From positions 4,240-68,239 of the forward strand of contig JAIXWI010000034.1 of the NCBI GenBank assembly GCA_027491355.1: DNA of 64,000 nucleotides. The letters are read 5' to 3'. Positions 1-64,000 of this stretch are shown piece by piece. Source of the stretch: Bacteroidota bacterium (GTDB lineage Bacteria; Bacteroidota; Bacteroidia; UKL13-3). Position numbers and translations under genes: made by a program. The notes under the pieces are model-generated. The model saw only the letters and a program-made list of their open reading frames with translations. It was not told where the DNA came from and made no database searches. How positions within the stretch are numbered: position 1 is the stretch's first letter; each line of letters opens with the position of its first letter.

Positions 1-2886
1 CAGCAGTCCAAGTATACACAACATTGGCACTGTCTTTTATATTGGTTCTGAGCCTAATATTAGTAGTATCACCCGAGCAAAATGCTTGCTTTAAATTTTG
101 AAACAATACCTTTGGCTTTGGATTAATGGTGACCAATTGGGTATCTGGTTTTGACCATCCACATACATTGAGCGCTTTTAAGGTGACAGTGTATGTGATA
201 GGCACATTTGAGGTATTAGGAAACAAAATAGTAGGAAAACGTTGGTTGGCATTGCTCCCATTTACAAAAGTTGATCCTGCTGGTATAACCGCCCATTGGT
301 AATTGGTGATGCTGGTAAAACTGCTGTCGTAATTGGCATTCATTACCAAACGTTGGCTATCACATAACATTAAATCAGGTGGAAGCCCAACTACCGGAAT
401 GTCTGTAATGACTATAAAAGAATCTTTTACATATACCCCAGCACAGGTATTGGAAACTTCTAATCGAATGACATAATTGCCTTTTTGTTTGAACACCAAA
501 ACTGGATTCACAGAGGTATCTGTGGTTCCAGCAATGAATGAAAACCTTGTTTCTGAATTGAGCCAGGTTCCACTTAAGCTGTCCTTAACGCGCCATTTGT
601 AATTGGTTCTACCACAACTAGTCAGTGTGTTCGATAAATTTTGAATGGCAACTGTATCAGGAATACAGGTATTGGTTTGGTTTGATAGAAAAGTAAAATT
701 TGGAACAGGTATGGGTTGAACGCAGATGGTTTTGGCGATAGAGTCCCTGTTGCAACCAGGTGTTGCATTAGTAGCCTGATTTACAGACAATTTAATAGAA
801 TAAATTCCTGCTTTAAGAAATTTAATGTCGATAGAGGCATTTTCTGGTAAACTAAAATTGTATTTCAATTGACCAGAAACAACAACCCAATCAACACCTT
901 GAATACCGGGCGAAATTGACCATTGATGTGTCAATCTATTTTCACAATCATAAGAAGCACTAAAACTACTACCCTTTGAAATATTCTTAAAACTAAAATT
1001 AGAATTTACACATTGAATTGAATCTGGTGAGACTTTGAAATCAGCAACAACTTTATTTATAATTCTAATTGGATTTACTGAACTTACTGCTGTTCCACAT
1101 GGATTTGTACAACTAAAAGTCGCAACAAATGAATTATTTACTGTAGTATTTCCAATTACACTATTTGTTGAGCATGATGTATTTTTAAATGTATGATAAA
1201 TAATATTTGGCAAGTCTTCTTGGGTAAATACTTTATCTGGAGAACCATCATTTACCGCAAAAACATATTTTGTCTCAGGTAAATTTAATTTCGTATTTGC
1301 TGTGTCAACAGGAAATCCAATTGTAAATGGATTGCAATATTGTGGTTGTAAACCTGAAATTGGATACTTAATTGTACCTACTGGTAGAAAACCATTGTAT
1401 ATGTTGTAAATACTCTTATTTGAACAACCATTTTTGTTTACTACTTGTAATTCCAAATTAAAATATCCCAATTTGTTAAAAGTATGCGAAATAGACTGAG
1501 TATTTGAAAATGGTGCTGAATAAATATTTTCCTGATTATCCCCCCATTTTACACTGTATATTGAATCTGAGTTAAATGTTAAACTTTTAACATCAAGATA
1601 AGCATCAAATGATTGACTATCAATTGTAGCTTTACAATGTGTAAACAACCTCAAGTTTGAAGCCCAATCTACTCCATTAAAGATATCCAAAACGTTTGTA
1701 TCTATGTATGCAATTGGATTTTGTTTAGTTGTAATATTTAAAGTCTTGGAATTGCTACAATTATTGTTGTCTTTTATAATAAGTTCAATTGTATTTGGTG
1801 AACTTCCAGATCCATTATTTAATTGAAAACTGAATGAAGGATTTGTAATATTGTTCATAGAATTAGGTGCTCCAGCACCATAGAAATTCCAATTACTGGT
1901 TAAAGGAGCAGATCCAATTGAGTTATTTGTAGTATTAATTAAAGTTCCAGAGCACATAGAACTTAACTGGTTAATAGAAAAGTCTGCAATTGGCTTTCTA
2001 TTTACAACAATATTTTGATTTGTATTGGTAAAACAACCATTGTTGTCTGTAATGGTTAATTGTGTTGTGTATGTTTGACTTCCTGCTCCATTTGCTGGAT
2101 TGAAACTAACTGTTGGATTTTGCGAATTATTATTAGCTGGTGCACCAATACCTGTTCCAAATTGCCATGAATAATTTAAGGGAATATTACCTGTACTAGT
2201 TGCCGAAAAAGCAACATTTGAGCCAGCGCATATACTATTAGGAGTATTTGTAAAAGAAGCTGTTGGATTTTTATTGACTACAATTGTTTTATTGAGGTTA
2301 TCACTGCAACCATATTTATCTGTCACCGACAAATTAATGGTATAACTTTGACTACCAGTGCCATTTGCAGGATTGAAACTTACAGATGGGCTGGTATTAT
2401 TGGTATTTGCAGGTGCGCCTACTCCTGTTCCAAATTGCCAAGTATAATTTAATGGATTTACGCCCGAAGATGCATTTGTAAAGTTTACTGTATTGCCTGC
2501 ACAGGGTATATTCGGTGTAAATGAAAAATCGGGTATAGGCTTTGAAATGGTAAAACCTGTAATGGTATCGGCCTTGGTTCCATTGCTTGCGCGAATGGAA
2601 TAGGTACTAGCATTTGTCCTTGCTGGTACAGTCCAACTGTAACTTAAAGTTGTAACGTTGACATCAAGAATACCTGAACCAAAATTGCCATTTTGGTCTG
2701 ATACCTGAATTTTAAATAAGGGTGCAGGGCTTGTGGCAAAACCTGCTGTATCAAACCGAATGGTATAGCTGTTTCCACTGCACAAATTGGTTGGATTGCC
2801 ATCTATTCTTAAATTAGAAAGGCTTTGTGCCTCAGAAACAAAGGGAAATGCTAGAAATACTATTAAAATGTAAATGAACTTCTTCA
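1..2886 (-). CDS. PKD-repeat secreted surface protein, N-terminal part (C-terminus lies beyond the left window edge)
   Basis: Minus-strand translation is open from the window edge to a TTG at 2886. The predicted N-terminus MKKFIYILIVFLAFPFVSEAQ is signal-peptide-like. Repeated modules of about 80 aa carry the PKD-type motif N.S.G...YTWQFGTG at least five times. It is absent from the ORF track because no stop codon falls in the window. Confidence 0.6.
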
Positions 2887-3018
2887 AGGGTAGGTTGATT
2901 GTCAAATAGGATGCAATTTATGTAAATATTCTATTTTATTAAACAATTAACTATCAAAATGACAATAAATTACAGATTATTTTTAGGTTAAAAATCTTGT
3001 AAAATACTATTTGTATGT

Positions 3019-3522
3019 TTGAAGCCATATTCCATGCACACCTCCACCCTACAACAACTCAAACAAGCCATCCGAAAACTGCCACCAGCAGAATTGGAAG
3101 TATTGTTGTTACAAGTGGCAAAATTTAAGACGGCCAACAAGGCTTTGTTGCACTACCTTTTGTTTGAACAACAAGACGAGGAAGCATACATTGAAAAAGT
3201 AAAAGCAATGATGAGCGAAGCGTTTGAGGCAACCAATACCCATCAGGTGTATTTGGCTAAAAAAACCATCCGAAAAGCATTGCGCATTGCCGATACCCAT
3301 ATTCGGTATGCCAACAAACCAGAAACAACCGTCATAATTTTGCTGCATTTTTGCAGTTGTTTAGAACAGTTACCCATTGAATTTCAGAAATACCCTATTT
3401 TGGTTAATATGTACCAGCGTCAACTCAAAAAAATAGCGCAAGCCATTCAAAAACTACACGAAGATTTGCAATACGATTACACCCAAATGATTTTGAAAAC
3501 CCTCAAACACTACCCTGCATGA
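3019..3522 (+). CDS. hypothetical protein, predicted all-helical; start uncertain (TTG at 3019 or ATG at 3034)
   Basis: ORF with no recognisable motifs; the 4-bp overlap (ATGA) with the downstream EamA gene suggests co-transcription. Confidence 0.45.
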   Translation: MKPYSMHTSTLQQLKQAIRKLPPAELEVLLLQVAKFKTANKALLHYLLFEQQDEEAYIEKVKAMMSEAFEATNTHQVYLAKKTIRKALRIADTHIRYANKPETTVIILLHFCSCLEQLPIEFQKYPILVNMYQRQLKKIAQAIQKLHEDLQYDYTQMILKTLKHYPA

Positions 3523-4355
3523 GTATTTTCTGGTATGCTTTGCTGGTAAACACAGCTTACTTTACCGCTGATCTTTTTATAAAATTCAGCAGCACCCAAC
3601 AAAATGCCTGGGAGATTTTAAGATTCAGGAGTATATACGCTGTATTGTTATCGTTGGTTTTATTGGGCATCAGCCCAGAGCAATTACAAATACCAGCAGC
3701 AAGCCAATTGGCCATACTAATAGGCTGTGGTTTGCTGAATGCATTTGGCTTGTATGCATACATCAAAGCATTACAATCTTTACACTTTGCCAATGTTTCG
3801 GTACTGGGTATTGCGGGTGCCCTCATTCATTATGCTGTGGCAGCTATTTTTCAGCATTCAGTTTTGGGTATTTGGTTTTACATTGCTTCTTTGTTTTGTA
3901 TGGCTGGCATAGGCATTCAATGGAAAAAACAACAGTCCAACAGTGGTTTAATTTGGGCAGTGAGTGGCGCTATTGCCTGGGGGTTTGGTTATGCCTTGTT
4001 GTCTTTTCCTATGCAAACCTGTAGTGCTTCTTTTGCCACATTCACCACTGAATGTTGTTTGTTGGTGGTGGCACTTTTAATGGGTAGTCACAGTTCTTTT
4101 GTGGTGGCTTTCAAACAAAGTAAATATTTATTTGGAGTGGCATTTTTTACCATTTTAGGCTCTTGGTTGCTCAACATCAGTTATGCACAATTCAATTTGA
4201 ATGCGATGGGTTTTATGCAATTGGCATTCTTCCCCTACTCTTTGCTGGCAGGTTTTTTTATATTCAAAGAAAAACTCAGCCGCAGCGAATGGCTTGGCAT
4301 TGGCCTTATAGGCATTGGTCTTGTAGTCTATTTTTTATTGGTGGAAGCTGCTTGA
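3519..4355 (+). CDS. EamA/DMT-superfamily membrane transporter
   Basis: About 10 predicted TM helices arranged as two 5-TM halves, with a hydrophobic, glycine-rich composition typical of EamA-type drug/metabolite transporters. Confidence 0.65.
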   Translation: MSIFWYALLVNTAYFTADLFIKFSSTQQNAWEILRFRSIYAVLLSLVLLGISPEQLQIPAASQLAILIGCGLLNAFGLYAYIKALQSLHFANVSVLGIAGALIHYAVAAIFQHSVLGIWFYIASLFCMAGIGIQWKKQQSNSGLIWAVSGAIAWGFGYALLSFPMQTCSASFATFTTECCLLVVALLMGSHSSFVVAFKQSKYLFGVAFFTILGSWLLNISYAQFNLNAMGFMQLAFFPYSLLAGFFIFKEKLSRSEWLGIGLIGIGLVVYFLLVEAA

Positions 4356-4999
4356 TTGAACAATTCCGCATTTGACCATACATGCACTCCCAATTGTTTT
4401 TGTAGAGCAATGTTAACCATGGCTTTTGCAACGGTGATTGCTTCAATTCCTCTGTAAGCTTTTAAAGGGCCCACTAACAATAAATTAATGGGTTTGAATA
4501 CCCATTGAAAGATTTTTTCAAACAACCTAAATTCAGTTCTGGCACCCATTAACAAAGCAGGTCTGATAATTTGAAGTGCTTCAAAACCAAGGGCAATTAA
4601 ATCAGTTTCAACTTTGGCTTTTAAACGGCTATAAAATACCATCGATTTTTCATTGGCTCCCATGGCAGAAACCAACACAAATTGTGTGGCACCATTGGCT
4701 TTTGCATATTTGGCAATTTCTAATGGAATGCCGTGGTCTATTCGGGTATAATTTGCTTCATTGGGGGTTTTAGCTTTGGTAGTGCCTATGCAACAAAATA
4801 CATCATCTGCAAGCAACTGGTGTTGAATGTCCGAAAGTTGATCAAAATCAACGATTAATTGTTCTAATTTAGAATGAGCCAATACCAAATCTTTACGGGT
4901 TAGCGCTATTACTTTTTGGTAATGTGCATCGTTGAGTAACTGATATATGAGCTGTTTGCCCACCAAACCAGAGCCTCCTATTACAATGGCTGTCTTCAT
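4328..4999 (-). CDS. NAD(P)H-binding oxidoreductase (atypical SDR / NmrA-HTATIP2-like)
   Basis: N-terminal Rossmann motif IVIGGSGLVGKQL; about 220 aa, consistent with NAD(P)-binding epimerase/reductase-like proteins. Confidence 0.6.
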   Translation of the reverse strand: MKTAIVIGGSGLVGKQLIYQLLNDAHYQKVIALTRKDLVLAHSKLEQLIVDFDQLSDIQHQLLADDVFCCIGTTKAKTPNEANYTRIDHGIPLEIAKYAKANGATQFVLVSAMGANEKSMVFYSRLKAKVETDLIALGFEALQIIRPALLMGARTEFRLFEKIFQWVFKPINLLLVGPLKAYRGIEAITVAKAMVNIALQKQLGVHVWSNAELFNQAASTNKK

Positions 5000-5640
5000 T
5001 TTTTTTGAATGGGGTGGTTACTGTTTAGCAATTCAGGTTGTTGGGTAACCCAAGCGGCAATGTCCTCCACCAAAATATTGGCAGGCACTTGCAAATAGCC
5101 ATCTATTTTTTTGCCAGTTAAACGTAACATGTTTAAGTAAAACTGTTTCATTTTTTTTCGGATAGACATCCACCTTTTGGCAATTGCAATTTGATTGACC
5201 CTGAATACTTTGAAATCTTCAAAACCTATATTGGTTATTTCCTTTTCTAATTGCCACCTTCTTTTTAAGTAAGGGTTGGATTGGTTTTGTTCACAATGTG
5301 GATTGACCAACACAAACCTATTCACACCACATGATTTGGCTAGTTGAGCAATAGCTAATGGTATGTCGTAATCAAGTAAAGCAGCATCTTCAAGTAATTT
5401 ATCGCTTGAATAATTAGAGCCTAACATACAAAACACTTCATCTATTTCTAAAAAATGTGTTTGGTATTGGTTGATTTGTTTGAAATCAACAATGACTTTT
5501 TTGACATGGATATGTTTGAATTTACGCTCATTGATTCGGGTCAATACAGTAATGAATCGGTACATTTTATTGTTGACCAATTTTTGAACCAATAGTTTGC
5601 CGATATTACCGGAAACCCCAACTACCATTGCACGCCTCAT
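4996..5640 (-). CDS. NAD(P)H-binding oxidoreductase, tandem paralogue of the 4328..4999 gene
   Basis: N-terminal motif VVGVSGNIGKLL; similar length and colinear similarity to the downstream neighbour; 4-bp start/stop overlap. Confidence 0.55.
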   Translation of the reverse strand: MRRAMVVGVSGNIGKLLVQKLVNNKMYRFITVLTRINERKFKHIHVKKVIVDFKQINQYQTHFLEIDEVFCMLGSNYSSDKLLEDAALLDYDIPLAIAQLAKSCGVNRFVLVNPHCEQNQSNPYLKRRWQLEKEITNIGFEDFKVFRVNQIAIAKRWMSIRKKMKQFYLNMLRLTGKKIDGYLQVPANILVEDIAAWVTQQPELLNSNHPIQKK

Positions 5641-5739
5641 TGTGTTTTTTTTAGGAAGTTAAACTTTTTTTTCACAATTACACGCTCATAAACTTGAGTG
5701 AAGCGATTTTCAATTATTATTGAAAGAAATATTTTTAAC

Positions 5740-6534
5740 ATGATCAATAACCACGAAATAGATTACCGCATTTTTGGCAGTGAAATGCAATGTGTAGCAA
5801 TTGAACTCGACCCTCAAGAAACTGTGATGGCTGAACCTGGTAGTTTTATGATGATGCAAGAAGGCATAGAAATGAATACCATTTTTGGAGATGGTTCTCA
5901 ACAATCTGGTGGCATTTTCGGTAAGTTAATGTCGGCTGGAAAGCGCATGCTTACAGGAGAGAGCTTGTTCATGACTGCTTATACCAACAATGGATATGGT
6001 AAAAAAGAAGTTACCTTTGCAGCCCCCTACCCTGGTAAAATCATTCCCATTGATTTGAACCGTATGGGTGGTAGAATGACTTGTCAAAAAGATTCATTTT
6101 TATGTGCAGCAAAAGGTGTGAGTGTGGGCATTGAATTTCAAAAAAAATTAGGAACTGGCTTGTTTGGTGGCGAAGGTTTCATCATGCAAAAATTAGAAGG
6201 TGATGGCATGGCTTTTTTACATGCTGGCGGCCATGTAGAGGAAAGAGAACTGCAACCAGGTGAATTGTTAAAAATAGATACGGGTTGTATAGTAGCATTT
6301 ACCAAAGAGGTTGATTATGACATTCAATTTGTGGGTGGTATTAAGAATACATTTTTTGGTGGTGAAGGGGTGTTTTTTGCAACCCTCAGAGGCCCCGGAA
6401 AAGTTTGGATTCAATCTTTACCTATTTCTAGATTAGCTGGAAGAATTATCAGCTATGGTAGTGTAGGTGGCAGACGTGAAGAAGGTGGATTGCTAGGAGG
6501 CATAGGTAATTTATTGGATGGCGATGGCTTTTAA
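5740..6534 (+). CDS. TIGR00266 / DUF124 (AIM24-like) family protein
   Basis: N-terminus MINNHEIDYRIFGSEMQCVAIELDPQE and a Gly-rich tail are typical of the DUF124/AIM24 family. The ATG at 5740 is preferred over the upstream GTG at 5698 of the ORF track. Confidence 0.55.
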   Translation: MINNHEIDYRIFGSEMQCVAIELDPQETVMAEPGSFMMMQEGIEMNTIFGDGSQQSGGIFGKLMSAGKRMLTGESLFMTAYTNNGYGKKEVTFAAPYPGKIIPIDLNRMGGRMTCQKDSFLCAAKGVSVGIEFQKKLGTGLFGGEGFIMQKLEGDGMAFLHAGGHVEERELQPGELLKIDTGCIVAFTKEVDYDIQFVGGIKNTFFGGEGVFFATLRGPGKVWIQSLPISRLAGRIISYGSVGGRREEGGLLGGIGNLLDGDGF

Positions 6535-6556
6535 TTTTTAATCTGTAACATTCCTG

Positions 6557-7567
6557 ATGAATTCAATTCCCAAAATTGATGTGCATGCACATATTTTGCC
6601 TGCTCAAATGCCCAATCTTAAAACCAAATATGGCTATGGTGATGATTTTATATACCTAGACCATAAGGGTCCAGACAAGGCTGATATGATGAAAGCCAAT
6701 GGGCAATTTTTTAGAACAATTGATAGTTTGTGTTGGGATCCGGAAGCCATATTGGCACATATGGACAAGCACGGTGTTCAAATGATGGCTTTGTCTATTG
6801 TACCTGTTTTGTTTTACTATTGGGCAAAACCTGAACACACCTTAGAATGGGCGCAATACTACAATAACCATGTTGCCGATATTCAAAAAAAATACCCAAA
6901 AAGATTTGTTGGACTTGGCACTTTGCCCATGCAGGATATTGATTTGGCTTGCCAAGAATTAAAGCGTTGCAAAGAATTGAATTTACCGGGTATAGAAATA
7001 GCCAGTCACATACTAGACAAAAACTTAGACGATGAAAGTTTTTACCCTTTGTACCAATTGGCCTCCGATTTGGACATGTGTATTTTTGTTCACCCATGGG
7101 ATATGATGGGTCAAGAAAAAATGCCCAAATACTTTTTACCTTGGTTGATTGGAATGCCAGCAGAAACTTCTTTGGCAATTTGCAGCATGATTTTTGGCGG
7201 CATTTTTGACAAGTTTCCAAAATTAAGGGTTTTATTTGCTCATGGTGGAGGCTGTTTCCCACAAACATTGGGCAGAATTTCACATGCTTACCATGCACGT
7301 CCAGACTTATGCAATATTCATCAAGTACATGACCCTAAAACCTATTTAGATAAGTTTTACATCGACTCATTGGTGCATGATGAAGCTACTTTTGATTTTA
7401 TTCTGCAACAATTTGGTGCAGATAGAATTGCCATGGGCAGCGATTTCCCTTTCCCTTTAGGAGATTTAGAACATGGTAAATTCATTGAAGAACATGCAAA
7501 CATGAGCCTTGAAGACAAACAAAAGGTGTTGTACTTGACTGCAAAAAAATGGCTGGGGATTGAATAA
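6557..7567 (+). CDS. amidohydrolase-2 family decarboxylase, ACMSD-like (2-amino-3-carboxymuconate-6-semialdehyde decarboxylase family)
   Basis: Metal-binding motifs HAHILP (N-terminus), FVHPWDM, LPWLIGMPAETSLAICSMIFGGIFDKFPKL, FAHGGG and GSDFPFPLG are colinear with the ACMSD family. Confidence 0.7.
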   Translation: MNSIPKIDVHAHILPAQMPNLKTKYGYGDDFIYLDHKGPDKADMMKANGQFFRTIDSLCWDPEAILAHMDKHGVQMMALSIVPVLFYYWAKPEHTLEWAQYYNNHVADIQKKYPKRFVGLGTLPMQDIDLACQELKRCKELNLPGIEIASHILDKNLDDESFYPLYQLASDLDMCIFVHPWDMMGQEKMPKYFLPWLIGMPAETSLAICSMIFGGIFDKFPKLRVLFAHGGGCFPQTLGRISHAYHARPDLCNIHQVHDPKTYLDKFYIDSLVHDEATFDFILQQFGADRIAMGSDFPFPLGDLEHGKFIEEHANMSLEDKQKVLYLTAKKWLGIE

Positions 7568-7680
7568 TTGTAAATTCAGAACTGGATAATAACTGAATTT
7601 GATTTAGAAATGAATTAAGGCTTTATTTTAATAATTTTTTATCCCTGATTACAACAAGCACTGAGTTCTTATTAATATAT

Positions 7681-7696
7681 AGCTCCTAGCGGAGCT
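7681..7696. repeat. REP-like palindrome AGCTCCTAGCGGAGCT (6-bp arms) upstream of the Y1 transposase
   Basis: Inverted repeat read directly from the sequence, inside a 425-bp AT-rich non-coding gap. Confidence 0.5.
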
Positions 7697-7782
7697 GATT
7701 GCTTTAAATTTTACTATGAATTCGTATGTAAGGAAACCCTGTAAAGGTTAAATATTAATAACAAATGTACCATTATTAACAC

Positions 7783-7799
7783 TAACCCCATAGGGGTTA
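7783..7799. repeat. REP-like hairpin TAACCCC-ATA-GGGGTTA (7-bp stem)
   Basis: Perfect 7-bp inverted repeat with a 3-nt loop, about 190 bp upstream of the Y1 transposase gene. Confidence 0.5.
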
Positions 7800-7992
7800 A
7801 ATATTTACAATTTACTTATACAAGTCACTGTAAAACTAAACATTACAAAGATTTCGAACGACATTTAAATTAAAAACCATTCAGAATTTGACATAAGGAC
7901 ATCCCTAAAAATTTAACTGATCAACCTTGAAATTATTCAAATTTTATTTGCTGGGTTAAATTGTAACAATTCACAACATCAATAACCATTTC

Positions 7993-8439
7993 ATGTCAAA
8001 CACCTATACCCAAATTTATATTCAGATAGTTTTTTGCGTTAAAAAGAGAGAGAAATTAATCGATAAATCATGGAGACAAGAACTTTTCAAATACATCAGT
8101 GGAATCATTCAAAATAAAGGTCAAAAATTATATGCAATTGGAGGTGTTGAAGATCATTTACATATTTTAGTCAGCATGAAACCTTCAATTTCAATTTCCG
8201 AATTGGTTCGAGATATTAAAATGAATTCTACTTACTGGATTAATCAAAAACATTTTGTAAAAAAAAGATTTGAATGGCAACCTGGTTATGGTGCATTTTC
8301 TTATAATCAAAAATTATTAGATACAGTTATTAACTACATTTTTCGTCAAGAAGTACACCACGCAAAAAAAGATTTCAAAACAGAATACAAAGAAATGTTG
8401 AATCATTACCAAGTTGATTTCAACGAAAAGTATTTATAA
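7993..8439 (+). CDS. IS200/IS605-family Y1 (HUH) transposase, likely REP-associated (RAYT-like), solitary copy
   Basis: 148 aa. HUH motif HLHILV and a C-terminal Y..Q motif NYIFRQE match Y1_Tnp (PF01797) architecture. The gene is AT-rich and there is no adjacent tnpB. Confidence 0.65.
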   Translation: MSNTYTQIYIQIVFCVKKREKLIDKSWRQELFKYISGIIQNKGQKLYAIGGVEDHLHILVSMKPSISISELVRDIKMNSTYWINQKHFVKKRFEWQPGYGAFSYNQKLLDTVINYIFRQEVHHAKKDFKTEYKEMLNHYQVDFNEKYL

Positions 8440-8547
8440 TTATTATTTCAAAAAAACAAAATAGCACTGTTAATGTTGTATAAATCTAGCACTTAAAGTT
8501 TTCCATATATTAGAAATTTGGCAATTTAAAGTATCTTTACTTCCGTT

Positions 8548-11500
8548 TTGATAGGCATAACTCCATACCTTAGTCTCCTTAAAAAGTTTGTATTGATATA
8601 CTTCTTTTTATGGAGTTTTGGGCTTTGGGCAAATACATTGCCATCAAGAAATAAAGGAATTGTTTTCATTGAAAACAAAGGACAATGGGATCAAAACATT
8701 TTGTTCAGAGCTGATATTCCAACAGGTAAATTGTTTGTAGAGGCTGGTATCCTGACTTATGTATTTGAAGACAAAGCAAGTTTGCATGAATTGTTACATG
8801 GCAAAACCACTGGCAAAAGTAAATTTCATGCCGTTAAACTCAAATTTGGCAATGCGGCATACATACCAACTGTTGTCAAAGAAAAGGTCTCTCCTATTTA
8901 CTATAACTATTACAAAGGTGCACCTGAAAAATGGGCAAGCCATGTTCAGGCATTTCAGCAAATTACCTTAAAAAATATTTACCCTGGCATACACCTTGAA
9001 TTGCTCACTAAAGGTGATGCCGTAAAGCTGAACTATATCATAGAACCAGGTGCAAACCCCAACCAAATTCAACTTGTTTATGAAGGAGCGGATCGGTTAA
9101 AATTGAAACAAAATGGTTTACAAATCAGCACTTCACTAGGAGAAATTATTGAAGAGGCACCTTATGCTTATCAGCAAATTGGAGTAAAGCAAAACAACAT
9201 TCCTTGTAGTTTGGTTCTGAAGCAAAACATGGTAACATTTAAAGTTGGAAACTACCAGCATCAAAATCAATTGGTAATAGATCCAACACAAATTTTTGGA
9301 AGTTATATTGGTAGTATTGCCGATAATTTTGGCTTTTCTGCTACCTATGACAAAGATGGAAATGTTTATGGTGCAGGTACCGTTTACGATTACACGTTTC
9401 CTTCAACAGCGGGTGCTTATGATTTAACCTTCAATGAAGGATTTGAAGGAGGAGCAGAATTTGCATGTGATGTTTTTGTTTCAAAATTCAATGCAGATGG
9501 CAGTAGTTTATTGTTTGCAACCTATTTGGGAGGGCAAAAAAATGAACAACCTTATAGTTTAGTGGTAAACCCTAACAACGAATTACTGGTTTTAGGAAGT
9601 ACGGGGTCAACAAATTTTCCTACAACGCCAGGTACTTTTGACAATACCCATAACGGATTTTACGATTTATTTGTATCCAAATTTAACAGTGATGGAACAA
9701 GTCTCGTTGCCTCAACTTACATGGGGGGAGACAAAGACGATGGCATCAATGGGCAAATTGCATTTAAGTACAGTACAGATTTCCCACTTGCATACAATTA
9801 TGCTGATTGTTTCAGATCTGAAATTATTTGTGATAATTTAGGAAATGTATACTTTGCAAGTACTACACAATCTCAAAATTTCACCAGTTCAAATGCTGCT
9901 CAGAATTCATTTGGTGGAGGCAATCAAGATGGCATAGTTGTAAAAATGAATGCCAATTTAAACCGTGTATTGTTTTCAACGTTTCTAGGTGGTGCAAAAG
10001 ATGATGCCGCCTATGCTTTGTGCTTAGATGCAAAAAACAATTTATTTGTTTGTGGAAGTTCTAACAGTACCACAATACCAAACATCAAAAACAACAACAA
10101 TGGATTAATAGATGGCATACTTGCCAAATACAATGCAAATTCTGGCGCACTTCAACAATTGGTTTTCCATGGAACAGCTGAAAATGACCAACACTTTTTT
10201 GTACAAACTGATTTAGCAGGATATCCTTATGTTTTAGGACAAACTGAAGGCATTTTACCTCATACTGCAAATACTTATCACAATGAGGGGTCAAAACAAT
10301 TTATCAGTAAGTTTGATTTCCTGTTAGATACAACATTGGTACAAGGTTGTTTTGGAAGTAACGCCATATTACCCAACTTAGTTCCAGCTGCTTTGATGAT
10401 AGATGATTGTGGTAAAATATACATCAGTGGATGGGGAGGTATTGTGAATGAAAATTTCCACTTAGGCACAGGTAATGTCAATAATTTTCCTTTAAGTGCA
10501 GATGCATTTCAAACACAAACAGATGGTTCTGACTTTTACTTCGCAGTTTTCGCTAAAAACATGGTTGGGCTCAATTACGCAAGTTACTATGGAGGCAAAC
10601 AGAGCAATGAACATGTTGATGGTGGAAGCTCTCGGTTTGATAAAAAAGGAATCATTTACCAAAGTGTATGTGCAGGATGTGGTGGTTTTTCTGATTTTCC
10701 AACTACTCAAAATGCCCATTCAAGAAACAACCCAGCTGTAAGACCAAACAGAAATGAGGGTGGCTGTAATTTAGCAATTTTTAAATTTGATGCAAGACCA
10801 GTTAATCAAGCACCTGAGTTTAACGATACACTCCTATACCTAACAGCAGGCGACACCCTCAATTTTGCAATTCAAGTAACAGACAAAGATGCAGACCTCA
10901 TGCAAATTCAGTTAGAAGGCAATTTAATTGGACTGAACCCTGCTAAAATAAAATTGACAGATACCCTTAGCACCTTTGGTTCGCTTAAAGCTTGGTTACA
11001 TTTTTACAGCAACTGTACAGACCATTTAAACGATACTTTTGTAATAACTGTAAAGGTATTTGATGCTGCATGTCCTAATTCATTGACAACTACAAGAAAA
11101 ATTAAAATTCTGGTTTTAGCTCCTGGTATAGAAGCTCCTGTATTAACTTGTGTGAGTAGCAATTCAAACAATTCAATTTTACTCAAATGGGGACAGTCAG
11201 GGGAATTAGCTGTACCCAATCAAATTCAAATTTTTAAAAAAGTAAACAATGGTAAATTCAATTTACTGAGCACTACATCGCAAAACCAATACCTAGACCC
11301 AAACAATGGAATTCAACTCAGCAATTCAATTTGTTACAAACTAGTAGGAATCAACAACTGCGGTATACCAAGTGACAGCTCTAATGAATTGTGTTTTGAC
11401 AATAGCAGCAATGAAAAAGATCGATTGGCGTTTACAAATTTAGATACCATTACAAAAAAAATTCAAGTATTTGATACCCTTGACATCTCATTTACTATAG

Positions 11501-12870
11501 CCTCAAACTTTGGAGATTCTGTTTATGCCAACTTGCTAGCAAATCCAATTTTAAAGAATCCAATTGCTATTCAATTCAGTAGATTAAATTCAGGAATCAA
11601 TTGTAACATCAGATGGATTCCAATATGTGAAAACATCAACAACGACACTTTAAATGTATTAATTGGTGTTTCCGATAACCAATGTCCATTTTCAAATTTA
11701 GCTTCAAAGCTGATACAACTTGTTGTAAAACCTTTACCCAAATTAGGAATTGGAGAAATGGCATGTGCCAATCAAATTGCAGACAACAAGTTGGTTTTAA
11801 ATTGGACTAAATTGCCCAATTCAAATTATGTCAAATCAATACATGTTTTGGAAAAGGTAAATGGAGGCAAACCAAAAGAAGTGGCCGTATTGAACCAAAT
11901 CAACTCGCTCTCCTATACCCTTCAGCAGGTATTTGATTGGAACCAAAATTATTGTTACGCTGTATTTGCTACTGATGTATGTGATTTCCCTGGAGACACA
12001 TCAGATGAGTACTGCACCAAAGACATAGACAAGTTGCTATTTCCTCCCCCTTTTAATTTTGTCACAGTTCAAAACGACCAAGAAATTGTATTGAATTGGA
12101 ATCCATTAGACAGCAACAATTTTGGATCTTACATCATAGAAAAAAAAGTTGGACGAACAGGCAATACATGGACTAAATTGTCTGCTAGGAGCAATTACAA
12201 GGATACTTTATTTACAGACAAATCAGTGAATGTAGATGACAGTTCTTATTGTTACCGCATGTCAGTTGCTAACAAATGTGGAGCAATTGGAGGCACAGGT
12301 AAAGAGGTTTGCAGTATTTTACTTAAAGGCACAGTTTATCCTTTTGAGTACCATGATTTAAGTTGGTTACCTTATACTTATTTCATTACTGGTACGAATC
12401 GATTTGAATTGTACAAATCTGAACCTGGCATTTATGAAAGTTCTTTGTTAGCCATACGAACCAACTCTACCCTCCAATACCAAGACAGGGTATTGAATCC
12501 TGATAATGGCTTGTATCATTATACCGTTGCTGCATTTGAAAAAGGCTTTGGACAAGGGTTTGCGAGTTGGTCAAATACAATTGAATTGGTGCAACCTCCA
12601 AGCTTGTTTGTACCAAACGCAGTTACAGCAAATGGAGACCAATTAAATGATGTGATTAAGACCGTTCATGTGTTTGTTAAAACCTACCAAATAAAAATGT
12701 ACAACCGATGGGGTGAACTCATTTGGGAAAGTAAAGACAAGTACGCGTCAATGCCTGCCACCTATTTGAATAAGCCTTTGGCAACCGATGTGTATTTTTA
12801 CGAAATCAATTATACTGGTTGGGACGACCAATTGTATACAAAAAAAGGAAATATCAGTATCTTGAGGTAA
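8548..12870 (+). CDS. large secreted beta-propeller (SBBP-repeat) adhesin-like protein with a C-terminal T9SS type-B sorting domain
   Basis: Hydrophobic N-terminal signal. Multiple SBBP-type repeats (GNVYGAGTVYD, GNVYFASTT, FVCGSS). The C-terminal 90 aa carry the gliding-motility-associated CTD motifs (PNAVTANGDQLNDV...YNRWGELIW...DVYFYEI). Start codon is uncertain. Confidence 0.7.
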   Translation: MIGITPYLSLLKKFVLIYFFLWSFGLWANTLPSRNKGIVFIENKGQWDQNILFRADIPTGKLFVEAGILTYVFEDKASLHELLHGKTTGKSKFHAVKLKFGNAAYIPTVVKEKVSPIYYNYYKGAPEKWASHVQAFQQITLKNIYPGIHLELLTKGDAVKLNYIIEPGANPNQIQLVYEGADRLKLKQNGLQISTSLGEIIEEAPYAYQQIGVKQNNIPCSLVLKQNMVTFKVGNYQHQNQLVIDPTQIFGSYIGSIADNFGFSATYDKDGNVYGAGTVYDYTFPSTAGAYDLTFNEGFEGGAEFACDVFVSKFNADGSSLLFATYLGGQKNEQPYSLVVNPNNELLVLGSTGSTNFPTTPGTFDNTHNGFYDLFVSKFNSDGTSLVASTYMGGDKDDGINGQIAFKYSTDFPLAYNYADCFRSEIICDNLGNVYFASTTQSQNFTSSNAAQNSFGGGNQDGIVVKMNANLNRVLFSTFLGGAKDDAAYALCLDAKNNLFVCGSSNSTTIPNIKNNNNGLIDGILAKYNANSGALQQLVFHGTAENDQHFFVQTDLAGYPYVLGQTEGILPHTANTYHNEGSKQFISKFDFLLDTTLVQGCFGSNAILPNLVPAALMIDDCGKIYISGWGGIVNENFHLGTGNVNNFPLSADAFQTQTDGSDFYFAVFAKNMVGLNYASYYGGKQSNEHVDGGSSRFDKKGIIYQSVCAGCGGFSDFPTTQNAHSRNNPAVRPNRNEGGCNLAIFKFDARPVNQAPEFNDTLLYLTAGDTLNFAIQVTDKDADLMQIQLEGNLIGLNPAKIKLTDTLSTFGSLKAWLHFYSNCTDHLNDTFVITVKVFDAACPNSLTTTRKIKILVLAPGIEAPVLTCVSSNSNNSILLKWGQSGELAVPNQIQIFKKVNNGKFNLLSTTSQNQYLDPNNGIQLSNSICYKLVGINNCGIPSDSSNELCFDNSSNEKDRLAFTNLDTITKKIQVFDTLDISFTIASNFGDSVYANLLANPILKNPIAIQFSRLNSGINCNIRWIPICENINNDTLNVLIGVSDNQCPFSNLASKLIQLVVKPLPKLGIGEMACANQIADNKLVLNWTKLPNSNYVKSIHVLEKVNGGKPKEVAVLNQINSLSYTLQQVFDWNQNYCYAVFATDVCDFPGDTSDEYCTKDIDKLLFPPPFNFVTVQNDQEIVLNWNPLDSNNFGSYIIEKKVGRTGNTWTKLSARSNYKDTLFTDKSVNVDDSSYCYRMSVANKCGAIGGTGKEVCSILLKGTVYPFEYHDLSWLPYTYFITGTNRFELYKSEPGIYESSLLAIRTNSTLQYQDRVLNPDNGLYHYTVAAFEKGFGQGFASWSNTIELVQPPSLFVPNAVTANGDQLNDVIKTVHVFVKTYQIKMYNRWGELIWESKDKYASMPATYLNKPLATDVYFYEINYTGWDDQLYTKKGNISILR

Positions 12871-12871
12871 A

Positions 12872-13639
12872 TTACTTGAAGCGACCCCTCAACTTTATTT
12901 GGGTCAATCGACGCTTGGTATCTAAAGAAAAATCACCATCTAACATCCATTGGTAGTAACCCTTATCAGTTTCCAGTACCTCTTCTACCAATTTGTTTCT
13001 GTGCTTGCCAAAATTGAAAACCTCTTTACCCTCTTTATTGAATACCATTCTGCCAGCCAAGTCTACATTTTTGGTTTGACCCGAAAATTGGTGTAAGAAT
13101 TCAATGTCGTTTTGCAATTCTTGGTAATGGTTAATTTGAGCCTTCAATACCTCTAAAGTAGCTATGGTATCGTCTTCTGCATGGTGCGCGTTTTCGATGG
13201 TTTTATTACAATAAAACTTATAAGCTGCAGATAAGTTTCTAGGTTCCATGGTATGGTAAATTCTTTGCGCATCAATGAACCTTCTATTTTCTACATCAAA
13301 GTCTACACCTGCACGTAAAAACTCTTCTACCAAAAGCGGAAAATCGAATTTGTTAGAATTGAATCCAGCAAAATCACATCCTTTCATAAATTCGCCAAGT
13401 TCTTTTGCTACTTGAGAAAATGTAGGTGCGTCTGCAACATCGGCATCACTGATACCATGAATGGCTGTAGATTCAGGTGGAATTGGAATTCCTGGGTTAA
13501 TCTTCATCACCTTCAATTCCTCTTCACCATTTACATGAACTTTGATACAGGCTATTTCAACTATTCTGTCTGTAGAAATACTAATACCAGTTGTTTCTAA
13601 ATCAAAAACAACCAAAGGTCTTTTTAAGTTTAATTGCAT
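12872..13639 (-). CDS. DnaQ-like DEDDh 3'-5' exonuclease with a C-terminal DUF3820-like domain
   Basis: Exo I motif VVFDLETTG, Exo III motif HHAEDD, and a C-terminal FGKHRNKLVEEV...YYQWML motif. Confidence 0.7.
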   Translation of the reverse strand: MQLNLKRPLVVFDLETTGISISTDRIVEIACIKVHVNGEEELKVMKINPGIPIPPESTAIHGISDADVADAPTFSQVAKELGEFMKGCDFAGFNSNKFDFPLLVEEFLRAGVDFDVENRRFIDAQRIYHTMEPRNLSAAYKFYCNKTIENAHHAEDDTIATLEVLKAQINHYQELQNDIEFLHQFSGQTKNVDLAGRMVFNKEGKEVFNFGKHRNKLVEEVLETDKGYYQWMLDGDFSLDTKRRLTQIKLRGRFK

Positions 13640-13652
13640 CTAAATTTTGTTG

Positions 13653-14255
13653 TTAATAACCCTCCGAATCAAAACCACCTTCACTACTCTGACCATCTTC
13701 CCCTTCACCATTGTCAAACAAACCAAATTCGTCTGCTTCATCATCAGAAATTTCATCAGGAATTTCGTCAGATCTGTTCAAGTAATTTTTGGTGATTTCA
13801 TCGAATTCATTCTCATCAACAGCACCAAATTTTTGCACTTTATCGTATTGTTTGGGTGCTAAACCAACTGATTTGACCAAAGCAGGATATGTTAATTTGG
13901 GATTTTCAGTTGTGCTAATTCCAATAAGTTCAATCATCATTGCCCAGCATTCAATAAAATCATACACATACATGATTTTTTGATGTGGATCATTGATGTA
14001 CTGGCTCATTTTTGATTTAGCCATGACTGGAACTGGCTTATCAGGATTTTCAGTCATGTCTTCTAATGTAATTTCCTGTCCTTTCTTCCATGAATCATTG
14101 CTCATGTAAAAAGAAGCCAATTGTTTGTTGTCAAATTTAATTGAATCAAGAATTGCCAAATGGAAATCAAGAAACGTTTGGTTCGATTTGATTTCAATCA
14201 CTCGGTAAATATCCTCGTAATCTTCAAAATATACCTTGAACTTATAAACTGCCAT
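13653..14255 (-). CDS. PRiA4_ORF3-like (PF07929-like) domain protein with an acidic C-terminal tail
   Basis: N-terminal block YKFKVYFEDYEDIYRVIEIKSNQTFLDFHLAIL resembles the PRiA4b ORF-3 fold pattern. The C-terminus is a D/E/G-rich low-complexity tail. Start is the ATG at 14255; the alternative at 14303 adds a K-rich leader. Confidence 0.45.
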   Translation of the reverse strand: MAVYKFKVYFEDYEDIYRVIEIKSNQTFLDFHLAILDSIKFDNKQLASFYMSNDSWKKGQEITLEDMTENPDKPVPVMAKSKMSQYINDPHQKIMYVYDFIECWAMMIELIGISTTENPKLTYPALVKSVGLAPKQYDKVQKFGAVDENEFDEITKNYLNRSDEIPDEISDDEADEFGLFDNGEGEDGQSSEGGFDSEGY

Positions 14256-14335
14256 AAAATTAAATTGGGATGCTAATTTCCGTTTTTTTTTTGCTTTCAA
14301 CAAACCTTTTCCTGCTTGTTAAATGTATTTTTTTT

Positions 14336-15769
14336 TCACAAGCTTGAATTCATTAACTGATTGATGCCAATGACCGGCTCCATACCTTTCGATTGCGCTA
14401 TTGCTAACATGAATTCCAATGCAGCAGTGCGTTCATTTTTAACTTGTCCTTCTAATATGGCCTCTCTCAATGCTTCTTTTATTTCACCAACTTGTTTAGA
14501 AGGACCAATGCCAAAACAACGCATGATATCTTCTCCAGTTACCGGAGGTTGCCAATTTCTGAGTGTATCACGTTCTTCTACCTCGCTCACCAGCTCTCTT
14601 ACTTTGTCTAAATTTCTGCGGTACTTTTGAAGTTTTTCCTCGCTTTTAGTGGTCATATCTGCTTTGCACAAAACAAATAAATCGTCGAGGTCTTCACCTG
14701 CATCAACAATTAAGCGTCGTATGGCTGAATCTGTAACACCCTCTTCTGCCAATACTTTTGGTCGGTGATGCATAGCTACAAGCTTCTCCACATATTTCAT
14801 TTTCTCGTTCAAAGGCAGTTTCAAACGCCTGAAAATTCTGGCTACCATTCTACTGCCCTTGTCTTCATGTCCATGAAATGTCCAACCGTCACCAGGTATG
14901 TATTTTTTACAAACTGGTTTACCAATATCATGCAAAAGTATTGCCCACCTCAACCACAAATTATTGGTAGTGGCTGCACCTTGGTCCAATACTTGTAAAG
15001 TATGAATAAAATTGTCTTTGTGGCCTCTTCCATGAACATAATCTATTCCACTCATCTCCATCAGTTCTGGAAATATGAGTTTCAACAAGCCTGAATCGTG
15101 TAAAAGTTGAAAGCCAATAGAAGGTTTTGGGGCAAGTATGATTTTATTGAGCTCATCTGTTATGCGCTCAAATGAAACAATTTGAATGCGGTTTTTGAAG
15201 GCTTGAATGGCCTCGTATGTTTCGGCATGAATTTGAAATGAAAGCTGAGCTGCGAACCTCACAGCTCTCATCATTCTCAATGGGTCATCATCAAATGTGA
15301 TACCTGGCTCTAATGGGGTTTTGAGCAATTGCTGTTGCAGATGCTCCATGCCATTGAAAGGGTCAAGCAATTGTCCAAAATTGTGTTGATTTAAACTGAT
15401 TGCCAAAGCATTGATGGTAAAATCTCTTCTTGATAAATCTTCTTCTAGTGTACCCGGACTGACAATAGGTTTTCTGCTGTTGCGGCTGTAACTTTCTTTT
15501 CTGGCACCTACAAATTCTATTTCAAAATGATTGGTTTTAACCATTGCTGTTCCAAAATTCCTAAAAACAGCAAAATCATGTACCTCATGAAAATGACTGG
15601 CAAATGTTTTTGCAAAAGCTATTCCATCGCCCAATACAACCACATCAATGTCTTTTGAATTGCGTTTTAAAAAGCTATCCCTTACAAAGCCACCCACCAA
15701 ATATGCTTCTGTTCCGGTTAGGGCAGTTGTAGCAGCAAGCTGCTGAAAAAGTAAACCTTCCAATTGCAT
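14336..15769 (-). CDS. cca: CCA tRNA nucleotidyltransferase (polymerase-beta head plus HD domain)
   Basis: Motifs GGFVRDSFL...DIDVVV (nucleotidyltransferase), RRDFTINA, and an HD-domain segment LHDIGK. Start at the ATG 15769 (MQLEGLLF...). Confidence 0.75.
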   Translation of the reverse strand: MQLEGLLFQQLAATTALTGTEAYLVGGFVRDSFLKRNSKDIDVVVLGDGIAFAKTFASHFHEVHDFAVFRNFGTAMVKTNHFEIEFVGARKESYSRNSRKPIVSPGTLEEDLSRRDFTINALAISLNQHNFGQLLDPFNGMEHLQQQLLKTPLEPGITFDDDPLRMMRAVRFAAQLSFQIHAETYEAIQAFKNRIQIVSFERITDELNKIILAPKPSIGFQLLHDSGLLKLIFPELMEMSGIDYVHGRGHKDNFIHTLQVLDQGAATTNNLWLRWAILLHDIGKPVCKKYIPGDGWTFHGHEDKGSRMVARIFRRLKLPLNEKMKYVEKLVAMHHRPKVLAEEGVTDSAIRRLIVDAGEDLDDLFVLCKADMTTKSEEKLQKYRRNLDKVRELVSEVEERDTLRNWQPPVTGEDIMRCFGIGPSKQVGEIKEALREAILEGQVKNERTAALEFMLAIAQSKGMEPVIGINQLMNSSL

Positions 15770-15826
15770 AATCACATGGCAAAAGTAAGCTTTGTATAGC
15801 AAATAATTGTGAAAGGTAAGTGAAAA

Positions 15827-16957
15827 CTATATCAGCGAGGAATATAATTCCTGCCATTGAATGGCCAATTTTTTGTTATCAAAATCCAATGCACGTTCAA
15901 AGCCATTTTTTACCAGCATTTTACGAAGCGCTTCGTCTGATAATATAAAAGTCAATGCTTCTTTAATCTCTGTTACATTGAATGGATCAACACACAGTGC
16001 GGCATCACCTGCAATTTCTGGCAAACAGCTCTTGTTACTTGTTAAAATAGGAACTCCACTCCACATGGCCTCTAACAAGGGTATTCCAAATCCTTCTTCG
16101 TAACTCAAGTAAGCAAAAGCGGCAGCCATTTGGTAAAATACTGGTAATTCATCTATAGAAACATTGTCTAAAAATAAAACTTTTTGTTGAAGCATTTTAT
16201 CTTGAACAAATTCTGCCATTTCAGGAAATAAATCAGCCTTTTTACCAATAAAAACCATTTGGGTATTTGATAAATTTGCTTGTTCAAATGCTTTTAACAG
16301 GTTGAGTTGATTTTTTCTTTTTTCAAGGGTACCAACCGAAAGTATAAAATGGTCTTGTAAATTGTATTTGTTAGCTATTGCTGGGGGTAATGTAGGATTT
16401 GACAGCACTTTAAACAGTGGATTACAATCTTGATAAATGACCGTAATTTTAGTTTCAGGAACTTGAAAATAGTACATCAAGTCCTTTGCGGTTTGTTTAC
16501 TACAAGCTACTACTTTATTAGCTCGGCTCACTGCAGATGCTACTTTTTTACGGTAAATGAGCCTGTCAATTGGCTTGTACAATTCAGGATGTTTTAAAAA
16601 AATTAAATCGTGAATGGTAACCACTGTTTTAATTCCAGTATGTTCTATTCCAATTGGCAATTCATTGCTAAGTCCATGATAAATGACTATGTTATCTGCA
16701 ATTAAATCTTTTACAACACCTTTATTGCGCCAGTTTTTCTTGAACATACGCCCCAAAAAACTTTTGGGTTGGTGAACATAAAGCAGTTGGGTATCCAAAG
16801 CATTTACACTCCCAATTTCTGGGGTGTATAAATGAATTTCAATCAGATTGTTATTCTCATTCAAGCCTTGTACAAGTGTACGGGCATAATTCCCCAATCC
16901 AGTTTTATTGAGAAAATACCGCTTTGCATCATAACCAATCTTGTGTGGGCGCATCAC
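15827..16957 (-). CDS. glycosyltransferase family 4 (GT-B, group 1)
   Basis: C-terminal EGFGIPLLEAMWSGVPIL motif (E-x7-E GT4 signature); N-terminal KRYFLNKTGLGNYAR. Confidence 0.75.
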   Translation of the reverse strand: MMRPHKIGYDAKRYFLNKTGLGNYARTLVQGLNENNNLIEIHLYTPEIGSVNALDTQLLYVHQPKSFLGRMFKKNWRNKGVVKDLIADNIVIYHGLSNELPIGIEHTGIKTVVTIHDLIFLKHPELYKPIDRLIYRKKVASAVSRANKVVACSKQTAKDLMYYFQVPETKITVIYQDCNPLFKVLSNPTLPPAIANKYNLQDHFILSVGTLEKRKNQLNLLKAFEQANLSNTQMVFIGKKADLFPEMAEFVQDKMLQQKVLFLDNVSIDELPVFYQMAAAFAYLSYEEGFGIPLLEAMWSGVPILTSNKSCLPEIAGDAALCVDPFNVTEIKEALTFILSDEALRKMLVKNGFERALDFDNKKLAIQWQELYSSLI

Positions 16958-16987
16958 ACAAATAAAGGAATTTATATTTCAATTTTG

Positions 16988-17011
16988 CATATATGAATAT
17001 ATGTTCATATG
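16988..17011. promoter_or_regulatory. imperfect palindrome CATATATGAA-N6-TTCATATG 13 bp upstream of arsR-like start; candidate ArsR/SmtB operator
   Basis: Inverted repeat read from the sequence in the divergent GT4/arsR intergenic region. Confidence 0.3.
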
Positions 17012-17023
17012 TTTGTATAAGAA

Positions 17024-17326
17024 ATGAACAAGTACAACAAACAACTTGAAAAAGCTGCATTTATTTTAAAAAGTATAGCCCATCCTACACGTTTGGCAGC
17101 CATAGACTTTTTAAATAAAAAAGGACAAGCCAATGTTGGCGAAATTTGTGCTGCAACAGGCTGTGAACAAAGTTTGATGTCTCACCATTTGATTGCTATG
17201 AAACTCAAAGGCATCTTACAATCACAAAAAGAAGGCACTAGTATCATTTATAGTTTAAAAGAAAAACAATTGTGTTTGGTTATTCAATTAATGGACCAAT
17301 GCAATTGCAATATGGGAGTAAATTAA
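17024..17326 (+). CDS. ArsR/SmtB-family HTH transcriptional regulator
   Basis: 100 aa; LKSIAHPTRLAAIDFL...VGEICAATG...LMSHHLIAMKLKGIL winged-HTH pattern. Confidence 0.7.
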   Translation: MNKYNKQLEKAAFILKSIAHPTRLAAIDFLNKKGQANVGEICAATGCEQSLMSHHLIAMKLKGILQSQKEGTSIIYSLKEKQLCLVIQLMDQCNCNMGVN

Positions 17327-17332
17327 AAGCAG

Positions 17333-17533
17333 ATGACGCAACTAATTCACCAATTTATAAGATGGCGACTGTTTTTGATGCTCTTATTTGGTTTGATGGG
17401 TTGGTGCTACTGGTACTTTTTAGGTTGTGAAGATGGTACTTGCTCAATTACTTCAAACCCTTATAATAGCACAATTTATGGCATGGTAGTGGGTTTTATA
17501 ATAGGTATACAAAACAAAAAAACAAATAAATAA
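17333..17533 (+). CDS. small Cys-containing membrane protein (hypothetical)
   Basis: 66 aa with two hydrophobic segments and a CEDGTC motif, sandwiched 6 bp after arsR and 1 bp before osmC. Confidence 0.35.
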   Translation: MTQLIHQFIRWRLFLMLLFGLMGWCYWYFLGCEDGTCSITSNPYNSTIYGMVVGFIIGIQNKKTNK

Positions 17534-17534
17534 A

Positions 17535-17954
17535 ATGGCAACAATTCATGAAGTAGCAACCAAATGGGTTGCAGATATGGAATTTGCAAGTCAAATTGAC
17601 GACCATATCATCCGATTAGATACCGTAGAAGCTGGAGGAGGTCACAACAATGGCCCTAAACCCAAAGCTTTGTTATTAAGTGCCTTAACAGGGTGCACCG
17701 GAATGGATGTGGTTTCTACTTTGAAAAAAATGCATGTAAGCTTTTCAGATTTTAACCTGATTGCAAAAGCTGATTTAACAGATGAGCATCCAAGGGTTTA
17801 TTCAAAAATTGTTTTGGTTTATCAAATAAAAGTAAAACCAGAAGACCAAGAAAAGGTAGTAAAAGCAGTAAACCTTTCTAAAGAAAAATATTGTGGTGTA
17901 AGTGCCATGCTTAGCAAAGTATGCCCAATTACATTCAGCATAGAGTACCTTTAA
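17535..17954 (+). CDS. OsmC/Ohr-family peroxiredoxin-like protein
   Basis: 139 aa; GGGHNNGPKP...LLLSALTGCTGMDV and C-terminal KYCGVSAML with the two conserved Cys regions of OsmC. Confidence 0.75.
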   Translation: MATIHEVATKWVADMEFASQIDDHIIRLDTVEAGGGHNNGPKPKALLLSALTGCTGMDVVSTLKKMHVSFSDFNLIAKADLTDEHPRVYSKIVLVYQIKVKPEDQEKVVKAVNLSKEKYCGVSAMLSKVCPITFSIEYL

Positions 17955-18247
17955 TTGAGATGCAGCCTTGGAAAACGATATGATTCACCATCGTGAACCA
18001 TGAGTGCATGAATTTCAAAACTTAAGAAACGGTGAATGGGGAATTGTTGAACAATATCCAACACTTCACCGGCTTCTTTGGCTTCAAAAATGATCCAACC
18101 TTTGCTGCGTTCTTCATTGACAGCGTAAGTTAATATTTTACCTTCTGCAATCAATTCATCAATGTATGCTCTGTGCGCAGGAATCATTCGCATAAAATCC
18201 TGATCAACAATTTCAGGGATGTACATTTCTACAACAAAGTGTCTCAT
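17951..18247 (-). CDS. small alpha/beta protein, muconolactone-isomerase-like / Dabb-like (hypothetical)
   Basis: 98 aa; the pattern HFVVEMYIP...EGKILTYAV...GWIIFEAKEAGEVLDIVQQFP resembles the MIase/YciI fold; weak. Confidence 0.35.
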   Translation of the reverse strand: MRHFVVEMYIPEIVDQDFMRMIPAHRAYIDELIAEGKILTYAVNEERSKGWIIFEAKEAGEVLDIVQQFPIHRFLSFEIHALMVHDGESYRFPRLHLN

Positions 18248-18362
18248 AATTTTTAATGAATTAAAATTAATTAAATGAAATGAAAACCAGCTATTTTATA
18301 ATTATCTTTTTATTAAATCAATTGAATCAACTTAAAAATGAGGTACTTTTGTTTGAATTGAT

Positions 18363-20450
18363 ATGATTACAGAAAAATTAGGATTGCTTTTTAAAGACCG
18401 TGAAATAAGTTGGTTGCATTTCAACGAACGTGTTTTACAAGAGGCCGAAAACAGCCAAAATCCTTTAATGGAAAGAATCAAGTTTCTGGCTATATTTTCG
18501 TCCAACATGGATGAATTTTTTAGGGTTCGTGTAGCACATATTCTTAAAATTCAAAAAATAAACCCCAAAAAGCCAATTAGTGAATACCAATCATCTCCCA
18601 ATATTATTTTAGCTGAGATTCAAAGTCATGTTTTAACTTTACAAGACAGGTTTACCCATGTCTATCAGACACAAATTTTACCTGAATTGGCAAAAAAGCA
18701 AATCTTTATAAAAGAAGAATTTGAACTCAATGACATTGAGAAAAGTGCTGTCAATTCATACTTTCAAAGTCAGGTTTTACCTCATTTATTTCCTATCTTA
18801 CTGGATGATTTAAAACAAGCACCACTCCTCAAGGACAAAAGTATTTACTTGGCCATTGGAATGAGCCATTCAAATGCAAGGAGCAATGTCAAACATGCCA
18901 TCATTGAAATTCCAACAGCAGTTTTAGGTAGGTTTTTTCTGATTCCTCAAAATACAAATGGAACAACCATCGTATTGTTAGAAAATAGCATACGCGCAAA
19001 CCTTGCCAGTATTTTCTCGGTATTTGGTTACGACCAGTTTGAATCTTATGTTATTAAATTAACCAGAGATGCCGAGTTTACATTGTCTCAAGATGAAACA
19101 GGTTATACCATTGGTTTATTAGACAAAATTCAAAAAAGCTTAAAACAACGTTCAAAAGGCTCTCCTACCCGTTTCATCTTTGATGAAAAAATGCCCAAGT
19201 ACATGCTGGATTTTTTGATAAATAAACTGGCATTAAGAAATGTGAATTTGATTCCCGGAGGAAGGTACCATAATTTCAAAGATTTTATGGATTTCCCTAA
19301 AGTGGGCTCCCCAGAGGATTATGCTAAGAAAATGTCGCCACTGCCTCTGAGCAAAATCAATCAAGCAAAAACTTTGTTTGATGTGATAGCGCACGATGAC
19401 ATTTTATTGCATCATCCCTACCACTCTTTCGATTACCTCATTCGCATGCTCAGAGAGGCAGCCCTTGATCCTGCTGTTGTTAGCATTCAAATAACATTGT
19501 ACCGAGTTGCCAAACACAGTAACGTAGTAAATGCCTTAATCAATGCAATTCAAAACGGTAAAAAAGTGATTGTATTGATGGAGCTGCAAGCACGTTTTGA
19601 CGAAGAATCGAATATTTATTGGACTAACAAACTGCAAGAAGCGGGAGCAACGGTTCATTTCGGTAAACAAGGCCAAAAAGTACATTGTAAGTTTTGTTTG
19701 ATTCACCGTAAAGAAAAAAATGGCATTGTAAAGTACGCTCATCTATCGACTGGGAATTACAATGGTGAAACCGCAAGAATATATAGTGACTTTGCATTGT
19801 TTACCGCCAACAAAGAAATAACACATGAATTGACACTATTGTGTGAAACCTTATTTGCTCAAATTAAACACAATGTATACAAACATTTGTTGATTGCGCC
19901 AGATTTCATGAAAAAGAAATTTTTAGATTTGATTGAGTTTGAAATGATAGAGGCAAAAGCAGGAAGAACAGCAAGAATCTTAGCAAAAATGAATTCATTG
20001 GTAGATGGAGACATCATTAAAAAATTATACCAAGCCAGTGAAGTTGGTGTAAAAATAGATTTAATTGTGAGGGGAATTTGTTGCTTAGTTCCTGGAGTAA
20101 GTGGAGTATCAAGCAATATCAAAATCATTAGTATCATAGACGGTTATTTGGAACATGCAAGGGTTTATTATTTTCACCATGCAGGTAGTAAAAAGTTGTA
20201 TTTAGCCTCAGCTGATTGGATGACCAGGAATTTACAAAATAGAATTGAATGCGCTTTTCCTATCTACCAACAGAAAAACAAAGATTTAATTCTGAAGATT
20301 TTGCAATTACAATTAGACGACAATCAAAAAGCCAGAATCATTGATGGCATCAACGATACGCGATTTGTAAGCAATTCAAACGATTCAAAACCGCTGAGTG
20401 CTCAATCAGCTACTTACGAATATTTAAAAGATAACCATCCATTTGTTTAG
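18363..20450 (+). CDS. ppk: polyphosphate kinase 1
   Basis: 695 aa; N-terminal FNERVLQEA...FLAIFSSNMDEFFRVRVA, PLD-like HxK motifs, length and colinearity with PPK1. Confidence 0.9.
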   Translation: MITEKLGLLFKDREISWLHFNERVLQEAENSQNPLMERIKFLAIFSSNMDEFFRVRVAHILKIQKINPKKPISEYQSSPNIILAEIQSHVLTLQDRFTHVYQTQILPELAKKQIFIKEEFELNDIEKSAVNSYFQSQVLPHLFPILLDDLKQAPLLKDKSIYLAIGMSHSNARSNVKHAIIEIPTAVLGRFFLIPQNTNGTTIVLLENSIRANLASIFSVFGYDQFESYVIKLTRDAEFTLSQDETGYTIGLLDKIQKSLKQRSKGSPTRFIFDEKMPKYMLDFLINKLALRNVNLIPGGRYHNFKDFMDFPKVGSPEDYAKKMSPLPLSKINQAKTLFDVIAHDDILLHHPYHSFDYLIRMLREAALDPAVVSIQITLYRVAKHSNVVNALINAIQNGKKVIVLMELQARFDEESNIYWTNKLQEAGATVHFGKQGQKVHCKFCLIHRKEKNGIVKYAHLSTGNYNGETARIYSDFALFTANKEITHELTLLCETLFAQIKHNVYKHLLIAPDFMKKKFLDLIEFEMIEAKAGRTARILAKMNSLVDGDIIKKLYQASEVGVKIDLIVRGICCLVPGVSGVSSNIKIISIIDGYLEHARVYYFHHAGSKKLYLASADWMTRNLQNRIECAFPIYQQKNKDLILKILQLQLDDNQKARIIDGINDTRFVSNSNDSKPLSAQSATYEYLKDNHPFV

Positions 20451-20460
20451 CTTTGTATTG

Positions 20461-20832
20461 CAAAATCGGTTATCGCTGAATTTTATTCAGAGGAAAGTCC
20501 GGGCAACACAGAGCACCATACTGCCTAACAGACAGGTCTCGTAAAAGAGAACAGAAAGTGCCACAGAAAACAAACCGCCCATAGGTTCACCTATGGGTAA
20601 GGGTGAAAAGGAGGGGTAAGAGCCCACCGCAAAGTTAGTGATAGCTTTGGCAGGGTAAACCTTATGGGTTGCAAGGTCAAATAGGCTTCAATAGTCAGAC
20701 TGCTCGTCTGTATGCTTTCTTTGGAAAGTGAATTGAAGTGGGTAGACTGCATGAGCATTGAGGCAACTCAATGCCTAGATAAATGATAACCAATCAATGT
20801 AAATTGATCACAGAACCCGGCTTATGATTTTG
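20461..20832 (+). ncRNA. rnpB: RNase P RNA, bacterial type A
   Basis: Universal elements GAGGAAAGTCCGGGC (P4 5' strand), ACAGAAAGTGCCACAG, GGGTGAAAAGG...GTAAGAGCCCACC and ACAGAACCCGGCTTA (P4 3' strand). A P1 helix pairs CAAAATC (20461-67) with GATTTTG (20826-32). Confidence 0.85.
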
Positions 20833-20834
20833 TA

Positions 20835-20861
20835 AAAAGGAGCTTCGGCTCCTTTTTTTTG
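20835..20861 (+). terminator. rho-independent terminator after rnpB
   Basis: AGGAGC-TTCG-GCTCCT hairpin followed by a T8 run. Confidence 0.7.
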
Positions 20862-20938
20862 TTTAAAAACTGTGAGTTTAATTTATTTTTAATATCTTTT
20901 TAAAACATTTAATTTGATACCTAATAACTTTTCTAAAA

Positions 20939-23900
20939 ATGAGAAAAATAGTTTTGTTCACGGTGCTTTTGTTCTTTTTTCAACAACTCAAAGCACAAAC
21001 TATATATTGGAACCAAATTGATGAGCCTTCAAATGTAAATACTTCAGACAGGTGGATCATACCTGAAAAATACAGTGTTTTCGAATTGCAAATTGAAACA
21101 CTTAAAAAAATCTTGGAACAGTCTCCAGAAGAATACATGGGCACTCGTAGTGGAATTGTTATTCAAATCCCTATGCCAGATGGTAAACTTAAACCCTTTC
21201 AAGTTTACCACTCGCCAGTTATGGCACCAGAACTTGCCAAACAATTCCCAGCAATTGATACATGGCGAGGACAAGGCATTGAGGACCCTTCTGAAAGTGT
21301 TCATTTAGACATTACTCTAAAAGGATTTCATGCCATGGTACTCTCTCCAAATGGGACTTATTTTGTTGACCCATATGCAAATGGCAACACCCAATTTTAT
21401 ATCAGTTACTTCAAAAATGATTTGATAGCCAAAGCCAAATTTTTTGAAGAAGGTGTCTTAAAAAATACTACTATACAACCAACACCAAACAACAATACAC
21501 CCAATAATATTGTTACACCACCTGGTTCAACTATTCAAAATAGAAGCAATGGTTTAACTTTAAAAACATACCGTTTGGCTTTAGCTGCAACATTTGAATA
21601 CACTACATTTCAGGGTGGTACCGTTGCGCTGGCGCTTTCAGCAATGGTTACTTCAGTGAATAGAGTTGTTGGTGTGTACAGAAAAGAAGTTGGTGTTTCA
21701 CTCACCTTGGTTGCAAACACATCTAGCTTAATTTATACAACCGCTGCAGATCCTTACACCAATTCAAGTGGTTCAACCATGTTGTCTGAAAACATCAACA
21801 ATGTCAATACCATTATTGGATCAGCAAATTATGATATTGGACATGTATTTAGTACTGGTGGTGGAGGTGTAGCCTATTTAGCATCCGTTTGTACTGCTAA
21901 TAAAGCAGGTGGTGTTACTGGTTCAGCTTCACCTGTAAACGATGCATTTGACATTGACTATGTAGCGCATGAAATTGGGCATCAGTTTGGAGGAAACCAT
22001 ACCTTCAATGGAACAACAGGTAGCTGTTCAGGTTCAAACAGAAATGCATCTACAGCATACGAACCTGGAAGTGGAAGCACCATCATGGCATATGCTGGTA
22101 TTTGCTCAGGACAAAATTTACAACCAAACAGTGATCCTTATTTTCATACCATTAATTTTAATGAAATCATTACCAATATAACTACTGGTTCAGCTTCAAC
22201 ATGTGCAGTAAGTTCAGCCTCAAACAATCAAATTCCAACTTGCAATGTAGGAACCACCAGCTTTACCATACCTTTTGGAACGCCATTTACGTTAACAGGA
22301 ACAGGAAGCGACCCAGACAATGATGTCGTTACCTATTGTTGGGAACAAATGAATTTAGGCACAGCAACAGCCCCAAACACCCCTCCAAACCCTGGACCAA
22401 GGTTTAGAACTTACAACCCTACAACCAGCCCAAGTAGGACAATTCCACAATACAGTGCTTTGTTAAACAACACCGTTCCAGTGGGTGAAATTTTGTCAAC
22501 TGCTGCACAAACATTAACTTTCAGGCTAACTGTCAGAGACAACAGGAGCAATTGTGGTGGTGTATACTATGACCCTAACAATGTTACTGTTACTGTAGCC
22601 TCAACTGGTCCATTTTCAATTACCAGTAACCCATCATTTTGGGGTAAAAAAACAAACCAAACAGTTACCTGGAACTTAGCTTCAACCAATATTAGCCCTA
22701 TTAATTGCGCCAATGTAAAAATCTCTCTCTCCACAGACGGTGGTTTAACATTCCCTATTGTTTTAGCAAACAGTACCGCAAACGATGGAACTGAAACAGT
22801 AACTATTCCTGATATTACCACCCAAAATGCGAGATTAAGAGTGGAAGCCATAGGCAATATCTTTTTTGCAATCAATACTTCCAACTTTACCATAGACGAT
22901 CCAACCGCAGGAATGTTTGTAACTTTTGGAACCGGAACAGGTTCTAACACAGGTACCACCTACCCTGCTCCATATGGAAGTTTTTTTGGAGGTGCCAAAC
23001 ACCAATTAATTTACAGAGCATCGGAACTAACTGCAATGGGATTGAACGCTGGTGTCATTACACAATTTGGCTTCAATGTGAGCACACTTGTAAGTGGCAG
23101 TTTGACTTCATTTACAATAGGCATGAAAAACTCAACAGTTAATGATTTAACAAGTGCATGGCAAACAGGCTTCACAACGGTCTTAAACAGTTCTACTTTA
23201 ACTCCTAAAACGGGTTGGAATTTGCATACATTGAATGTTCCATTTTATTGGGATGGAACCTCAAATATTATTGTTGAGGTATGTTTTAACAATAACAATG
23301 CTGGAACCGCAAGCAGCACGCTAACCACTTTAACCACCGGTTTACCTACTGGTACATCAAGGTGGTATACTGCAGACAATACCGCAACTGTTTGTTCAGG
23401 AACAGCTGTTACCACAACTGGAAGTACAAGCAGACCCAACGCACGTTTATTCATCATCACAGAACCAACAGTTAACGCAAGCAATATTCAAGTTACCAAT
23501 ATTGGAAATACCTCTGCCACCATCAACTGGAGTATAGGCAATGGCAGAAAACGCATGGTTGTTGTAAGAGAAAGTTCTGTTTTAGCAATAGCACCTATTA
23601 ATTTCAACAATTATATTGCATCGCCTCAAATCAGTATGAGTCAGGTAACAGGCCTCAACAATTTTGTAGTGTACAATGATACCGGAAATACTGTTACTCT
23701 TTCGGGCTTGAGTCTTAACACCAACTATTCAATAGACATTTATGAATACAATGGAATCAATGGTAATGTTGTTTACAAAATGTCTCCAACTACTGGAACA
23801 TTCCAAACCATTGGCTCATGTGTTTTCCAAGTAAACAATGGGTTAGATTCCATACTAACTTGCTCTACAATTACCAATGTCGTATATCAATCTGGTTTTA

Positions 23901-25396
23901 CATTTGTTGCTGCACAATTTAAAACAAATGGTAATTGGCAAAACACAAACACCATTAACAACAATGGTTCAATTTTGGTTCCTGCAGCTCAAACTGGTTG
24001 GTACAAAATTCAAGTTACTGGAACTAACGGATGTATTGGTATTGACAGTGCTTACGTAACCATTGGCTCAATGGGTAAGCCTCTAATTCAGTTGTCAGGT
24101 GACAGTACTTTTTGTCAAGGAAATGCCATTACAATGAATGTGAACCCACAAAACAACGCCAGTTATAGATGGATAGAAACAACTTCCAATTCTTTGCTAG
24201 GAACAAATAGTAGTTTTTTAACAAACCAAGCTGGTAAGTATCGTTGTATTGTCACATCCATGTTCGGTTGCTCAGATACCACACGAGAGCAATTAGTAAC
24301 AGTAAACAACATCCCTAACATTGCCTATACTTTGGTATCAGGAAGTAGTTTCATTTGCAATACCTGTTCTGCTTCAGTTCAACTCAATAACCCAAGTGGC
24401 ACATTGTATACTTGGTACAAAAACAATGTTTTGTTTAAACAAGATACTTTTTCTAACACCATTTTAAATGATGCTGGCACTTATACCATTCAAGCAAAAA
24501 GCTTAGCTAATTGTAATAGCAATGTTTCAGCACCATTAAGAATTACCAAATTTTTTACTTCAATTGTCTTACCAGATTCTGCTAAAACTTGTCAATACGA
24601 CAGTATTTTACTCGAACCCGGCGATGGCTTTGTAGCTGTAAAATGGAATACACCTATGCCTCAAATGAGTGCAGCATATATGGTTCCAAACAACCCCGAT
24701 GACCCAGATGCTTTGGTAAATGGAACGCTCGTTGCAACTAAAACAGGTTGGTATTTCATTGAAGCCAAAACATTAAATGGAAACACCCTCAAAGACAGCG
24801 TATATGTTCAAATTGGTTGTAATGTGATACTGAATGTTAAGGTATTTATTCAATCCCTGTATTTAGGAAACCAAACCATGACCCCAGTATTATTGAATGC
24901 GGCTCAAAGTTTCTCAAGTAATGTAACAGATAGCATTGAAGTAGCATTGCATGAAACAACCGGAAGTTACAATCAAATTTTCAAGCAAAAAGGCATTGTA
25001 GATATCAACGGAAATATTCAATTAAACATACCCCCAACAACTTTAAACAACAACTATTATTTGGTTGTCAATTATAAAAACGCAATCAGCACTTGGAGTA
25101 AAAACCCAGTAACCATGTCTGCAATTACCAATTATGATTTTAGCGTTGCGGCTACACAGGCTTATGGAGACAACTTGATAGATGATGGAAATGGGGTATT
25201 TTTAATTTACAGTGGAGATATCAACCAAGATGGCTTTGTGGATGGAAACGATTTCATTGACCTTGATAATGACAATGCAAACTTCGTTTCAGGTTATGCC
25301 ATTACAGATGTAAATGGAGATGGCTTTGTGGATGGAAATGATTTTATCATTCTAGATAACAACAATGCCAATTTTATTGGTATTGTCAGACCCTAA
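20939..25396 (+). CDS. secreted reprolysin-like zinc metalloprotease (metzincin) with C-terminal dockerin-like Ca-binding repeats
   Basis: Signal peptide MRKIVLFTVLLFFFQQLKAQ. Metzincin zinc site HEIGHQFGGNH. Long Thr/Ser/Asn-rich beta-rich middle. Two C-terminal repeats D(I/V)N(Q/G)DGFVDGNDFI..D(N)..ANF. No T9SS CTD was detected. Confidence 0.7.
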   Translation: MRKIVLFTVLLFFFQQLKAQTIYWNQIDEPSNVNTSDRWIIPEKYSVFELQIETLKKILEQSPEEYMGTRSGIVIQIPMPDGKLKPFQVYHSPVMAPELAKQFPAIDTWRGQGIEDPSESVHLDITLKGFHAMVLSPNGTYFVDPYANGNTQFYISYFKNDLIAKAKFFEEGVLKNTTIQPTPNNNTPNNIVTPPGSTIQNRSNGLTLKTYRLALAATFEYTTFQGGTVALALSAMVTSVNRVVGVYRKEVGVSLTLVANTSSLIYTTAADPYTNSSGSTMLSENINNVNTIIGSANYDIGHVFSTGGGGVAYLASVCTANKAGGVTGSASPVNDAFDIDYVAHEIGHQFGGNHTFNGTTGSCSGSNRNASTAYEPGSGSTIMAYAGICSGQNLQPNSDPYFHTINFNEIITNITTGSASTCAVSSASNNQIPTCNVGTTSFTIPFGTPFTLTGTGSDPDNDVVTYCWEQMNLGTATAPNTPPNPGPRFRTYNPTTSPSRTIPQYSALLNNTVPVGEILSTAAQTLTFRLTVRDNRSNCGGVYYDPNNVTVTVASTGPFSITSNPSFWGKKTNQTVTWNLASTNISPINCANVKISLSTDGGLTFPIVLANSTANDGTETVTIPDITTQNARLRVEAIGNIFFAINTSNFTIDDPTAGMFVTFGTGTGSNTGTTYPAPYGSFFGGAKHQLIYRASELTAMGLNAGVITQFGFNVSTLVSGSLTSFTIGMKNSTVNDLTSAWQTGFTTVLNSSTLTPKTGWNLHTLNVPFYWDGTSNIIVEVCFNNNNAGTASSTLTTLTTGLPTGTSRWYTADNTATVCSGTAVTTTGSTSRPNARLFIITEPTVNASNIQVTNIGNTSATINWSIGNGRKRMVVVRESSVLAIAPINFNNYIASPQISMSQVTGLNNFVVYNDTGNTVTLSGLSLNTNYSIDIYEYNGINGNVVYKMSPTTGTFQTIGSCVFQVNNGLDSILTCSTITNVVYQSGFTFVAAQFKTNGNWQNTNTINNNGSILVPAAQTGWYKIQVTGTNGCIGIDSAYVTIGSMGKPLIQLSGDSTFCQGNAITMNVNPQNNASYRWIETTSNSLLGTNSSFLTNQAGKYRCIVTSMFGCSDTTREQLVTVNNIPNIAYTLVSGSSFICNTCSASVQLNNPSGTLYTWYKNNVLFKQDTFSNTILNDAGTYTIQAKSLANCNSNVSAPLRITKFFTSIVLPDSAKTCQYDSILLEPGDGFVAVKWNTPMPQMSAAYMVPNNPDDPDALVNGTLVATKTGWYFIEAKTLNGNTLKDSVYVQIGCNVILNVKVFIQSLYLGNQTMTPVLLNAAQSFSSNVTDSIEVALHETTGSYNQIFKQKGIVDINGNIQLNIPPTTLNNNYYLVVNYKNAISTWSKNPVTMSAITNYDFSVAATQAYGDNLIDDGNGVFLIYSGDINQDGFVDGNDFIDLDNDNANFVSGYAITDVNGDGFVDGNDFIILDNNNANFIGIVRP

Positions 25397-25417
25397 TTGA
25401 ATTCTGTATTGATTGAA

Positions 25418-25450
25418 GGGGCAAACCGGCATGCTGGTTTGCCCCTTTTT
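25418..25450 (+). terminator. rho-independent terminator after the metalloprotease gene
   Basis: GGGGCAAACC-loop-GGTTTGCCCC hairpin followed by TTTTT. Confidence 0.7.
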
Positions 25451-25524
25451 AATTCACTAAATATCAACAGCGTTTTAAATGTCCACAAAATTTGGCACTT
25501 TTACACCTTTAAGCAGATTTTGAT

Positions 25525-26889
25525 ATGGCAAAAATTTTAATCATAGACGACGAAAAAGCAATCCGCAATACCCTTCGCGAAATTTTAGAATATGAAAGTT
25601 ACAGTGTTGACGAAGCTGCTAACGGAGAAGAAGGACTTCAAAAAATTGAAAACGAAGAATACGATGCGGTTTTATGCGATGTTAAAATGCCTAAAATGGA
25701 TGGCATGACCGTTCTCGAAAAATCAAGAGAAATTGATGAAGACTTGCCTTTCATTATGATCAGTGGACATGGCAATGTTGAAATGGCTGTTGAAGCGAGT
25801 AAAAAAGGAGCATTTGATTTTATTGTCAAACCACCAGATTTAAACAAATTACTCATTACGCTCAGAAATGCTTTAGATAAAAAAGATTTGGTCATTGAAA
25901 CCAAAGTTTTAAGAAGAAAAGTAACCAAAACCAGAGAAATTGTTGGTAGCACCCCTGCCATTGTTAACATCATGGATACCATTGAAAAGGTAGCACCAAC
26001 CGATGCAAGGGTATTGATTACAGGAGAAAATGGTACAGGTAAAGAATTGGTGGCTCGTTGGATTCATGAAAAAAGCAACCGTGCTAAAAACCCAATTATA
26101 GAAGTAAACTGTGCTGCCATTCCAGCTGAATTGATAGAAAGTGAATTGTTTGGTCACGAAAAAGGAGCCTTCACTTCAGCCATCAAACAACGCATCGGAA
26201 AATTTGAACAAGCCCATGGGGCCACTTTGTTTTTAGATGAAGTGGGTGACATGAGTTTGTCTGCGCAAGCCAAAGTATTGCGTGCCTTACAAGAAAATAA
26301 AATTACACGTGTAGGAGGAGAAAAAGACATTGAAGTAGATGTACGTGTGATTGCAGCAACCAATAAAAACTTATTGAAAGAAATTGAAAAAGGTAATTTC
26401 AGAATGGACTTATACCACCGATTGAGTGTGATATTGATTCATGTACCTTCATTGAGCGAACGGAGAGAGGACATTTCATTGATTGCTGAAAGATTTATCA
26501 AAGAGATTTGTGAAGACAGTGGCATTCCTAAAAAAGCATTTTTACCTCAAGCCCTTGAAGAATTAAAGAAATTGAACTTCAGTGGCAATATCCGTGAGTT
26601 AAGAAACATTGTAGAGCGCTTGGTTATTTTAGGTCAGCAACGCATTACCGTTGAAGACATTCAAAAATTTGCCAACCCCATCAATGCCAGAGACGAAGAA
26701 AAATCAATCTATGAAAGGTTCAGCACCTTGCAAGATTTCAAAGAATATGTAGAGCGTATTTTCATTGAAGAAAAACTCAAAAAGAATGGCTGGAACGTTG
26801 CCAAAACAGCAATGGAAATAGACATTCAACGCAGTCACTTGTACAACAAAATTGAAAAATACAGCTTGCGCAGAGGCGAAAGCGAATAA
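25525..26889 (+). CDS. sigma-54-dependent response regulator (REC, AAA+ sigma-54 activator, Fis-type HTH), NtrC family
   Basis: REC domain with the conserved Asp (LCDVKMPKMDG). Walker A GENGTGKE and ESELFGHEKGAFTSA (GAFTGA variant). C-terminal HTH. No adjacent histidine kinase. Confidence 0.8.
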   Translation: MAKILIIDDEKAIRNTLREILEYESYSVDEAANGEEGLQKIENEEYDAVLCDVKMPKMDGMTVLEKSREIDEDLPFIMISGHGNVEMAVEASKKGAFDFIVKPPDLNKLLITLRNALDKKDLVIETKVLRRKVTKTREIVGSTPAIVNIMDTIEKVAPTDARVLITGENGTGKELVARWIHEKSNRAKNPIIEVNCAAIPAELIESELFGHEKGAFTSAIKQRIGKFEQAHGATLFLDEVGDMSLSAQAKVLRALQENKITRVGGEKDIEVDVRVIAATNKNLLKEIEKGNFRMDLYHRLSVILIHVPSLSERREDISLIAERFIKEICEDSGIPKKAFLPQALEELKKLNFSGNIRELRNIVERLVILGQQRITVEDIQKFANPINARDEEKSIYERFSTLQDFKEYVERIFIEEKLKKNGWNVAKTAMEIDIQRSHLYNKIEKYSLRRGESE

Positions 26890-26898
26890 GCATTCAAC

Positions 26899-27858
26899 AT
26901 GATTGGGACTGATGTGCAACATGCTGCCAACTTGCTCAAAGCTGGTCAATTGGTAGCCATTCCAACAGAAACAGTTTATGGTTTAGCTGCCAATGCCTTT
27001 GATGATACAGCAGTTCAAGCCATTTACAAAGCCAAAGGAAGGCCTCAGTTCAATCCATTGATTATTCATACCAATGGTTTGCATCGAATAGAGGAATGGG
27101 GCATGCAGGTTCCTGAAAAAGCCTTAGCATTGGCAAATGCTTTTAGCCCAGGTCCAATTTCTTTTGTGATTCCAAAAAGCAATCAAATTTCAGATTTGGT
27201 GACTGCGGGGCACGAATATGTTGCGGTAAGAATTCCAAATCACCCACTTTGTTTGGATTTGTTATCAAGATTAGATTTCCCTTTGGCAGCGCCTAGTGCC
27301 AATAAATCGGGCTGTATCAGCCCAACCACAGCCCAACATGTTGCCGACCAATTTGGTGAAGAAATTCCGTATATTTTAGAGGGTGGTCCTTGTACCATTG
27401 GATTAGAATCGAGCATTGTTTCTTTTGCCAATAAGCAAATTCAATTGCTGCGTTTAGGCGGATTGGCCAAAGAAAAAATAGAAGCGGTATTGAATTGTAA
27501 ATTGTCAATTGAGCATATTCAAAACAATGAAAATCCGCTATCTCCAGGTTTATTGAGCAGGCACTATGCCCCAACAACACCTTTGTATTTAGAATCAAGT
27601 GTATCGCCTACTTCACTTGGAGAGCCAACAAAAATTGCCTGTATTCGATTTCAACAATACCACCCAGCAATTCCTAAAGAAAACCAATTTATACTGTCAG
27701 AAATGGGTTCTTTGGATGAAGCAGCTCAGCACTTATTCATGGCCATGCGACTTGCAGATGCAGGAAACTTCAATTGTATATTGGCAGAAGTTTTCCCTCC
27801 TCATGGCTTAGGTTTGGCCATTAACGACCGCTTAAAACGTGCAGCTGTAGCCAGCTAA
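26899..27858 (+). CDS. tsaC: L-threonylcarbamoyladenylate synthase (Sua5/YrdC family, long form with a Sua5 C-terminal domain)
   Basis: VAIPTETVYGLAANAF...KGRP...PLIIH motifs; 319 aa. Confidence 0.8.
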   Translation: MIGTDVQHAANLLKAGQLVAIPTETVYGLAANAFDDTAVQAIYKAKGRPQFNPLIIHTNGLHRIEEWGMQVPEKALALANAFSPGPISFVIPKSNQISDLVTAGHEYVAVRIPNHPLCLDLLSRLDFPLAAPSANKSGCISPTTAQHVADQFGEEIPYILEGGPCTIGLESSIVSFANKQIQLLRLGGLAKEKIEAVLNCKLSIEHIQNNENPLSPGLLSRHYAPTTPLYLESSVSPTSLGEPTKIACIRFQQYHPAIPKENQFILSEMGSLDEAAQHLFMAMRLADAGNFNCILAEVFPPHGLGLAINDRLKRAAVAS

Positions 27859-27869
27859 TTAAAATTAAA

Positions 27870-28799
27870 ATGAGAATTGTATTTTTTGGAACACCCGCAT
27901 TTGCAGCCTATTCATTACAGGCATTGATCAACAACAAATTGAATGTAGTTGCAGTAGTTACAGCACCTGATAAACCTGCCGGTAGAGGCATGCAATTGCA
28001 AAGCTCTGAAGTAAAAAAATGTGCTGAAGCAAACCAAATTCCTGTTCTACAACCCCTGAAATTAAAAGACCCTGAATTTATAGCCCAATTGGCTTCATAC
28101 CAAGCCGATTTACAAATAGTAATAGCCTTTCGCATGTTGCCTGAAATAGTTTGGAACATGCCACAATTTGGCACCTTGAATTTACATGCTTCTTTATTGC
28201 CTGCCTATAGGGGTGCAGCGCCCATCAATTGGGCCATTATGAATGGAGAAACTGAAACAGGAGTATGTACCTTCTTTTTACAACACGAAATTGATACGGG
28301 TGATATGCTCCTGAGTAAAGCTCATGCCATTGGCAAAGAAACCAATGCAGGAGAATTACATGACCAATTGATGGTATTAGGTGCAGAAACTGTGATAGAA
28401 TCAGTCCGCTTAATTGAAGCGGGTAAAACAAAAGGAACGCCTCAATTAAAAGGGGAATACCCTATTGCCCCTAAATTGTTCAAACAAGATTGCTTGCTCG
28501 ATTTTAATCAAAATGCTGTGCAGGTTTACAATAAAATAAGAGGACTCAGCCCCTATCCTGCTGCTTATTTTATGATGGACGGAAATCCAGTAAAAGCATT
28601 CAAAGCAACCTACAAGCATGCTGATACTTCAAATGTAAAGCCTGGATGCATTTTAACCGATGGCAAAACACATTTTGATATTGCTTGCAAAGATGGCTTT
28701 ATTCAATTGTTAGAACTACAGCCTGCATCTAAGAAAAGAATGGATATTGCATCTTTTTTGAGAGGCTATCAATTGCCTGAGCAGGTTGATGCTATTTAA
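27870..28799 (+). CDS. fmt: methionyl-tRNA formyltransferase
   Basis: MRIVFFGTPAFA...LNLHASLLPAYRGAAPINWAIMNGE (formyltransferase SLLP motif); 309 aa. Confidence 0.85.
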   Translation: MRIVFFGTPAFAAYSLQALINNKLNVVAVVTAPDKPAGRGMQLQSSEVKKCAEANQIPVLQPLKLKDPEFIAQLASYQADLQIVIAFRMLPEIVWNMPQFGTLNLHASLLPAYRGAAPINWAIMNGETETGVCTFFLQHEIDTGDMLLSKAHAIGKETNAGELHDQLMVLGAETVIESVRLIEAGKTKGTPQLKGEYPIAPKLFKQDCLLDFNQNAVQVYNKIRGLSPYPAAYFMMDGNPVKAFKATYKHADTSNVKPGCILTDGKTHFDIACKDGFIQLLELQPASKKRMDIASFLRGYQLPEQVDAI

Positions 28800-29164
28800 G
28801 CATTCTCTGAAACAGTTTGGGTATTTGACCAACGGTCGTGAAAACCGTTTTTGGTAAATAGGTATGAAATGATATCCAATGGCATTAAACGTACCAATGT
28901 CCGAATTGCCAAAGCAATTGCTTTTTGAGCTTGAGGGTTCATTAGTTCCACTTTGGTTTTGGTAATCCATTTTGCGGGTGATTTCTCAAAAAAGTATTCA
29001 CTCAAAAAATAATACAAGAAATATAAACCAATCGAAAACCATTTTGGATCGGTCATGATACCGTTTGCAGTAAGCAACTTTAGAGACAATCTAGACAGTA
29101 CCAAAAACAAAAAACTGTCTATGCAAAAATTTAAGAAACGAGAAAAAGTACTTGCCATATTCAA
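28796..29164 (-). CDS. RDD-family membrane protein
   Basis: Hydrophobic N-terminal segments and a C-terminal GFHDRWSNTQTV block matching the RDD family conserved end. Confidence 0.5.
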   Translation of the reverse strand: MNMASTFSRFLNFCIDSFLFLVLSRLSLKLLTANGIMTDPKWFSIGLYFLYYFLSEYFFEKSPAKWITKTKVELMNPQAQKAIALAIRTLVRLMPLDIISYLFTKNGFHDRWSNTQTVSENA

Positions 29165-29171
29165 ATGTATA

Positions 29172-29198
29172 AAAAAAGACCGTTTCCGGTCTTTTTCA
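29172..29198 (-). terminator. rho-independent terminator (minus orientation) after the small lipoprotein gene
   Basis: AAAGACCG-TTTC-CGGTCTTT hairpin with flanking A/T runs. Confidence 0.55.
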
Positions 29199-29214
29199 AA
29201 TTGTAATTCTAAAT

Positions 29215-29448
29215 TTACTTGTTACATGGTTTGTAAATAGCACCTGTTGCAAAATCGATAATTGCACCTGGCCAGAACAATAATACATCAGCAATTAAAG
29301 CACCTGCTCTAAGCTCTCTTGCAGGTTGGTTGGCTGCTGGTTTGGTTCTTTGACAGTCACTTACTGGACCACCAAATACGGTTGCACATGAACTCAATAC
29401 TGAGATTACACAAATAATTGCGAAAAGGTTTAAAATGTTCTTTTTCAT
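29215..29448 (-). CDS. small lipoprotein, YceK/YidQ-like (hypothetical)
   Basis: 77 aa; lipobox LSSC after a hydrophobic signal; the C-terminal ALIADVLLFWPGAIIDFATG resembles the DUF1375 pattern. Confidence 0.4.
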   Translation of the reverse strand: MKKNILNLFAIICVISVLSSCATVFGGPVSDCQRTKPAANQPARELRAGALIADVLLFWPGAIIDFATGAIYKPCNK

Positions 29449-29592
29449 TTTAGTATTTTTTAAGTTAAAATTGGAAATTGAATAATATTTTTATCATATT
29501 CACTATCAAAAATAAAAAATTAATAATTTGATAACTACATTTTTAAAAATAGCATGAAATCGGATTTTTTTTGAGAACCAAACTCCACTAAT

Positions 29593-30327
29593 CTATTTCA
29601 TCAATTTCAATACCCTTTCAATGTCTTCAGGGGTATCAACGCAATGGCTATCAAATGTTGTTTCTACGCATTTGATTTTATAGCCCGCTTCTAACCACCT
29701 TAATTGCTCTAGGCTTTCAGCTTTTTCTAAGGCTGATACAGGTAATTTGGTAATGGCTTGCAACACATCTCGGCGGTAAGCATACATGCCCACATGCCTG
29801 TAATAGGAATGGTGTAAATGCCATTCAGCTTCTGGCTTACCTTTTACAAATGGTATCACCATGCGGCTAAAATACAAGGCTTCGTTTTCGTGGTTCAATA
29901 CAATTTTCACTTCACCTTGGTCAAATAAAAAGGCTGAATTGTCAACCTTGATCATTTGGGTGGCCAGTTCTGTTTGACCTTTACAAACCGCACCCAATTC
30001 ATCAATTTGCTGTGGGTCTAAAAAAGGTTCATCTCCCTGAATATTGATGACATAATTGAAATCACCGGCTACATTTTTAAACGCTTCGTAACACCTGTCC
30101 GTTCCACTTGGATGCTCCGCTTTGGTCATCACTACTTCTCCACCAAATGCTTTTACATGCGCTGCAATGCGTTCATCATCAGTTGCCACTACCAACTTGT
30201 CAATGGTTTTGGCTTGTGAGGCTTGTTCATACACCCTTCTGATCATGCTTTTACCTTCAATTACTACCAAAGGTTTTCCCGGAAAACGGGTACTGGCATA
30301 TCTGGCTGGTATTATTCCTAAAATCAT
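29593..30327 (-). CDS. kdsB: 3-deoxy-manno-octulosonate cytidylyltransferase (CMP-Kdo synthetase)
   Basis: MILGIIPARYASTRFPGKPL...VVATDDERI...IQGDEP motifs; 244 aa. Confidence 0.85.
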   Translation of the reverse strand: MILGIIPARYASTRFPGKPLVVIEGKSMIRRVYEQASQAKTIDKLVVATDDERIAAHVKAFGGEVVMTKAEHPSGTDRCYEAFKNVAGDFNYVINIQGDEPFLDPQQIDELGAVCKGQTELATQMIKVDNSAFLFDQGEVKIVLNHENEALYFSRMVIPFVKGKPEAEWHLHHSYYRHVGMYAYRRDVLQAITKLPVSALEKAESLEQLRWLEAGYKIKCVETTFDSHCVDTPEDIERVLKLMK

Positions 30328-30387
30328 ATTGAATATTTTATGCGATTATCTAAAATATAACTGCTACTTCAAAGTAAAATCTTATTC

Positions 30388-32289
30388 TTGCGCATGATTT
30401 ATTTGAGAGCAGAAAATCTTTGCAGAAGATACGGAGAAAGAACCTTGTTTAAAAACCTAAATTTAAGCATTGCGAAGGGAGAAAGAATTGCATTGATTGC
30501 AAAAAACGGTACAGGAAAAAGTTCATTACTTGAAATTTTAACCGGAAAAGAAGAGTCGGATGAGGACGGAAAAGTCATCATCGATAAAAACATCACCTGG
30601 ACTTACCTACAACAAGAGCCTGTTTTTAACCCAAGACATACCGTTTTGGAGGCCATTTTCAATACTGAACATCCCAAGTTTAAAACCATTGCTGCTTTTG
30701 AACTCTTAACAGAAAAAATGGAACATGACTCCGAAAATGTTCAAATTCATGAAGAGATGCAAAAAGTAATGGAGGACATGGAATTGCATCAAGCCTGGGA
30801 CTTAGAAAACAAAGTTCAAACCATTTTAACTAAACTCAATTTACACCACCATTTAGAACAAACAGTAAACAGTTTAAGTGGTGGTCAAAAGAAACGTTTG
30901 GCCTTGGCACAGGTATTGATTCAAGAACCAGATTTTGTAATCATGGATGAACCTACCAACCATCTAGATTTACAAATGATTGAATGGTTAGAAGCTTGGC
31001 TACAGGCATTAGACTTAACCCTTTTATTGGTTACCCACGACCGTTATTTCTTGGATAAAATTTGCAATGAAATCATTGAAATTGATGAAGGGCAATTGTT
31101 CACCTACAAAGGCAATTATGCCTATTTCTTAGAAAAGAAAGAAATGCGTGAAACTTACCAAGCAAAAGAAGCAGATGCTGCACGTAAACTCGCTAAAAAA
31201 GAACTGGAATGGATGCGCAAACAACCCAAAGCCAGAACTACCAAAAGTAAAAGCCGTATAGATGCTTATTATGAATTGAAAGAGAAAGCAGCATACCAAA
31301 AAGACGATAGCCAAGTTGAAATTCATTTGCAAATGCAAAGACTGGGCACAAAAATTTTAGAGGTCAGCCATTTAGAAAAAAGATTTGGTGATTTGAGCAT
31401 TTGCGAAAACTTCACCCACTTATTTGTTCCGGGTGAACGCATTGGTATCATTGGTCAAAATGGGGTTGGAAAAAGTACTTTCCTCAACATGCTTTTGGGC
31501 ATAGAGAAACCTGATGGAGGGAAAATTTCAAAGGGCGATACCGTTAAATTTGGCTATTACAACCAGCAAGGCATTCAACTCAAAGAAGACAAAAGGGTAA
31601 TAGAAGTAATCACGGATATTGCCGAATACATTGAAGTTGGTAAAGGGGTAAAAATGACCGCGACCAATTTATTGAAACAATTTTTGTTTGATTCAAAAAA
31701 GCAATACAACTATGTGGGTTCCTTAAGCGGAGGAGAAAAAAGAAGGTTGTACTTATTAACCATCTTAATGCAACAACCTAATTTCTTGGTATTGGATGAA
31801 CCTACCAACGATTTGGATATTGATACCTTGAATGTATTGGAAGATTTTCTTTCGGCATACAATGGTTGTATCTTAATTGTTACCCATGACCGTTATTTCA
31901 TGGACAATTTGGTTGACTCCTTGTTTGTGTTTGAAGGCAATGGTAAAATCAGGTCATTCAATGGCAACTACCAAGAGTATTTGAATTCATTGGAAAATCC
32001 GAAAGAGGAAAAAGAAGCACCAAGCAAACCCTCTATTCAAAATAACACCACAATTAATTCAGAACCAGCAAGCCAATCTAAAAAGAAATTGAGCTATAAA
32101 GAGCAAAGAGAATTGGAACAATTAACTGAAGAGATTGAAATTTTGAGTAAGCAAAAACAGGTGCTTGAACAAAAACTACAAGAACAAGTTTCAGACCATG
32201 CAGCCCTTTTGCAATTGACACAAGATTATGAACTCATCAAACAAAAATTAGATGACAAAGAATTGCGTTGGTTAGAACTCACTGAATAA
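30388..32289 (+). CDS. ABC-F family ATPase, Uup-like (two ABC domains plus a C-terminal coiled-coil domain)
   Basis: Two Walker A motifs (AKNGTGKSS, GQNGVGKST), two LSGG signature motifs, and a K/E-rich coiled-coil tail. Confidence 0.8.
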   Translation: MRMIYLRAENLCRRYGERTLFKNLNLSIAKGERIALIAKNGTGKSSLLEILTGKEESDEDGKVIIDKNITWTYLQQEPVFNPRHTVLEAIFNTEHPKFKTIAAFELLTEKMEHDSENVQIHEEMQKVMEDMELHQAWDLENKVQTILTKLNLHHHLEQTVNSLSGGQKKRLALAQVLIQEPDFVIMDEPTNHLDLQMIEWLEAWLQALDLTLLLVTHDRYFLDKICNEIIEIDEGQLFTYKGNYAYFLEKKEMRETYQAKEADAARKLAKKELEWMRKQPKARTTKSKSRIDAYYELKEKAAYQKDDSQVEIHLQMQRLGTKILEVSHLEKRFGDLSICENFTHLFVPGERIGIIGQNGVGKSTFLNMLLGIEKPDGGKISKGDTVKFGYYNQQGIQLKEDKRVIEVITDIAEYIEVGKGVKMTATNLLKQFLFDSKKQYNYVGSLSGGEKRRLYLLTILMQQPNFLVLDEPTNDLDIDTLNVLEDFLSAYNGCILIVTHDRYFMDNLVDSLFVFEGNGKIRSFNGNYQEYLNSLENPKEEKEAPSKPSIQNNTTINSEPASQSKKKLSYKEQRELEQLTEEIEILSKQKQVLEQKLQEQVSDHAALLQLTQDYELIKQKLDDKELRWLELTE

Positions 32290-32997
32290 TCAGGGTGTTG
32301 GCGTTTCTTTGATACCTTGCTCAGCTACTGTAAAAAAGTGGGTGGAAAGGCTTTGTCTTTGGGTAATATAACTGGTATAATTGCCATGGTAGTTTGTTCT
32401 TTCTCTCATAATGGCATCATAGTTACCGCTTAAGCCTATGAGCATTTCACAGGCTTCTCTTACTGCAAAATTACCACTTTCATGACCAGTTACATAGTCT
32501 GCCAAGTTGTTTTGTACCACATAATGCTTAAACAAAGGATTGGCTTTGCGGTTGATTAAAATGCGCAATCCACAGGCGGATGCAATACTCAAATCCAATA
32601 CATCATCAAAAAAATAGCATACCTCGTGCATGGCCAATTCATGTTCATGACAAAAATGCTGCAGGGCATCTATTTTATGGGCTATTTTATAATATGCCGA
32701 TTGAAAATGCTCTCTTTGGGCAAAATAAAATGCTTGTTCGTTTTTCTCTCCTGAAATGATTGCAGCCAGAGGCATTTCATTGTTTTTATAAAAATGGGCG
32801 TACCTCAATAAGTTGGTTCCCATGCTATCCGCTTCATTGAAATTGCTGCTATTATTGGCATTTTTAGCTGCATCGTTGAATACACCATCCCAATCAAATA
32901 CAAATGCTTTTATTTGATTCAATTTTTCTACAATGGCTCTGGGTCTTTGAACAAAAACACCTCCAATGGCCTCAAATTCATTTACAATTGTTTGCAT
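32290..32997 (-). CDS. HAD-IIIA phosphatase, KdsC-like (Kdo-8-phosphate phosphatase) with an N-terminal extension
   Basis: HAD motif I FVFDWDGVF. C-terminal ADYVTGHESGNFAVREACEMLIGLSG closely parallels the KdsC ADYVT..GG.GAVREVCDLLL block. Context: kdsA, kdsB. Confidence 0.6.
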   Translation of the reverse strand: MQTIVNEFEAIGGVFVQRPRAIVEKLNQIKAFVFDWDGVFNDAAKNANNSSNFNEADSMGTNLLRYAHFYKNNEMPLAAIISGEKNEQAFYFAQREHFQSAYYKIAHKIDALQHFCHEHELAMHEVCYFFDDVLDLSIASACGLRILINRKANPLFKHYVVQNNLADYVTGHESGNFAVREACEMLIGLSGNYDAIMRERTNYHGNYTSYITQRQSLSTHFFTVAEQGIKETPTP

Positions 32998-33014
32998 AAT
33001 GCATTATTTATTCA

Positions 33015-33044
33015 TAAAAAAAGGAGGTTGAAGCCTCCTTTTTA
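33015..33044 (-). terminator. rho-independent terminator (minus orientation) after the Tal-CBS gene
   Basis: AGGAGG-TTGAAG-CCTCCT hairpin with a T-run on the minus strand. Confidence 0.6.
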
Positions 33045-33061
33045 CTTATTTATATTGTGAA

Positions 33062-34072
33062 TTAAGATTCTAAATCTTGGATGTCTAACATGCCTACTGG
33101 TTTGCCATTTTCTGTTACCAAAATGGTATCAACTTTGGTTGATTTGAAAACCACTGCAGCATCGTTCAACAAAGCGTTTGAATCAATTGAAACAGCAGTA
33201 CCGTATTCAAAATCACCCATTTTCTTAGCCAATACATCTCTGCCATCGTTTTGGATTTTTCTGCGTAAATCGCCATCGGTGAATACCCCTTTTAAAGAGC
33301 CATCTGAATTGATCACAGTAATGGCACCAAACCCAAATTCAGTCATTTTGATGATGGCATCAGACAAATTCGTATTGACATCAATTGTTGGATTGACACC
33401 ATTCAATACTTCTTTTACCCTTACGGTCATTAAACGGGTATCTCTGATGAATTGATCGGTTCCAACTGTCGTGAAATGATTTTCTGTCAACTGTTTCATG
33501 ATTTTCAATGGAACAGTGATGGTATGCACTCCCAAGTTTAAAGCATTTCTGATATGCTCCATGGTTCTAACCGATGAGAACATCACTTTGGTATCGTAAC
33601 CATAATGGTCTACAGCTGAAACGATTTGACTTACTAAATCCAAAGCATCATGGCCTTGGTCTTGTAACCTGCCTACCAATGGGCATACATAAGTAGCACC
33701 TGCATGCATAGCCATGTATGCTTGTTGCAAAGTGTAAACCAAATGTACATTTACTAAATATCCTTTGCTACGCAATAATTTACAAGCTCTTACACCTTCT
33801 AATGATACTGGAATTTTAAATACTGTTTTTTTAGGGTCTAAACCCAATGCCAATTGTCTTTCTGCTTCTTTTAACACATCTTCTGCTGTATCTCCTAAAG
33901 CTTCAATTTGAAGTACAGGTACCATTTTAGACAATTTTACAATCATCCCGTCAATATCTGTAATCCCTTCCCTTTGCATAAATGTCGGGGTAGTGGTTAG
34001 GCCATTTAAAAAGCCCAATTTAAAACCTTCTTCAATCTCTTTCAGATTGGCTGAGTCTAAATATAATTCCAT
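33062..34072 (-). CDS. fusion protein: transaldolase/fructose-6-phosphate-aldolase (Tal/Fsa) catalytic domain plus a C-terminal KdsD-type CBS pair
   Basis: The first ~215 aa are colinear with small Tal/Fsa enzymes: MELYLDSANL with the Asp, GLTTTP, Schiff-base Lys in TVFKIP, NVHLVYT, AGATYVCPLVGRL, GHDALDL. The last ~120 aa are two CBS motifs including GVFTDGDLRR, which is near-identical to KdsD's GIFTDGDLRR. Confidence 0.7.
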   Translation of the reverse strand: MELYLDSANLKEIEEGFKLGFLNGLTTTPTFMQREGITDIDGMIVKLSKMVPVLQIEALGDTAEDVLKEAERQLALGLDPKKTVFKIPVSLEGVRACKLLRSKGYLVNVHLVYTLQQAYMAMHAGATYVCPLVGRLQDQGHDALDLVSQIVSAVDHYGYDTKVMFSSVRTMEHIRNALNLGVHTITVPLKIMKQLTENHFTTVGTDQFIRDTRLMTVRVKEVLNGVNPTIDVNTNLSDAIIKMTEFGFGAITVINSDGSLKGVFTDGDLRRKIQNDGRDVLAKKMGDFEYGTAVSIDSNALLNDAAVVFKSTKVDTILVTENGKPVGMLDIQDLES

Positions 34073-34150
34073 AATTAATTCTTGCTAATAACGCACAATA
34101 ATAAGCCAAATTTATGAATTCAAAAACCCTCTTGTTACAAGGGCTTTTGA

Positions 34151-34981
34151 TTACTTTCTGAATTTCACTTCAGTTTGGTGAATTTCAATCAATGGTTTTA
34201 AAAACTCTTCCAAATCATCAATACACAATTGCGAAGCCGCATCGCACAATGCTTTTGATGGCTCTGGGTGGGTTTCAATGAAAATACCATCTATACCTGC
34301 AGCTACACCTGCCCTACTCAAAACTGGCAAAAATTCTCTGGCTCCTCCATTTGGATCTGCGCTAGGTGTGCCATATTTCCTTACACAATGCGTTACATCA
34401 AATACCACTGGGTAGCCAATATTTCTGAGGTGGTAGAAACTTCTTGGATCAACAATTAAATCGTTGTAACCAAATGTAAATCCTCTTTCTGTTAAAATCA
34501 CTTGGTCGTTACCCGATTCAACACATTTGGCAACAGGATGCTTCATGTTTTCAGGTGCTAAAAACTGACCATGCTTGATATTCACAACCTTACCTGTTTT
34601 TGCAGCTGCTACCATTAAAGTACTTTGCATACACAAATAAGCTGGAATTTGAATCACATCTACTACTTCACCAGCAGCAGTTGCTTGTTCTGGGTAATGT
34701 ACATCTGTTAAAATAGGGAAACCAAATTGTTCTCTGATTTTAGCCAACAATTTAACACCCTTGTCTAATCCTGGTCCATCGTAGTATTTTAAACTACTGC
34801 GGTTGTCTTTTTGAAAAGACGATTTATAAATTACTTCTATTTTCAATCTTTCAGAAATCTCTTTCAGCATTTCTGCTGTTTTCATCATGATTGATTCATC
34901 TTCAATTACACATGGGCCTGAAATCAGAAACAAGTTATCTGAGCCACATTCAATATTTCCTACTTTTACAATTTTTGTCAT
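34151..34981 (-). CDS. kdsA: 3-deoxy-8-phosphooctulonate synthase (Kdo8P synthase)
   Basis: 276 aa; FKSSFQKDNRSS, GPGL, ILTDVH, VVDVIQIPA, NIKHGQF, FDVTH and AAGIDGIFIETHP are colinear with KdsA. Confidence 0.85.
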   Translation of the reverse strand: MTKIVKVGNIECGSDNLFLISGPCVIEDESIMMKTAEMLKEISERLKIEVIYKSSFQKDNRSSLKYYDGPGLDKGVKLLAKIREQFGFPILTDVHYPEQATAAGEVVDVIQIPAYLCMQSTLMVAAAKTGKVVNIKHGQFLAPENMKHPVAKCVESGNDQVILTERGFTFGYNDLIVDPRSFYHLRNIGYPVVFDVTHCVRKYGTPSADPNGGAREFLPVLSRAGVAAGIDGIFIETHPEPSKALCDAASQLCIDDLEEFLKPLIEIHQTEVKFRK

Positions 34982-34992
34982 TTGTTTAACAA

Positions 34993-36075
34993 TTACATTC
35001 TTCTAAATAAAGACTCAATAAATCCGATATCAATTTTTTCTTTCCAATCAGTACCAATGGCATGGTTCCACATGTGGTGCAAATTATACGCAACATGTGC
35101 CATTGCTGTAATTTCTTGGTCTGTCCAATTCTTGCTCAAACCTGTAGGTAAAACAATCTTGTGTTTGGCCAACATGCTGTTAAATTCTGCAACACCTTCC
35201 GGATAAAAATCACTGAGGTGTTGAAAAGCCAAACAATTGGCATAGCAGTGTTTTTCACCAAAAATTTTACTCAATCCGTAACTCAAAGCATGGCAAACAC
35301 CAACTTCACTGTAGGTAAGGCTCAAACCACCCATCAAAGAGGCAACCATTAATTTGTCATCATTTTCTGGTGATTGACCAGCCTGTTCTCCTAAATAGAT
35401 TTCTCTGCATAATTTCAGCGATTGCTCGCCGTAAGCCATGCTATAAGCATTGTTTAAAATACCATCACGGCTTTCAATGCAATGAATAAAAGTATCCATT
35501 CCGGTATAAAACCATTTGTCAACAGGAACAGAAGCAGTCAATTCAGAATCTAAAATCACTTGGTCAAAAATGGTCCATTCGCATTTCAAACCTAATTTTT
35601 TCTCAGGACCAGTTAATACAGCAGTCATGCTACATTCGGCTCCAGTTCCTGAAATTGTAGGTACGCCCACATGGTAAACACCTGGTTTCTTAATTAGGTT
35701 TAAACCTTGGTATTGAACTGAAGAACCTTCATTGGTTAGCATCAAGGCTGTTGCTTTTGCTATGTCCATGATACTGCCACCACCAATACCTATTAAACCA
35801 GCAGGAAGTCCGGATTTGGCTAATATTTCATCTCTCAATTGGTCTATTTGCTCGGTTGTAGGTTCATGTGGGTCTACATCAATGAAATAAACCAAGTCAT
35901 TCGCTTTTGAAGGCAATTGCTGAGCCAATGCTTTGTTTTTGAAAAAGGCATCAACTACAAATACCATGTAACCATTGTTCAGGTGACGCTTTTCTGCTAA
36001 AATTTCATCCAGTTGGGCGAAGCTTCCTCTTCCAAAAACTGTTTTTTCTATGCTTTTAAAATTCTTGTGACTCAT
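34993..36075 (-). CDS. iron-containing alcohol dehydrogenase / dehydroquinate-synthase-like superfamily oxidoreductase, KdnB-like
   Basis: GIGGGSIMDIAKA glycine-rich NAD motif and His-containing metal ligand regions. It lies 11 bp upstream of kdsA and 10 bp downstream of a DegT aminotransferase. Confidence 0.65.
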   Translation of the reverse strand: MSHKNFKSIEKTVFGRGSFAQLDEILAEKRHLNNGYMVFVVDAFFKNKALAQQLPSKANDLVYFIDVDPHEPTTEQIDQLRDEILAKSGLPAGLIGIGGGSIMDIAKATALMLTNEGSSVQYQGLNLIKKPGVYHVGVPTISGTGAECSMTAVLTGPEKKLGLKCEWTIFDQVILDSELTASVPVDKWFYTGMDTFIHCIESRDGILNNAYSMAYGEQSLKLCREIYLGEQAGQSPENDDKLMVASLMGGLSLTYSEVGVCHALSYGLSKIFGEKHCYANCLAFQHLSDFYPEGVAEFNSMLAKHKIVLPTGLSKNWTDQEITAMAHVAYNLHHMWNHAIGTDWKEKIDIGFIESLFRRM

Positions 36076-36085
36076 GCAATAAAAC

Positions 36086-37282
36086 TTATTTCAAAACTGA
36101 TTGTATTGCTTTGCCAATTGCAGCAACCAAAGCTTTCAATTCTTCCTCAGTCCATGTAGCTTTGATACTGAATGAAATTAACCTTCCTATGGTACTTTGG
36201 GTTTTTGGCAAATCTAGGTTAGAGTAATCTTGAGGCGCCCCTAATAATTGTACATTTGTTTTTGCAGCAACCCTACCTTCTTTGATGTGGTCCCATTGGT
36301 TGATAAAATGATACATATTGGTGTACCAATAATTGAAGCCTGTTATGCCATTTTGGTTGAATGCGTTGACTGTTTTTTGAGCCAAGATCGTATCTGGCAA
36401 AAGAATGTTTAAAAAGGTAGCCGAATCACCATCTTTATCTGGAATTTCAGCAAACGATACACCTTTTATTTTGCCTAATTCTGCCATCATAAACTTTTTA
36501 TGGCTATTGTTCAAAGTTCGGATTTGAGGCACTCTTCTCGTTTGGGCCAAACCTACAGCAGCATGTAACTCAGAAATGCGGTAATTGAATCCTAGTACAG
36601 GATGATTTTCCATGCCTCTGTTATTGCCTTTGTGGTCATGCCCATGGTCTGCATAATTATCAGCCAATTTGTATGCTTTCTCACTATTGGTAACCATTAC
36701 ACCTCCTTCACCAGCGGTTGCAATTTTAAAAAAATCAAAACTGTAACATCCAGTTGTTCCCCATAAACCAGTGGAAACGCCTTTGTAACTTGCAGCCATT
36801 GCTTGTCCTGCATCTTCAACTAAAACCAAATTATTTTCTAAAATTACTGGCATGATTTCATCCATGTTGGCCATTTGACCACACATATGAACCAATAAAA
36901 CGGCTTTGGTTTTTGGGGTGATTGCTTTTTTTATACCTGCTGCACTAAGACAAAGTGTTTCATCAATTTCTGCAAATACTGGTAAAGCGCCTGCAAAAAT
37001 AACTGCTTCAACTGATGCTATGTAAGTGAAAGGTGGAACGATTACCTCGTCTCCTGCACCAATGCCAGCTGCTGCCAGAGCACAGGAAACAGCAGTTGAA
37101 CCACTTGATACTGCATGTGCGTATTTTGCACCTACCAGGTTGGCTACTTCTTTTTCAAATTCTTTTGCTTTCCAAATATTGTTTCGTTGAGCATCATGGT
37201 TGTATCTGAATAAAATGCCCGTTTCTAATACGTCGTTGATTTCTTTTTTCTCTTCTGCTCCAAAAAATTCGGTTCCTGCCAT
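36086..37282 (-). CDS. DegT/DnrJ/EryC1/StrS-family PLP-dependent aminotransferase, KdnA-like
   Basis: 398 aa; SSGSTAVSCALAAAGIGAGDEVIVPPFTYIASVEAV and a downstream PLP-Lys region typical of the sugar aminotransferase fold. Confidence 0.7.
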   Translation of the reverse strand: MAGTEFFGAEEKKEINDVLETGILFRYNHDAQRNNIWKAKEFEKEVANLVGAKYAHAVSSGSTAVSCALAAAGIGAGDEVIVPPFTYIASVEAVIFAGALPVFAEIDETLCLSAAGIKKAITPKTKAVLLVHMCGQMANMDEIMPVILENNLVLVEDAGQAMAASYKGVSTGLWGTTGCYSFDFFKIATAGEGGVMVTNSEKAYKLADNYADHGHDHKGNNRGMENHPVLGFNYRISELHAAVGLAQTRRVPQIRTLNNSHKKFMMAELGKIKGVSFAEIPDKDGDSATFLNILLPDTILAQKTVNAFNQNGITGFNYWYTNMYHFINQWDHIKEGRVAAKTNVQLLGAPQDYSNLDLPKTQSTIGRLISFSIKATWTEEELKALVAAIGKAIQSVLK

Positions 37283-37344
37283 AAATTAAAAATTTCTGCA
37301 AATTTACGAAATATTACAGCATTTAAAAGCATCATTGCAAGTAT

Positions 37345-38355
37345 TTATGGAACCATTAATTGGCTGATAATAGCTTGTTTATCGCCTGAAATATGAACTT
37401 TTGAAGAATTTACTTTTGACTGCAAACCGTTGTTATATGCTTTATCGTAGTAATACAAAACTTCATTGACCCATGCATTGTAATTGCTGTTTTGTAAGGC
37501 TTCAACTGCTATACGGGTTCTTAAATCACCCAATTTTTTACTAATCTGCTTTGTTGCTTGAATCAATTCATCTTTATTATACTTGGCATAGTTTTCAATG
37601 ATGGTATTGATTCTTGACGCTAAATCTTTTTCTATGAAATACAATGGCGCCTTTCGTATTTGTTGGAAAAAAAGGTCTGGTATTTGAATTTTACCAATCA
37701 ACCTGCTTTCATCCTCCACCCAAATGCATTTTTCTCTGTTTTGAAGGTGCAACAGAGAAAACAAATTATTTTCGAACTGTTCTTGAGTAGGTTGGAGTCC
37801 TTTACCTATTCCTCCAAATGCAGATCCTCTATGATTTGCCAACCCTTCTAAATCAATAACTTGCTCTCCATTAAGTCTCAAACTGTAAAGGATGTCTGTT
37901 TTGCCACTTCCTGTATAACCACCAATGACTTTTATTGGATAAGGAACCTCAAAACCCTTTTGAACAAATTGCCTGTATGCTTTGTATCCTCCTTCAATGA
38001 TGGTTACATCAAAACCTGCTGATAACAATAGGTTTCCCAAAATTTGACTACGCAACCCACCCCTCCAACAATGAACTATAAGCTTATTTTTTCCAAACGC
38101 CATGTGAGCATTCTTGATCATTTTGGCAAATTTTGGGGCAACCAATTCATATCCCAGCACCACAGCTTCAAAACTTCCTTTTGTTTTGTAACAAGTTCCT
38201 ACAATTATGCGTTCTTGGTTGTTGAGTAATGGAAAAGAAACTGCTCCAGGAATATGACCTTGTAAAAATTCTGCTTCACTCCTAGCATCCAATAAACAGA
38301 CATGTTCAGTTCGTTGGCTGTATGCTGCAATATCGATTTGCTGGATAGTTCTCAT
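37345..38355 (-). CDS. mnmH: tRNA 2-selenouridine synthase (rhodanese plus P-loop)
   Basis: Rhodanese active-site CWRGGLRS, P-loop GYTGSGKT; 336 aa. Confidence 0.75.
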   Translation of the reverse strand: MRTIQQIDIAAYSQRTEHVCLLDARSEAEFLQGHIPGAVSFPLLNNQERIIVGTCYKTKGSFEAVVLGYELVAPKFAKMIKNAHMAFGKNKLIVHCWRGGLRSQILGNLLLSAGFDVTIIEGGYKAYRQFVQKGFEVPYPIKVIGGYTGSGKTDILYSLRLNGEQVIDLEGLANHRGSAFGGIGKGLQPTQEQFENNLFSLLHLQNREKCIWVEDESRLIGKIQIPDLFFQQIRKAPLYFIEKDLASRINTIIENYAKYNKDELIQATKQISKKLGDLRTRIAVEALQNSNYNAWVNEVLYYYDKAYNNGLQSKVNSSKVHISGDKQAIISQLMVP

Positions 38356-38403
38356 GATAAATTTAGGATACTAAAAAAAATTGTTGAAATTTGCGTGTAA
38401 ATT

Positions 38404-39930
38404 ATGGAAGAAAAAGTACTCATCATTGATTTCGGTTCTCAATATACACAACTTATAGCTAGAAGGCTAAGAGAATTGAACGTTTACTCTGAAATACATC
38501 CTTGTACAAACTTACCAACTCTGGATGAACAAACCAAGGCTGTTATTCTGAGTGGAAGTCCCTACAGTGTAAGCGATGGCTTGTTACCTGCAGTTGATTT
38601 GAGTATTTACAGAGGTAAATTACCTTTATTGGGGGTTTGCTATGGAGCACAATATTTGGCTCATGCCAATGGTGGTTTTGTCATGCCTTCAAAAATCAGA
38701 GAATATGGGAGAGCCAATTTGAGCATGGTAAATGACGCCATTTTGTTCGAGGGCATTGCTCTTAATTCTCAAGTTTGGATGAGCCATGGCGACACCATCA
38801 AAGAAATACCAGAGGGTTTTGAAACCATTGCAAGTACTACGTCGGTTGAAAATGCTGCCTTTAAAGTTAAAGGAGAAGCAACTTATGGCATTCAGTTTCA
38901 TCCAGAGGTAACACACAGTACAGATGGAAAAAAATTATTGTTCAATTTTATCAGTAAAATAGCCGGACTTCAACAAAACTGGAACCCAGATCATTTTATT
39001 GCATCCGCTACTCAAGAAATCAAAGAAAAAATTGGATCCGATAAAGTAATCATAGGATTGTCGGGTGGAGTAGATTCTTCAGTAGCCGCTATTTTGCTCA
39101 AAAAAGCCATTGACAAACAATTGATTGGTATATTCATAGACAATGGATTACTCAGAAAAGATGAATTTGAACAAGTATTAGAGGCATACAAAGAAATGGG
39201 CTTGCATGTCATTGGTGTAGATGCAAAATCTCGTTTTTTAAATGAATTAAAAGGAATCAGCGACCCAGAACATAAAAGAAAAACTATTGGCAGAGTTTTT
39301 ATTGAAGTTTTTGAAGAAGAGGCAAATAAATTAGAGGGCATCAAATGGTTGGCTCAAGGCACCATCTACCCTGATGTCATAGAAAGTGTAAGTGTAAAAG
39401 GGCCATCGGCAACCATTAAATCTCATCACAATGTGGGCGGATTGCCAGAGAAAATGCATTTAAAAATTGTAGAGCCTTTGAGAATGCTATTCAAAGATGA
39501 AGTTAGGAATGTTGGGCATGCGCTTGGAATTGATAAAATGATTTTAAACAGACATCCATTTCCAGGACCAGGTTTAGCCATTCGTATTTTAGGTGATGTA
39601 ACTACCGATAAGGTAAGAATTCTTCAGGAAGCTGATGCCATTTTTATTGGTGAATTGAAAACTAAAAACTTGTACCCACAAGTTTGGCAAGCAGGTGCAA
39701 TTTTTTTACCCGTGCAATCTGTAGGTGTTATGGGTGACGAAAGAACTTATGAACATGTCATTTGTTTGAGAGCTGTTACTTCCGTTGATGGTATGACTGC
39801 TGATTTTTGTCATTTACCACATGATTTCTTGAGTTTAGTCGCCAATCGCATCATCAATGAAGTAAAAGGAATAAATCGAGTAGTCTATGATATCAGCTCA
39901 AAACCACCCGCAACGATTGAATGGGAATAA
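38404..39930 (+). CDS. guaA: GMP synthase (glutamine-hydrolysing)
   Basis: GATase domain (GVCYGAQ, H..E), PP-loop SGGVDSSV, C-terminal dimerisation domain; 508 aa. Confidence 0.9.
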
Positions 39931-41086
39931 ACTCTTAATTGTATTTTTAAGTATTTTCTGCCTGCTTTCACAAATTAAAGAAGCTTGTTCTCAAAATACT
40001 TCATATACCAAAGACACCTTGCACCTAGCTGTGCTAATGCCATTTTGCAGTAAAGAAATTTTGGCTGACGAACTCAGCCCAAAATCAGCATTGGGTAATG
40101 CCTGTCGTTCCTATTTTGAGGGCTTAACAATAGGTTTAGACAGCATGTCTAAAAATGGCATTCATATCATTACGCATGTATTTGATACCAAAAATGACAC
40201 CCTTTATTTTAAACAATTGCTTAAAAAAAATGAGGTATTGAATGCCAATTTGATCATTGGACCTGTTGTAGCAGTTGGTCAACAAATTATGAAAAAATTT
40301 AGCGACGAAGCGCATATTTATCATGTTAGTCCTTTGCTTACTTTAACTAAATCTAAAATCGAAGACCCCTATTTGATTTGCATGAACCCTGATTTAGAAT
40401 CTTATGCAGATATCTATTTAAAGCAATGTTATCAATCTGGTCAAACTGATATCAACCTAGTTGTATTTTCAGGCAAAGGCAAAAACGACAAAATCATTGC
40501 AAACAGACTCAATAAAATAAAATCTGAATACCCTAGTTTCAGCATACAATGTTTAGATATCGATAAAAATATCCATTACAAAAACTACTATCAGTTGAAC
40601 AAAACCAATTTGGTTTGGATAGATTCAGAAAACGAATTTCAAGTAAATAGCACCCTAAAAATATTGGCCGACACTACACAATTCATAGACATTCAAGTAA
40701 TAGGCACAAAAAAATGGCTCGACTACAATGCCAATAATTACCCCTTATGGAAAAAATTAGATGTTACCCTTTTGAGTCCTTATTTTTTGGAAACAACTGG
40801 TAAACTTACAACTCAATTTATTGAGCTTTTCAAAGAAATTTATAACAGAGAACCAGATGAATATGCAGTTGCTGGTTATGATCAAGCTATCCTTTTAATT
40901 GATGCATTGGCTAAAAACAATGGAAAATTTAGGGTTGATCAAAACAAAAAGAATGAAGCATTGGTAGGTTCAGAATATCTGATTGGTAGCAAACCACATA
41001 ACAAAGGCTACCAAAACAATTACCTCAATCAATGTAAATTCAACGAGGAATTTATGTGGATCAATGCTGCAAAAACCACTAAATAA
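39917..41086 (+). CDS. periplasmic-binding-protein type 1 (LivK/ANF-receptor-like) domain protein, orphan
   Basis: With the TTG at 39917 the N-terminus [19 protein letters not shown] is signal-like; the ORF track start at 39887 overlaps guaA by 44 bp. [10 protein letters not shown] block is typical of PBP1 N-termini. Confidence 0.45.
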
Positions 41087-42482
41087 TTGCTCTGAAAAAT
41101 AAAAACAATAAACCTGAAAGGACTATACTTACAGGAAGTGTCAATATCCATGCTAAAGCAATCATTTTAATTGTTTTGGGTTGCAAATTTTTAACTCCTT
41201 TACTAGCAACCATACTTCCAGCTATACCAGAAGACAATACATGAGTGGTACTAACAGGTAAACCTAACCACGTAGAAAAACCAATGGTTGAGGCTGCTAC
41301 CAATTCCGCACTTGCGCCTTGGGCATACGATAAATGTTGTTTCCCAATTTTTTCACCTATTGTTGTCACAATTCGTTTCCAACCAACCAAGGTGCCAAAA
41401 CCTAAACTCAATGATACCATAAGAATGACCCAATTAGGGGCGTATTCAGTTATAGATTTAATCTTAGTAGTTTCTTTTAATAACTCTTCTTTTTGAATGA
41501 TACTGAGGTTTAAATTCTTACTTTTAATGAGCAATTGAACACCCTGACCAATTTTAACTAAATCTGATCTTACCTCAAATTTTTGGTTGTTTGACATTTG
41601 ATCAAAAGACTGAATTGTCTGAATATTCAACTGAAATTGTGCCAATTCTGATTTGATTTTACTCAATTCCATTTGTTCAGAAGGTATTAACTCAGAGGTA
41701 TCTATTTTGGATAGAATTGAATTGAATTGAATGATATGTTCATTTAATTCAATTGGTTTTCTGGTGAGATCAAGCGTAAAATAACCTGGAACAATTGAAA
41801 TTAAAATGAGCATCACAAGCCCCACTCCTTTTTGTCCATCGTTGGAGCCATGAGAAAAACTTACACCTGTACAAGTCAGTAACAATATCAAACGTATCCA
41901 AAATGGTGGTGGATTGTTTGAATTTGGAGATTTAAAAATAAACTTAGCCTTGATGCTCTGCCTCATGATAAACATTAACAAAATAGCCAAACTAAATCCA
42001 AGTAGTGGTGAAAGGAACAAACTCAAACCAATTTCTTTTGCCTTAGCCCAATTGATAAATACATGTCCGGTTTGGTCTACAAACAAAGAATAAGCCATTC
42101 CTACACCTATGATGGAGCCAATTAATGTATGTGAACTTGAACTTGGAATACCAACATACCAGGTTGCAAAATTCCATAAAATTGCAGTTAACAATAAAGA
42201 GGCAATTAATGCAATGTTTTGATATACATCGGCATTGAGAAGCAGCTCCAAGGGTAATAAATGAGTAATTCCCATGGCAACAGCAATGCCTCCAGCAAAA
42301 ACGCCAATTGCATTCCAAATACCACTCCAAACTACAGCAAATTCTGGTTTGAGAGAATTGGTATAAATAACCGTTGCAACTGCGTTTGCAGTATCATGAA
42401 AACCATTGATAAATTCAAAAATAACAGCTGCCAATAGACAGGTTATCAGAATGATTGTTAAATGTGTTTCTAATCCAAACAT
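41079..42482 (-). CDS. inorganic phosphate transporter, PiT family, with a long coiled-coil cytoplasmic loop
   Basis: EFINGFHDTANAVATVIYT and C-terminal GSNDGQKG motifs (PHO4 repeats), with about 130 aa of coiled-coil insert between the halves. Confidence 0.75.
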   Translation of the reverse strand: MFGLETHLTIILITCLLAAVIFEFINGFHDTANAVATVIYTNSLKPEFAVVWSGIWNAIGVFAGGIAVAMGITHLLPLELLLNADVYQNIALIASLLLTAILWNFATWYVGIPSSSSHTLIGSIIGVGMAYSLFVDQTGHVFINWAKAKEIGLSLFLSPLLGFSLAILLMFIMRQSIKAKFIFKSPNSNNPPPFWIRLILLLTCTGVSFSHGSNDGQKGVGLVMLILISIVPGYFTLDLTRKPIELNEHIIQFNSILSKIDTSELIPSEQMELSKIKSELAQFQLNIQTIQSFDQMSNNQKFEVRSDLVKIGQGVQLLIKSKNLNLSIIQKEELLKETTKIKSITEYAPNWVILMVSLSLGFGTLVGWKRIVTTIGEKIGKQHLSYAQGASAELVAASTIGFSTWLGLPVSTTHVLSSGIAGSMVASKGVKNLQPKTIKMIALAWILTLPVSIVLSGLLFLFFRAII

Positions 42483-42635
42483 AACCCTTTGTTCCGACAA
42501 TTATAATGTTCAAATTGTAGAAGTCAAGGTTAATTTTTTATCAGGTAATCATTAGTGAGTACATTTTACTTTAAAATATAGCAATCCGAAAATTAAAATA
42601 TATTACTTTCGCTATACTAAATTAACTTTTTATAT

Positions 42636-44792
42636 ATGAAAAAACTGATTGCTAATCTGCTTGTTTTAAGCATGTTTGCAGGGAATTTTGCTAAAGCCGA
42701 CGAAGGCATGTGGATTCCATCGCTTTTGAAAAACTACAATTACGAGCAAATGAAAGCCAAAGGGCTGAAGTTAACCGCTGAACAATTGTATGATGTCAAC
42801 CACAATTCATTAAAAGACGCCATTGTTTGGTTCAATGGAGGTTGTACCGGAGAAATCATATCGTCTGAAGGATTGGTATTAACCAATCACCATTGCGGAT
42901 ATGATGCCATTGCATCTTTATCAACCAAAGATGACAATATTTTAGACAATGGTTTTTGGGCTAAAAACAAAGGTGAAGAAAGAGCTAAACCAGGAATGTG
43001 GGTTTCTATAGTTCAACGCATTGAAGATGTAAGCGATAGAATTCTACCAATGTTGGCTGGTGTAGATGAAAAAAACAGACCAGATTCTTTGCAAAGAATT
43101 TACAAAAGAATCATTGCTGAAACAACCAAGGGTACTCATTTTGAAGCACAAATCAGAGAGATGTTCAAAGGCAATGCTTACTATTTATTTGTATTTGAAA
43201 AATTCACTGATATCAGGTTGGTAGGTACGCCACCTCAATCGGTAGGTAAATTTGGTGGTGACCCAGACAACTGGATGTGGCCAAGACATACCGGCGACTT
43301 TAGTATGTTCAGAATTTATGCTGGCAAAGACAATAAACCTGCTGCATACTCAACCAATAATGTTCCATACAAACCAAAACACCATTTACCTGTAAGCATG
43401 AAAGGCATCAAGCCTGGAGATTATGCAATGATTATGGGATTTCCTGGAAGAACAAACCGTTATGAATTCTCACAGGGTATTGAAATGGCAATCGAAAAAG
43501 TAAATCCAACCATTGTTAAATTAAGAGCAATTAGGTTACAAGCTTGGAAAGAAGTGATGGATAAAAGTGTGAGTGACCGTTTGTTGTTGTCTGCTGATTA
43601 TGCCAGCATTGCTAACTATTGGAAATATTTTATTGGTCAAACTGAGCAATTAAAAAGACTCAAAGTAGTAGAATACAAAAAAAATGTGGAACTTGATTTC
43701 TACAAATTTGCATTACTGAATAAAGAATACGCGAACGTACTTCCCAATATAGAAAAGGCTTACAATGCTTACAAGCCATTTGCTTTACAAAGAACCTATT
43801 TGAGTGAAGGTATACTAGGTGTAACTGCTAACGCAGCAGCTAGTTCTTTTTATCCTTATATAAAGGCGAGCAAAGAAAACAAAGACAAAGAACAAATTGA
43901 AAAAGCCTTAAAAGCAGCAATAGCAACTACTGAAGATGCTTACAGTTCATTCTTTGCAAGCGCCGATGAAAAGATTTTGGCTCAAATATTGGAACAGTAT
44001 TACAATGACATTCCTGAAGACCAACATCCTTCATACATGAACAAAATCATGCGTTCAAAAGGGAAAACAACTTTAGAAAAATGTCAAAATTTTGCAAACA
44101 AATTGTATGCTAAAAGTATTTTTGGATCAAAAGAAAGGATGCTCGATTTCTGTAAAAATCCTTCCTATAAAAAACTAGCTGCAGACCCTTGTTACGAAAT
44201 GGTTGAAGCATTCTATGATAATTATTTAAACAACTACAAACCAAAAGTTGATGCTTTTGTAGCAGCAATTGCACCTGAAAGTAGAATGTATGTTAAAGGT
44301 TTGCAACTATTGTATCCTAACAAAACCTTTTATCCAGATGCCAATTCTTCTTTGCGTTTAACTTACGGCTCTGTTCAAGGTTATGACCCTAAAGATGCCA
44401 TACACTACGATTATTATACTACTTTAGATGGTGTCATAGAAAAATACGATCCAACAAATTTTGAATTCCAAGTACCTCAAAAATTACTCACCTTACACAA
44501 ATTCAAAGATTATGGTGACTACAAAATGGAAAATGGACAAATGCCTGTTGCATTTATTACCAATAACGACATCACAGGTGGTAACAGTGGTAGCCCTGTG
44601 ATTGATGGAGAAGGCAATTTAATTGGCTTGGCATTTGATGGCAACTGGGAAGCAATGAGTGGTGACATTGTATTTGACGAAAAATTTAAACGTACCATCA
44701 ATGTTGACATCCGTTATGTATTGTTCTTGATTGATAAATTAGGTGAGGCAAAGCATATCGTTGATGAAATGACTTTGGTTAAATCGAAATAA
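42636..44792 (+). CDS. S46-family dipeptidyl-peptidase (DPP7/DPP11-like)
   Basis: Signal peptide then the DEGMWIPSLL hallmark; catalytic His (TNHHCG), Asp, and Ser in GGNSGSPV; 718 aa. Confidence 0.85.
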   Translation: MKKLIANLLVLSMFAGNFAKADEGMWIPSLLKNYNYEQMKAKGLKLTAEQLYDVNHNSLKDAIVWFNGGCTGEIISSEGLVLTNHHCGYDAIASLSTKDDNILDNGFWAKNKGEERAKPGMWVSIVQRIEDVSDRILPMLAGVDEKNRPDSLQRIYKRIIAETTKGTHFEAQIREMFKGNAYYLFVFEKFTDIRLVGTPPQSVGKFGGDPDNWMWPRHTGDFSMFRIYAGKDNKPAAYSTNNVPYKPKHHLPVSMKGIKPGDYAMIMGFPGRTNRYEFSQGIEMAIEKVNPTIVKLRAIRLQAWKEVMDKSVSDRLLLSADYASIANYWKYFIGQTEQLKRLKVVEYKKNVELDFYKFALLNKEYANVLPNIEKAYNAYKPFALQRTYLSEGILGVTANAAASSFYPYIKASKENKDKEQIEKALKAAIATTEDAYSSFFASADEKILAQILEQYYNDIPEDQHPSYMNKIMRSKGKTTLEKCQNFANKLYAKSIFGSKERMLDFCKNPSYKKLAADPCYEMVEAFYDNYLNNYKPKVDAFVAAIAPESRMYVKGLQLLYPNKTFYPDANSSLRLTYGSVQGYDPKDAIHYDYYTTLDGVIEKYDPTNFEFQVPQKLLTLHKFKDYGDYKMENGQMPVAFITNNDITGGNSGSPVIDGEGNLIGLAFDGNWEAMSGDIVFDEKFKRTINVDIRYVLFLIDKLGEAKHIVDEMTLVKSK

Positions 44793-44810
44793 AAATAAAT
44801 CACTTCAAAT

Positions 44811-44840
44811 AAAAGTCGCTTCGGCGACTTTTATTTTTTA
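44811..44840 (+). terminator. rho-independent terminator after the S46 peptidase gene
   Basis: AAGTCGC-TTCG-GCGACTT hairpin followed by TTATTTTTT. Confidence 0.7.
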
Positions 44841-44851
44841 ATGAAAATGCA

Positions 44852-45247
44852 ATGAAAACAATTGTTTCAGTTCTATTACTTGTGTTAACAATATCCTGTT
44901 CAGAGAACAAAAGAAAACAACTTCCAGAAAAGGGGTATTTTGGGCAAGCATTCACTACAGATTCTTGTATAGATGTTACACAAATCAATGACAACATGAT
45001 TCAAACCGACAGTTTATCAATAATTGTTTGTGGTAAAATTGGCAATTATTGCAAAGGAGAAGGCTGCTGGTTGAGTATTGACAATCCGAATGGCAAGCCC
45101 CTATTGGTAGAAAATAAAAACAAAAGTTTCATCGTTCCATTTGATATTGGTAAAAAATCAATTCAAGCAAAAGGATTACTTTTAAAAATGGAGCCCAATG
45201 CTAAATATGGTTTCAAACTTATTGCTACGGGTGTGTTAATCCAATAA
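44852..45247 (+). CDS. DUF4920-like lipoprotein
   Basis: Lipobox LTISCS; central VCGKIGNYCKGEGCWLSI motif. Confidence 0.45.
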   Translation: MKTIVSVLLLVLTISCSENKRKQLPEKGYFGQAFTTDSCIDVTQINDNMIQTDSLSIIVCGKIGNYCKGEGCWLSIDNPNGKPLLVENKNKSFIVPFDIGKKSIQAKGLLLKMEPNAKYGFKLIATGVLIQ

Positions 45248-45479
45248 GTGAACCATTCTTTTGATTGGCTTTAGCATAAGCTAAAACCAGTTCAACACTA
45301 GAATCTGAAGGACTTTCAGACAATGTGTTCAGGCAAGATATTTCTTGAACCATAAAATTGTATTGTTCTTGTAAAGATGAATTTCTTAACAATTCGATGG
45401 CCAAGTCATTTGTTAATGCTTGATCCAGTTCTCCATAGTAATACAATAAAAGGTCGTTTGAGGTGTAGTTTTTTGTCAT
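45225..45479 (-). CDS. putative anti-sigma factor, short, downstream of the ECF sigma gene
   Basis: 84 aa; N-terminal LLLYYYGELDQA pattern common in anti-sigma N-domains; position immediately 3' of the ECF sigma gene. Confidence 0.4.
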   Translation of the reverse strand: MTKNYTSNDLLLYYYGELDQALTNDLAIELLRNSSLQEQYNFMVQEISCLNTLSESPSDSSVELVLAYAKANQKNGSLIGLTHP

Positions 45480-45535
45480 ACGTGTTTGTTACAATATCCT
45501 AACGCATGCTACCGACAATTTATTGTGTATGCCAA

Positions 45536-46120
45536 TTAACCCAAATGAACTTGACTCTCTGACAATTGTTTTCTAATATTTGCCAAAGCATACCTCATTC
45601 TGCCCAAAGCCGTATTGACACTCACTCCTGTTTGTGCCGCAATTTCCTTGAAGCTTAAATTTGCCCAATGTCTTAAAATAACAACCTGTTTTTGTTCTTC
45701 AGGTAAATTGAGCACCAACTGTTTAATTTGTTGTTCTGTTTGGTATTGTATGATTTTGTCTTCTTTATTTTGAGTTTCAGCAACGACCAAATAAGAAAAC
45801 AAATCGTTACCCTGACTATCCGTGATGGTTACATCCTTGTTTATTTTTCTTAAATAATCGATGGTTAAATTTCTGGCTACGCGAACGGCCCAACCTACAA
45901 ATTTGCCTTCCTCATTGTAATTTCCACTTCTAAGGGTTTGAATTATTTTGATGAAACTCTCCTGAAAAATATCTTCAGCAAGTGATCGGTTTTTTACCAG
46001 CAAATAAATGGCGGTAAAAATACTTTTTTTGTGACGTCTGATTAACTCCTCTAAAGCAGCGTTGTTGTCTTTTTGAAACAGCTTTACCAAATCATTGTCA
46101 CTAATTTTCTGCATATTCAT
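45536..46120 (-). CDS. RNA polymerase ECF-type sigma-70 factor
   Basis: Region 2 (IFQESFIKI...YLRKI) and region 4 (LSFKEIAAQTGVSVNTALGRMRYA) are present; 194 aa. Confidence 0.8.
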   Translation of the reverse strand: MNMQKISDNDLVKLFQKDNNAALEELIRRHKKSIFTAIYLLVKNRSLAEDIFQESFIKIIQTLRSGNYNEEGKFVGWAVRVARNLTIDYLRKINKDVTITDSQGNDLFSYLVVAETQNKEDKIIQYQTEQQIKQLVLNLPEEQKQVVILRHWANLSFKEIAAQTGVSVNTALGRMRYALANIRKQLSESQVHLG

Positions 46121-46237
46121 GGCAGTAAGTTTAAAAGGTTAAACAATAAAAATTAGTGTAGATTTTTGTCGATAAGCTGTAAGTGTTTTTTTGAATTGAT
46201 GTTTAACGAATATACATTATTTTTAAAAAAAGAAAAA

Positions 46238-46975
46238 TTACTTTTTAGATTGACTCAAATTGAATATGATTCCTGTTCCAAACTGAATGCAAGTAAACGG
46301 AACCTTCAATGAAGAATTTGAATTGGTTGCAGAGGCACCACTTGCGTCAGTAATTTTTATAATACCAAAATCAGGAAAACTTGTCATCAAATCAGCATTC
46401 ATTTGAAATGCGATGCTTTCATTGATTGGAATTGAAAAACCAAATCCAACACAAAATAGCTCTTTCACAACTGAAGAGGCATTCCATTTTAACAACACAG
46501 AATCGTTTAATATGAGGTTGTTTCCAGGACTGTTCATCCAACTCACTCCTGCGCCTATTTTAGAGTACATGGCATAACCTGCGTTTACCTTTGAAAACTT
46601 AAATCCACCTATTAAACTGAATTGCGACCAACTAGAGGTTGACGTAATGTTACTTACATCTTTATTACCCACTTTTACCAATTTTGTAAAATCAGCTTGA
46701 TTAACTGAATTGGTGTTATAATTAGCCACTATGAAGTAGCCAATAGCTGGTTTAACTGCTTGTTCGTATTGTGTTGTTATAAAAGAACCTGTTTGAGCAA
46801 AACCATTTTCAAAGAGTGGGAAATCCGTTTTTCCATAATTTGAAATGGGCATTGATAAACCCGCATGAATACTTAATTGCTGTGCATTCACTGATTTATT
46901 TAGCAGAAAGCAAAAACAAACAACAATAAGCAAAAAGGTTTTTTGTAAACTTGTATCAGGATTGTACTTATACAT
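46238..46975 (-). CDS. outer-membrane beta-barrel protein (porin-like, hypothetical)
   Basis: Signal peptide, alternating hydrophobic beta-strand pattern, C-terminal aromatic-terminated strand (IFNLSQSKK region). Confidence 0.45.
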   Translation of the reverse strand: MYKYNPDTSLQKTFLLIVVCFCFLLNKSVNAQQLSIHAGLSMPISNYGKTDFPLFENGFAQTGSFITTQYEQAVKPAIGYFIVANYNTNSVNQADFTKLVKVGNKDVSNITSTSSWSQFSLIGGFKFSKVNAGYAMYSKIGAGVSWMNSPGNNLILNDSVLLKWNASSVVKELFCVGFGFSIPINESIAFQMNADLMTSFPDFGIIKITDASGASATNSNSSLKVPFTCIQFGTGIIFNLSQSKK

Positions 46976-46991
46976 TTTGGAAATTTAAACA

Positions 46992-49832
46992 ATGTCATCA
47001 AAAAACCAACAAGATATTTTCATTAAAGGTGCCCGCATGCACAATTTAAAAAACATTGATGTTCAAATACCAAGAAATCAATTGACTGTGGTTACAGGGG
47101 TTTCAGGTAGCGGAAAATCGAGTTTGGTATTTGATACCTTGTTTGCAGAAGGACAAAGAAGGTATGTAGAAAGTTTGTCAGCTTATGCCAGGCAATTTTT
47201 GGGTAAAATGAACAAACCAGATGTTGATTTTATTCATGGACTGTCTCCATCTATTGCTATAGAACAAAAAGTAAATACTCGGAATCCACGATCTACCATT
47301 GCTACTTCAACTGAAATTTACGACTATTTGAAGCTATTGTTTGCCAGGGTTGGTACAACCTACTCGCCTGTGAGTTGGCAAATTGTAAAAAGGCATAGGG
47401 TGCAAGATGTAGTGGATGCTATCATTGCAATGCCAGAAAACAGCAAGGTAATTATTTTAGCACCAATAGTATTGAGTATTGAAAACGTTTCCAAACAGTT
47501 AGAAATATACATTCAAAATGGCTTCAGCCGCTTGTTTTACGAAAACGAAATTCAAGATATAGAGAGCATACTAGAATCTAAGGTGCTCGAAAATAAAAAA
47601 GCTAAAAAACAAGGCCATTTGACTGCATTGGTTGTTGACCGTTTTGCCATTGATAAAAGTGACTTAGATGAATTGCAAAACCGTATTGCTGATAGCGTAC
47701 AAACTGCATTTTACGAAGGACAGGGCAATTGTATGGTTCAACAAATAACTGAAAACAATACCCAAACATTTGAATTCAATAACCGATTCGAATTAGACGG
47801 AATGGTATTTGAAGAACCTTCCGTGAATTTCTTTTCATTCAACAATCCTTATGGAGCATGTAAAACCTGCGAAGGATTCGGAAGTGTGGTTGGCATTGAT
47901 GAAGATTTGGTCATCCCTGATAAGTCAAAATCAGTGTTTGACGACGCCATCGTTCCATGGAAAGGCGAAAAAATGAGTGAATGGAAGACCCATTTTCTGA
48001 AAACAAGTAGCAAAGTTAAATTCCCCATTCATAAACCTTATTATGAATTAAGTGGATCACAAAAAGACTATTTATGGCATGGAGATGCCAATTGGGAAGG
48101 CATTGATGGATTTTTTAAAGAATTAGAAAGACAAACTTACAAAATTCAGTACAGGGTAATGCTTGCAAGGTATAGAGGTAAAACTTCATGTCCTGATTGC
48201 AAAGGAACCCGTTTGCGTAAAGATGCAAATTATGTGCGATTGAAAAGTGTGAACGAAAAAGTAAATACTGCCAGTGAATACAAATCTTTGAGTGCCATTT
48301 TACTGATGACCATAGACCAAGCTTTTACCTATTTCAGTGAACTTGAATTTGAAAATACAGCGGCAGAAATAGCTAAACGTATGTTGTTAGAAATAGTTAA
48401 TCGCTTGCAATTTTTAAAACAGGTTGGTTTGGGTTATTTATCATTGAACAGGCTTTCCAATACCTTGAGTGGTGGCGAAACCCAACGCATCAATTTGGCA
48501 ACTTCTTTGGGCAGTAGTTTGGTAGGATCTACTTATATTTTGGATGAACCAAGTATTGGTTTACACAGCAAAGATACCGAACAACTCATTGGGGTTTTAA
48601 AAAGACTCCGAGATATTGGCAATACGGTAGTTGTTGTAGAACACGACCAAGATGTCATGGAACATGCAGACCATATCATTGACATAGGTCCATTTGCAGG
48701 TATTCATGGTGGCAATTTGGTAGCTGCCGGAACCATACAACAATTGACAAAATCTGTTGAAAGTTTAACAGGAAAATATTTAGCTGGAATTGAACGCATA
48801 GAAGTACCAATTAAAAGAAGAAAGGCTTCAGATTTCATAACAGTAAAAGGAGCAAGACAACACAATTTAAAAGGAATAAAAGTAAGTTTTCCTTTACATA
48901 CACTTACTGTTATTACAGGTGTTTCAGGGAGTGGGAAAAGTACATTAATCAAAGGCATCCTTTACCCCGCAATTCAAAAGCACCTTGGCAATTATGCCAA
49001 TGAAAAAACGGGTCAATTTGAGTCTATTGAAGGCAATATCAAGCGCATCAAACAAGTTGAATTTGTAGACCAAAATCCAATAGGGAAATCGAGCAGATCT
49101 AACCCAATAACCTATATTAAAGCTTATGATGCCATAAGGGAGCTTTATGCCAACCAAGCCATTAGCAAAGGTAGAGCTTACAAACCTCAACATTTCAGTT
49201 TCAATGTAGATGGTGGACGCTGTGAAACATGCCAAGGAGAGGGAGAAGTAACCATTGAAATGCAATTCATGGCCGACATTCATTTAACTTGTGAATCTTG
49301 TAAAGGCGCGCGTTTCAAAGATGAAATATTAGATGTCAAGTATGAGGATAAAAACATCAGTGAGGTGTTGCACTTGAGTGTGGATGAAGCCATTGATTTT
49401 TTTGCTGGTGAACCAAGTATTGCCAACAAATTGAAACCCTTGCAAGATGTTGGTTTAGGTTATGTGCAATTGGGTCAAAGCAGCAATACTCTAAGTGGTG
49501 GCGAATCGCAAAGGGTTAAATTGGCCAGTTATTTAGGAAAGGGAAAAAATTCCGACCAAGTACTGTTTATTTTCGATGAGCCTACAACAGGCTTACACTT
49601 TAATGACATTAAGAAACTGCTAAAATCGTTTGATGCTTTGATTGCTCAAGGACACAGTATTATAGTGATTGAACACAATTTAGATGTCATCAAATGTGCT
49701 GATTATATCATTGACTTAGGCCCAGAAGCTGGAGAAAATGGGGGTGAAATTGTATTTGAAGGCACACCAGAAGAACTGATTAAAATTGAAAAAAGTTATA
49801 CCGCACATTATTTAAAAGACAAACTGAATTGA
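46992..49832 (+). CDS. uvrA: excinuclease ABC subunit A
   Basis: 946 aa; duplicated ABC ATPase with GVSGSGKSSL / GVSGSGKSTL, zinc-finger cysteines, LSGGE signatures. Confidence 0.9.
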   Translation: MSSKNQQDIFIKGARMHNLKNIDVQIPRNQLTVVTGVSGSGKSSLVFDTLFAEGQRRYVESLSAYARQFLGKMNKPDVDFIHGLSPSIAIEQKVNTRNPRSTIATSTEIYDYLKLLFARVGTTYSPVSWQIVKRHRVQDVVDAIIAMPENSKVIILAPIVLSIENVSKQLEIYIQNGFSRLFYENEIQDIESILESKVLENKKAKKQGHLTALVVDRFAIDKSDLDELQNRIADSVQTAFYEGQGNCMVQQITENNTQTFEFNNRFELDGMVFEEPSVNFFSFNNPYGACKTCEGFGSVVGIDEDLVIPDKSKSVFDDAIVPWKGEKMSEWKTHFLKTSSKVKFPIHKPYYELSGSQKDYLWHGDANWEGIDGFFKELERQTYKIQYRVMLARYRGKTSCPDCKGTRLRKDANYVRLKSVNEKVNTASEYKSLSAILLMTIDQAFTYFSELEFENTAAEIAKRMLLEIVNRLQFLKQVGLGYLSLNRLSNTLSGGETQRINLATSLGSSLVGSTYILDEPSIGLHSKDTEQLIGVLKRLRDIGNTVVVVEHDQDVMEHADHIIDIGPFAGIHGGNLVAAGTIQQLTKSVESLTGKYLAGIERIEVPIKRRKASDFITVKGARQHNLKGIKVSFPLHTLTVITGVSGSGKSTLIKGILYPAIQKHLGNYANEKTGQFESIEGNIKRIKQVEFVDQNPIGKSSRSNPITYIKAYDAIRELYANQAISKGRAYKPQHFSFNVDGGRCETCQGEGEVTIEMQFMADIHLTCESCKGARFKDEILDVKYEDKNISEVLHLSVDEAIDFFAGEPSIANKLKPLQDVGLGYVQLGQSSNTLSGGESQRVKLASYLGKGKNSDQVLFIFDEPTTGLHFNDIKKLLKSFDALIAQGHSIIVIEHNLDVIKCADYIIDLGPEAGENGGEIVFEGTPEELIKIEKSYTAHYLKDKLN

Positions 49833-50560
49833 ACATGCAACCCAAAGTAATTCCATTCAAGGATTTAATCCTATACGAAGATGAACAGTTGCTGTTTATC
49901 AATAAACCTGCACATTATTCTTCTTTAGATGACAGGCATGGGGATGTTTTTTCAATCATCAGACAGGCTAAAAAGCACGATGAGCATTTACAGTTGTGTC
50001 ACCGATTGGACAAAGAAACCAGTGGTATCATGGTGATTGCTAAAAATGAAGCAGTTTACAGAGACATGGCCATGTTATTTGAGAAAAGAGGAATCACCAA
50101 AACCTACCATGCTTTGGTTAGCGGACAATTGCAAGTGGAGAACATCGATATCAAATTGCCACTTGCTCAAAGTGCTAAAGGTGTAGCTAAAGTTGACCTA
50201 AAAACTGGAAAGCCTTCGCTTACCTCAGTGAGCACCCTTCAATTGTACAGACACTATACCCTGTTGGCATGCAAACCACATACAGGCAGGCTGCACCAAA
50301 TACGTATTCATTTAGCTGCTCAAAATTTCCCATTGGTAGCTGATACTTTGTACGGTGGTAAAATGCCCTATTTGTCTCAGTTTAAAGCAAAATTCAAAGA
50401 AAGTAAATGGGAAAACGAAGAACCCATTATCAAGCGTGTAGCACTTCATGCATTTGAACTTGAATTTACTTTGAATGAAAAAGTATACCATGTAAAAGCA
50501 GACTACCCCAAAGATTTTGCTGTTTTTATCAAACAACTAGAAAAATACGATTCCATTTAA
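49829..50560 (+). CDS. RluA-family pseudouridine synthase
   Basis: Catalytic HRLDKETSGIMVIAKN motif; 243 aa with no S4 domain. Confidence 0.8.
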   Translation: MNMQPKVIPFKDLILYEDEQLLFINKPAHYSSLDDRHGDVFSIIRQAKKHDEHLQLCHRLDKETSGIMVIAKNEAVYRDMAMLFEKRGITKTYHALVSGQLQVENIDIKLPLAQSAKGVAKVDLKTGKPSLTSVSTLQLYRHYTLLACKPHTGRLHQIRIHLAAQNFPLVADTLYGGKMPYLSQFKAKFKESKWENEEPIIKRVALHAFELEFTLNEKVYHVKADYPKDFAVFIKQLEKYDSI

Positions 50561-50580
50561 ATTGTAGGCGTAAACCTTGA

Positions 50581-50616
50581 TGCAGTACAATGATAATTTG
50601 TTATCATTGTACTGCA
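50581..50616. repeat. perfect 16-bp inverted repeat (TGCAGTACAATGATAA-TTTG-TTATCATTGTACTGCA) whose last base is the A of the GT9 start codon
   Basis: Read directly from the sequence; no U-tract follows the hairpin. Confidence 0.6.
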
Positions 50617-51773
50617 TGAACCTGAAATATAAACAGTGGATAGATGGTGTAATAGGCAGCGCAATGGTAACTGTGAATGTTATCATTGTCAGGGGTGTAG
50701 GTTTGTTATTTAAAAGAAACCACAGCATTGCCAAACAACCAGAAAATATTTTAATCATCAAAATGCTCGGGCTGGGAAGTGTTTTAATGGCCATGGACAG
50801 TTTAAACGGTGTAAAAAAAAACTATCCAAATGCTAAAATCATTCTCATGTGCGGAAAAGGAGTTGCAGCAGGTATTGAACCCTTGAACTTTTTTGATGAA
50901 ATTTGGGTGCACAACGACCGCAACTTTTTTCAATTGGTACTATCGGGCATCAAGTTATTGATAAAATCTTGGAGACTAAAAAAACTATGGGTTGTAGACC
51001 TTGAGGTTTATTCTATTTTAACTACACTCTTTAGTGCTTGGACTACTGCAATTAACCGGTTTGGATTTCAATTAAACAAAGTACATTTTAGAAACTACCT
51101 CAATACCCATAATATTTATTTTAACCAATTTGTACCGGTGCAGGATAATTATGCAAATCTGGTTCAAGCCATGGGTGTAGATACCCCTATTCCCTATCAA
51201 ATAGCAATTGAAACGCCAACTCAACGTTTAAACAAACAGGCTATTGCCATCAATAATACCTGCAGTGATTTGGGAGGTAAACTTCGTAAATTGGAACTGA
51301 ATCAACTGGTTGTAATGATTGAATATTTGACGAACACTTACCACTACAAGGTATTGTTAACGGGCGCCCCATCTGATGCTGCAGAAAATGATTGGGTCAT
51401 TGAAAAATTGTCTGATGCTGCAAAAAATTTAACCCAAAACATCGCGGGTAAATATACATTCAAAGCCTATTACGAGTTGTTAAAATTTGAATGCATTGCA
51501 ATGGTTACCATAGACAGTGCACCTCTGCACATTGCCAATAAACTTGGACTGCCAACTTTTAGTATTTGGGGACCTATTAACCCTATGCAACGGATTAAAA
51601 ACTCCCATCAAACCAAACAACATGTACTTTATTTGAATAAATCGTGTTCACCTTGTATACACATGTCTGACGTTGTTCCTTGTAATGGCAACAATACCTG
51701 CATGAAAGATTTTACAAGTACCTATATCAACCATGAACTCGATAAGTTTTTAACAACACTCCAACATGATTAA
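50616..51773 (+). CDS. glycosyltransferase family 9 (LPS heptosyltransferase-like)
   Basis: ILIIKMLGLGSVLMAMDSL N-terminal GT9 pattern, VTIDSAPLHIA, and a C-terminal Cys cluster CSPC...C.GNNTCM. The ATG at 50616 is preferred because the ORF track's upstream extension is encoded by the palindrome. Confidence 0.6.
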   Translation: MNLKYKQWIDGVIGSAMVTVNVIIVRGVGLLFKRNHSIAKQPENILIIKMLGLGSVLMAMDSLNGVKKNYPNAKIILMCGKGVAAGIEPLNFFDEIWVHNDRNFFQLVLSGIKLLIKSWRLKKLWVVDLEVYSILTTLFSAWTTAINRFGFQLNKVHFRNYLNTHNIYFNQFVPVQDNYANLVQAMGVDTPIPYQIAIETPTQRLNKQAIAINNTCSDLGGKLRKLELNQLVVMIEYLTNTYHYKVLLTGAPSDAAENDWVIEKLSDAAKNLTQNIAGKYTFKAYYELLKFECIAMVTIDSAPLHIANKLGLPTFSIWGPINPMQRIKNSHQTKQHVLYLNKSCSPCIHMSDVVPCNGNNTCMKDFTSTYINHELDKFLTTLQHD

Positions 51774-53040
51774 ACAACTGAAGTATTTAGTTTTTGCCTT
51801 TTGTTTGATATTGGTTGTATTTAGAACCATTAACATATCGGTTTACACTGAAGGTAGAGCTAGAAGCGCCATTTTAGGTGATGCTTTCAGTGATATCAAT
51901 ACCATTTCATCTGCAAAGTATTTTTTAGATTCTGGATTTATAAAAACCAGTTTCTTGCCTATGCACAACTATTATCCGGCAAACAATGCACCTGCGCTCA
52001 TTTATACACATTACCCAGCAATTCCAAATATTTTAGCAGGTATTTATGCTACAATTTTTAATTCTGTAGATGAGAGGTTGCTCAGGATTGTACCCATTCT
52101 TTTAGCTATTTTCTTCTTCTTTTTTATTTACAAAGTGCTTTACACCTTTATACAACAAGAACAAGCAGCTTTTATTGGTTCTTGTGTGTTGTGGTTGGGA
52201 AGTTATTATATCAATTGGGCAGACAACTTACACCAGCATCTGTATGGTGAATGTTTAAAATGGATATATGTTTACTTGTTGTTCAGGTACCATGAAGGCA
52301 ATAAAAAACCAATTACGCTATTGTTATGGATGTTACTAATCATGGTAATTGAAGTGAACATCAGTTTTGAACAACCTGTTTTTTTAGGAATGGCAACTTT
52401 AGGATTTTCAATTGTATACAAACAAGGAATATTCAATAAAGAAACCATATTGGCTTTTGTAGCATTGTTAGTTGGGCTTGGCCTTCATTTTTTACAGAAC
52501 ATGGTTTATTTTGGCAGTGCAGCAGCTGCTTTACAAGATTTCATCCATGCATTTAGTTTTAGGTCAACTGGGGCTGAAACCATTGGTTACATTAAAGAGA
52601 AAGCATACACCTGGCATAATTTCCCTGAAATTGTTTTTGGTTGGTTCAATGGAATGGAAAGGTTTTATTTGTTACCTGGATGGACCATTCTGTGCCTTTG
52701 GTTATTGTTGTATAAAACAGTTCGCCAACAACACCTCAAACTGTTTCAACTTTCTGTTGTGTTATTCATAGCAGGAGCAGCATGGGGATTTGTCATGAGT
52801 CAACACGCCTATATCCACGCTTTTACGAACAAGCATTTTTCTGTTTTTGTTGGCTTAAGTGCAGCCATATTGGTACCACTTTATTTACAAAAAATAAAAG
52901 TAGATTTCAGAACTGGAAACATTGGAGTAAAAGTTTTTCATAGCTTATTAATTGGCTATACAATGTTGATGTTATTGACCCAACAAGTATGGGAAATCTG
53001 GATTAAATTTGGATACTGTTACCCTTATTTCGGGTATTGA
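51766..53040 (+). CDS. polytopic membrane protein (possible GT-C-like glycosyltransferase / polymerase; hypothetical)
   Basis: At least 10 predicted TM segments with large aromatic-rich loops; 8-bp overlap with the GT9 gene. Confidence 0.4.
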   Translation: MIKQLKYLVFAFCLILVVFRTINISVYTEGRARSAILGDAFSDINTISSAKYFLDSGFIKTSFLPMHNYYPANNAPALIYTHYPAIPNILAGIYATIFNSVDERLLRIVPILLAIFFFFFIYKVLYTFIQQEQAAFIGSCVLWLGSYYINWADNLHQHLYGECLKWIYVYLLFRYHEGNKKPITLLLWMLLIMVIEVNISFEQPVFLGMATLGFSIVYKQGIFNKETILAFVALLVGLGLHFLQNMVYFGSAAAALQDFIHAFSFRSTGAETIGYIKEKAYTWHNFPEIVFGWFNGMERFYLLPGWTILCLWLLLYKTVRQQHLKLFQLSVVLFIAGAAWGFVMSQHAYIHAFTNKHFSVFVGLSAAILVPLYLQKIKVDFRTGNIGVKVFHSLLIGYTMLMLLTQQVWEIWIKFGYCYPYFGY

Positions 53041-53045
53041 AATAA

Positions 53046-56844
<3,799 letters not shown>

Positions 56845-56870
56845 CACGAAAATTGCTTATTTTCGTATAG

Positions 56871-57416
56871 ATGCAATTGCTCGAAAACATTAAAACTGGA
56901 ATTGGTAAACTGATTTTAAATAAATCTTTTACCAAGCGCGTTGCCATGCGTGTTATGCCTGACTTTGCTCAAATGCAATCAATTGCTATTTTGTATGATG
57001 CCAGCAACAAGCATCAGGAAGAAGAAGTTACACATTTTGCAGCTTACCTCAGAGATCAAGGAAAAAAAGTAATGATGATGGGTTTTGTAAACGAAAAGAA
57101 CCTTCCTTTTCAAAAAAAGTTCCATATCAGTTCTCAATTCTTTTGGAGAGAAAACCTAAATTTTTTCAACCTTCCAGGTAAAATCAAACTCAGTGGTTTT
57201 ATAAACGAAGAATACGATTTACTCATCAATTTGTATACATCTTACAACCTACCTTTATTAGCACTTTCATCCTACAGCAATGCCAGCTATCGCATAGGTG
57301 CTAAATTTGAAGGAGCAGAAAGATTCAATGAAATTTTAATAGATGGTTCAAGTCATTCATTGTATGAATTAGGCCTACACATGGTTCATTATTTAAAAAG
57401 TATTCGTAAACAATGA
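56871..57416 (+). CDS. hypothetical protein, 4-bp overlap with queE
   Basis: 181 aa with no recognisable motif; ATGA overlap with the queE start suggests translational coupling. Confidence 0.4.
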   Translation: MQLLENIKTGIGKLILNKSFTKRVAMRVMPDFAQMQSIAILYDASNKHQEEEVTHFAAYLRDQGKKVMMMGFVNEKNLPFQKKFHISSQFFWRENLNFFNLPGKIKLSGFINEEYDLLINLYTSYNLPLLALSSYSNASYRIGAKFEGAERFNEILIDGSSHSLYELGLHMVHYLKSIRKQ

Positions 57417-58018
57417 GTCAGCTGAGTTATCCTGTAATGGAACATTTTTACACCCTACAGGGTGAAGGCTATTATACTGGCCAAGCAGCCTATTTTATAA
57501 GACTTGGAGGCTGTGATGTAGGCTGTGTTTGGTGTGATGTGAAAGAAAGTTGGGATGTAAGTAAACATCCTAAAGTAAGCATTTCTGAATTGCTTGCTGC
57601 CATTGCCCAAACCCCAGCAAAAATTGTAGTGATTACAGGTGGTGAACCTTTGCTTCACCAACTCAACGCGTTGTGTTCTGCACTCAACCATGCTGGTTTA
57701 CGAACGCATATTGAAACCTCAGGCTCATCTGCCTTGAGTGGTTGTTGGAATTGGATTTGTTTATCGCCTAAAAAATTCAAAGCAGCATTACCTGAAGTAA
57801 TTGCAGTAGCTGATGAAATCAAATTGATCGTATTCAATCAATCTGATTTTGAGTGGGCCAAACAATTTGAAAAACAAGTTAAACCAAGCTGCAAATTGTA
57901 CTTACAACCAGAATGGGATCAACAACATAAAATGCTGCCCTTGTTAGTGGATTTTATAAAACAGCACCCTCATTGGCAAGTGAGTCTTCAAACGCACAAA
58001 TACCTACAAATACCTTAA
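57413..58018 (+). CDS. queE: 7-carboxy-7-deazaguanine synthase (radical SAM)
   Basis: FIRLGGCDVGCVWCDVKESW (Cx3CxxC-type cluster variant typical of QueE); ITGGEPLLH. Confidence 0.8.
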   Translation: MSQLSYPVMEHFYTLQGEGYYTGQAAYFIRLGGCDVGCVWCDVKESWDVSKHPKVSISELLAAIAQTPAKIVVITGGEPLLHQLNALCSALNHAGLRTHIETSGSSALSGCWNWICLSPKKFKAALPEVIAVADEIKLIVFNQSDFEWAKQFEKQVKPSCKLYLQPEWDQQHKMLPLLVDFIKQHPHWQVSLQTHKYLQIP

Positions 58019-58028
58019 TTCTGTTGCT

Positions 58029-60512
58029 GTGACTGATGACTTGGCCATACAATTGGAGGATGCATTGGCAACATTTGCAGAAGTTGTTTTGCCCTTACAC
58101 ATTCAAAGAACGTATACCTATCGCATTCCCCTAGCATTTGAAAAAACAGTTCAACCAGGTATGCGAGTAGCTGTTCAGTTTGGTGCTAAAAAAATTTATT
58201 CCGGAATCATACAAACAGTTCACCACCGTCCACCAACTGGATACGAAGCAAAATACATTTTGTCTTTCATTGATGATGCCCCAATTTTAGGTCCTCAACA
58301 ATTGAAATTTTGGGATTGGGTAGCAAGCTATTATTGTGCCTATTTAGGCGATGTCATGCAATTGGCTTTGCCAGCGGCTTTAAAATTGGAGAGTGAAACT
58401 ACCGTTTGTTTGGCTGAAGATTTTGAAGAACTAGCTGTAGAATTAGACGACCGTGAGTATTTAATCATAGAGGCATTACAATTGCGAAAAGCGCTCCGTA
58501 TTCAAGAAATTGAAGCAATCCTTCAACTCAAAAATACATTGCCCTTTTTAAAAAGTTTGGTGAGCAAATCGGCCATTGTTTTAAAAGAAAACCTAGAAGA
58601 AAAATACAAAGAGAAAAAAATTACCTGTATTCGCATTGCTGAACAATACAAAACTGAAGCAGCTATGCAGGATGTTTTTACCCGCCTAGAGAAAAAAGAA
58701 AAGCAATTGGCGGTATGGATGTGTTGTTTTCAATTGCAACAGCAAATGCAGCACATTCCTAAAAAAACTATCCTTCAAAAAACTGGAGTGAGTGAAGCTT
58801 CTTTACAAACCATGTACAAGCATGGTTACCTAGAAACTTATCAACTAACCATAGACCGCATACAATTGGAGTCAATGCCTCCTCAGGAGTTTACGCTGAA
58901 CGAAATACAAACAGTAGCTTTCAATAACATAGAAGCGTTGTTCCAAATAAAAGATGTGGTATTGTTACATGGTATTACCTCAAGTGGTAAAACACATGTG
59001 TATGTTAAACTCATAGAAGCACAAATCAAAGCAGGCAAACAGGTACTGATGCTGTTGCCAGAAATAGCCTTAACCGCACAAATCATTCAACGACTCAAAA
59101 AATATTTTGGCAATACTTGCATGGCTTTTCATAGCAAATTCAGTGATGCAGAAAGAGTGGAGATTTGGAATAAAGTCAATAAAAAAGAAGTGCAACTCAT
59201 TATTGGTGCAAGGTCTGCTTTGTTTTTACCATTTCAAGATTTAGGGCTTGTTATTGTGGATGAAGAGCACGAAAGTTCTTACAAACAACAAGATCCTGCG
59301 CCTAGGTACCATGCCAGAGAATCAGCCATTGTATTGGCCAAAATGATGGGGGCTAAAGTTATCTTGGGTTCTGCCACACCATCTGTAGAAAGTTATACCA
59401 ATGCGCTCAATGGCAAATATGGTTTGGTAGAGATGCACCAAAGGTTTGGCGAAATTCCTCAACCCGAAATGATTTTAGCCAATCTTGCAGAGGAAGGTAG
59501 AACCAAAACATTGGTTGGAAATTATTTCTCTAGCACACTGGTAAATGCCATTCAAACAGCATTGAACAACCAAGAGCAAATCATTTTGTTTCAAAACCGC
59601 AGAGGTTACGCCCCTATTTTAGAATGCGAAACCTGTAAATGGATTCCTAAATGCATCAATTGTGATATCAGTTTAACCTACCATAAATACAACCAATCTT
59701 TAAGTTGTCATTACTGTGGATATCAAATACAGCACCCTTCAAACTGCCATGCCTGTAATTCTAGTTTTTTAAATTTAAAAGGTTTTGGAACTGAAAAACT
59801 AGAAGATGAAATTGGTATTTTATTTCCAGAAGCCAGAATTGCCCGATTGGATTTTGATACCACCAGAACCAAACATGGACATGAAAAAATCATCCAAGAT
59901 TTTGAGGCTCATGCTGCTGACATACTCATAGGCACTCAAATGTTGAGTAAAGGCTTAGACTTTGAAAAGGTTTCTTTGGTAGGTGTAGTCAATGCCGATC
60001 AATTGTTGTTTTTCCCTGATTTCAGAGCACATGAAAGGGCCTTTCAATTAATTGCACAGGTTGCAGGTAGAGCAGGCCGTAAACACAAGCAAGGAAAAGT
60101 AATTGTACAAACTGCAAATCCAACCTATCCGATTATTCAATATATTTTAAATTCTGATTACAAAGGTTTGTATGCGTACGATTTATTGGAGCGTAAAAAA
60201 TTTGGTTATCCTCCAGAAAAAAGAATCATCAAACTTTCTATCAAACACAAAGATTTAAAAATTGCCAAAGAAGCATCTTGGCAACTCAAACTTCAATTGG
60301 GCACCTTGTTCAAAGACCAAATTTTAGGTCCTGAGGCGCCTTTTGTATCAAAAATCAGGAATTATTATATCAGAGAAATCCTTTTAAAAATAGACAGGGA
60401 TAACAAACAATTGGCCTACTTGAAACAAGGAATATTGTTTCACATCCAACAACTCAACAAACATCCACATTACAAATCAGTTTGGGTGAGCATTGATGTG
60501 GATCCGGTGTAG
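58029..60512 (+). CDS. priA: primosomal protein N' (replication restart helicase)
   Basis: N-terminal 3'-DNA-binding domain, helicase motifs (GITSSGKT, DEEH), Cys-rich zinc-binding region CETCKW...CINC...CHYCGY; GTG start. Confidence 0.85.
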   Translation: MTDDLAIQLEDALATFAEVVLPLHIQRTYTYRIPLAFEKTVQPGMRVAVQFGAKKIYSGIIQTVHHRPPTGYEAKYILSFIDDAPILGPQQLKFWDWVASYYCAYLGDVMQLALPAALKLESETTVCLAEDFEELAVELDDREYLIIEALQLRKALRIQEIEAILQLKNTLPFLKSLVSKSAIVLKENLEEKYKEKKITCIRIAEQYKTEAAMQDVFTRLEKKEKQLAVWMCCFQLQQQMQHIPKKTILQKTGVSEASLQTMYKHGYLETYQLTIDRIQLESMPPQEFTLNEIQTVAFNNIEALFQIKDVVLLHGITSSGKTHVYVKLIEAQIKAGKQVLMLLPEIALTAQIIQRLKKYFGNTCMAFHSKFSDAERVEIWNKVNKKEVQLIIGARSALFLPFQDLGLVIVDEEHESSYKQQDPAPRYHARESAIVLAKMMGAKVILGSATPSVESYTNALNGKYGLVEMHQRFGEIPQPEMILANLAEEGRTKTLVGNYFSSTLVNAIQTALNNQEQIILFQNRRGYAPILECETCKWIPKCINCDISLTYHKYNQSLSCHYCGYQIQHPSNCHACNSSFLNLKGFGTEKLEDEIGILFPEARIARLDFDTTRTKHGHEKIIQDFEAHAADILIGTQMLSKGLDFEKVSLVGVVNADQLLFFPDFRAHERAFQLIAQVAGRAGRKHKQGKVIVQTANPTYPIIQYILNSDYKGLYAYDLLERKKFGYPPEKRIIKLSIKHKDLKIAKEASWQLKLQLGTLFKDQILGPEAPFVSKIRNYYIREILLKIDRDNKQLAYLKQGILFHIQQLNKHPHYKSVWVSIDVDPV

Positions 60513-60610
60513 GATTTAGCTTATTTTCTAAAATTTGAGTTGAGTTCGATTGTTGTTGGGACTGGTAGTTTGGTTTCATATTTTTTTTCAAAACAGTGCC
60601 CACACTCCAT

Positions 60611-61753
60611 TTAATTCATCAGCTCATTAGCCCAAAGCTTTTGCAGAAAATCTTTCCAAGGTAAAACCAAAATATTGTCTATAAGCCTTGGCATAGGCTC
60701 GTTACAGACTAAAATTAAATGTTTGGTTTTATACTCTTCGGCAAATTGTTTTAAGCCTGAAAGATGGCGTGAAGAAACATTGGTTGTTGATTTGACTTCA
60801 ACAGCCACTTCGTTATCACCCAATATAAAATCAACTTCAATTTGAGAAGCTGTTCGCCAATAATAAATTGGGTATTCAAGTCCAGAATACTGACTATGTG
60901 AGTAAATTTCATGGTAAATAAAATGTTCAAACGCATTGCCAAAAATCTCTGTTCCTAATTCTATTTTGCCTCTCTTGAGTAAGTGGTTTACAATACCCAC
61001 ATCAAAAAAATAAAATTTGGGCGCAGTAATCACCCTCCTTTTTGGTTTCTTTTGATAGGCTTGTACAAACCTCCCAATCAAGGTATCTTCAAGTATCTGA
61101 AAATACTCCTTTACTGTTGGTGCAGATACACCACAATCAGTAGCAATATTCGCATAGGTTACCATTTCACCATTACTGAAGGCGGCTGCTTCAAGAAACT
61201 TTGAGAATGATTGTATATTCCTAATTTTTGCCTCAGCTGCAATTTCATCTTTTAAGTAATTGCCAATATAGGCTGATAGGAGTTTTTTAGCATTTGTGGC
61301 TAGATAGTGTCGAGGTAAAAGTCCGTTGTTTAAAGCCCTTACTAAATCAAAATCGGGAATTTCACTGCTGACCAATGGATAAAGCTCGTACCTCAGGGCC
61401 CTTCCGCCCAAAAGATTGTATCCGCCCCTAAGAATTTTTCTTGCACTCGAACCACTGAGTACAAATTTTTTACTTTCATTGGTCATCAACCAATGTACTT
61501 CATTTAACAATTCGGGTATGCGCTGAATTTCATCAATAATCACCGTTTCTGATTCAGTTTTGGCTAAAATTGTTTCCCTAAGTATTGAGGGGTTCTTTGA
61601 AAGTCGCTCGTATAAGTCTGATTGGAGCAAATCAAACCATAAGGCATTTGGAAACAGGGCTTTCAAAAGCGTACTTTTCCCTGTTTGTCGAGCTCCCCAC
61701 AAGAATAAACTGTGGTTTTCTGCATCAATTAAGATTTGTTTTCGGGTAAACAT
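60611..61753 (-). CDS. AAA+ ATPase with a DUF4143 domain (orphan)
   Basis: Walker A GARQTGKST, Walker B IIDEIQ, and a C-terminal DUF4143-like region. Confidence 0.75.
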   Translation of the reverse strand: MFTRKQILIDAENHSLFLWGARQTGKSTLLKALFPNALWFDLLQSDLYERLSKNPSILRETILAKTESETVIIDEIQRIPELLNEVHWLMTNESKKFVLSGSSARKILRGGYNLLGGRALRYELYPLVSSEIPDFDLVRALNNGLLPRHYLATNAKKLLSAYIGNYLKDEIAAEAKIRNIQSFSKFLEAAAFSNGEMVTYANIATDCGVSAPTVKEYFQILEDTLIGRFVQAYQKKPKRRVITAPKFYFFDVGIVNHLLKRGKIELGTEIFGNAFEHFIYHEIYSHSQYSGLEYPIYYWRTASQIEVDFILGDNEVAVEVKSTTNVSSRHLSGLKQFAEEYKTKHLILVCNEPMPRLIDNILVLPWKDFLQKLWANELMN

Positions 61754-61762
61754 ACTACAATT

Positions 61763-61812
61763 ATACTTTATTTTATCATGATAAAAAAAAGTAATACTTT
61801 ATTTTATCATGT
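61763..61812. repeat. two perfect copies of the 18-bp ATACTTTATTTTATCATG, 32-bp period, 10-60 bp upstream of the ATPase start
   Basis: Read from the sequence; copy 1 is 61763-61780 and copy 2 is 61795-61812. Confidence 0.6.
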
Positions 61813-62036
61813 AATTTAGCGCCTAGAAAATGTAGCGAATCTAACTCTAAGTTAAAAAGCTAAAGTACTCGATTACAACTTAACAAATAATTTGTGGGAA
61901 TTCATAACAAAGATGAAGCTTGTTGCATTCGCTGTTTAAAAGTTTAAATTATTGCAAACTTGAATACAAGTTTTTAAGAAACAGGGATTGGTATTTGATG
62001 GACTTAGTATCTGGAAAGGAGTGGAAATTTTTTTAT

Positions 62037-62070
62037 AATAAAAAACTCCCTGCTTTTCAGCAGGGAGTTT
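62037..62070 (-). terminator. rho-independent terminator (minus orientation) after the Kelch-repeat gene
   Basis: On the minus strand, CTCCCTGC-TGAAAA-GCAGGGAG is followed by TTTTTT. Confidence 0.65.
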
Positions 62071-62156
62071 GGGAGAATAAAGCTTTAATGCAACTGACGG
62101 AATACAATGAAGTGCGGTATTGTCCATTTCCTATGTATGCATAGTTGTCTTAAAAA

Positions 62157-64000
62157 TCAAAATGAACGAATGGCTCTAACATTGAAACTTGCGAATTTAG
62201 GCATGTTGTCATAATGCAGCCCATTTGAAAAATTATAGACAAATGCATTTCCAGCACTAACTTCAGTGCTGGTTCTATAGTACGTATTTTCAAATAGATT
62301 ACCACCATTTGCAAGCGAACCAGCATTGATAACGAATTGGTTTGTTAATAACTGACCCAGTTCCCCTAGAGATGGTAAATACCAATCATCATATCCATTT
62401 AGGTTTAAGTCAAAACATATTTTTGCAGCAATATTTGCTTCTGAACATTCATTCACAATTTTATTTGTATTTACTAAACCCGAACCAATTGAGGGAGATG
62501 TATTCCCAATAAAACTTCCAAAACATCCAAATTCACTGCCTGTACTTTGATCAATTGGAGCAACAATGATTCCATGTTTTTCACCAGCAACAAATCCTAT
62601 ATCACCAGGTTGGTATACATAACCTATTATACCACCTTGATGCCATAAACCTACTACTAAATCGGTGATTACGGTTCTTGTAAACACACAAGTTTTTCCT
62701 CCTATTGTAATACTAAAACTTGCCGTACCACTTGCATTTGGCGTACCTGAAATGCTCAGTACCAATGTGCCGTTTCCATTGTTCAAAGTTCCTGCTGCAA
62801 GTGTTGCTGTTAAGCCTGTTACTCCTATTGAACTGATGGCTCTCTCTTTATAAGATGCTCCACTAGCTCCAGTGTAATTCAGGGTTACCGTTACATTGTT
62901 GGCTGCTGTACTATTGTATAAATTTCCTGTATTGGCAGTGGTATCTTGTTGCAATGAACTCAAGCTTGGTAAAGGAAGTGGACATGGCTCATCTTGCGAT
63001 ACCCCATTGCATACATACTCTGCCCATTTGCAGGTACACAATTGGTCTTTACAGAAATACCTTTGGGCTTGGTTGCTTTGGATATTGGTAGTATCAGAAC
63101 CTCCGAATAAGAAGACCATGTTGTTTGCTGTTTTGGATTCAATATTGGTTCTGTTGGTATTTTGGGTATTGCTTTCTGCATACCATGCATTGCTTGTAAA
63201 GTCAAATACATAGACCTTGTTTGAATTGGTATTGCTGATTTGCTTTCCACCAAATACATACAATTTGTTGTCGTAATAGGTGGCACCCACTTGTGTCAAT
63301 GCTTCTGGTAAATCAGGCATGGCAGTCCAAGTATTGTTTGTTGGGTTGTACACCTCTACACCAGCTATTGGCTGATTGTTGTTATCAGTACCTCCAATTT
63401 TATACAACTTGTTGTTATAAGCTACCAATCTACTTTGGTTTGCGTTTATTGTTGGATTGGCAAGTGCTGTATAGCTATTTGTTTGTGGGTTGTATTGGGT
63501 GAAGGTGTTTTGGTTGTTATTAGTACCCAATACATATATTTTGTTGTTGATACTGGCTGCATACACACTGCTAGTTGAAGTACTGGTTTGGTTGGCTTGG
63601 TTTTGCCAAGTATTGGTAGCAATATCATACGCTTCTGAAGTACCATTGGTATTGAAGCAATATACCTTACCATTGGCTTCGGCTACTCCACATTCAATAC
63701 ATGGGCTTGGCTTGTTTGCTATAGCATTATATTTTCTGTCATTCACATTGTACTTATATGCATTGTTTGTATTGTTTTGGTTAAACAAGTAAATGTTAGA
63801 ATAGTAAGTAGTGGCTCTGACATTGCTTAATGCTGGTAAGTTCACTGTTGAAACAAGGGTGTCGTTTGAGCAGATATTGGCGGCGGCTAAAGCCGCCGCC
63901 AAACTCCTATAAGTAACACGAATAGTTTGGTCACTGCTTACATTGTTAAAAGTATAAGAACTAGCAGTAGGAACTTGAACCCCATTTACAATGACACTGT
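62157..64000 (-). CDS. Kelch-repeat beta-propeller protein with a Cys-rich linker and a C-terminal DUF1566 (Lcl-like) domain; N-terminus lies beyond the right window edge
   Basis: Kelch-type repeats (KIYVLG, KLYKIGG, KLYVFGG, MVFLFGG), then CKDQLCTCKWAEYVCNG, then a C-terminal DDWYLPSLGELGQL block typical of DUF1566. The frame stays open to the window end, so the TTG at 63902 is not the true start. Confidence 0.6.
   Translation of the reverse strand, partial: SVIVNGVQVPTASSYTFNNVSSDQTIRVTYRSLAAALAAANICSNDTLVSTVNLPALSNVRATTYYSNIYLFNQNNTNNAYKYNVNDRKYNAIANKPSPCIECGVAEANGKVYCFNTNGTSEAYDIATNTWQNQANQTSTSTSSVYAASINNKIYVLGTNNNQNTFTQYNPQTNSYTALANPTINANQSRLVAYNNKLYKIGGTDNNNQPIAGVEVYNPTNNTWTAMPDLPEALTQVGATYYDNKLYVFGGKQISNTNSNKVYVFDFTSNAWYAESNTQNTNRTNIESKTANNMVFLFGGSDTTNIQSNQAQRYFCKDQLCTCKWAEYVCNGVSQDEPCPLPLPSLSSLQQDTTANTGNLYNSTAANNVTVTLNYTGASGASYKERAISSIGVTGLTATLAAGTLNNGNGTLVLSISGTPNASGTASFSITIGGKTCVFTRTVITDLVVGLWHQGGIIGYVYQPGDIGFVAGEKHGIIVAPIDQSTGSEFGCFGSFIGNTSPSIGSGLVNTNKIVNECSEANIAAKICFDLNLNGYDDWYLPSLGELGQLLTNQFVINAGSLANGGNLFENTYYRTSTEVSAGNAFVYNFSNGLHYDNMPKFASFNVRAIRSF

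Follow-up and report, generated by a model that had tools for sequence, protein, structure and literature searches.

The window analysed here is a 64,000-nt stretch of DNA from a Bacteroidota bacterium (UKL13-3; GCA_027491355.1, contig JAIXWI010000034.1, positions 4,240-68,239, forward strand). Among its Kdo genes lies a single open reading frame that joins a transaldolase (Tal)-type barrel to a pair of CBS domains; the features of this region, in window coordinates, are the following:

29593..30327, minus strand: kdsB (CMP-Kdo synthetase), detached from the cluster; NF003952 320 bits, cutoff 193
30388-32289, plus strand: ABC-F gene between kdsB and the cluster
32290..32997, minus strand: divergent KdsC-like HAD phosphatase, 235 aa; KdsC model PRK09484 9.4e-14, below cutoff
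33018..33043, no strand assigned: palindromic hairpin with a minus-strand T-run after it, in the gap that separates the fusion from the kdsC-like gene; terminator-like scan
33062..34072, minus strand: TAL-CBS fusion gene, 336 aa plus stop; Pfam TAL_FSA and CBS; AF2 pLDDT 95.5
33065..33424, minus strand: KdsD/KpsF-type CBS pair, aa 217-336, with GVFTDGDLRR at aa 262-271; kpsF TIGR00393, 4o9k
33425..34072, minus strand: TIM barrel of transaldolase/FSA type, aa 1-216, its C-terminal helix (aa 199-216) included; phmmer 1.8e-37 against 3r8r and 2.3e-36 against 1vpx; Foldseek
33677..33685, minus strand: Cys130-Pro-Leu132, in place of Ser-Pro-Phe (Tal) or Ala-Pro-Tyr (FSA); alignment, codon check
33743..33745, minus strand: His110 codon, in place of the conserved Thr of Tal and FSA; alignment, codon check
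33815..33817, minus strand: Lys86 codon, predicted Schiff-base lysine; aligned to the KIP-motif Lys of 3r8r, 1vpx and 3s0c, codon check
34151..34981, minus strand: kdsA (Kdo-8-phosphate synthase), upstream of the fusion; NF003543 352 bits, cutoff 242
34993..36075, minus strand: Fe-ADH family gene, KdnB-like (Kdo 8-oxidase); Pfam Fe-ADH
36086..37282, minus strand: DegT-family aminotransferase gene, KdnA-like; Pfam DegT_DnrJ_EryC1 2e-72

The number of terminator-like sites in the region is not above chance.

Both domains of the fusion, as read from the sequence in the initial annotation, were recovered by Pfam: TAL_FSA (PF00923) at aa 3-201 (E 3.6e-34; 118.9 bits against a cutoff of 27), and two CBS stretches (E 3.1e-14). 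In Foldseek comparisons of the AF2 model, the barrel superimposes on the transaldolases 1vpx, 3s0c and 3r8r with TM(target) of 0.91-0.94 and rmsd of 1.4-1.5 A, and the search of the PDB returned no chain spanning both domains. All 120 of the best 120 database matches share the length of 336-337 aa and both domains, indicating that the fusion is not an assembly artefact. Database annotation of related fusion proteins goes no further than 'transaldolase family' or 'CBS domain-containing', and we found no description of the fusion in the literature searched.

The C-terminal part had been described as a KdsD-like CBS pair with a GVFTDGDLRR core, and motif, NCBIfam and PDB matches all bear this out. 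The best NCBIfam matches of aa 213-334 are kpsF TIGR00393 (4e-16), KdsD (3e-12) and GutQ (5.5e-10), with aa 215-329 covering only positions 153-267 of the 268 in the kpsF model, and the top PDB sequence matches of the CBS region are all CBS pairs of arabinose-5-phosphate isomerases (4o9k, 6.8e-13; 3k2v; 3fna). Neither Pfam nor NCBIfam gave a match to an SIS domain (PF01380) in the fusion protein.

The fusion lies 78 bp downstream of kdsA, the measured gap agreeing with that first reported. The placement of kdsB in the same operon does not hold for the window: kdsB is on the minus strand too, but the plus-strand ABC-F gene intervenes, whereas in relatives kdsB directly follows the kdsC-like gene (L055-L059, L061 and others). 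The KdnA-like gene invariably accompanies the Fe-ADH gene in relatives. A tblastn search of the 64 kb confirmed that the window contains no SIS-domain kdsD, and likewise returned no second Tal.

Alignment with solved transaldolases shows that the fusion keeps Asp6, Glu57, Lys86, Asn108 and the phosphate site Arg135/Ser167/Arg169, that is, the Schiff-base Lys, the Asp and Glu/Gln partners and the phosphate-binding Arg/Ser/Arg by which the TAL_FSA family is recognized. Lys86 aligns with the KIP Lys of 3r8r, 1vpx and 3s0c, which we take to be the catalytic lysine (Lys86 in the Thermoplasma acidophilum enzyme as well). The Asp of MELYLDSANL and the Schiff-base Lys of FKIP (Lys86) are thus both present, as had been noted, but the accompanying statement that the barrel carries every Tal/Fsa hallmark goes too far. 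Three near-invariant Tal/FSA residues are changed (Thr110 to His, Ser130 to Cys and Phe/Tyr132 to Leu), Asn28 is replaced by Thr as a further departure from the consensus in the clade of the window fusion, and the protein scores 161 bits against fsa_talC_mipB (TIGR00875; cutoff 246) and likewise falls below the cutoffs of all other Tal and FSA NCBIfam models. The Tyr and Gln that define FSA as an aldolase are absent (Leu132 and Glu57 in the fusion), and the catalytic set therefore has a transferase-like look and not that of a free aldolase.

These changes are shared across the family. The signature D-[TN]-E-K-[NS]-H-C-L-[RK]-S-R, which reads DNEKNTSFRSR at the same positions of standard Tal representatives, occurs without exception in the 237 catalytic fusions examined, at identities as low as approximately 30%, with Lys86 kept in every one and with H110/C130/L132 in 120/120 close and 117/117 distant members; to judge from these alignments, the fixed pattern indicates purifying selection on an altered catalytic site. 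In a paralogous subgroup (P0125, P0126, P0132 and P0143), Lys86, Asp6, His, Cys and Arg are all gone, and the genes of this subgroup adjoin Peptidase_M61 rather than Kdo genes, indicating that the fusion scaffold can persist without this catalysis. Such conserved but catalytically stripped paralogs could suggest that the fusion is a non-catalytic sensor or regulator, its barrel binding a sugar phosphate and its CBS pair a nucleotide; we regard this as extremely unlikely, because Lys86, Asp6, Glu57 and the phosphate site are unchanged in the window protein and in 237 Kdo-linked relatives at identities down to approximately 30%, and because Pfam finds no DNA-binding or output domain.

We next consider the genomic slot. 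The fusion is present in at least 529 species genomes, mostly of Chitinophagales and also of Planctomycetota, Chloroflexota and archaea, and we surveyed 99 fusion loci over +/-10 kb each. kdsA lies directly upstream of the fusion in 55 of 88 loci and a kdsC-like gene downstream in 48 of 80; where both flanks are available, at least one Kdo gene is near in 54 of 74 loci. The order kdsA-fusion-kdsC-like(-kdsB) is conserved across Chitinophagales (in the complete genome CP075895.1 [L061] it reads waaA-x-x-kdsA-fusion-kdsC-like-kdsB), and one locus has kdsB-kdsA-fusion-kdsC-like (L090), to be compared with kdsB-kdsA-kdsD(SIS+CBS)-kdsC in canonical loci (L103, L109, L119, L123, L154 and L160). Fusions at 35-45% identity in other groups adjoin KdsA-like and KdsB-like genes (L082, L083, L084, L169 and L173), and in a Thermoplasmatota archaeon (L172) the overlapping genes kdsB-kdsA-fusion-kdsC encode a KdsB (320 bits, cutoff 255) and a KdsA (KDO8PS 341 bits, cutoff 242) past the NCBIfam equivalog cutoffs and a KdsC (170 bits, cutoff 107) past the YrbI/KdsC family cutoff. 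The fusion loci therefore show the association with kdsA, kdsC and kdsB that is typical of KdsD.

No KdsD-type SIS gene was found within +/-10 kb of any of the 99 fusion loci, and the probe works, having detected SIS in 57 of 71 other metagenome loci. One SIS protein, 4.3 kb from a Chloroflexota fusion (L173), was rejected as a KdsD because it is GmhA-like. There were no Chitinophagales among the canonical KdsD loci of the metagenome scan (best neighbor identity approximately 55%). Stand-alone Tal genes in L098-L101, L104 and L114 were considered as an unfused variant and rejected, being ordinary NVTL/SPF transaldolases. The view that a Tal barrel occupies the place expected of the SIS isomerase domain, first taken from the window, is strongly supported by this comparative context, with its conserved slot, its recurrence in other phyla and in an archaeon, and the absence of SIS at all 99 loci.

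The same survey bears on another proposal, in which the protein is simply a transaldolase or F6P aldolase of the pentose-phosphate pathway with an acquired KdsD-like CBS pair; it would tune pentose-phosphate (Ru5P) supply to Kdo demand, and a normal kdsD would be present elsewhere in the genome. The core residues Asp6, Glu57 and Lys86 of the fusion and its phosphate site are intact, a functional link between tal and kdsD does exist (canonical tal adjoins canonical kdsD in L098-L101), 20 of the 74 loci have no Kdo neighbors, and the SIS absence is one over the 64-kb window and +/-10 kb at each fusion locus. We nevertheless consider it unlikely, given that near-invariant Tal/FSA residues are His, Cys and Leu in 237/237 catalytic fusions, that the protein falls below every Tal and FSA equivalog cutoff, and that it occupies the place of kdsD in kdsB-kdsA-X-kdsC cassettes, the archaeal one included, with no SIS gene nearby; on our preferred reading kdsD would be absent from the rest of the genome as well.

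The more distant members suggest a different possibility. Several (L083, L084, L169 and L173) lie among genes for radical-SAM/SPASM proteins, TylF-type methyltransferases, glycosyltransferases, Wzy and NeuB, and His110 could bind a carboxylate, so that the fusion might act on another aldose phosphate or keto-acid sugar, making a non-arabinose-5-phosphate (non-A5P) acceptor for a KdsA-like synthase or performing an aldolase-type step on Kdo-8-P or Kdo, for modified Kdo-like sugars in glycan clusters. This is decidedly improbable: the partner synthase is past the KDO8PS equivalog cutoff in the window, L172 and L173, which implies A5P as substrate; the Chitinophagales cluster, with waaA, kdsB and a kdsC-like gene, is that of housekeeping LPS Kdo; and the invariant Asp6, presumably the ligand of the donor 3-OH, argues against 3-deoxy substrates.

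The reading that we favor, with moderate confidence, is that the fusion stands in for KdsD as the source of A5P, which it would form by aldol chemistry at Lys86, the KdsD-type regulatory module being retained; Kdo synthesis would then probably start from a sugar phosphate made by a novel route. The 20 of 74 two-flank loci that show no Kdo gene nearby count against it. As to origin, an ancestral kdsD would have had its SIS-coding part swapped for a short-type transaldolase barrel, and the product would have taken over the job of KdsD, its operon position and its C-terminal CBS pair, feeding A5P to Kdo-8-P synthase. The CBS pair would most likely keep the ligand control of KdsD, the ligand probably being a pathway nucleotide such as CMP-Kdo; PDB 4O9K presumably contains CMP-Kdo, and a search of the open-text literature returned no report of CMP-Kdo binding by the KdsD CBS pair.

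As in Tal and FSA, a Schiff base would form on Lys86. A5P is fructose-6-P (F6P) minus C1, and its aldimine would fill the same site, the phosphate anchored by Arg135, Ser167 and Arg169. Ser130 and Asn108 are taken here to form the C1-OH pocket of Tal, and on the geometry that we assume, residues 110, 130 and 132 face the C1 hydroxymethyl of F6P; the changes Thr110 to His, Ser130 to Cys and Phe132 to Leu would line that side. An enzyme-bound glycolaldehyde enamine would then add to D-glyceraldehyde-3-P (G3P) to give A5P. The two-carbon unit might come from free glycolaldehyde, as in FSA and as the initial annotation suggested, or from retro-aldol cleavage of ribose-5-P (R5P), the net reaction being 2-epimerization between R5P and A5P. 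We slightly prefer R5P: an enzyme that forms glycolaldehyde is not among the products of the minimal conserved cassette, kdsB-kdsA-fusion-kdsC, and a start from a central metabolite is therefore expected; this lack weighs against the free-glycolaldehyde route. The strict threo selectivity normal for Tal and FSA enzymes speaks against R5P in the donor role. The suggested aldolase route to A5P thus survives in its chemistry, since formation of A5P from glycolaldehyde and G3P is documented for Escherichia coli FsaA and for TalB F178Y, the latter yielding both A5P and R5P (PMC9947464), but less so in its details, the fusion being un-FSA-like at Glu57 (not Gln) and Leu132 (not Tyr). Two other chemistries were rejected: a Heyns/Amadori-type isomerization of Ru5P on Lys86, which would leave its product attached to the enzyme through a covalent secondary amine, and DHA-transfer routes to A5P, which would need an octulose-8-P donor.

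FsaA is also said to cleave A5P, and the fusion could in principle remove or buffer A5P rather than make it, as a CBS-switched overflow valve (an A5P aldolase) or an A5P-insensitive Tal that shields the pentose-phosphate pathway from inhibition by A5P. In favor are the CBS pair, as a hint of control by a metabolite, the documented aldol chemistry of FSA-type enzymes with A5P (PMC9947464), and the covalent A5P-transaldolase adduct named in the title of Light & Anderson 2014, as cited in PMC7407102 and PMC7895386. The adduct is a chemical precedent for the A5P-forming reading as well, but with ordinary transaldolase A5P reportedly acts as a covalent inhibitor and not as a substrate, which counts against that reading. 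A removal role is very unlikely all the same, for one would not expect minimal biosynthetic cassettes without an SIS gene to conserve a degradative enzyme at the kdsD position, and toxic glycolaldehyde would be released.

Returning to the A5P-supplying reading, its most specific form is one that we offer only tentatively and think rather doubtful: the family may be a class I (Lys Schiff-base) pentose-phosphate 2-epimerase converting R5P to A5P via enzyme-bound glycolaldehyde under feedback through its KdsD-derived CBS pair. It would stand in fully for KdsD, both across hundreds of species of Bacteroidota and in the Kdo-type glycan clusters that Planctomycetota, Chloroflexota and archaea carry. 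If so, this would be a previously unknown activity, and the rule that kdsA implies kdsD or gutQ would be broken.

To our knowledge, Kdo and LPS synthesis is taken to begin everywhere with A5P isomerase (KdsD/GutQ/KpsF), which serves as a pathway marker and as a target for antibacterials. If the fusion supplies A5P, a non-orthologous displacement would have occurred in a pathway essential for the envelope, and the gap that fusion-bearing genomes would otherwise seem to have in Kdo synthesis would be closed. The archaeal Kdo-type cassette would be complete, and the fusion could be a natural, selected A5P-forming aldolase, an enzyme whose lack is stated by the builders of a synthetic A5P-dependent pathway for glycolaldehyde assimilation (PMC9947464). 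The conserved His/Cys/Leu variant is also a defined starting point for work on how Tal/FSA chemistry becomes retuned.

On the sequence evidence, then, the fusion is a widespread, uncharacterized enzyme with a modified transaldolase barrel and a KdsD regulatory tail, in the usual slot of KdsD, and its relation to known systems can be set out in these terms. With KdsD/KpsF/GutQ it shares the type of CBS pair (GxFTDGDLRR), the place between kdsA and kdsC and the presumed product A5P; it differs in lacking the SIS domain altogether and in having, as catalytic domain, an unrelated TIM barrel of Tal/FSA type and its Schiff-base lysine, which rules out the ene-diol isomerase mechanism of SIS. The short-type (subfamily 5) transaldolases of Bacillus subtilis (3r8r), Thermotoga maritima (1vpx) and T. 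acidophilum (3s0c) share its fold at 31-34% identity (Foldseek), whereas the fusion has His110, Cys130, Leu132, the clade-level Thr28 and an additional 120-aa CBS pair, and has its genomic link with the Kdo operon, not with genes of the pentose-phosphate pathway. The A5P reaction of FsaA is a side activity for which we know of no physiological role. FSA shares family and fold with the fusion, and the FsaA reaction of glycolaldehyde with G3P to A5P is of the type proposed here (PMC9947464). Where the fusion has Glu57, Leu132 and Cys130, FSA has Gln59, Tyr131 and Ala129, the first two of which account for its being an aldolase and not a transferase. AraD (L-ribulose-5-phosphate 4-epimerase), finally, epimerizes its pentose-phosphate substrate by retro-aldol cleavage followed by renewed addition, with the fragments staying bound, the same logic as that proposed for R5P and A5P; the analogy is mechanistic only, AraD being a metal-dependent enzyme of class II aldolase fold that acts on a ketose at C4 and is not homologous to the fusion.

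The transaldolase-CBS (TAL-CBS) fusion is a single ORF in which Pfam places a TAL_FSA barrel at aa 3-201 (E 3.6e-34) and two CBS stretches (E 3.1e-14), bearing out the architecture proposed in the initial annotation, whose quoted motifs and 78-bp gap between kdsA and the fusion gene were also correct. The KdsD character claimed for the CBS pair was likewise recovered, both by NCBIfam (aa 213-334; top match KpsF/GutQ TIGR00393, 4e-16, model positions 153-267 of 268, with further matches to KdsD, 3e-12, and GutQ, 5.5e-10) and by the PDB, where three CBS pairs from arabinose-5-phosphate isomerases match this region best: 4o9k (6.8e-13), 3k2v and 3fna. AlphaFold2 gives a very confident model (pLDDT 95.5, pTM 0.79), whose barrel fits solved transaldolase structures with an rmsd of 1.4-1.5 A (TM 0.91-0.94); structure comparison of this model found no solved chain spanning both domains, and a literature search found no published description of a TAL-CBS fusion. 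The fusion is not an artefact, because its 120 best database matches (120/120) all carry both domains and are 336-337 aa long.

Close relatives are present in at least 529 genomes (scanning one genome per GTDB species), mostly uncultured freshwater Bacteroidota/Chitinophagales, with Flavipsychrobacter, Chitinophagaceae bacterium IBVUCB1 and strain LGM1 (complete genome CP075895.1) among the other carriers. Full-length fusions reach down to about 30% identity, and a profile search found them in MAGs labelled Thermoplasmatota, Heimdallarchaeota (protein P0455), Chloroflexota and Planctomycetota. Source annotations call them only "transaldolase family protein", "TalC/MipB family fructose-6-phosphate aldolase" or "CBS domain-containing protein". 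Six scanned loci (L006, L011, L014, L028, L031 and L078), bearing the titles Vulcanococcus limneticus, Chitinophaga pinensis, uncultured Bifidobacterium sp. and uncultured Akkermansia sp., hold a Bacteroidota fusion gene (79-90% protein identity), the first three with flanking Kdo genes as well; these are probably mislabelled or contaminated MAGs.

The fusion and its surroundings in the window are as follows.

30388-32289, plus strand: ABC-F ATPase gene, between kdsC-like and kdsB
32290-32997, minus strand: kdsC-like gene, 235 aa (KdsC models 9e-14, sub-cutoff; no Pfam match)
33018-33043, T-run on minus strand: strong palindromic hairpin AAAAAGGAGG-loop-CCTCCTTTTT with T7 run, between fusion and kdsC-like
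33062-34072, minus strand: TAL-CBS fusion, single ORF, 336 aa
34129-34143: weaker hairpin with T-run, after kdsA
34993-37282, minus strand: Fe-ADH and DegT aminotransferase genes, directly upstream of kdsA

The minus-strand order is thus DegT aminotransferase, Fe-ADH, kdsA, fusion, kdsC-like; the Kdo operon first described stands for these genes but not for kdsB, which lies past the inserted plus-strand ABC-F gene. This gene splits kdsC-like from kdsB in the closest relatives too (L001-L006, L037), and in more distant Chitinophagales kdsB directly follows kdsC-like. The kdsC-like protein is atypical (235 aa versus about 175-188 aa for KdsC), yet it is co-conserved with the fusion. Both hairpins are terminator- or attenuator-like and fall within the Kdo cluster, the count of such sites being no higher than in shuffled sequence. 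Fe-ADH and DegT genes also lie directly upstream of kdsA in L001-L024, L055-L059 and others; an Fe-ADH with a KdnA-like transaminase at this place suggests 8-amino-Kdo (Kdo8N) synthesis in these Chitinophagales, a sugar not known to occur outside Shewanella.

Across the 99 fusion loci surveyed, kdsA is directly upstream of the fusion in 55/88 and a kdsC-like gene downstream in 48/80; of loci with both flanks, 54/74 have at least one Kdo gene and 20/74 have none. The LGM1 cluster (waaA, two genes, kdsA, fusion, kdsC-like, kdsB) is missing the DegT and Fe-ADH genes, so the fusion is linked to the core Kdo genes, and L090 reads kdsB-kdsA-fusion-kdsC-like. Our metagenome scan also retrieved, through the CBS motif common to both, dozens of canonical KdsD genes, many of them in kdsB-kdsA-kdsD-kdsC operons (L103, L109, L119, L123, L154, L160): the fusion takes the kdsD position of this four-gene cassette. 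With an E. coli KdsD sequence as tblastn probe, no SIS domain was found in the 64-kb window, in agreement with the initial annotation, or in the 99 fusion loci (+/-10 kb); the probe is valid, since it detected SIS in 57 of the other metagenome loci. A SIS gene lies near a fusion in L173 only (15300-15854, 184 aa), a few kb downstream of the Chloroflexota fusion; it was rejected as KdsD, being GmhA-like. A NeuB gene also lies a few kb downstream, so this cluster may make acidic or heptose sugars of more than one kind. In L098-L101 ordinary transaldolase genes (NVTL/SPF type) adjoin canonical kdsD; the one in L099 lies 1.8 kb downstream, and those in L098, L100 and L101 are divergent. This adjacency could have been the seed of the fusion.

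The context recurs around distant fusions: L084 (KdsB-like, methyltransferase, KdsA-like, fusion), L083 and L169 (KdsA-like and KdsB-like genes alongside radical-SAM enzymes) and L173. A Thermoplasmatota archaeon MAG (GCA_038740425.1) has a complete, overlapping kdsB-kdsA-fusion-kdsC cassette (L172 8444-11577), with KdsB at 320 bits (cutoff 255) and KDO8P synthase at 341 (cutoff 242) by NCBIfam equivalogs and a standard KdsC at 170 (cutoff 107, YrbI/KdsC family): a pathway to a Kdo-type sugar in an organism that lacks LPS. The glycan clusters of L083, L084, L169 and L173 contain radical-SAM/SPASM enzymes, TylF-type methyltransferases, glycosyltransferases, Wzy and NeuB (L169 also a 686-aa extended KdsA-like protein) and may make modified Kdo-like sugars.

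Aligned to the B. subtilis, T. maritima and T. acidophilum transaldolases, the barrel keeps Asp6, Glu57, Lys86, Asn108, Arg135, Ser167 and Arg169. The claim that it carries every Tal/FSA hallmark was wrong: Asn28 is replaced by Thr, Thr110 by His, Ser130 by Cys and Phe132 by Leu (FSA has Tyr at 132), and no Tal or FSA model scores the fusion above its curated cutoff (TIGR00875, 161 bits versus 246). Comparing representatives of 50%-identity clusters at these eleven positions gives DNEKNTSFRSR for standard short transaldolases, DNQK.T[SA]Y.... for FSA-like proteins and D[TN]EK[NS]HCL[RK]SR for every catalytic fusion, a signature present in 120/120 close and 117/117 distant fusions. By this conservation and the sub-cutoff scores, the fusions form a subfamily of their own, held by purifying selection and with a remodelled active site. 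A paralogue subgroup (P0125, P0126, P0132, P0143; loci including L085, L087 and L088; 31-43% identity) retains GVFTDGDLRR without Lys86, Asp6, His110, Cys130 and Arg135, and a Peptidase_M61 gene lies just upstream of the first three (the P0143 contig is too short for neighbours); given the residue loss and this context, the scaffold also serves a non-catalytic or other function in some genomes, and the subgroup is a likely pseudoenzyme or regulator.

KdsA requires arabinose-5-phosphate (A5P), which is F6P minus C1. If A5P were bound to Lys86 as a C1 aldimine, its C2-C5 and phosphate would fall where C3-C6 and phosphate of F6P sit, a placement that fits the unchanged phosphate site; Light and Anderson (2014) reportedly described a covalent adduct of A5P with transaldolase. 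The substituted residues 110, 130 and 132 (with 28 in this clade) presumably surround the donor C1-OH and catalytic water, as in Tal-F6P Schiff-base structures. The fusion might then (a) join glycolaldehyde and G3P to give A5P, or (b) interconvert R5P and A5P by retro-aldol/aldol, the C2 enamine being kept on the enzyme. Tal/FSA enzymes are threo-selective, which counts against (b). We nevertheless slightly prefer (b), because the minimal kdsB-kdsA-fusion-kdsC cassette encodes no glycolaldehyde source and because the site, with Glu57 kept and no Tyr, looks closer to an intermediate-retaining transferase than to a free aldolase. E. coli FsaA forms A5P from glycolaldehyde and G3P, and TalB F178Y yields both A5P and R5P (PMC9947464). 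Retention of the KdsD-type CBS pair argues that KdsD's ligand control, whatever its nature, was carried over to the new catalytic domain. Judging function from the genomes only, we lean modestly towards the fusion supplying A5P in KdsD's place.

A genome with kdsA is generally expected to have kdsD or gutQ as well (PMC3402364). What the fusion shares with KdsD is limited to its operon slot and CBS pair; its fold and core residues place it in the Tal/FSA superfamily, but it lacks the features that define the functional Tal/FSA equivalogs. We regard it as a Tal-family enzyme in a new domain fusion, probably with a new physiological reaction.

Follow-up and report, generated by a model that had tools for sequence, protein, structure and literature searches.

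Shewanella-type kdnA and kdnB genes heading a Bacteroidota Kdo operon predict synthesis of 8-amino-Kdo

Introduction

No sugar of lipopolysaccharide (LPS) is more conserved than Kdo. Shewanella modifies it to 8-amino-3,8-dideoxy-manno-octulosonate (Kdo8N) by two enzymes, KdnB, which carries out an O2-dependent oxidation with bound NAD and Zn, and KdnA, which uses glutamate as the amino donor; this outline is pieced together from a review of the Shewanella enzymes, PDB molecule names and general knowledge. Ordinary Kdo has its C8 signal at about 64 ppm, and Kdo8N is 1 Da lighter. In Kdo8N, C8 is found near 44-45 ppm and H8 near 3.2-3.5 ppm (PMC6357163). The papers found describe Kdo8N chemistry for Shewanella only and regard the sugar as a chemotaxonomic hallmark of this one marine genus. 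According to the account of Gattis et al. (2013) in the review PMC4402001, Shewanella kdn genes expressed in E. coli gave rise to Kdo8N2-lipid A, and the Shewanella mutant showed higher sensitivity to polymyxin and bile salts.

A 64,000-nucleotide stretch (the window) of the 70,373-bp contig JAIXWI010000034.1, from the metagenome-assembled genome of a freshwater Bacteroidia bacterium, carries genes for an iron-containing alcohol dehydrogenase (Fe-ADH) and a DegT-family aminotransferase beside kdsA. An earlier note on this DNA had read them as KdnB and KdnA. The locus raises the question of whether the two genes are true kdn genes and whether Kdo8N is made in a phylum far from Shewanella.

Results

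Gene order of the Kdo locus

As listed in Table 1, the Fe-ADH and DegT genes are directly upstream of kdsA, as the earlier note had described. The gaps were measured as 10 bp between kdnA and kdnB and 11 bp between kdnB and kdsA, and all three genes are co-oriented. The pair heads a longer operon, in which kdsA is followed by a gene for a transaldolase/FSA-fold domain fused to a CBS pair (TAL-CBS) and by a kdsC-like gene, with kdsB further on. An ABC-F gene on the opposite strand parts kdsB from the rest of the operon; kdsB is contiguous with the Kdo operon in many relatives. The gene upstream of kdnA is mnmH.

Table 1. Features of the Kdo locus in the window.
Feature	Position	Strand	Evidence
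kdnA orthologue, predicted PLP-dependent Kdo8N transaminase (EC 2.6.1.109), 398 aa	36086..37282	-	DegT Pfam and PDB 5k8b match
kdnB orthologue, predicted Kdo 8-oxidase (EC 1.1.3.48), group III Fe-ADH fold, 360 aa	34993..36075	-	Fe-ADH and ADH_Fe_C, PDB 5k8c match
kdsA, Kdo-8-phosphate synthase	34151..34981	-	NCBIfam NF003543, 352.4 bits (cut-off 242); Pfam DAHP_synth_1
TAL-CBS, transaldolase/FSA-fold domain fused to CBS pair	33062..34072	-	Pfam TAL_FSA and 2 CBS
KdsC-like HAD phosphatase (predicted Kdo-8-P phosphatase), 235 aa, divergent	32290..32997	-	Weak NCBIfam KdsC matches
ABC-F gene	30388..32289	+	
kdsB, CMP-Kdo (predicted CMP-Kdo8N) synthetase	29593..30327	-	NCBIfam NF003952, 320 bits (cut-off 193)
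TAAATTTG, match to Bacteroidetes -7 promoter consensus TAnnTTTG	37299..37306	-	About 17 nt upstream of kdnA ATG, in 62-bp gap after mnmH; consensus match only
Second TAAATTTG, possible internal promoter	34107..34114	-	78-bp gap between kdsA and TAL-CBS; consensus match only
AAAAAGGAGGCTTCAACCTCCTTTTTTT, G+C-rich palindromic hairpin and T-run (T7), intrinsic terminator-like, after TAL-CBS	33018..33043	-	Picked up on the + strand, palindromic; T7 read on the minus strand

Candidate promoter motifs were present ahead of kdnA and of TAL-CBS; TAnnTTTG occurs 42 times on the minus strand of the 64 kb. Terminator-like sites in the region numbered 8, which is not above the shuffle expectation of 7.8. 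A sigma-70 promoter scan returned 41 sites with 31±6 expected, using a consensus that differs from that of Bacteroidota.

KdnB and KdnA are orthology-grade relatives of the Shewanella enzymes

The window KdnB has the group III ADH fold, with Fe-ADH (PF00465) at 89.6 bits and ADH_Fe_C (PF25137) at 39 bits in Pfam. Against the PDB, it matched the S. oneidensis KdnB structures 5k8c at 418.9 bits over residues 1-360 and 3rf7 at 420.5 bits over the full length, 4.6-fold above the next-best non-KdnB ADH (90.1 bits). It is 53% identical to S. oneidensis KdnB over the full length. In an exhaustive search, KdnB-like proteins scored 185-374 bits and generic Fe-ADHs about 105-125 bits. The alignment showed that G98-G-G-S101, D194, H198, H262 and H276 are invariant across two Shewanella proteins and the Bacteroidota sequences. 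From general knowledge of group III ADHs, we take the Asp and three His residues to be metal ligands and the GGGS stretch to be dinucleotide-binding. A four-residue AGQS insertion (aa 232-235) is present in all aligned Bacteroidota KdnB proteins, in contrast to Shewanella KdnB. JGI pipelines name close homologues KdnB or 8-oxidase, while the NCBI name is 'iron-containing alcohol dehydrogenase family protein'.

KdnA belongs to the DegT family of fold-type I PLP enzymes (DegT_DnrJ_EryC1, PF01041, 244.8 bits). It matched S. oneidensis KdnA (5k8b) at 428.4 bits over residues 1-393, with 49% identity and no gaps across 392 residues. The next DegT enzyme in the PDB, a perosamine synthetase, reached 165.9 bits over residues 41-253 only, so that the KdnA score is 2.6-fold higher. 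The alignment to KdnA takes in the C-terminal domain, where other DegT enzymes fail to align. The lysine of the SFDxxK motif (K186) and the aspartate of the EDA motif (D157) are at the same positions in the window protein and 5k8b. The Shewanella enzymes thus share with the window proteins both folds, the positions of the metal ligands, GGGS and PLP lysine, and nearly the same lengths (360 aa in the window and 356 aa in Shewanella for KdnB; 398 aa and about 396-403 aa for KdnA). The identification in the earlier note holds in that the characterised S. oneidensis enzymes are by far the best solved relatives of both proteins, aligned end to end.

Both families are very large, and the two genes might instead encode an ordinary ADH and a nucleotide-sugar aminotransferase that serve some unrelated pathway, for an O-antigen or a secondary metabolite, and lie beside kdsA by chance. 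All matches of KdnA and KdnB to NCBIfam models fall far below cut-offs, and the best named among them are LegC/PseC-type aminotransferases and sulfoacetaldehyde reductase; NCBIfam has no model that fits either protein and so speaks neither for nor against the assignment. Against such a coincidence stand the full-length margins over all other solved members given above, the lack of nucleotide-sugar genes adjacent to kdnA-kdnB in the window, and the conservation of the pairing and its kds neighbourhood in dozens of families of two phyla. On these comparisons, chance adjacency appears very improbable and is effectively refuted already.

Comparison with known kdn clusters

In Shewanella, kdnA precedes kdnB and both are co-oriented with Kdo activation genes, as in the window. 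The cluster seen in Shewanella baltica is kdnA-kdnB-kdsB, with only kdsB after kdnB and without kdsA; the window kdsB is 48% identical to this kdsB. The earlier note had spoken of the same gene triad as in Shewanella. The placement of kdnA-kdnB next to Kdo genes is indeed common to both, but kdsA is not part of the Shewanella cluster seen. For this reason, a kdn pair heading a kdsA operon is considered a Bacteroidota feature. The hosts differ as well, one being a freshwater member of the Bacteroidia and the other a marine gammaproteobacterium.

Hydrogenovibrio crunogenus has the order kdnA-kdnB-kdsB-waaA, again with kdnA first and Kdo genes directly after kdnB. This putative kdn cluster of Hydrogenovibrio/Thiomicrospira-type Gammaproteobacteria represents another kdn-carrying lineage outside Shewanella. 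Unlike the window, it is linked to kdsB and waaA rather than to kdsA and kdsC, and TAL-CBS is missing from it. A 'kdnB' listed for Leptospira (PMC8510873) was dismissed, being no more than a label assigned automatically in a table of virulence genes.

Distribution and conservation of the kdnA-kdnB pair

At least 580 species-level genomes were found to have a kdnA-kdnB pair heading a Kdo operon. The sample consisted of the best 80 (of at least 580) KdnB loci from GTDB species genomes; all belong to Bacteroidota, from freshwater, soil and wastewater. Among those with enough sequence, 72 of 74 loci had kdnA upstream of kdnB in the same orientation, and 56 of 72 had kdsA immediately after kdnB. 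Cultured Runella, Spirosoma and Chryseolinea are among the loci with the kdnA-kdnB-Kdo gene order; the cultured carriers include Runella defluvii DSM 17976, Runella aurantiaca YX9, Chryseolinea serpens DSM 24574, Spirosoma flavum KCTC 52490 and Spirosoma validum BT704. The conservation of kdnA-kdnB followed by kds genes in Bacteroidota, which matches the Shewanella and Hydrogenovibrio clusters, bears out the synteny proposed as a check on the prediction. No third conserved partner, such as an N-acyltransferase, was found in Runella or Spirosoma, where the gaps within the loci held unrelated genes for DUF6169, signal peptidase II and RsgA.

Across Bacteroidota families, the KdnA and KdnB proteins are 70-88% identical, which indicates that both are under purifying selection. 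Since the nearest characterised relatives are from Gammaproteobacteria, one might regard the pair as what is left, in decay or without function, of a cluster gained by horizontal transfer. The open reading frames, however, are unbroken, run to full length and keep every catalytic residue, the proteins are conserved to the degree just stated, and the G+C content of kdnA and kdnB (0.37) equals that of the remaining window. We regard decay as extremely improbable.

Another reading is that the pair makes Kdo8N, or a close analogue, for another glycan such as a capsule or O-chain, or that the Kdo pool is only partly converted and the inner core keeps ordinary Kdo. In one locus (L075), a second kdsA paralogue (49% identity) occurs at a distance of a few kb, suggesting that some genomes may run a dedicated Kdo8N branch beside ordinary Kdo, which may serve a glycan outside the LPS core. 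Furthermore, 16 of 34 TAL-CBS/Kdo operons, about half, were without kdnAB, indicating that the amino modification is dispensable within the group, and no Kdo transferase gene (waaA) is present in the 64-kb window. On the other hand, kdnAB is co-oriented and nearly contiguous with apparently housekeeping kdsA, kdsC and kdsB in the window and most relatives, the Hydrogenovibrio cluster runs on into the lipid A Kdo transferase waaA, and the Shewanella product is a lipid A-linked residue. Use in another glycan, or partial conversion, is thus judged unlikely, and the lipid A-core is preferred as the predicted destination of Kdo8N.

A transaldolase-CBS fusion and a KdsC-like protein downstream of kdsA

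TAL-CBS consists of a short transaldolase/FSA-fold domain (aa 1-212) and a KdsD-type CBS pair (aa ~215-334). The protein scored 161 bits against the NCBIfam fsa/talC model TIGR00875, under the cut-off of 246. Its CBS region matched positions 153-267 of the kpsF model TIGR00393 (NCBIfam kpsF/KdsD models) with an E value of 4e-16, and the best PDB match of the CBS pair was that of an arabinose-5-phosphate (A5P) isomerase (4o9k, 54 bits), sharing the motif GVFTDGDLRR. In KdsD (4o9k), the CBS pair binds CMP-Kdo. No SIS domain was detected in TAL-CBS by Pfam or NCBIfam. In contrast, KdsD, KpsF and GutQ join a CBS pair of the same C-terminal type to a catalytic SIS domain, and kdsD is often beside kdsA and kdsC. 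Because the SIS domain is replaced by a transaldolase/FSA-fold TIM barrel, TAL-CBS is not a member of the KdsD family.

A tblastn search with the CBS region of a sequence taken as E. coli KdsD gave 154 matches in 1.81 Mb of loci; the CBS pair of TAL-CBS is 28-34% identical to this region. The SIS region of the same query, whose CBS half matched, gave 0 matches in the 1.81 Mb. No SIS-type kdsD was found in the window, in the loci lacking TAL-CBS or in all 1.81 Mb of fetched loci, to which this negative applies. In metagenome loci, with or without kdnAB, TAL-CBS has kdsA on one side and the kdsC-like gene on the other, and in 58 of 68 loci the kdsC-like gene came straight after TAL-CBS. Between these two genes one would expect to find kdsD.

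The fold of TAL-CBS is that of short (type 5) transaldolases and FSA (B. subtilis Tal, 3r8r; T. maritima, 1vpx; E. coli FsaA, 1l6w), and the Schiff-base lysine, the equivalents of Asp6 and Glu60 and the phosphate-binding Arg/Ser of these enzymes are kept. The Schiff-base Lys and the catalytic Asp and Glu are invariant in TAL-CBS (44 and 98 family members). Unlike Tal and FSA, TAL-CBS has a fused CBS pair, a score under the NCBIfam equivalog cut-off and three replacements, invariant in all members: Asn to Thr (TTNP to TTTP), Thr to His (NxTL to NVHL) and Phe/Tyr to Leu (SPF/Y to CPL). A role as housekeeping transaldolase is unlikely, because a canonical short Tal coexists with TAL-CBS on the same contigs in two of the loci (L131 and L191). 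In the literature searched, nothing was found on a transaldolase-CBS protein linked to kdsD or arabinose-5-P.

The KdsC-like protein scored 51.5 bits against the NCBIfam KdsC model (cut-off 208) and 31.8 bits against the YrbI subfamily model (cut-off 107), and gave no Pfam match. The DxDGV motif is present as 'FDWDGV', and JGI names members of its cluster KDO 8-P phosphatase.

Discussion

The two genes are of a known kind, with clear counterparts in two Shewanella enzymes to judge by their sequences. We consider it likely, from similarity, conserved residues and gene order, that they are genuine orthologues of the Shewanella genes kdnA and kdnB, added 5' of a Kdo operon as a predicted Kdo8N pathway. 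The best solved matches of both proteins are the Shewanella enzymes and not unrelated nucleotide-sugar or ADH enzymes, the latter being the outcome that the earlier note had named as speaking against its reading. With identities of 49-53%, it is conceivable that the substrate or acceptor has changed.

In the proposed pathway, KdsA would condense arabinose-5-P and PEP to Kdo-8-P, and the KdsC-like phosphatase would release free Kdo, exposing the 8-hydroxyl. KdnB, with its metal-containing group III ADH fold, is predicted to oxidise the C8-OH of Kdo to the aldehyde, which KdnA, with PLP and glutamate as donor, would convert to Kdo8N. KdsB would then turn Kdo8N into its CMP-sugar, the activated form from which lipid A would receive it. 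Kdo8N is accordingly predicted in the LPS of the window organism rather than in another glycan, where it would be expected to affect envelope charge and barrier function.

TAL-CBS is the more novel item than the kdnA-kdnB pair. It may be an undescribed enzyme of the Kdo pathway, with a reaction predicted by context: a re-tooled, Schiff-base-forming transaldolase-fold domain would have replaced the SIS domain of KdsD, the KdsD CBS pair being kept and presumably regulatory. According to PMC9947464, FsaA is employed in synthetic pathways for the interconversion of arabinose-5-P with glycolaldehyde and glyceraldehyde-3-P. TAL-CBS would supply or control arabinose-5-phosphate by such non-isomerase chemistry, for example by aldol reaction of glycolaldehyde and glyceraldehyde-3-P as FSA can. 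If so, a missing link in the supply or regulation of arabinose-5-phosphate in these bacteria could be filled by TAL-CBS standing in for kdsD. Taken jointly, the linked readings, with Kdo8N as a common lipid A-core modification in aerobic Bacteroidota (Chitinophagales, Cytophagales) and sulfur-oxidising Gammaproteobacteria and TAL-CBS as an undescribed Kdo-pathway enzyme, are offered tentatively, as a combination that is possible though rather doubtful as a whole.

Because clear kdnA and kdnB counterparts head a Bacteroidota Kdo operon, Kdo8N, thought of as confined to Shewanella, is probably much more widespread. Several of the carriers exist as cultured type strains, which makes the prediction directly testable. 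If it is true, a positive charge next to lipid A would be a widespread envelope feature, as predicted from at least 580 species-level genomes. It would be relevant to the resistance of environmental Bacteroidota to cationic peptides and detergents and to their innate immune recognition, as well as to phage receptors and Kdo-based metabolic labelling.

KdnA and KdnB in the window

The two window proteins were searched against all PDB sequences. The 398-aa protein, in which Pfam finds DegT_DnrJ_EryC1 (244.8 bits), had S. oneidensis KdnA (5k8b) as its top match, with 428.4 bits and residues 1-393 aligned. The second-best DegT enzyme, a perosamine synthetase, scored 165.9 bits and aligned over residues 41-253 only. 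The 360-aa protein (Pfam Fe-ADH and ADH_Fe_C) aligned end-to-end with the Shewanella-like entry 3rf7 (420.5 bits), as it did with KdnB, and the best non-KdnB alcohol dehydrogenase scored 90.1 bits. Identity to the S. oneidensis proteins was 53% for KdnB and 49% for KdnA, the latter over 392 residues with zero gaps.

When KdnB sequences from Shewanella and Bacteroidota were aligned, the GGGS motif (98-101) and Asp194, His198, His262 and His276 were invariant. The last four residues are the metal ligands typical of group III ADHs. In KdnA, the lysine of SFDxxK (K186) and the aspartate of EDA (D157) occupy the same positions as in 5k8b. All aligned Bacteroidota KdnB carry a four-residue insertion (AGQS, AGQT or AGQN) that the two Shewanella proteins lack. 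In an exhaustive phmmer search over 1.84 billion representatives, KdnB-like proteins reached 185-374 bits versus ∼105-125 bits for generic Fe-ADHs. The full-length top PDB matches, identities, conserved residues and phmmer gap thus place the pair closer to KdnA and KdnB than a family-level resemblance, the alternative that the earlier note had raised.

Organization of the Kdo operon

As listed in the table, kdnA and kdnB are followed on the same strand by kdsA, TAL-CBS (a transaldolase/FSA-fold domain fused to a KdsD-type CBS pair), a kdsC-like gene and kdsB. The kdnA-kdnB and kdnB-kdsA gaps of 10 and 11 bp agree with those in the earlier note. An ABC-F gene on the opposite strand precedes kdsB, and G+C is even at ∼0.37 throughout the region. 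A promoter-like TAAATTTG lies ∼17 nt 5′ of the kdnA start and a second site lies 5′ of TAL-CBS, both being matches to the Bacteroidetes -7 consensus only; a hairpin with a T-run 3′ of TAL-CBS is likewise a pattern match only.

The mnmH gene directly adjoins kdnA on its 5′ side, a neighbourhood shared by metagenome locus L185 and the seven most closely related loci. The KdsC-like protein has no Pfam match; its KdsC score is 51.5 bits (cut-off 208), and it exceeds classical KdsC by ∼50 aa. It is unusually divergent, with 41-69% identity among relatives versus 70-90% for adjoining genes. Elsewhere in the window, the two ORFs that follow a GT9 (heptosyltransferase-family) gene are possibly further LPS-core genes.

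Features of the window and of the compared loci
Feature	Position	Strand	Description
kdnA	37282..36086	minus	DegT aminotransferase, 398 aa
kdnB	36075..34993	minus	Fe-ADH, 360 aa
KdnB insertion	aa 232-235		AGQS/AGQT/AGQN; alignment columns 233-236
kdsA	34981..34151	minus	276 aa; NCBIfam 352 bits, cut-off 242
TAL-CBS	34072..33062	minus	fusion, 336 aa
kdsC-like	32997..32290	minus	HAD protein, 235 aa; weak KdsC-type NCBIfam matches
kdsB	30327..29593	minus	244 aa; NCBIfam 320 bits, cut-off 193
mnmH	37345-38355	minus	tRNA 2-selenouridine synthase MnmH; 358 bits, cut-off 241
Very large ORF	8548-12870	plus	1440 aa
Very large ORF	20939-25396	plus	1485 aa
Mid-sized ORF	39887-41086	plus	no Pfam match
Mid-sized ORF	46238-46975	minus	no Pfam match
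GT9 gene and two ORFs	50577-54773	plus	ORFs co-oriented, 424 aa and 575 aa, no Pfam match
Second kdsA	L075 12563-13342		Flavipsychrobacter MAG
kdnA-kdnB-kdsB-waaA	L083 4795-9144		Hydrogenovibrio crunogenus, CP032096
Short transaldolase	L131 12061-12708	minus	canonical; TTNPS, NCTLVF, SPFIGR; no CBS pair
Short transaldolase	L191 1195-1863	minus	canonical; TTNPS, NCTLVF, SPFIGR; no CBS pair

Distribution and gene order

When one genome was scanned for each GTDB species, at least 580 had a KdnB relative, and the best 80 were all Bacteroidota. Among these are Chitinophagaceae, Cyclobacteriaceae, Cytophagales, Spirosomataceae and Saprospiraceae, with the cultured Runella defluvii DSM 17976, Runella aurantiaca, Spirosoma flavum, Spirosoma validum, Chryseolinea serpens DSM 24574 and Siphonobacter. 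Counted over those of the best 80 loci with enough sequence to judge, kdnA was 5′ of kdnB on the same strand in 72/74 and kdsA was 3′ of kdnB in 56/72; TAL-CBS was present in 43/64, kdsC-like in 37/62 and kdsB in 21/60. The usual order was kdnA-kdnB-kdsA-TAL-CBS-kdsC-kdsB. Identity to the window proteins across families was 67-88% for KdnA and 70-88% for KdnB, which indicates that both are under purifying selection.

The reference locus of Shewanella baltica OS185 reads kdnA-kdnB-kdsB and that of Hydrogenovibrio crunogenus kdnA-kdnB-kdsB-waaA, so that kdnA-kdnB is kept with kds genes in all three groups. Thiomicrospira, Hydrogenovibrio, Thiomicrorhabdus and Sulfurivirga also have KdnB orthologues, which are 66-72% identical to the S. 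oneidensis protein. The kdnA-kdnB-kdsB-waaA cluster is found in these same sulfur-oxidising Gammaproteobacteria (L083; protein records P0327-P0405), and one homologue was attributed to a Spirochaetales MAG. Five metagenome loci (L095, L132, L134, L159, L194) have kdnB and kdnA divergent from a kdsB-kdsA-TAL-CBS-kdsC-like operon, whose kdsB is 45-48% identical to that of the window. The second kdsA of L075 (49% identity), ∼3.7 kb 3′ of the operon copy, is a hint that Kdo branches are duplicated in some genomes.

Predicted Kdo8N synthesis

According to the two primary papers on KdnA and KdnB, KdnB is reportedly an oxidase that requires a metal and O2, its crystal structure is said to hold tightly bound NAD(H) and zinc, and the amino donor of KdnA is reportedly glutamate. 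The carriers in these loci belong to aerobic groups, and an O2-dependent step would be consistent with that. KdnB would act on free Kdo and not on Kdo-8-P, because the 8-phosphate must come off first. The operon is biochemically coherent in this respect: the genes of KdsA and the KdsC-like phosphatase lie in it just 3′ of the kdnAB pair, and KdsB would activate the product afterwards. The passages of a review (PMC4402001) on Gattis et al. 2013 state that the Shewanella genes make Kdo8N directly from Kdo before incorporation, that E. coli with these genes yields Kdo8N2-lipid A, and that a mutant of Shewanella shows raised sensitivity to polymyxin and bile salts. The window kdnA and kdnB probably make Kdo8N; its placement in the lipid A-core is also likely, with somewhat less confidence. 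The earlier proposal of Kdo8N synthesis from kdnAB is supported as far as sequence analysis reaches.

The TAL-CBS fusion

The N-terminal 212 residues of TAL-CBS form a short transaldolase/FSA-fold domain, with B. subtilis Tal (3r8r, 132 bits) as top PDB match and 161 bits against NCBIfam fsa/talC (cut-off 246). At the C-terminus, 120 residues make up a CBS pair, whose best matches are the CBS pairs of arabinose-5-P isomerases (4o9k, 54 bits, GVFTDGDLRR motif included) and the kpsF model, positions 153-267. With an E. coli KdsD sequence as query, the CBS half matched 154 TAL-CBS genes and the SIS half gave zero matches across the 1.81 Mb of loci retrieved. Invariant residues were the Schiff-base Lys, Asp6 and the Glu, in a set of 44 members and in a later one of 98, with identities as low as 58%. 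Three canonical active-site residues were replaced in every member: TTNP by TTTP (Asn to Thr), NxTL by NVHL (Thr to His, the His being pre-set by the search pattern in the 98-member set and not in the 44-member set) and SPF/Y by CPL (Phe/Tyr to Leu).

Among 120 metagenome loci anchored on TAL-CBS, kdsC-like was directly 3′ in 58/68 and kdsA directly 5′ in 49/78. Of the 34 loci that extend 3.6 kb or more on the 5′ side, 18 have kdnA/B and 16 lack them. Since the kds linkage holds with or without kdnAB, TAL-CBS is part of a general Kdo module to which kdnAB are an optional 5′ addition. A housekeeping transaldolase role is unlikely: canonical short transaldolases share the contig with TAL-CBS in L131 and L191, which makes it an additional, specialised paralogue.

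Arabinose-5-P isomerase is the lone Kdo-pathway step without a gene in these operons, and TAL-CBS, bearing the CBS pair of KdsD, is the lone operon gene without an assigned step. TAL-CBS is therefore a candidate for an undescribed Kdo-pathway enzyme, and our leading, still tentative, hypothesis is that it supplies or gates arabinose-5-P. For engineered pathways, the portion of PMC9947464 on FSA-type enzymes describes arabinose-5-P formation from glycolaldehyde and glyceraldehyde-3-P; the physiological source of glycolaldehyde is a weak point of such a supply. A SIS isomerase with a single domain, encoded at another genomic site, could instead provide the step. Our literature searches found no description of a transaldolase-CBS protein of this type.

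Significance

A 2019 paper calls Kdo8N a hallmark of the genus Shewanella, and KdnB is the sole characterised member of its own subfamily in a review of the Fe-ADH subfamilies. NCBI uses the name KdnB for Shewanella, Corallincola and Aliikangiella proteins but merely "iron-containing alcohol dehydrogenase family protein" for those of Bacteroidota, whose genes already carry the KdnB label in one annotation pipeline; the KdnA/KdnB assignment is reachable by routine annotation. No report of Kdo8N outside Shewanella was found in the searchable literature, and kdnAB in Bacteroidota appears to be unreported so far; Kdo8N outside that genus would likewise be new. Kdo8N may occur in further non-Shewanella lineages. 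TAL-CBS is a more novel lead than kdnAB, which would give a supposedly genus-specific LPS sugar a wider range, testable in cultured strains.
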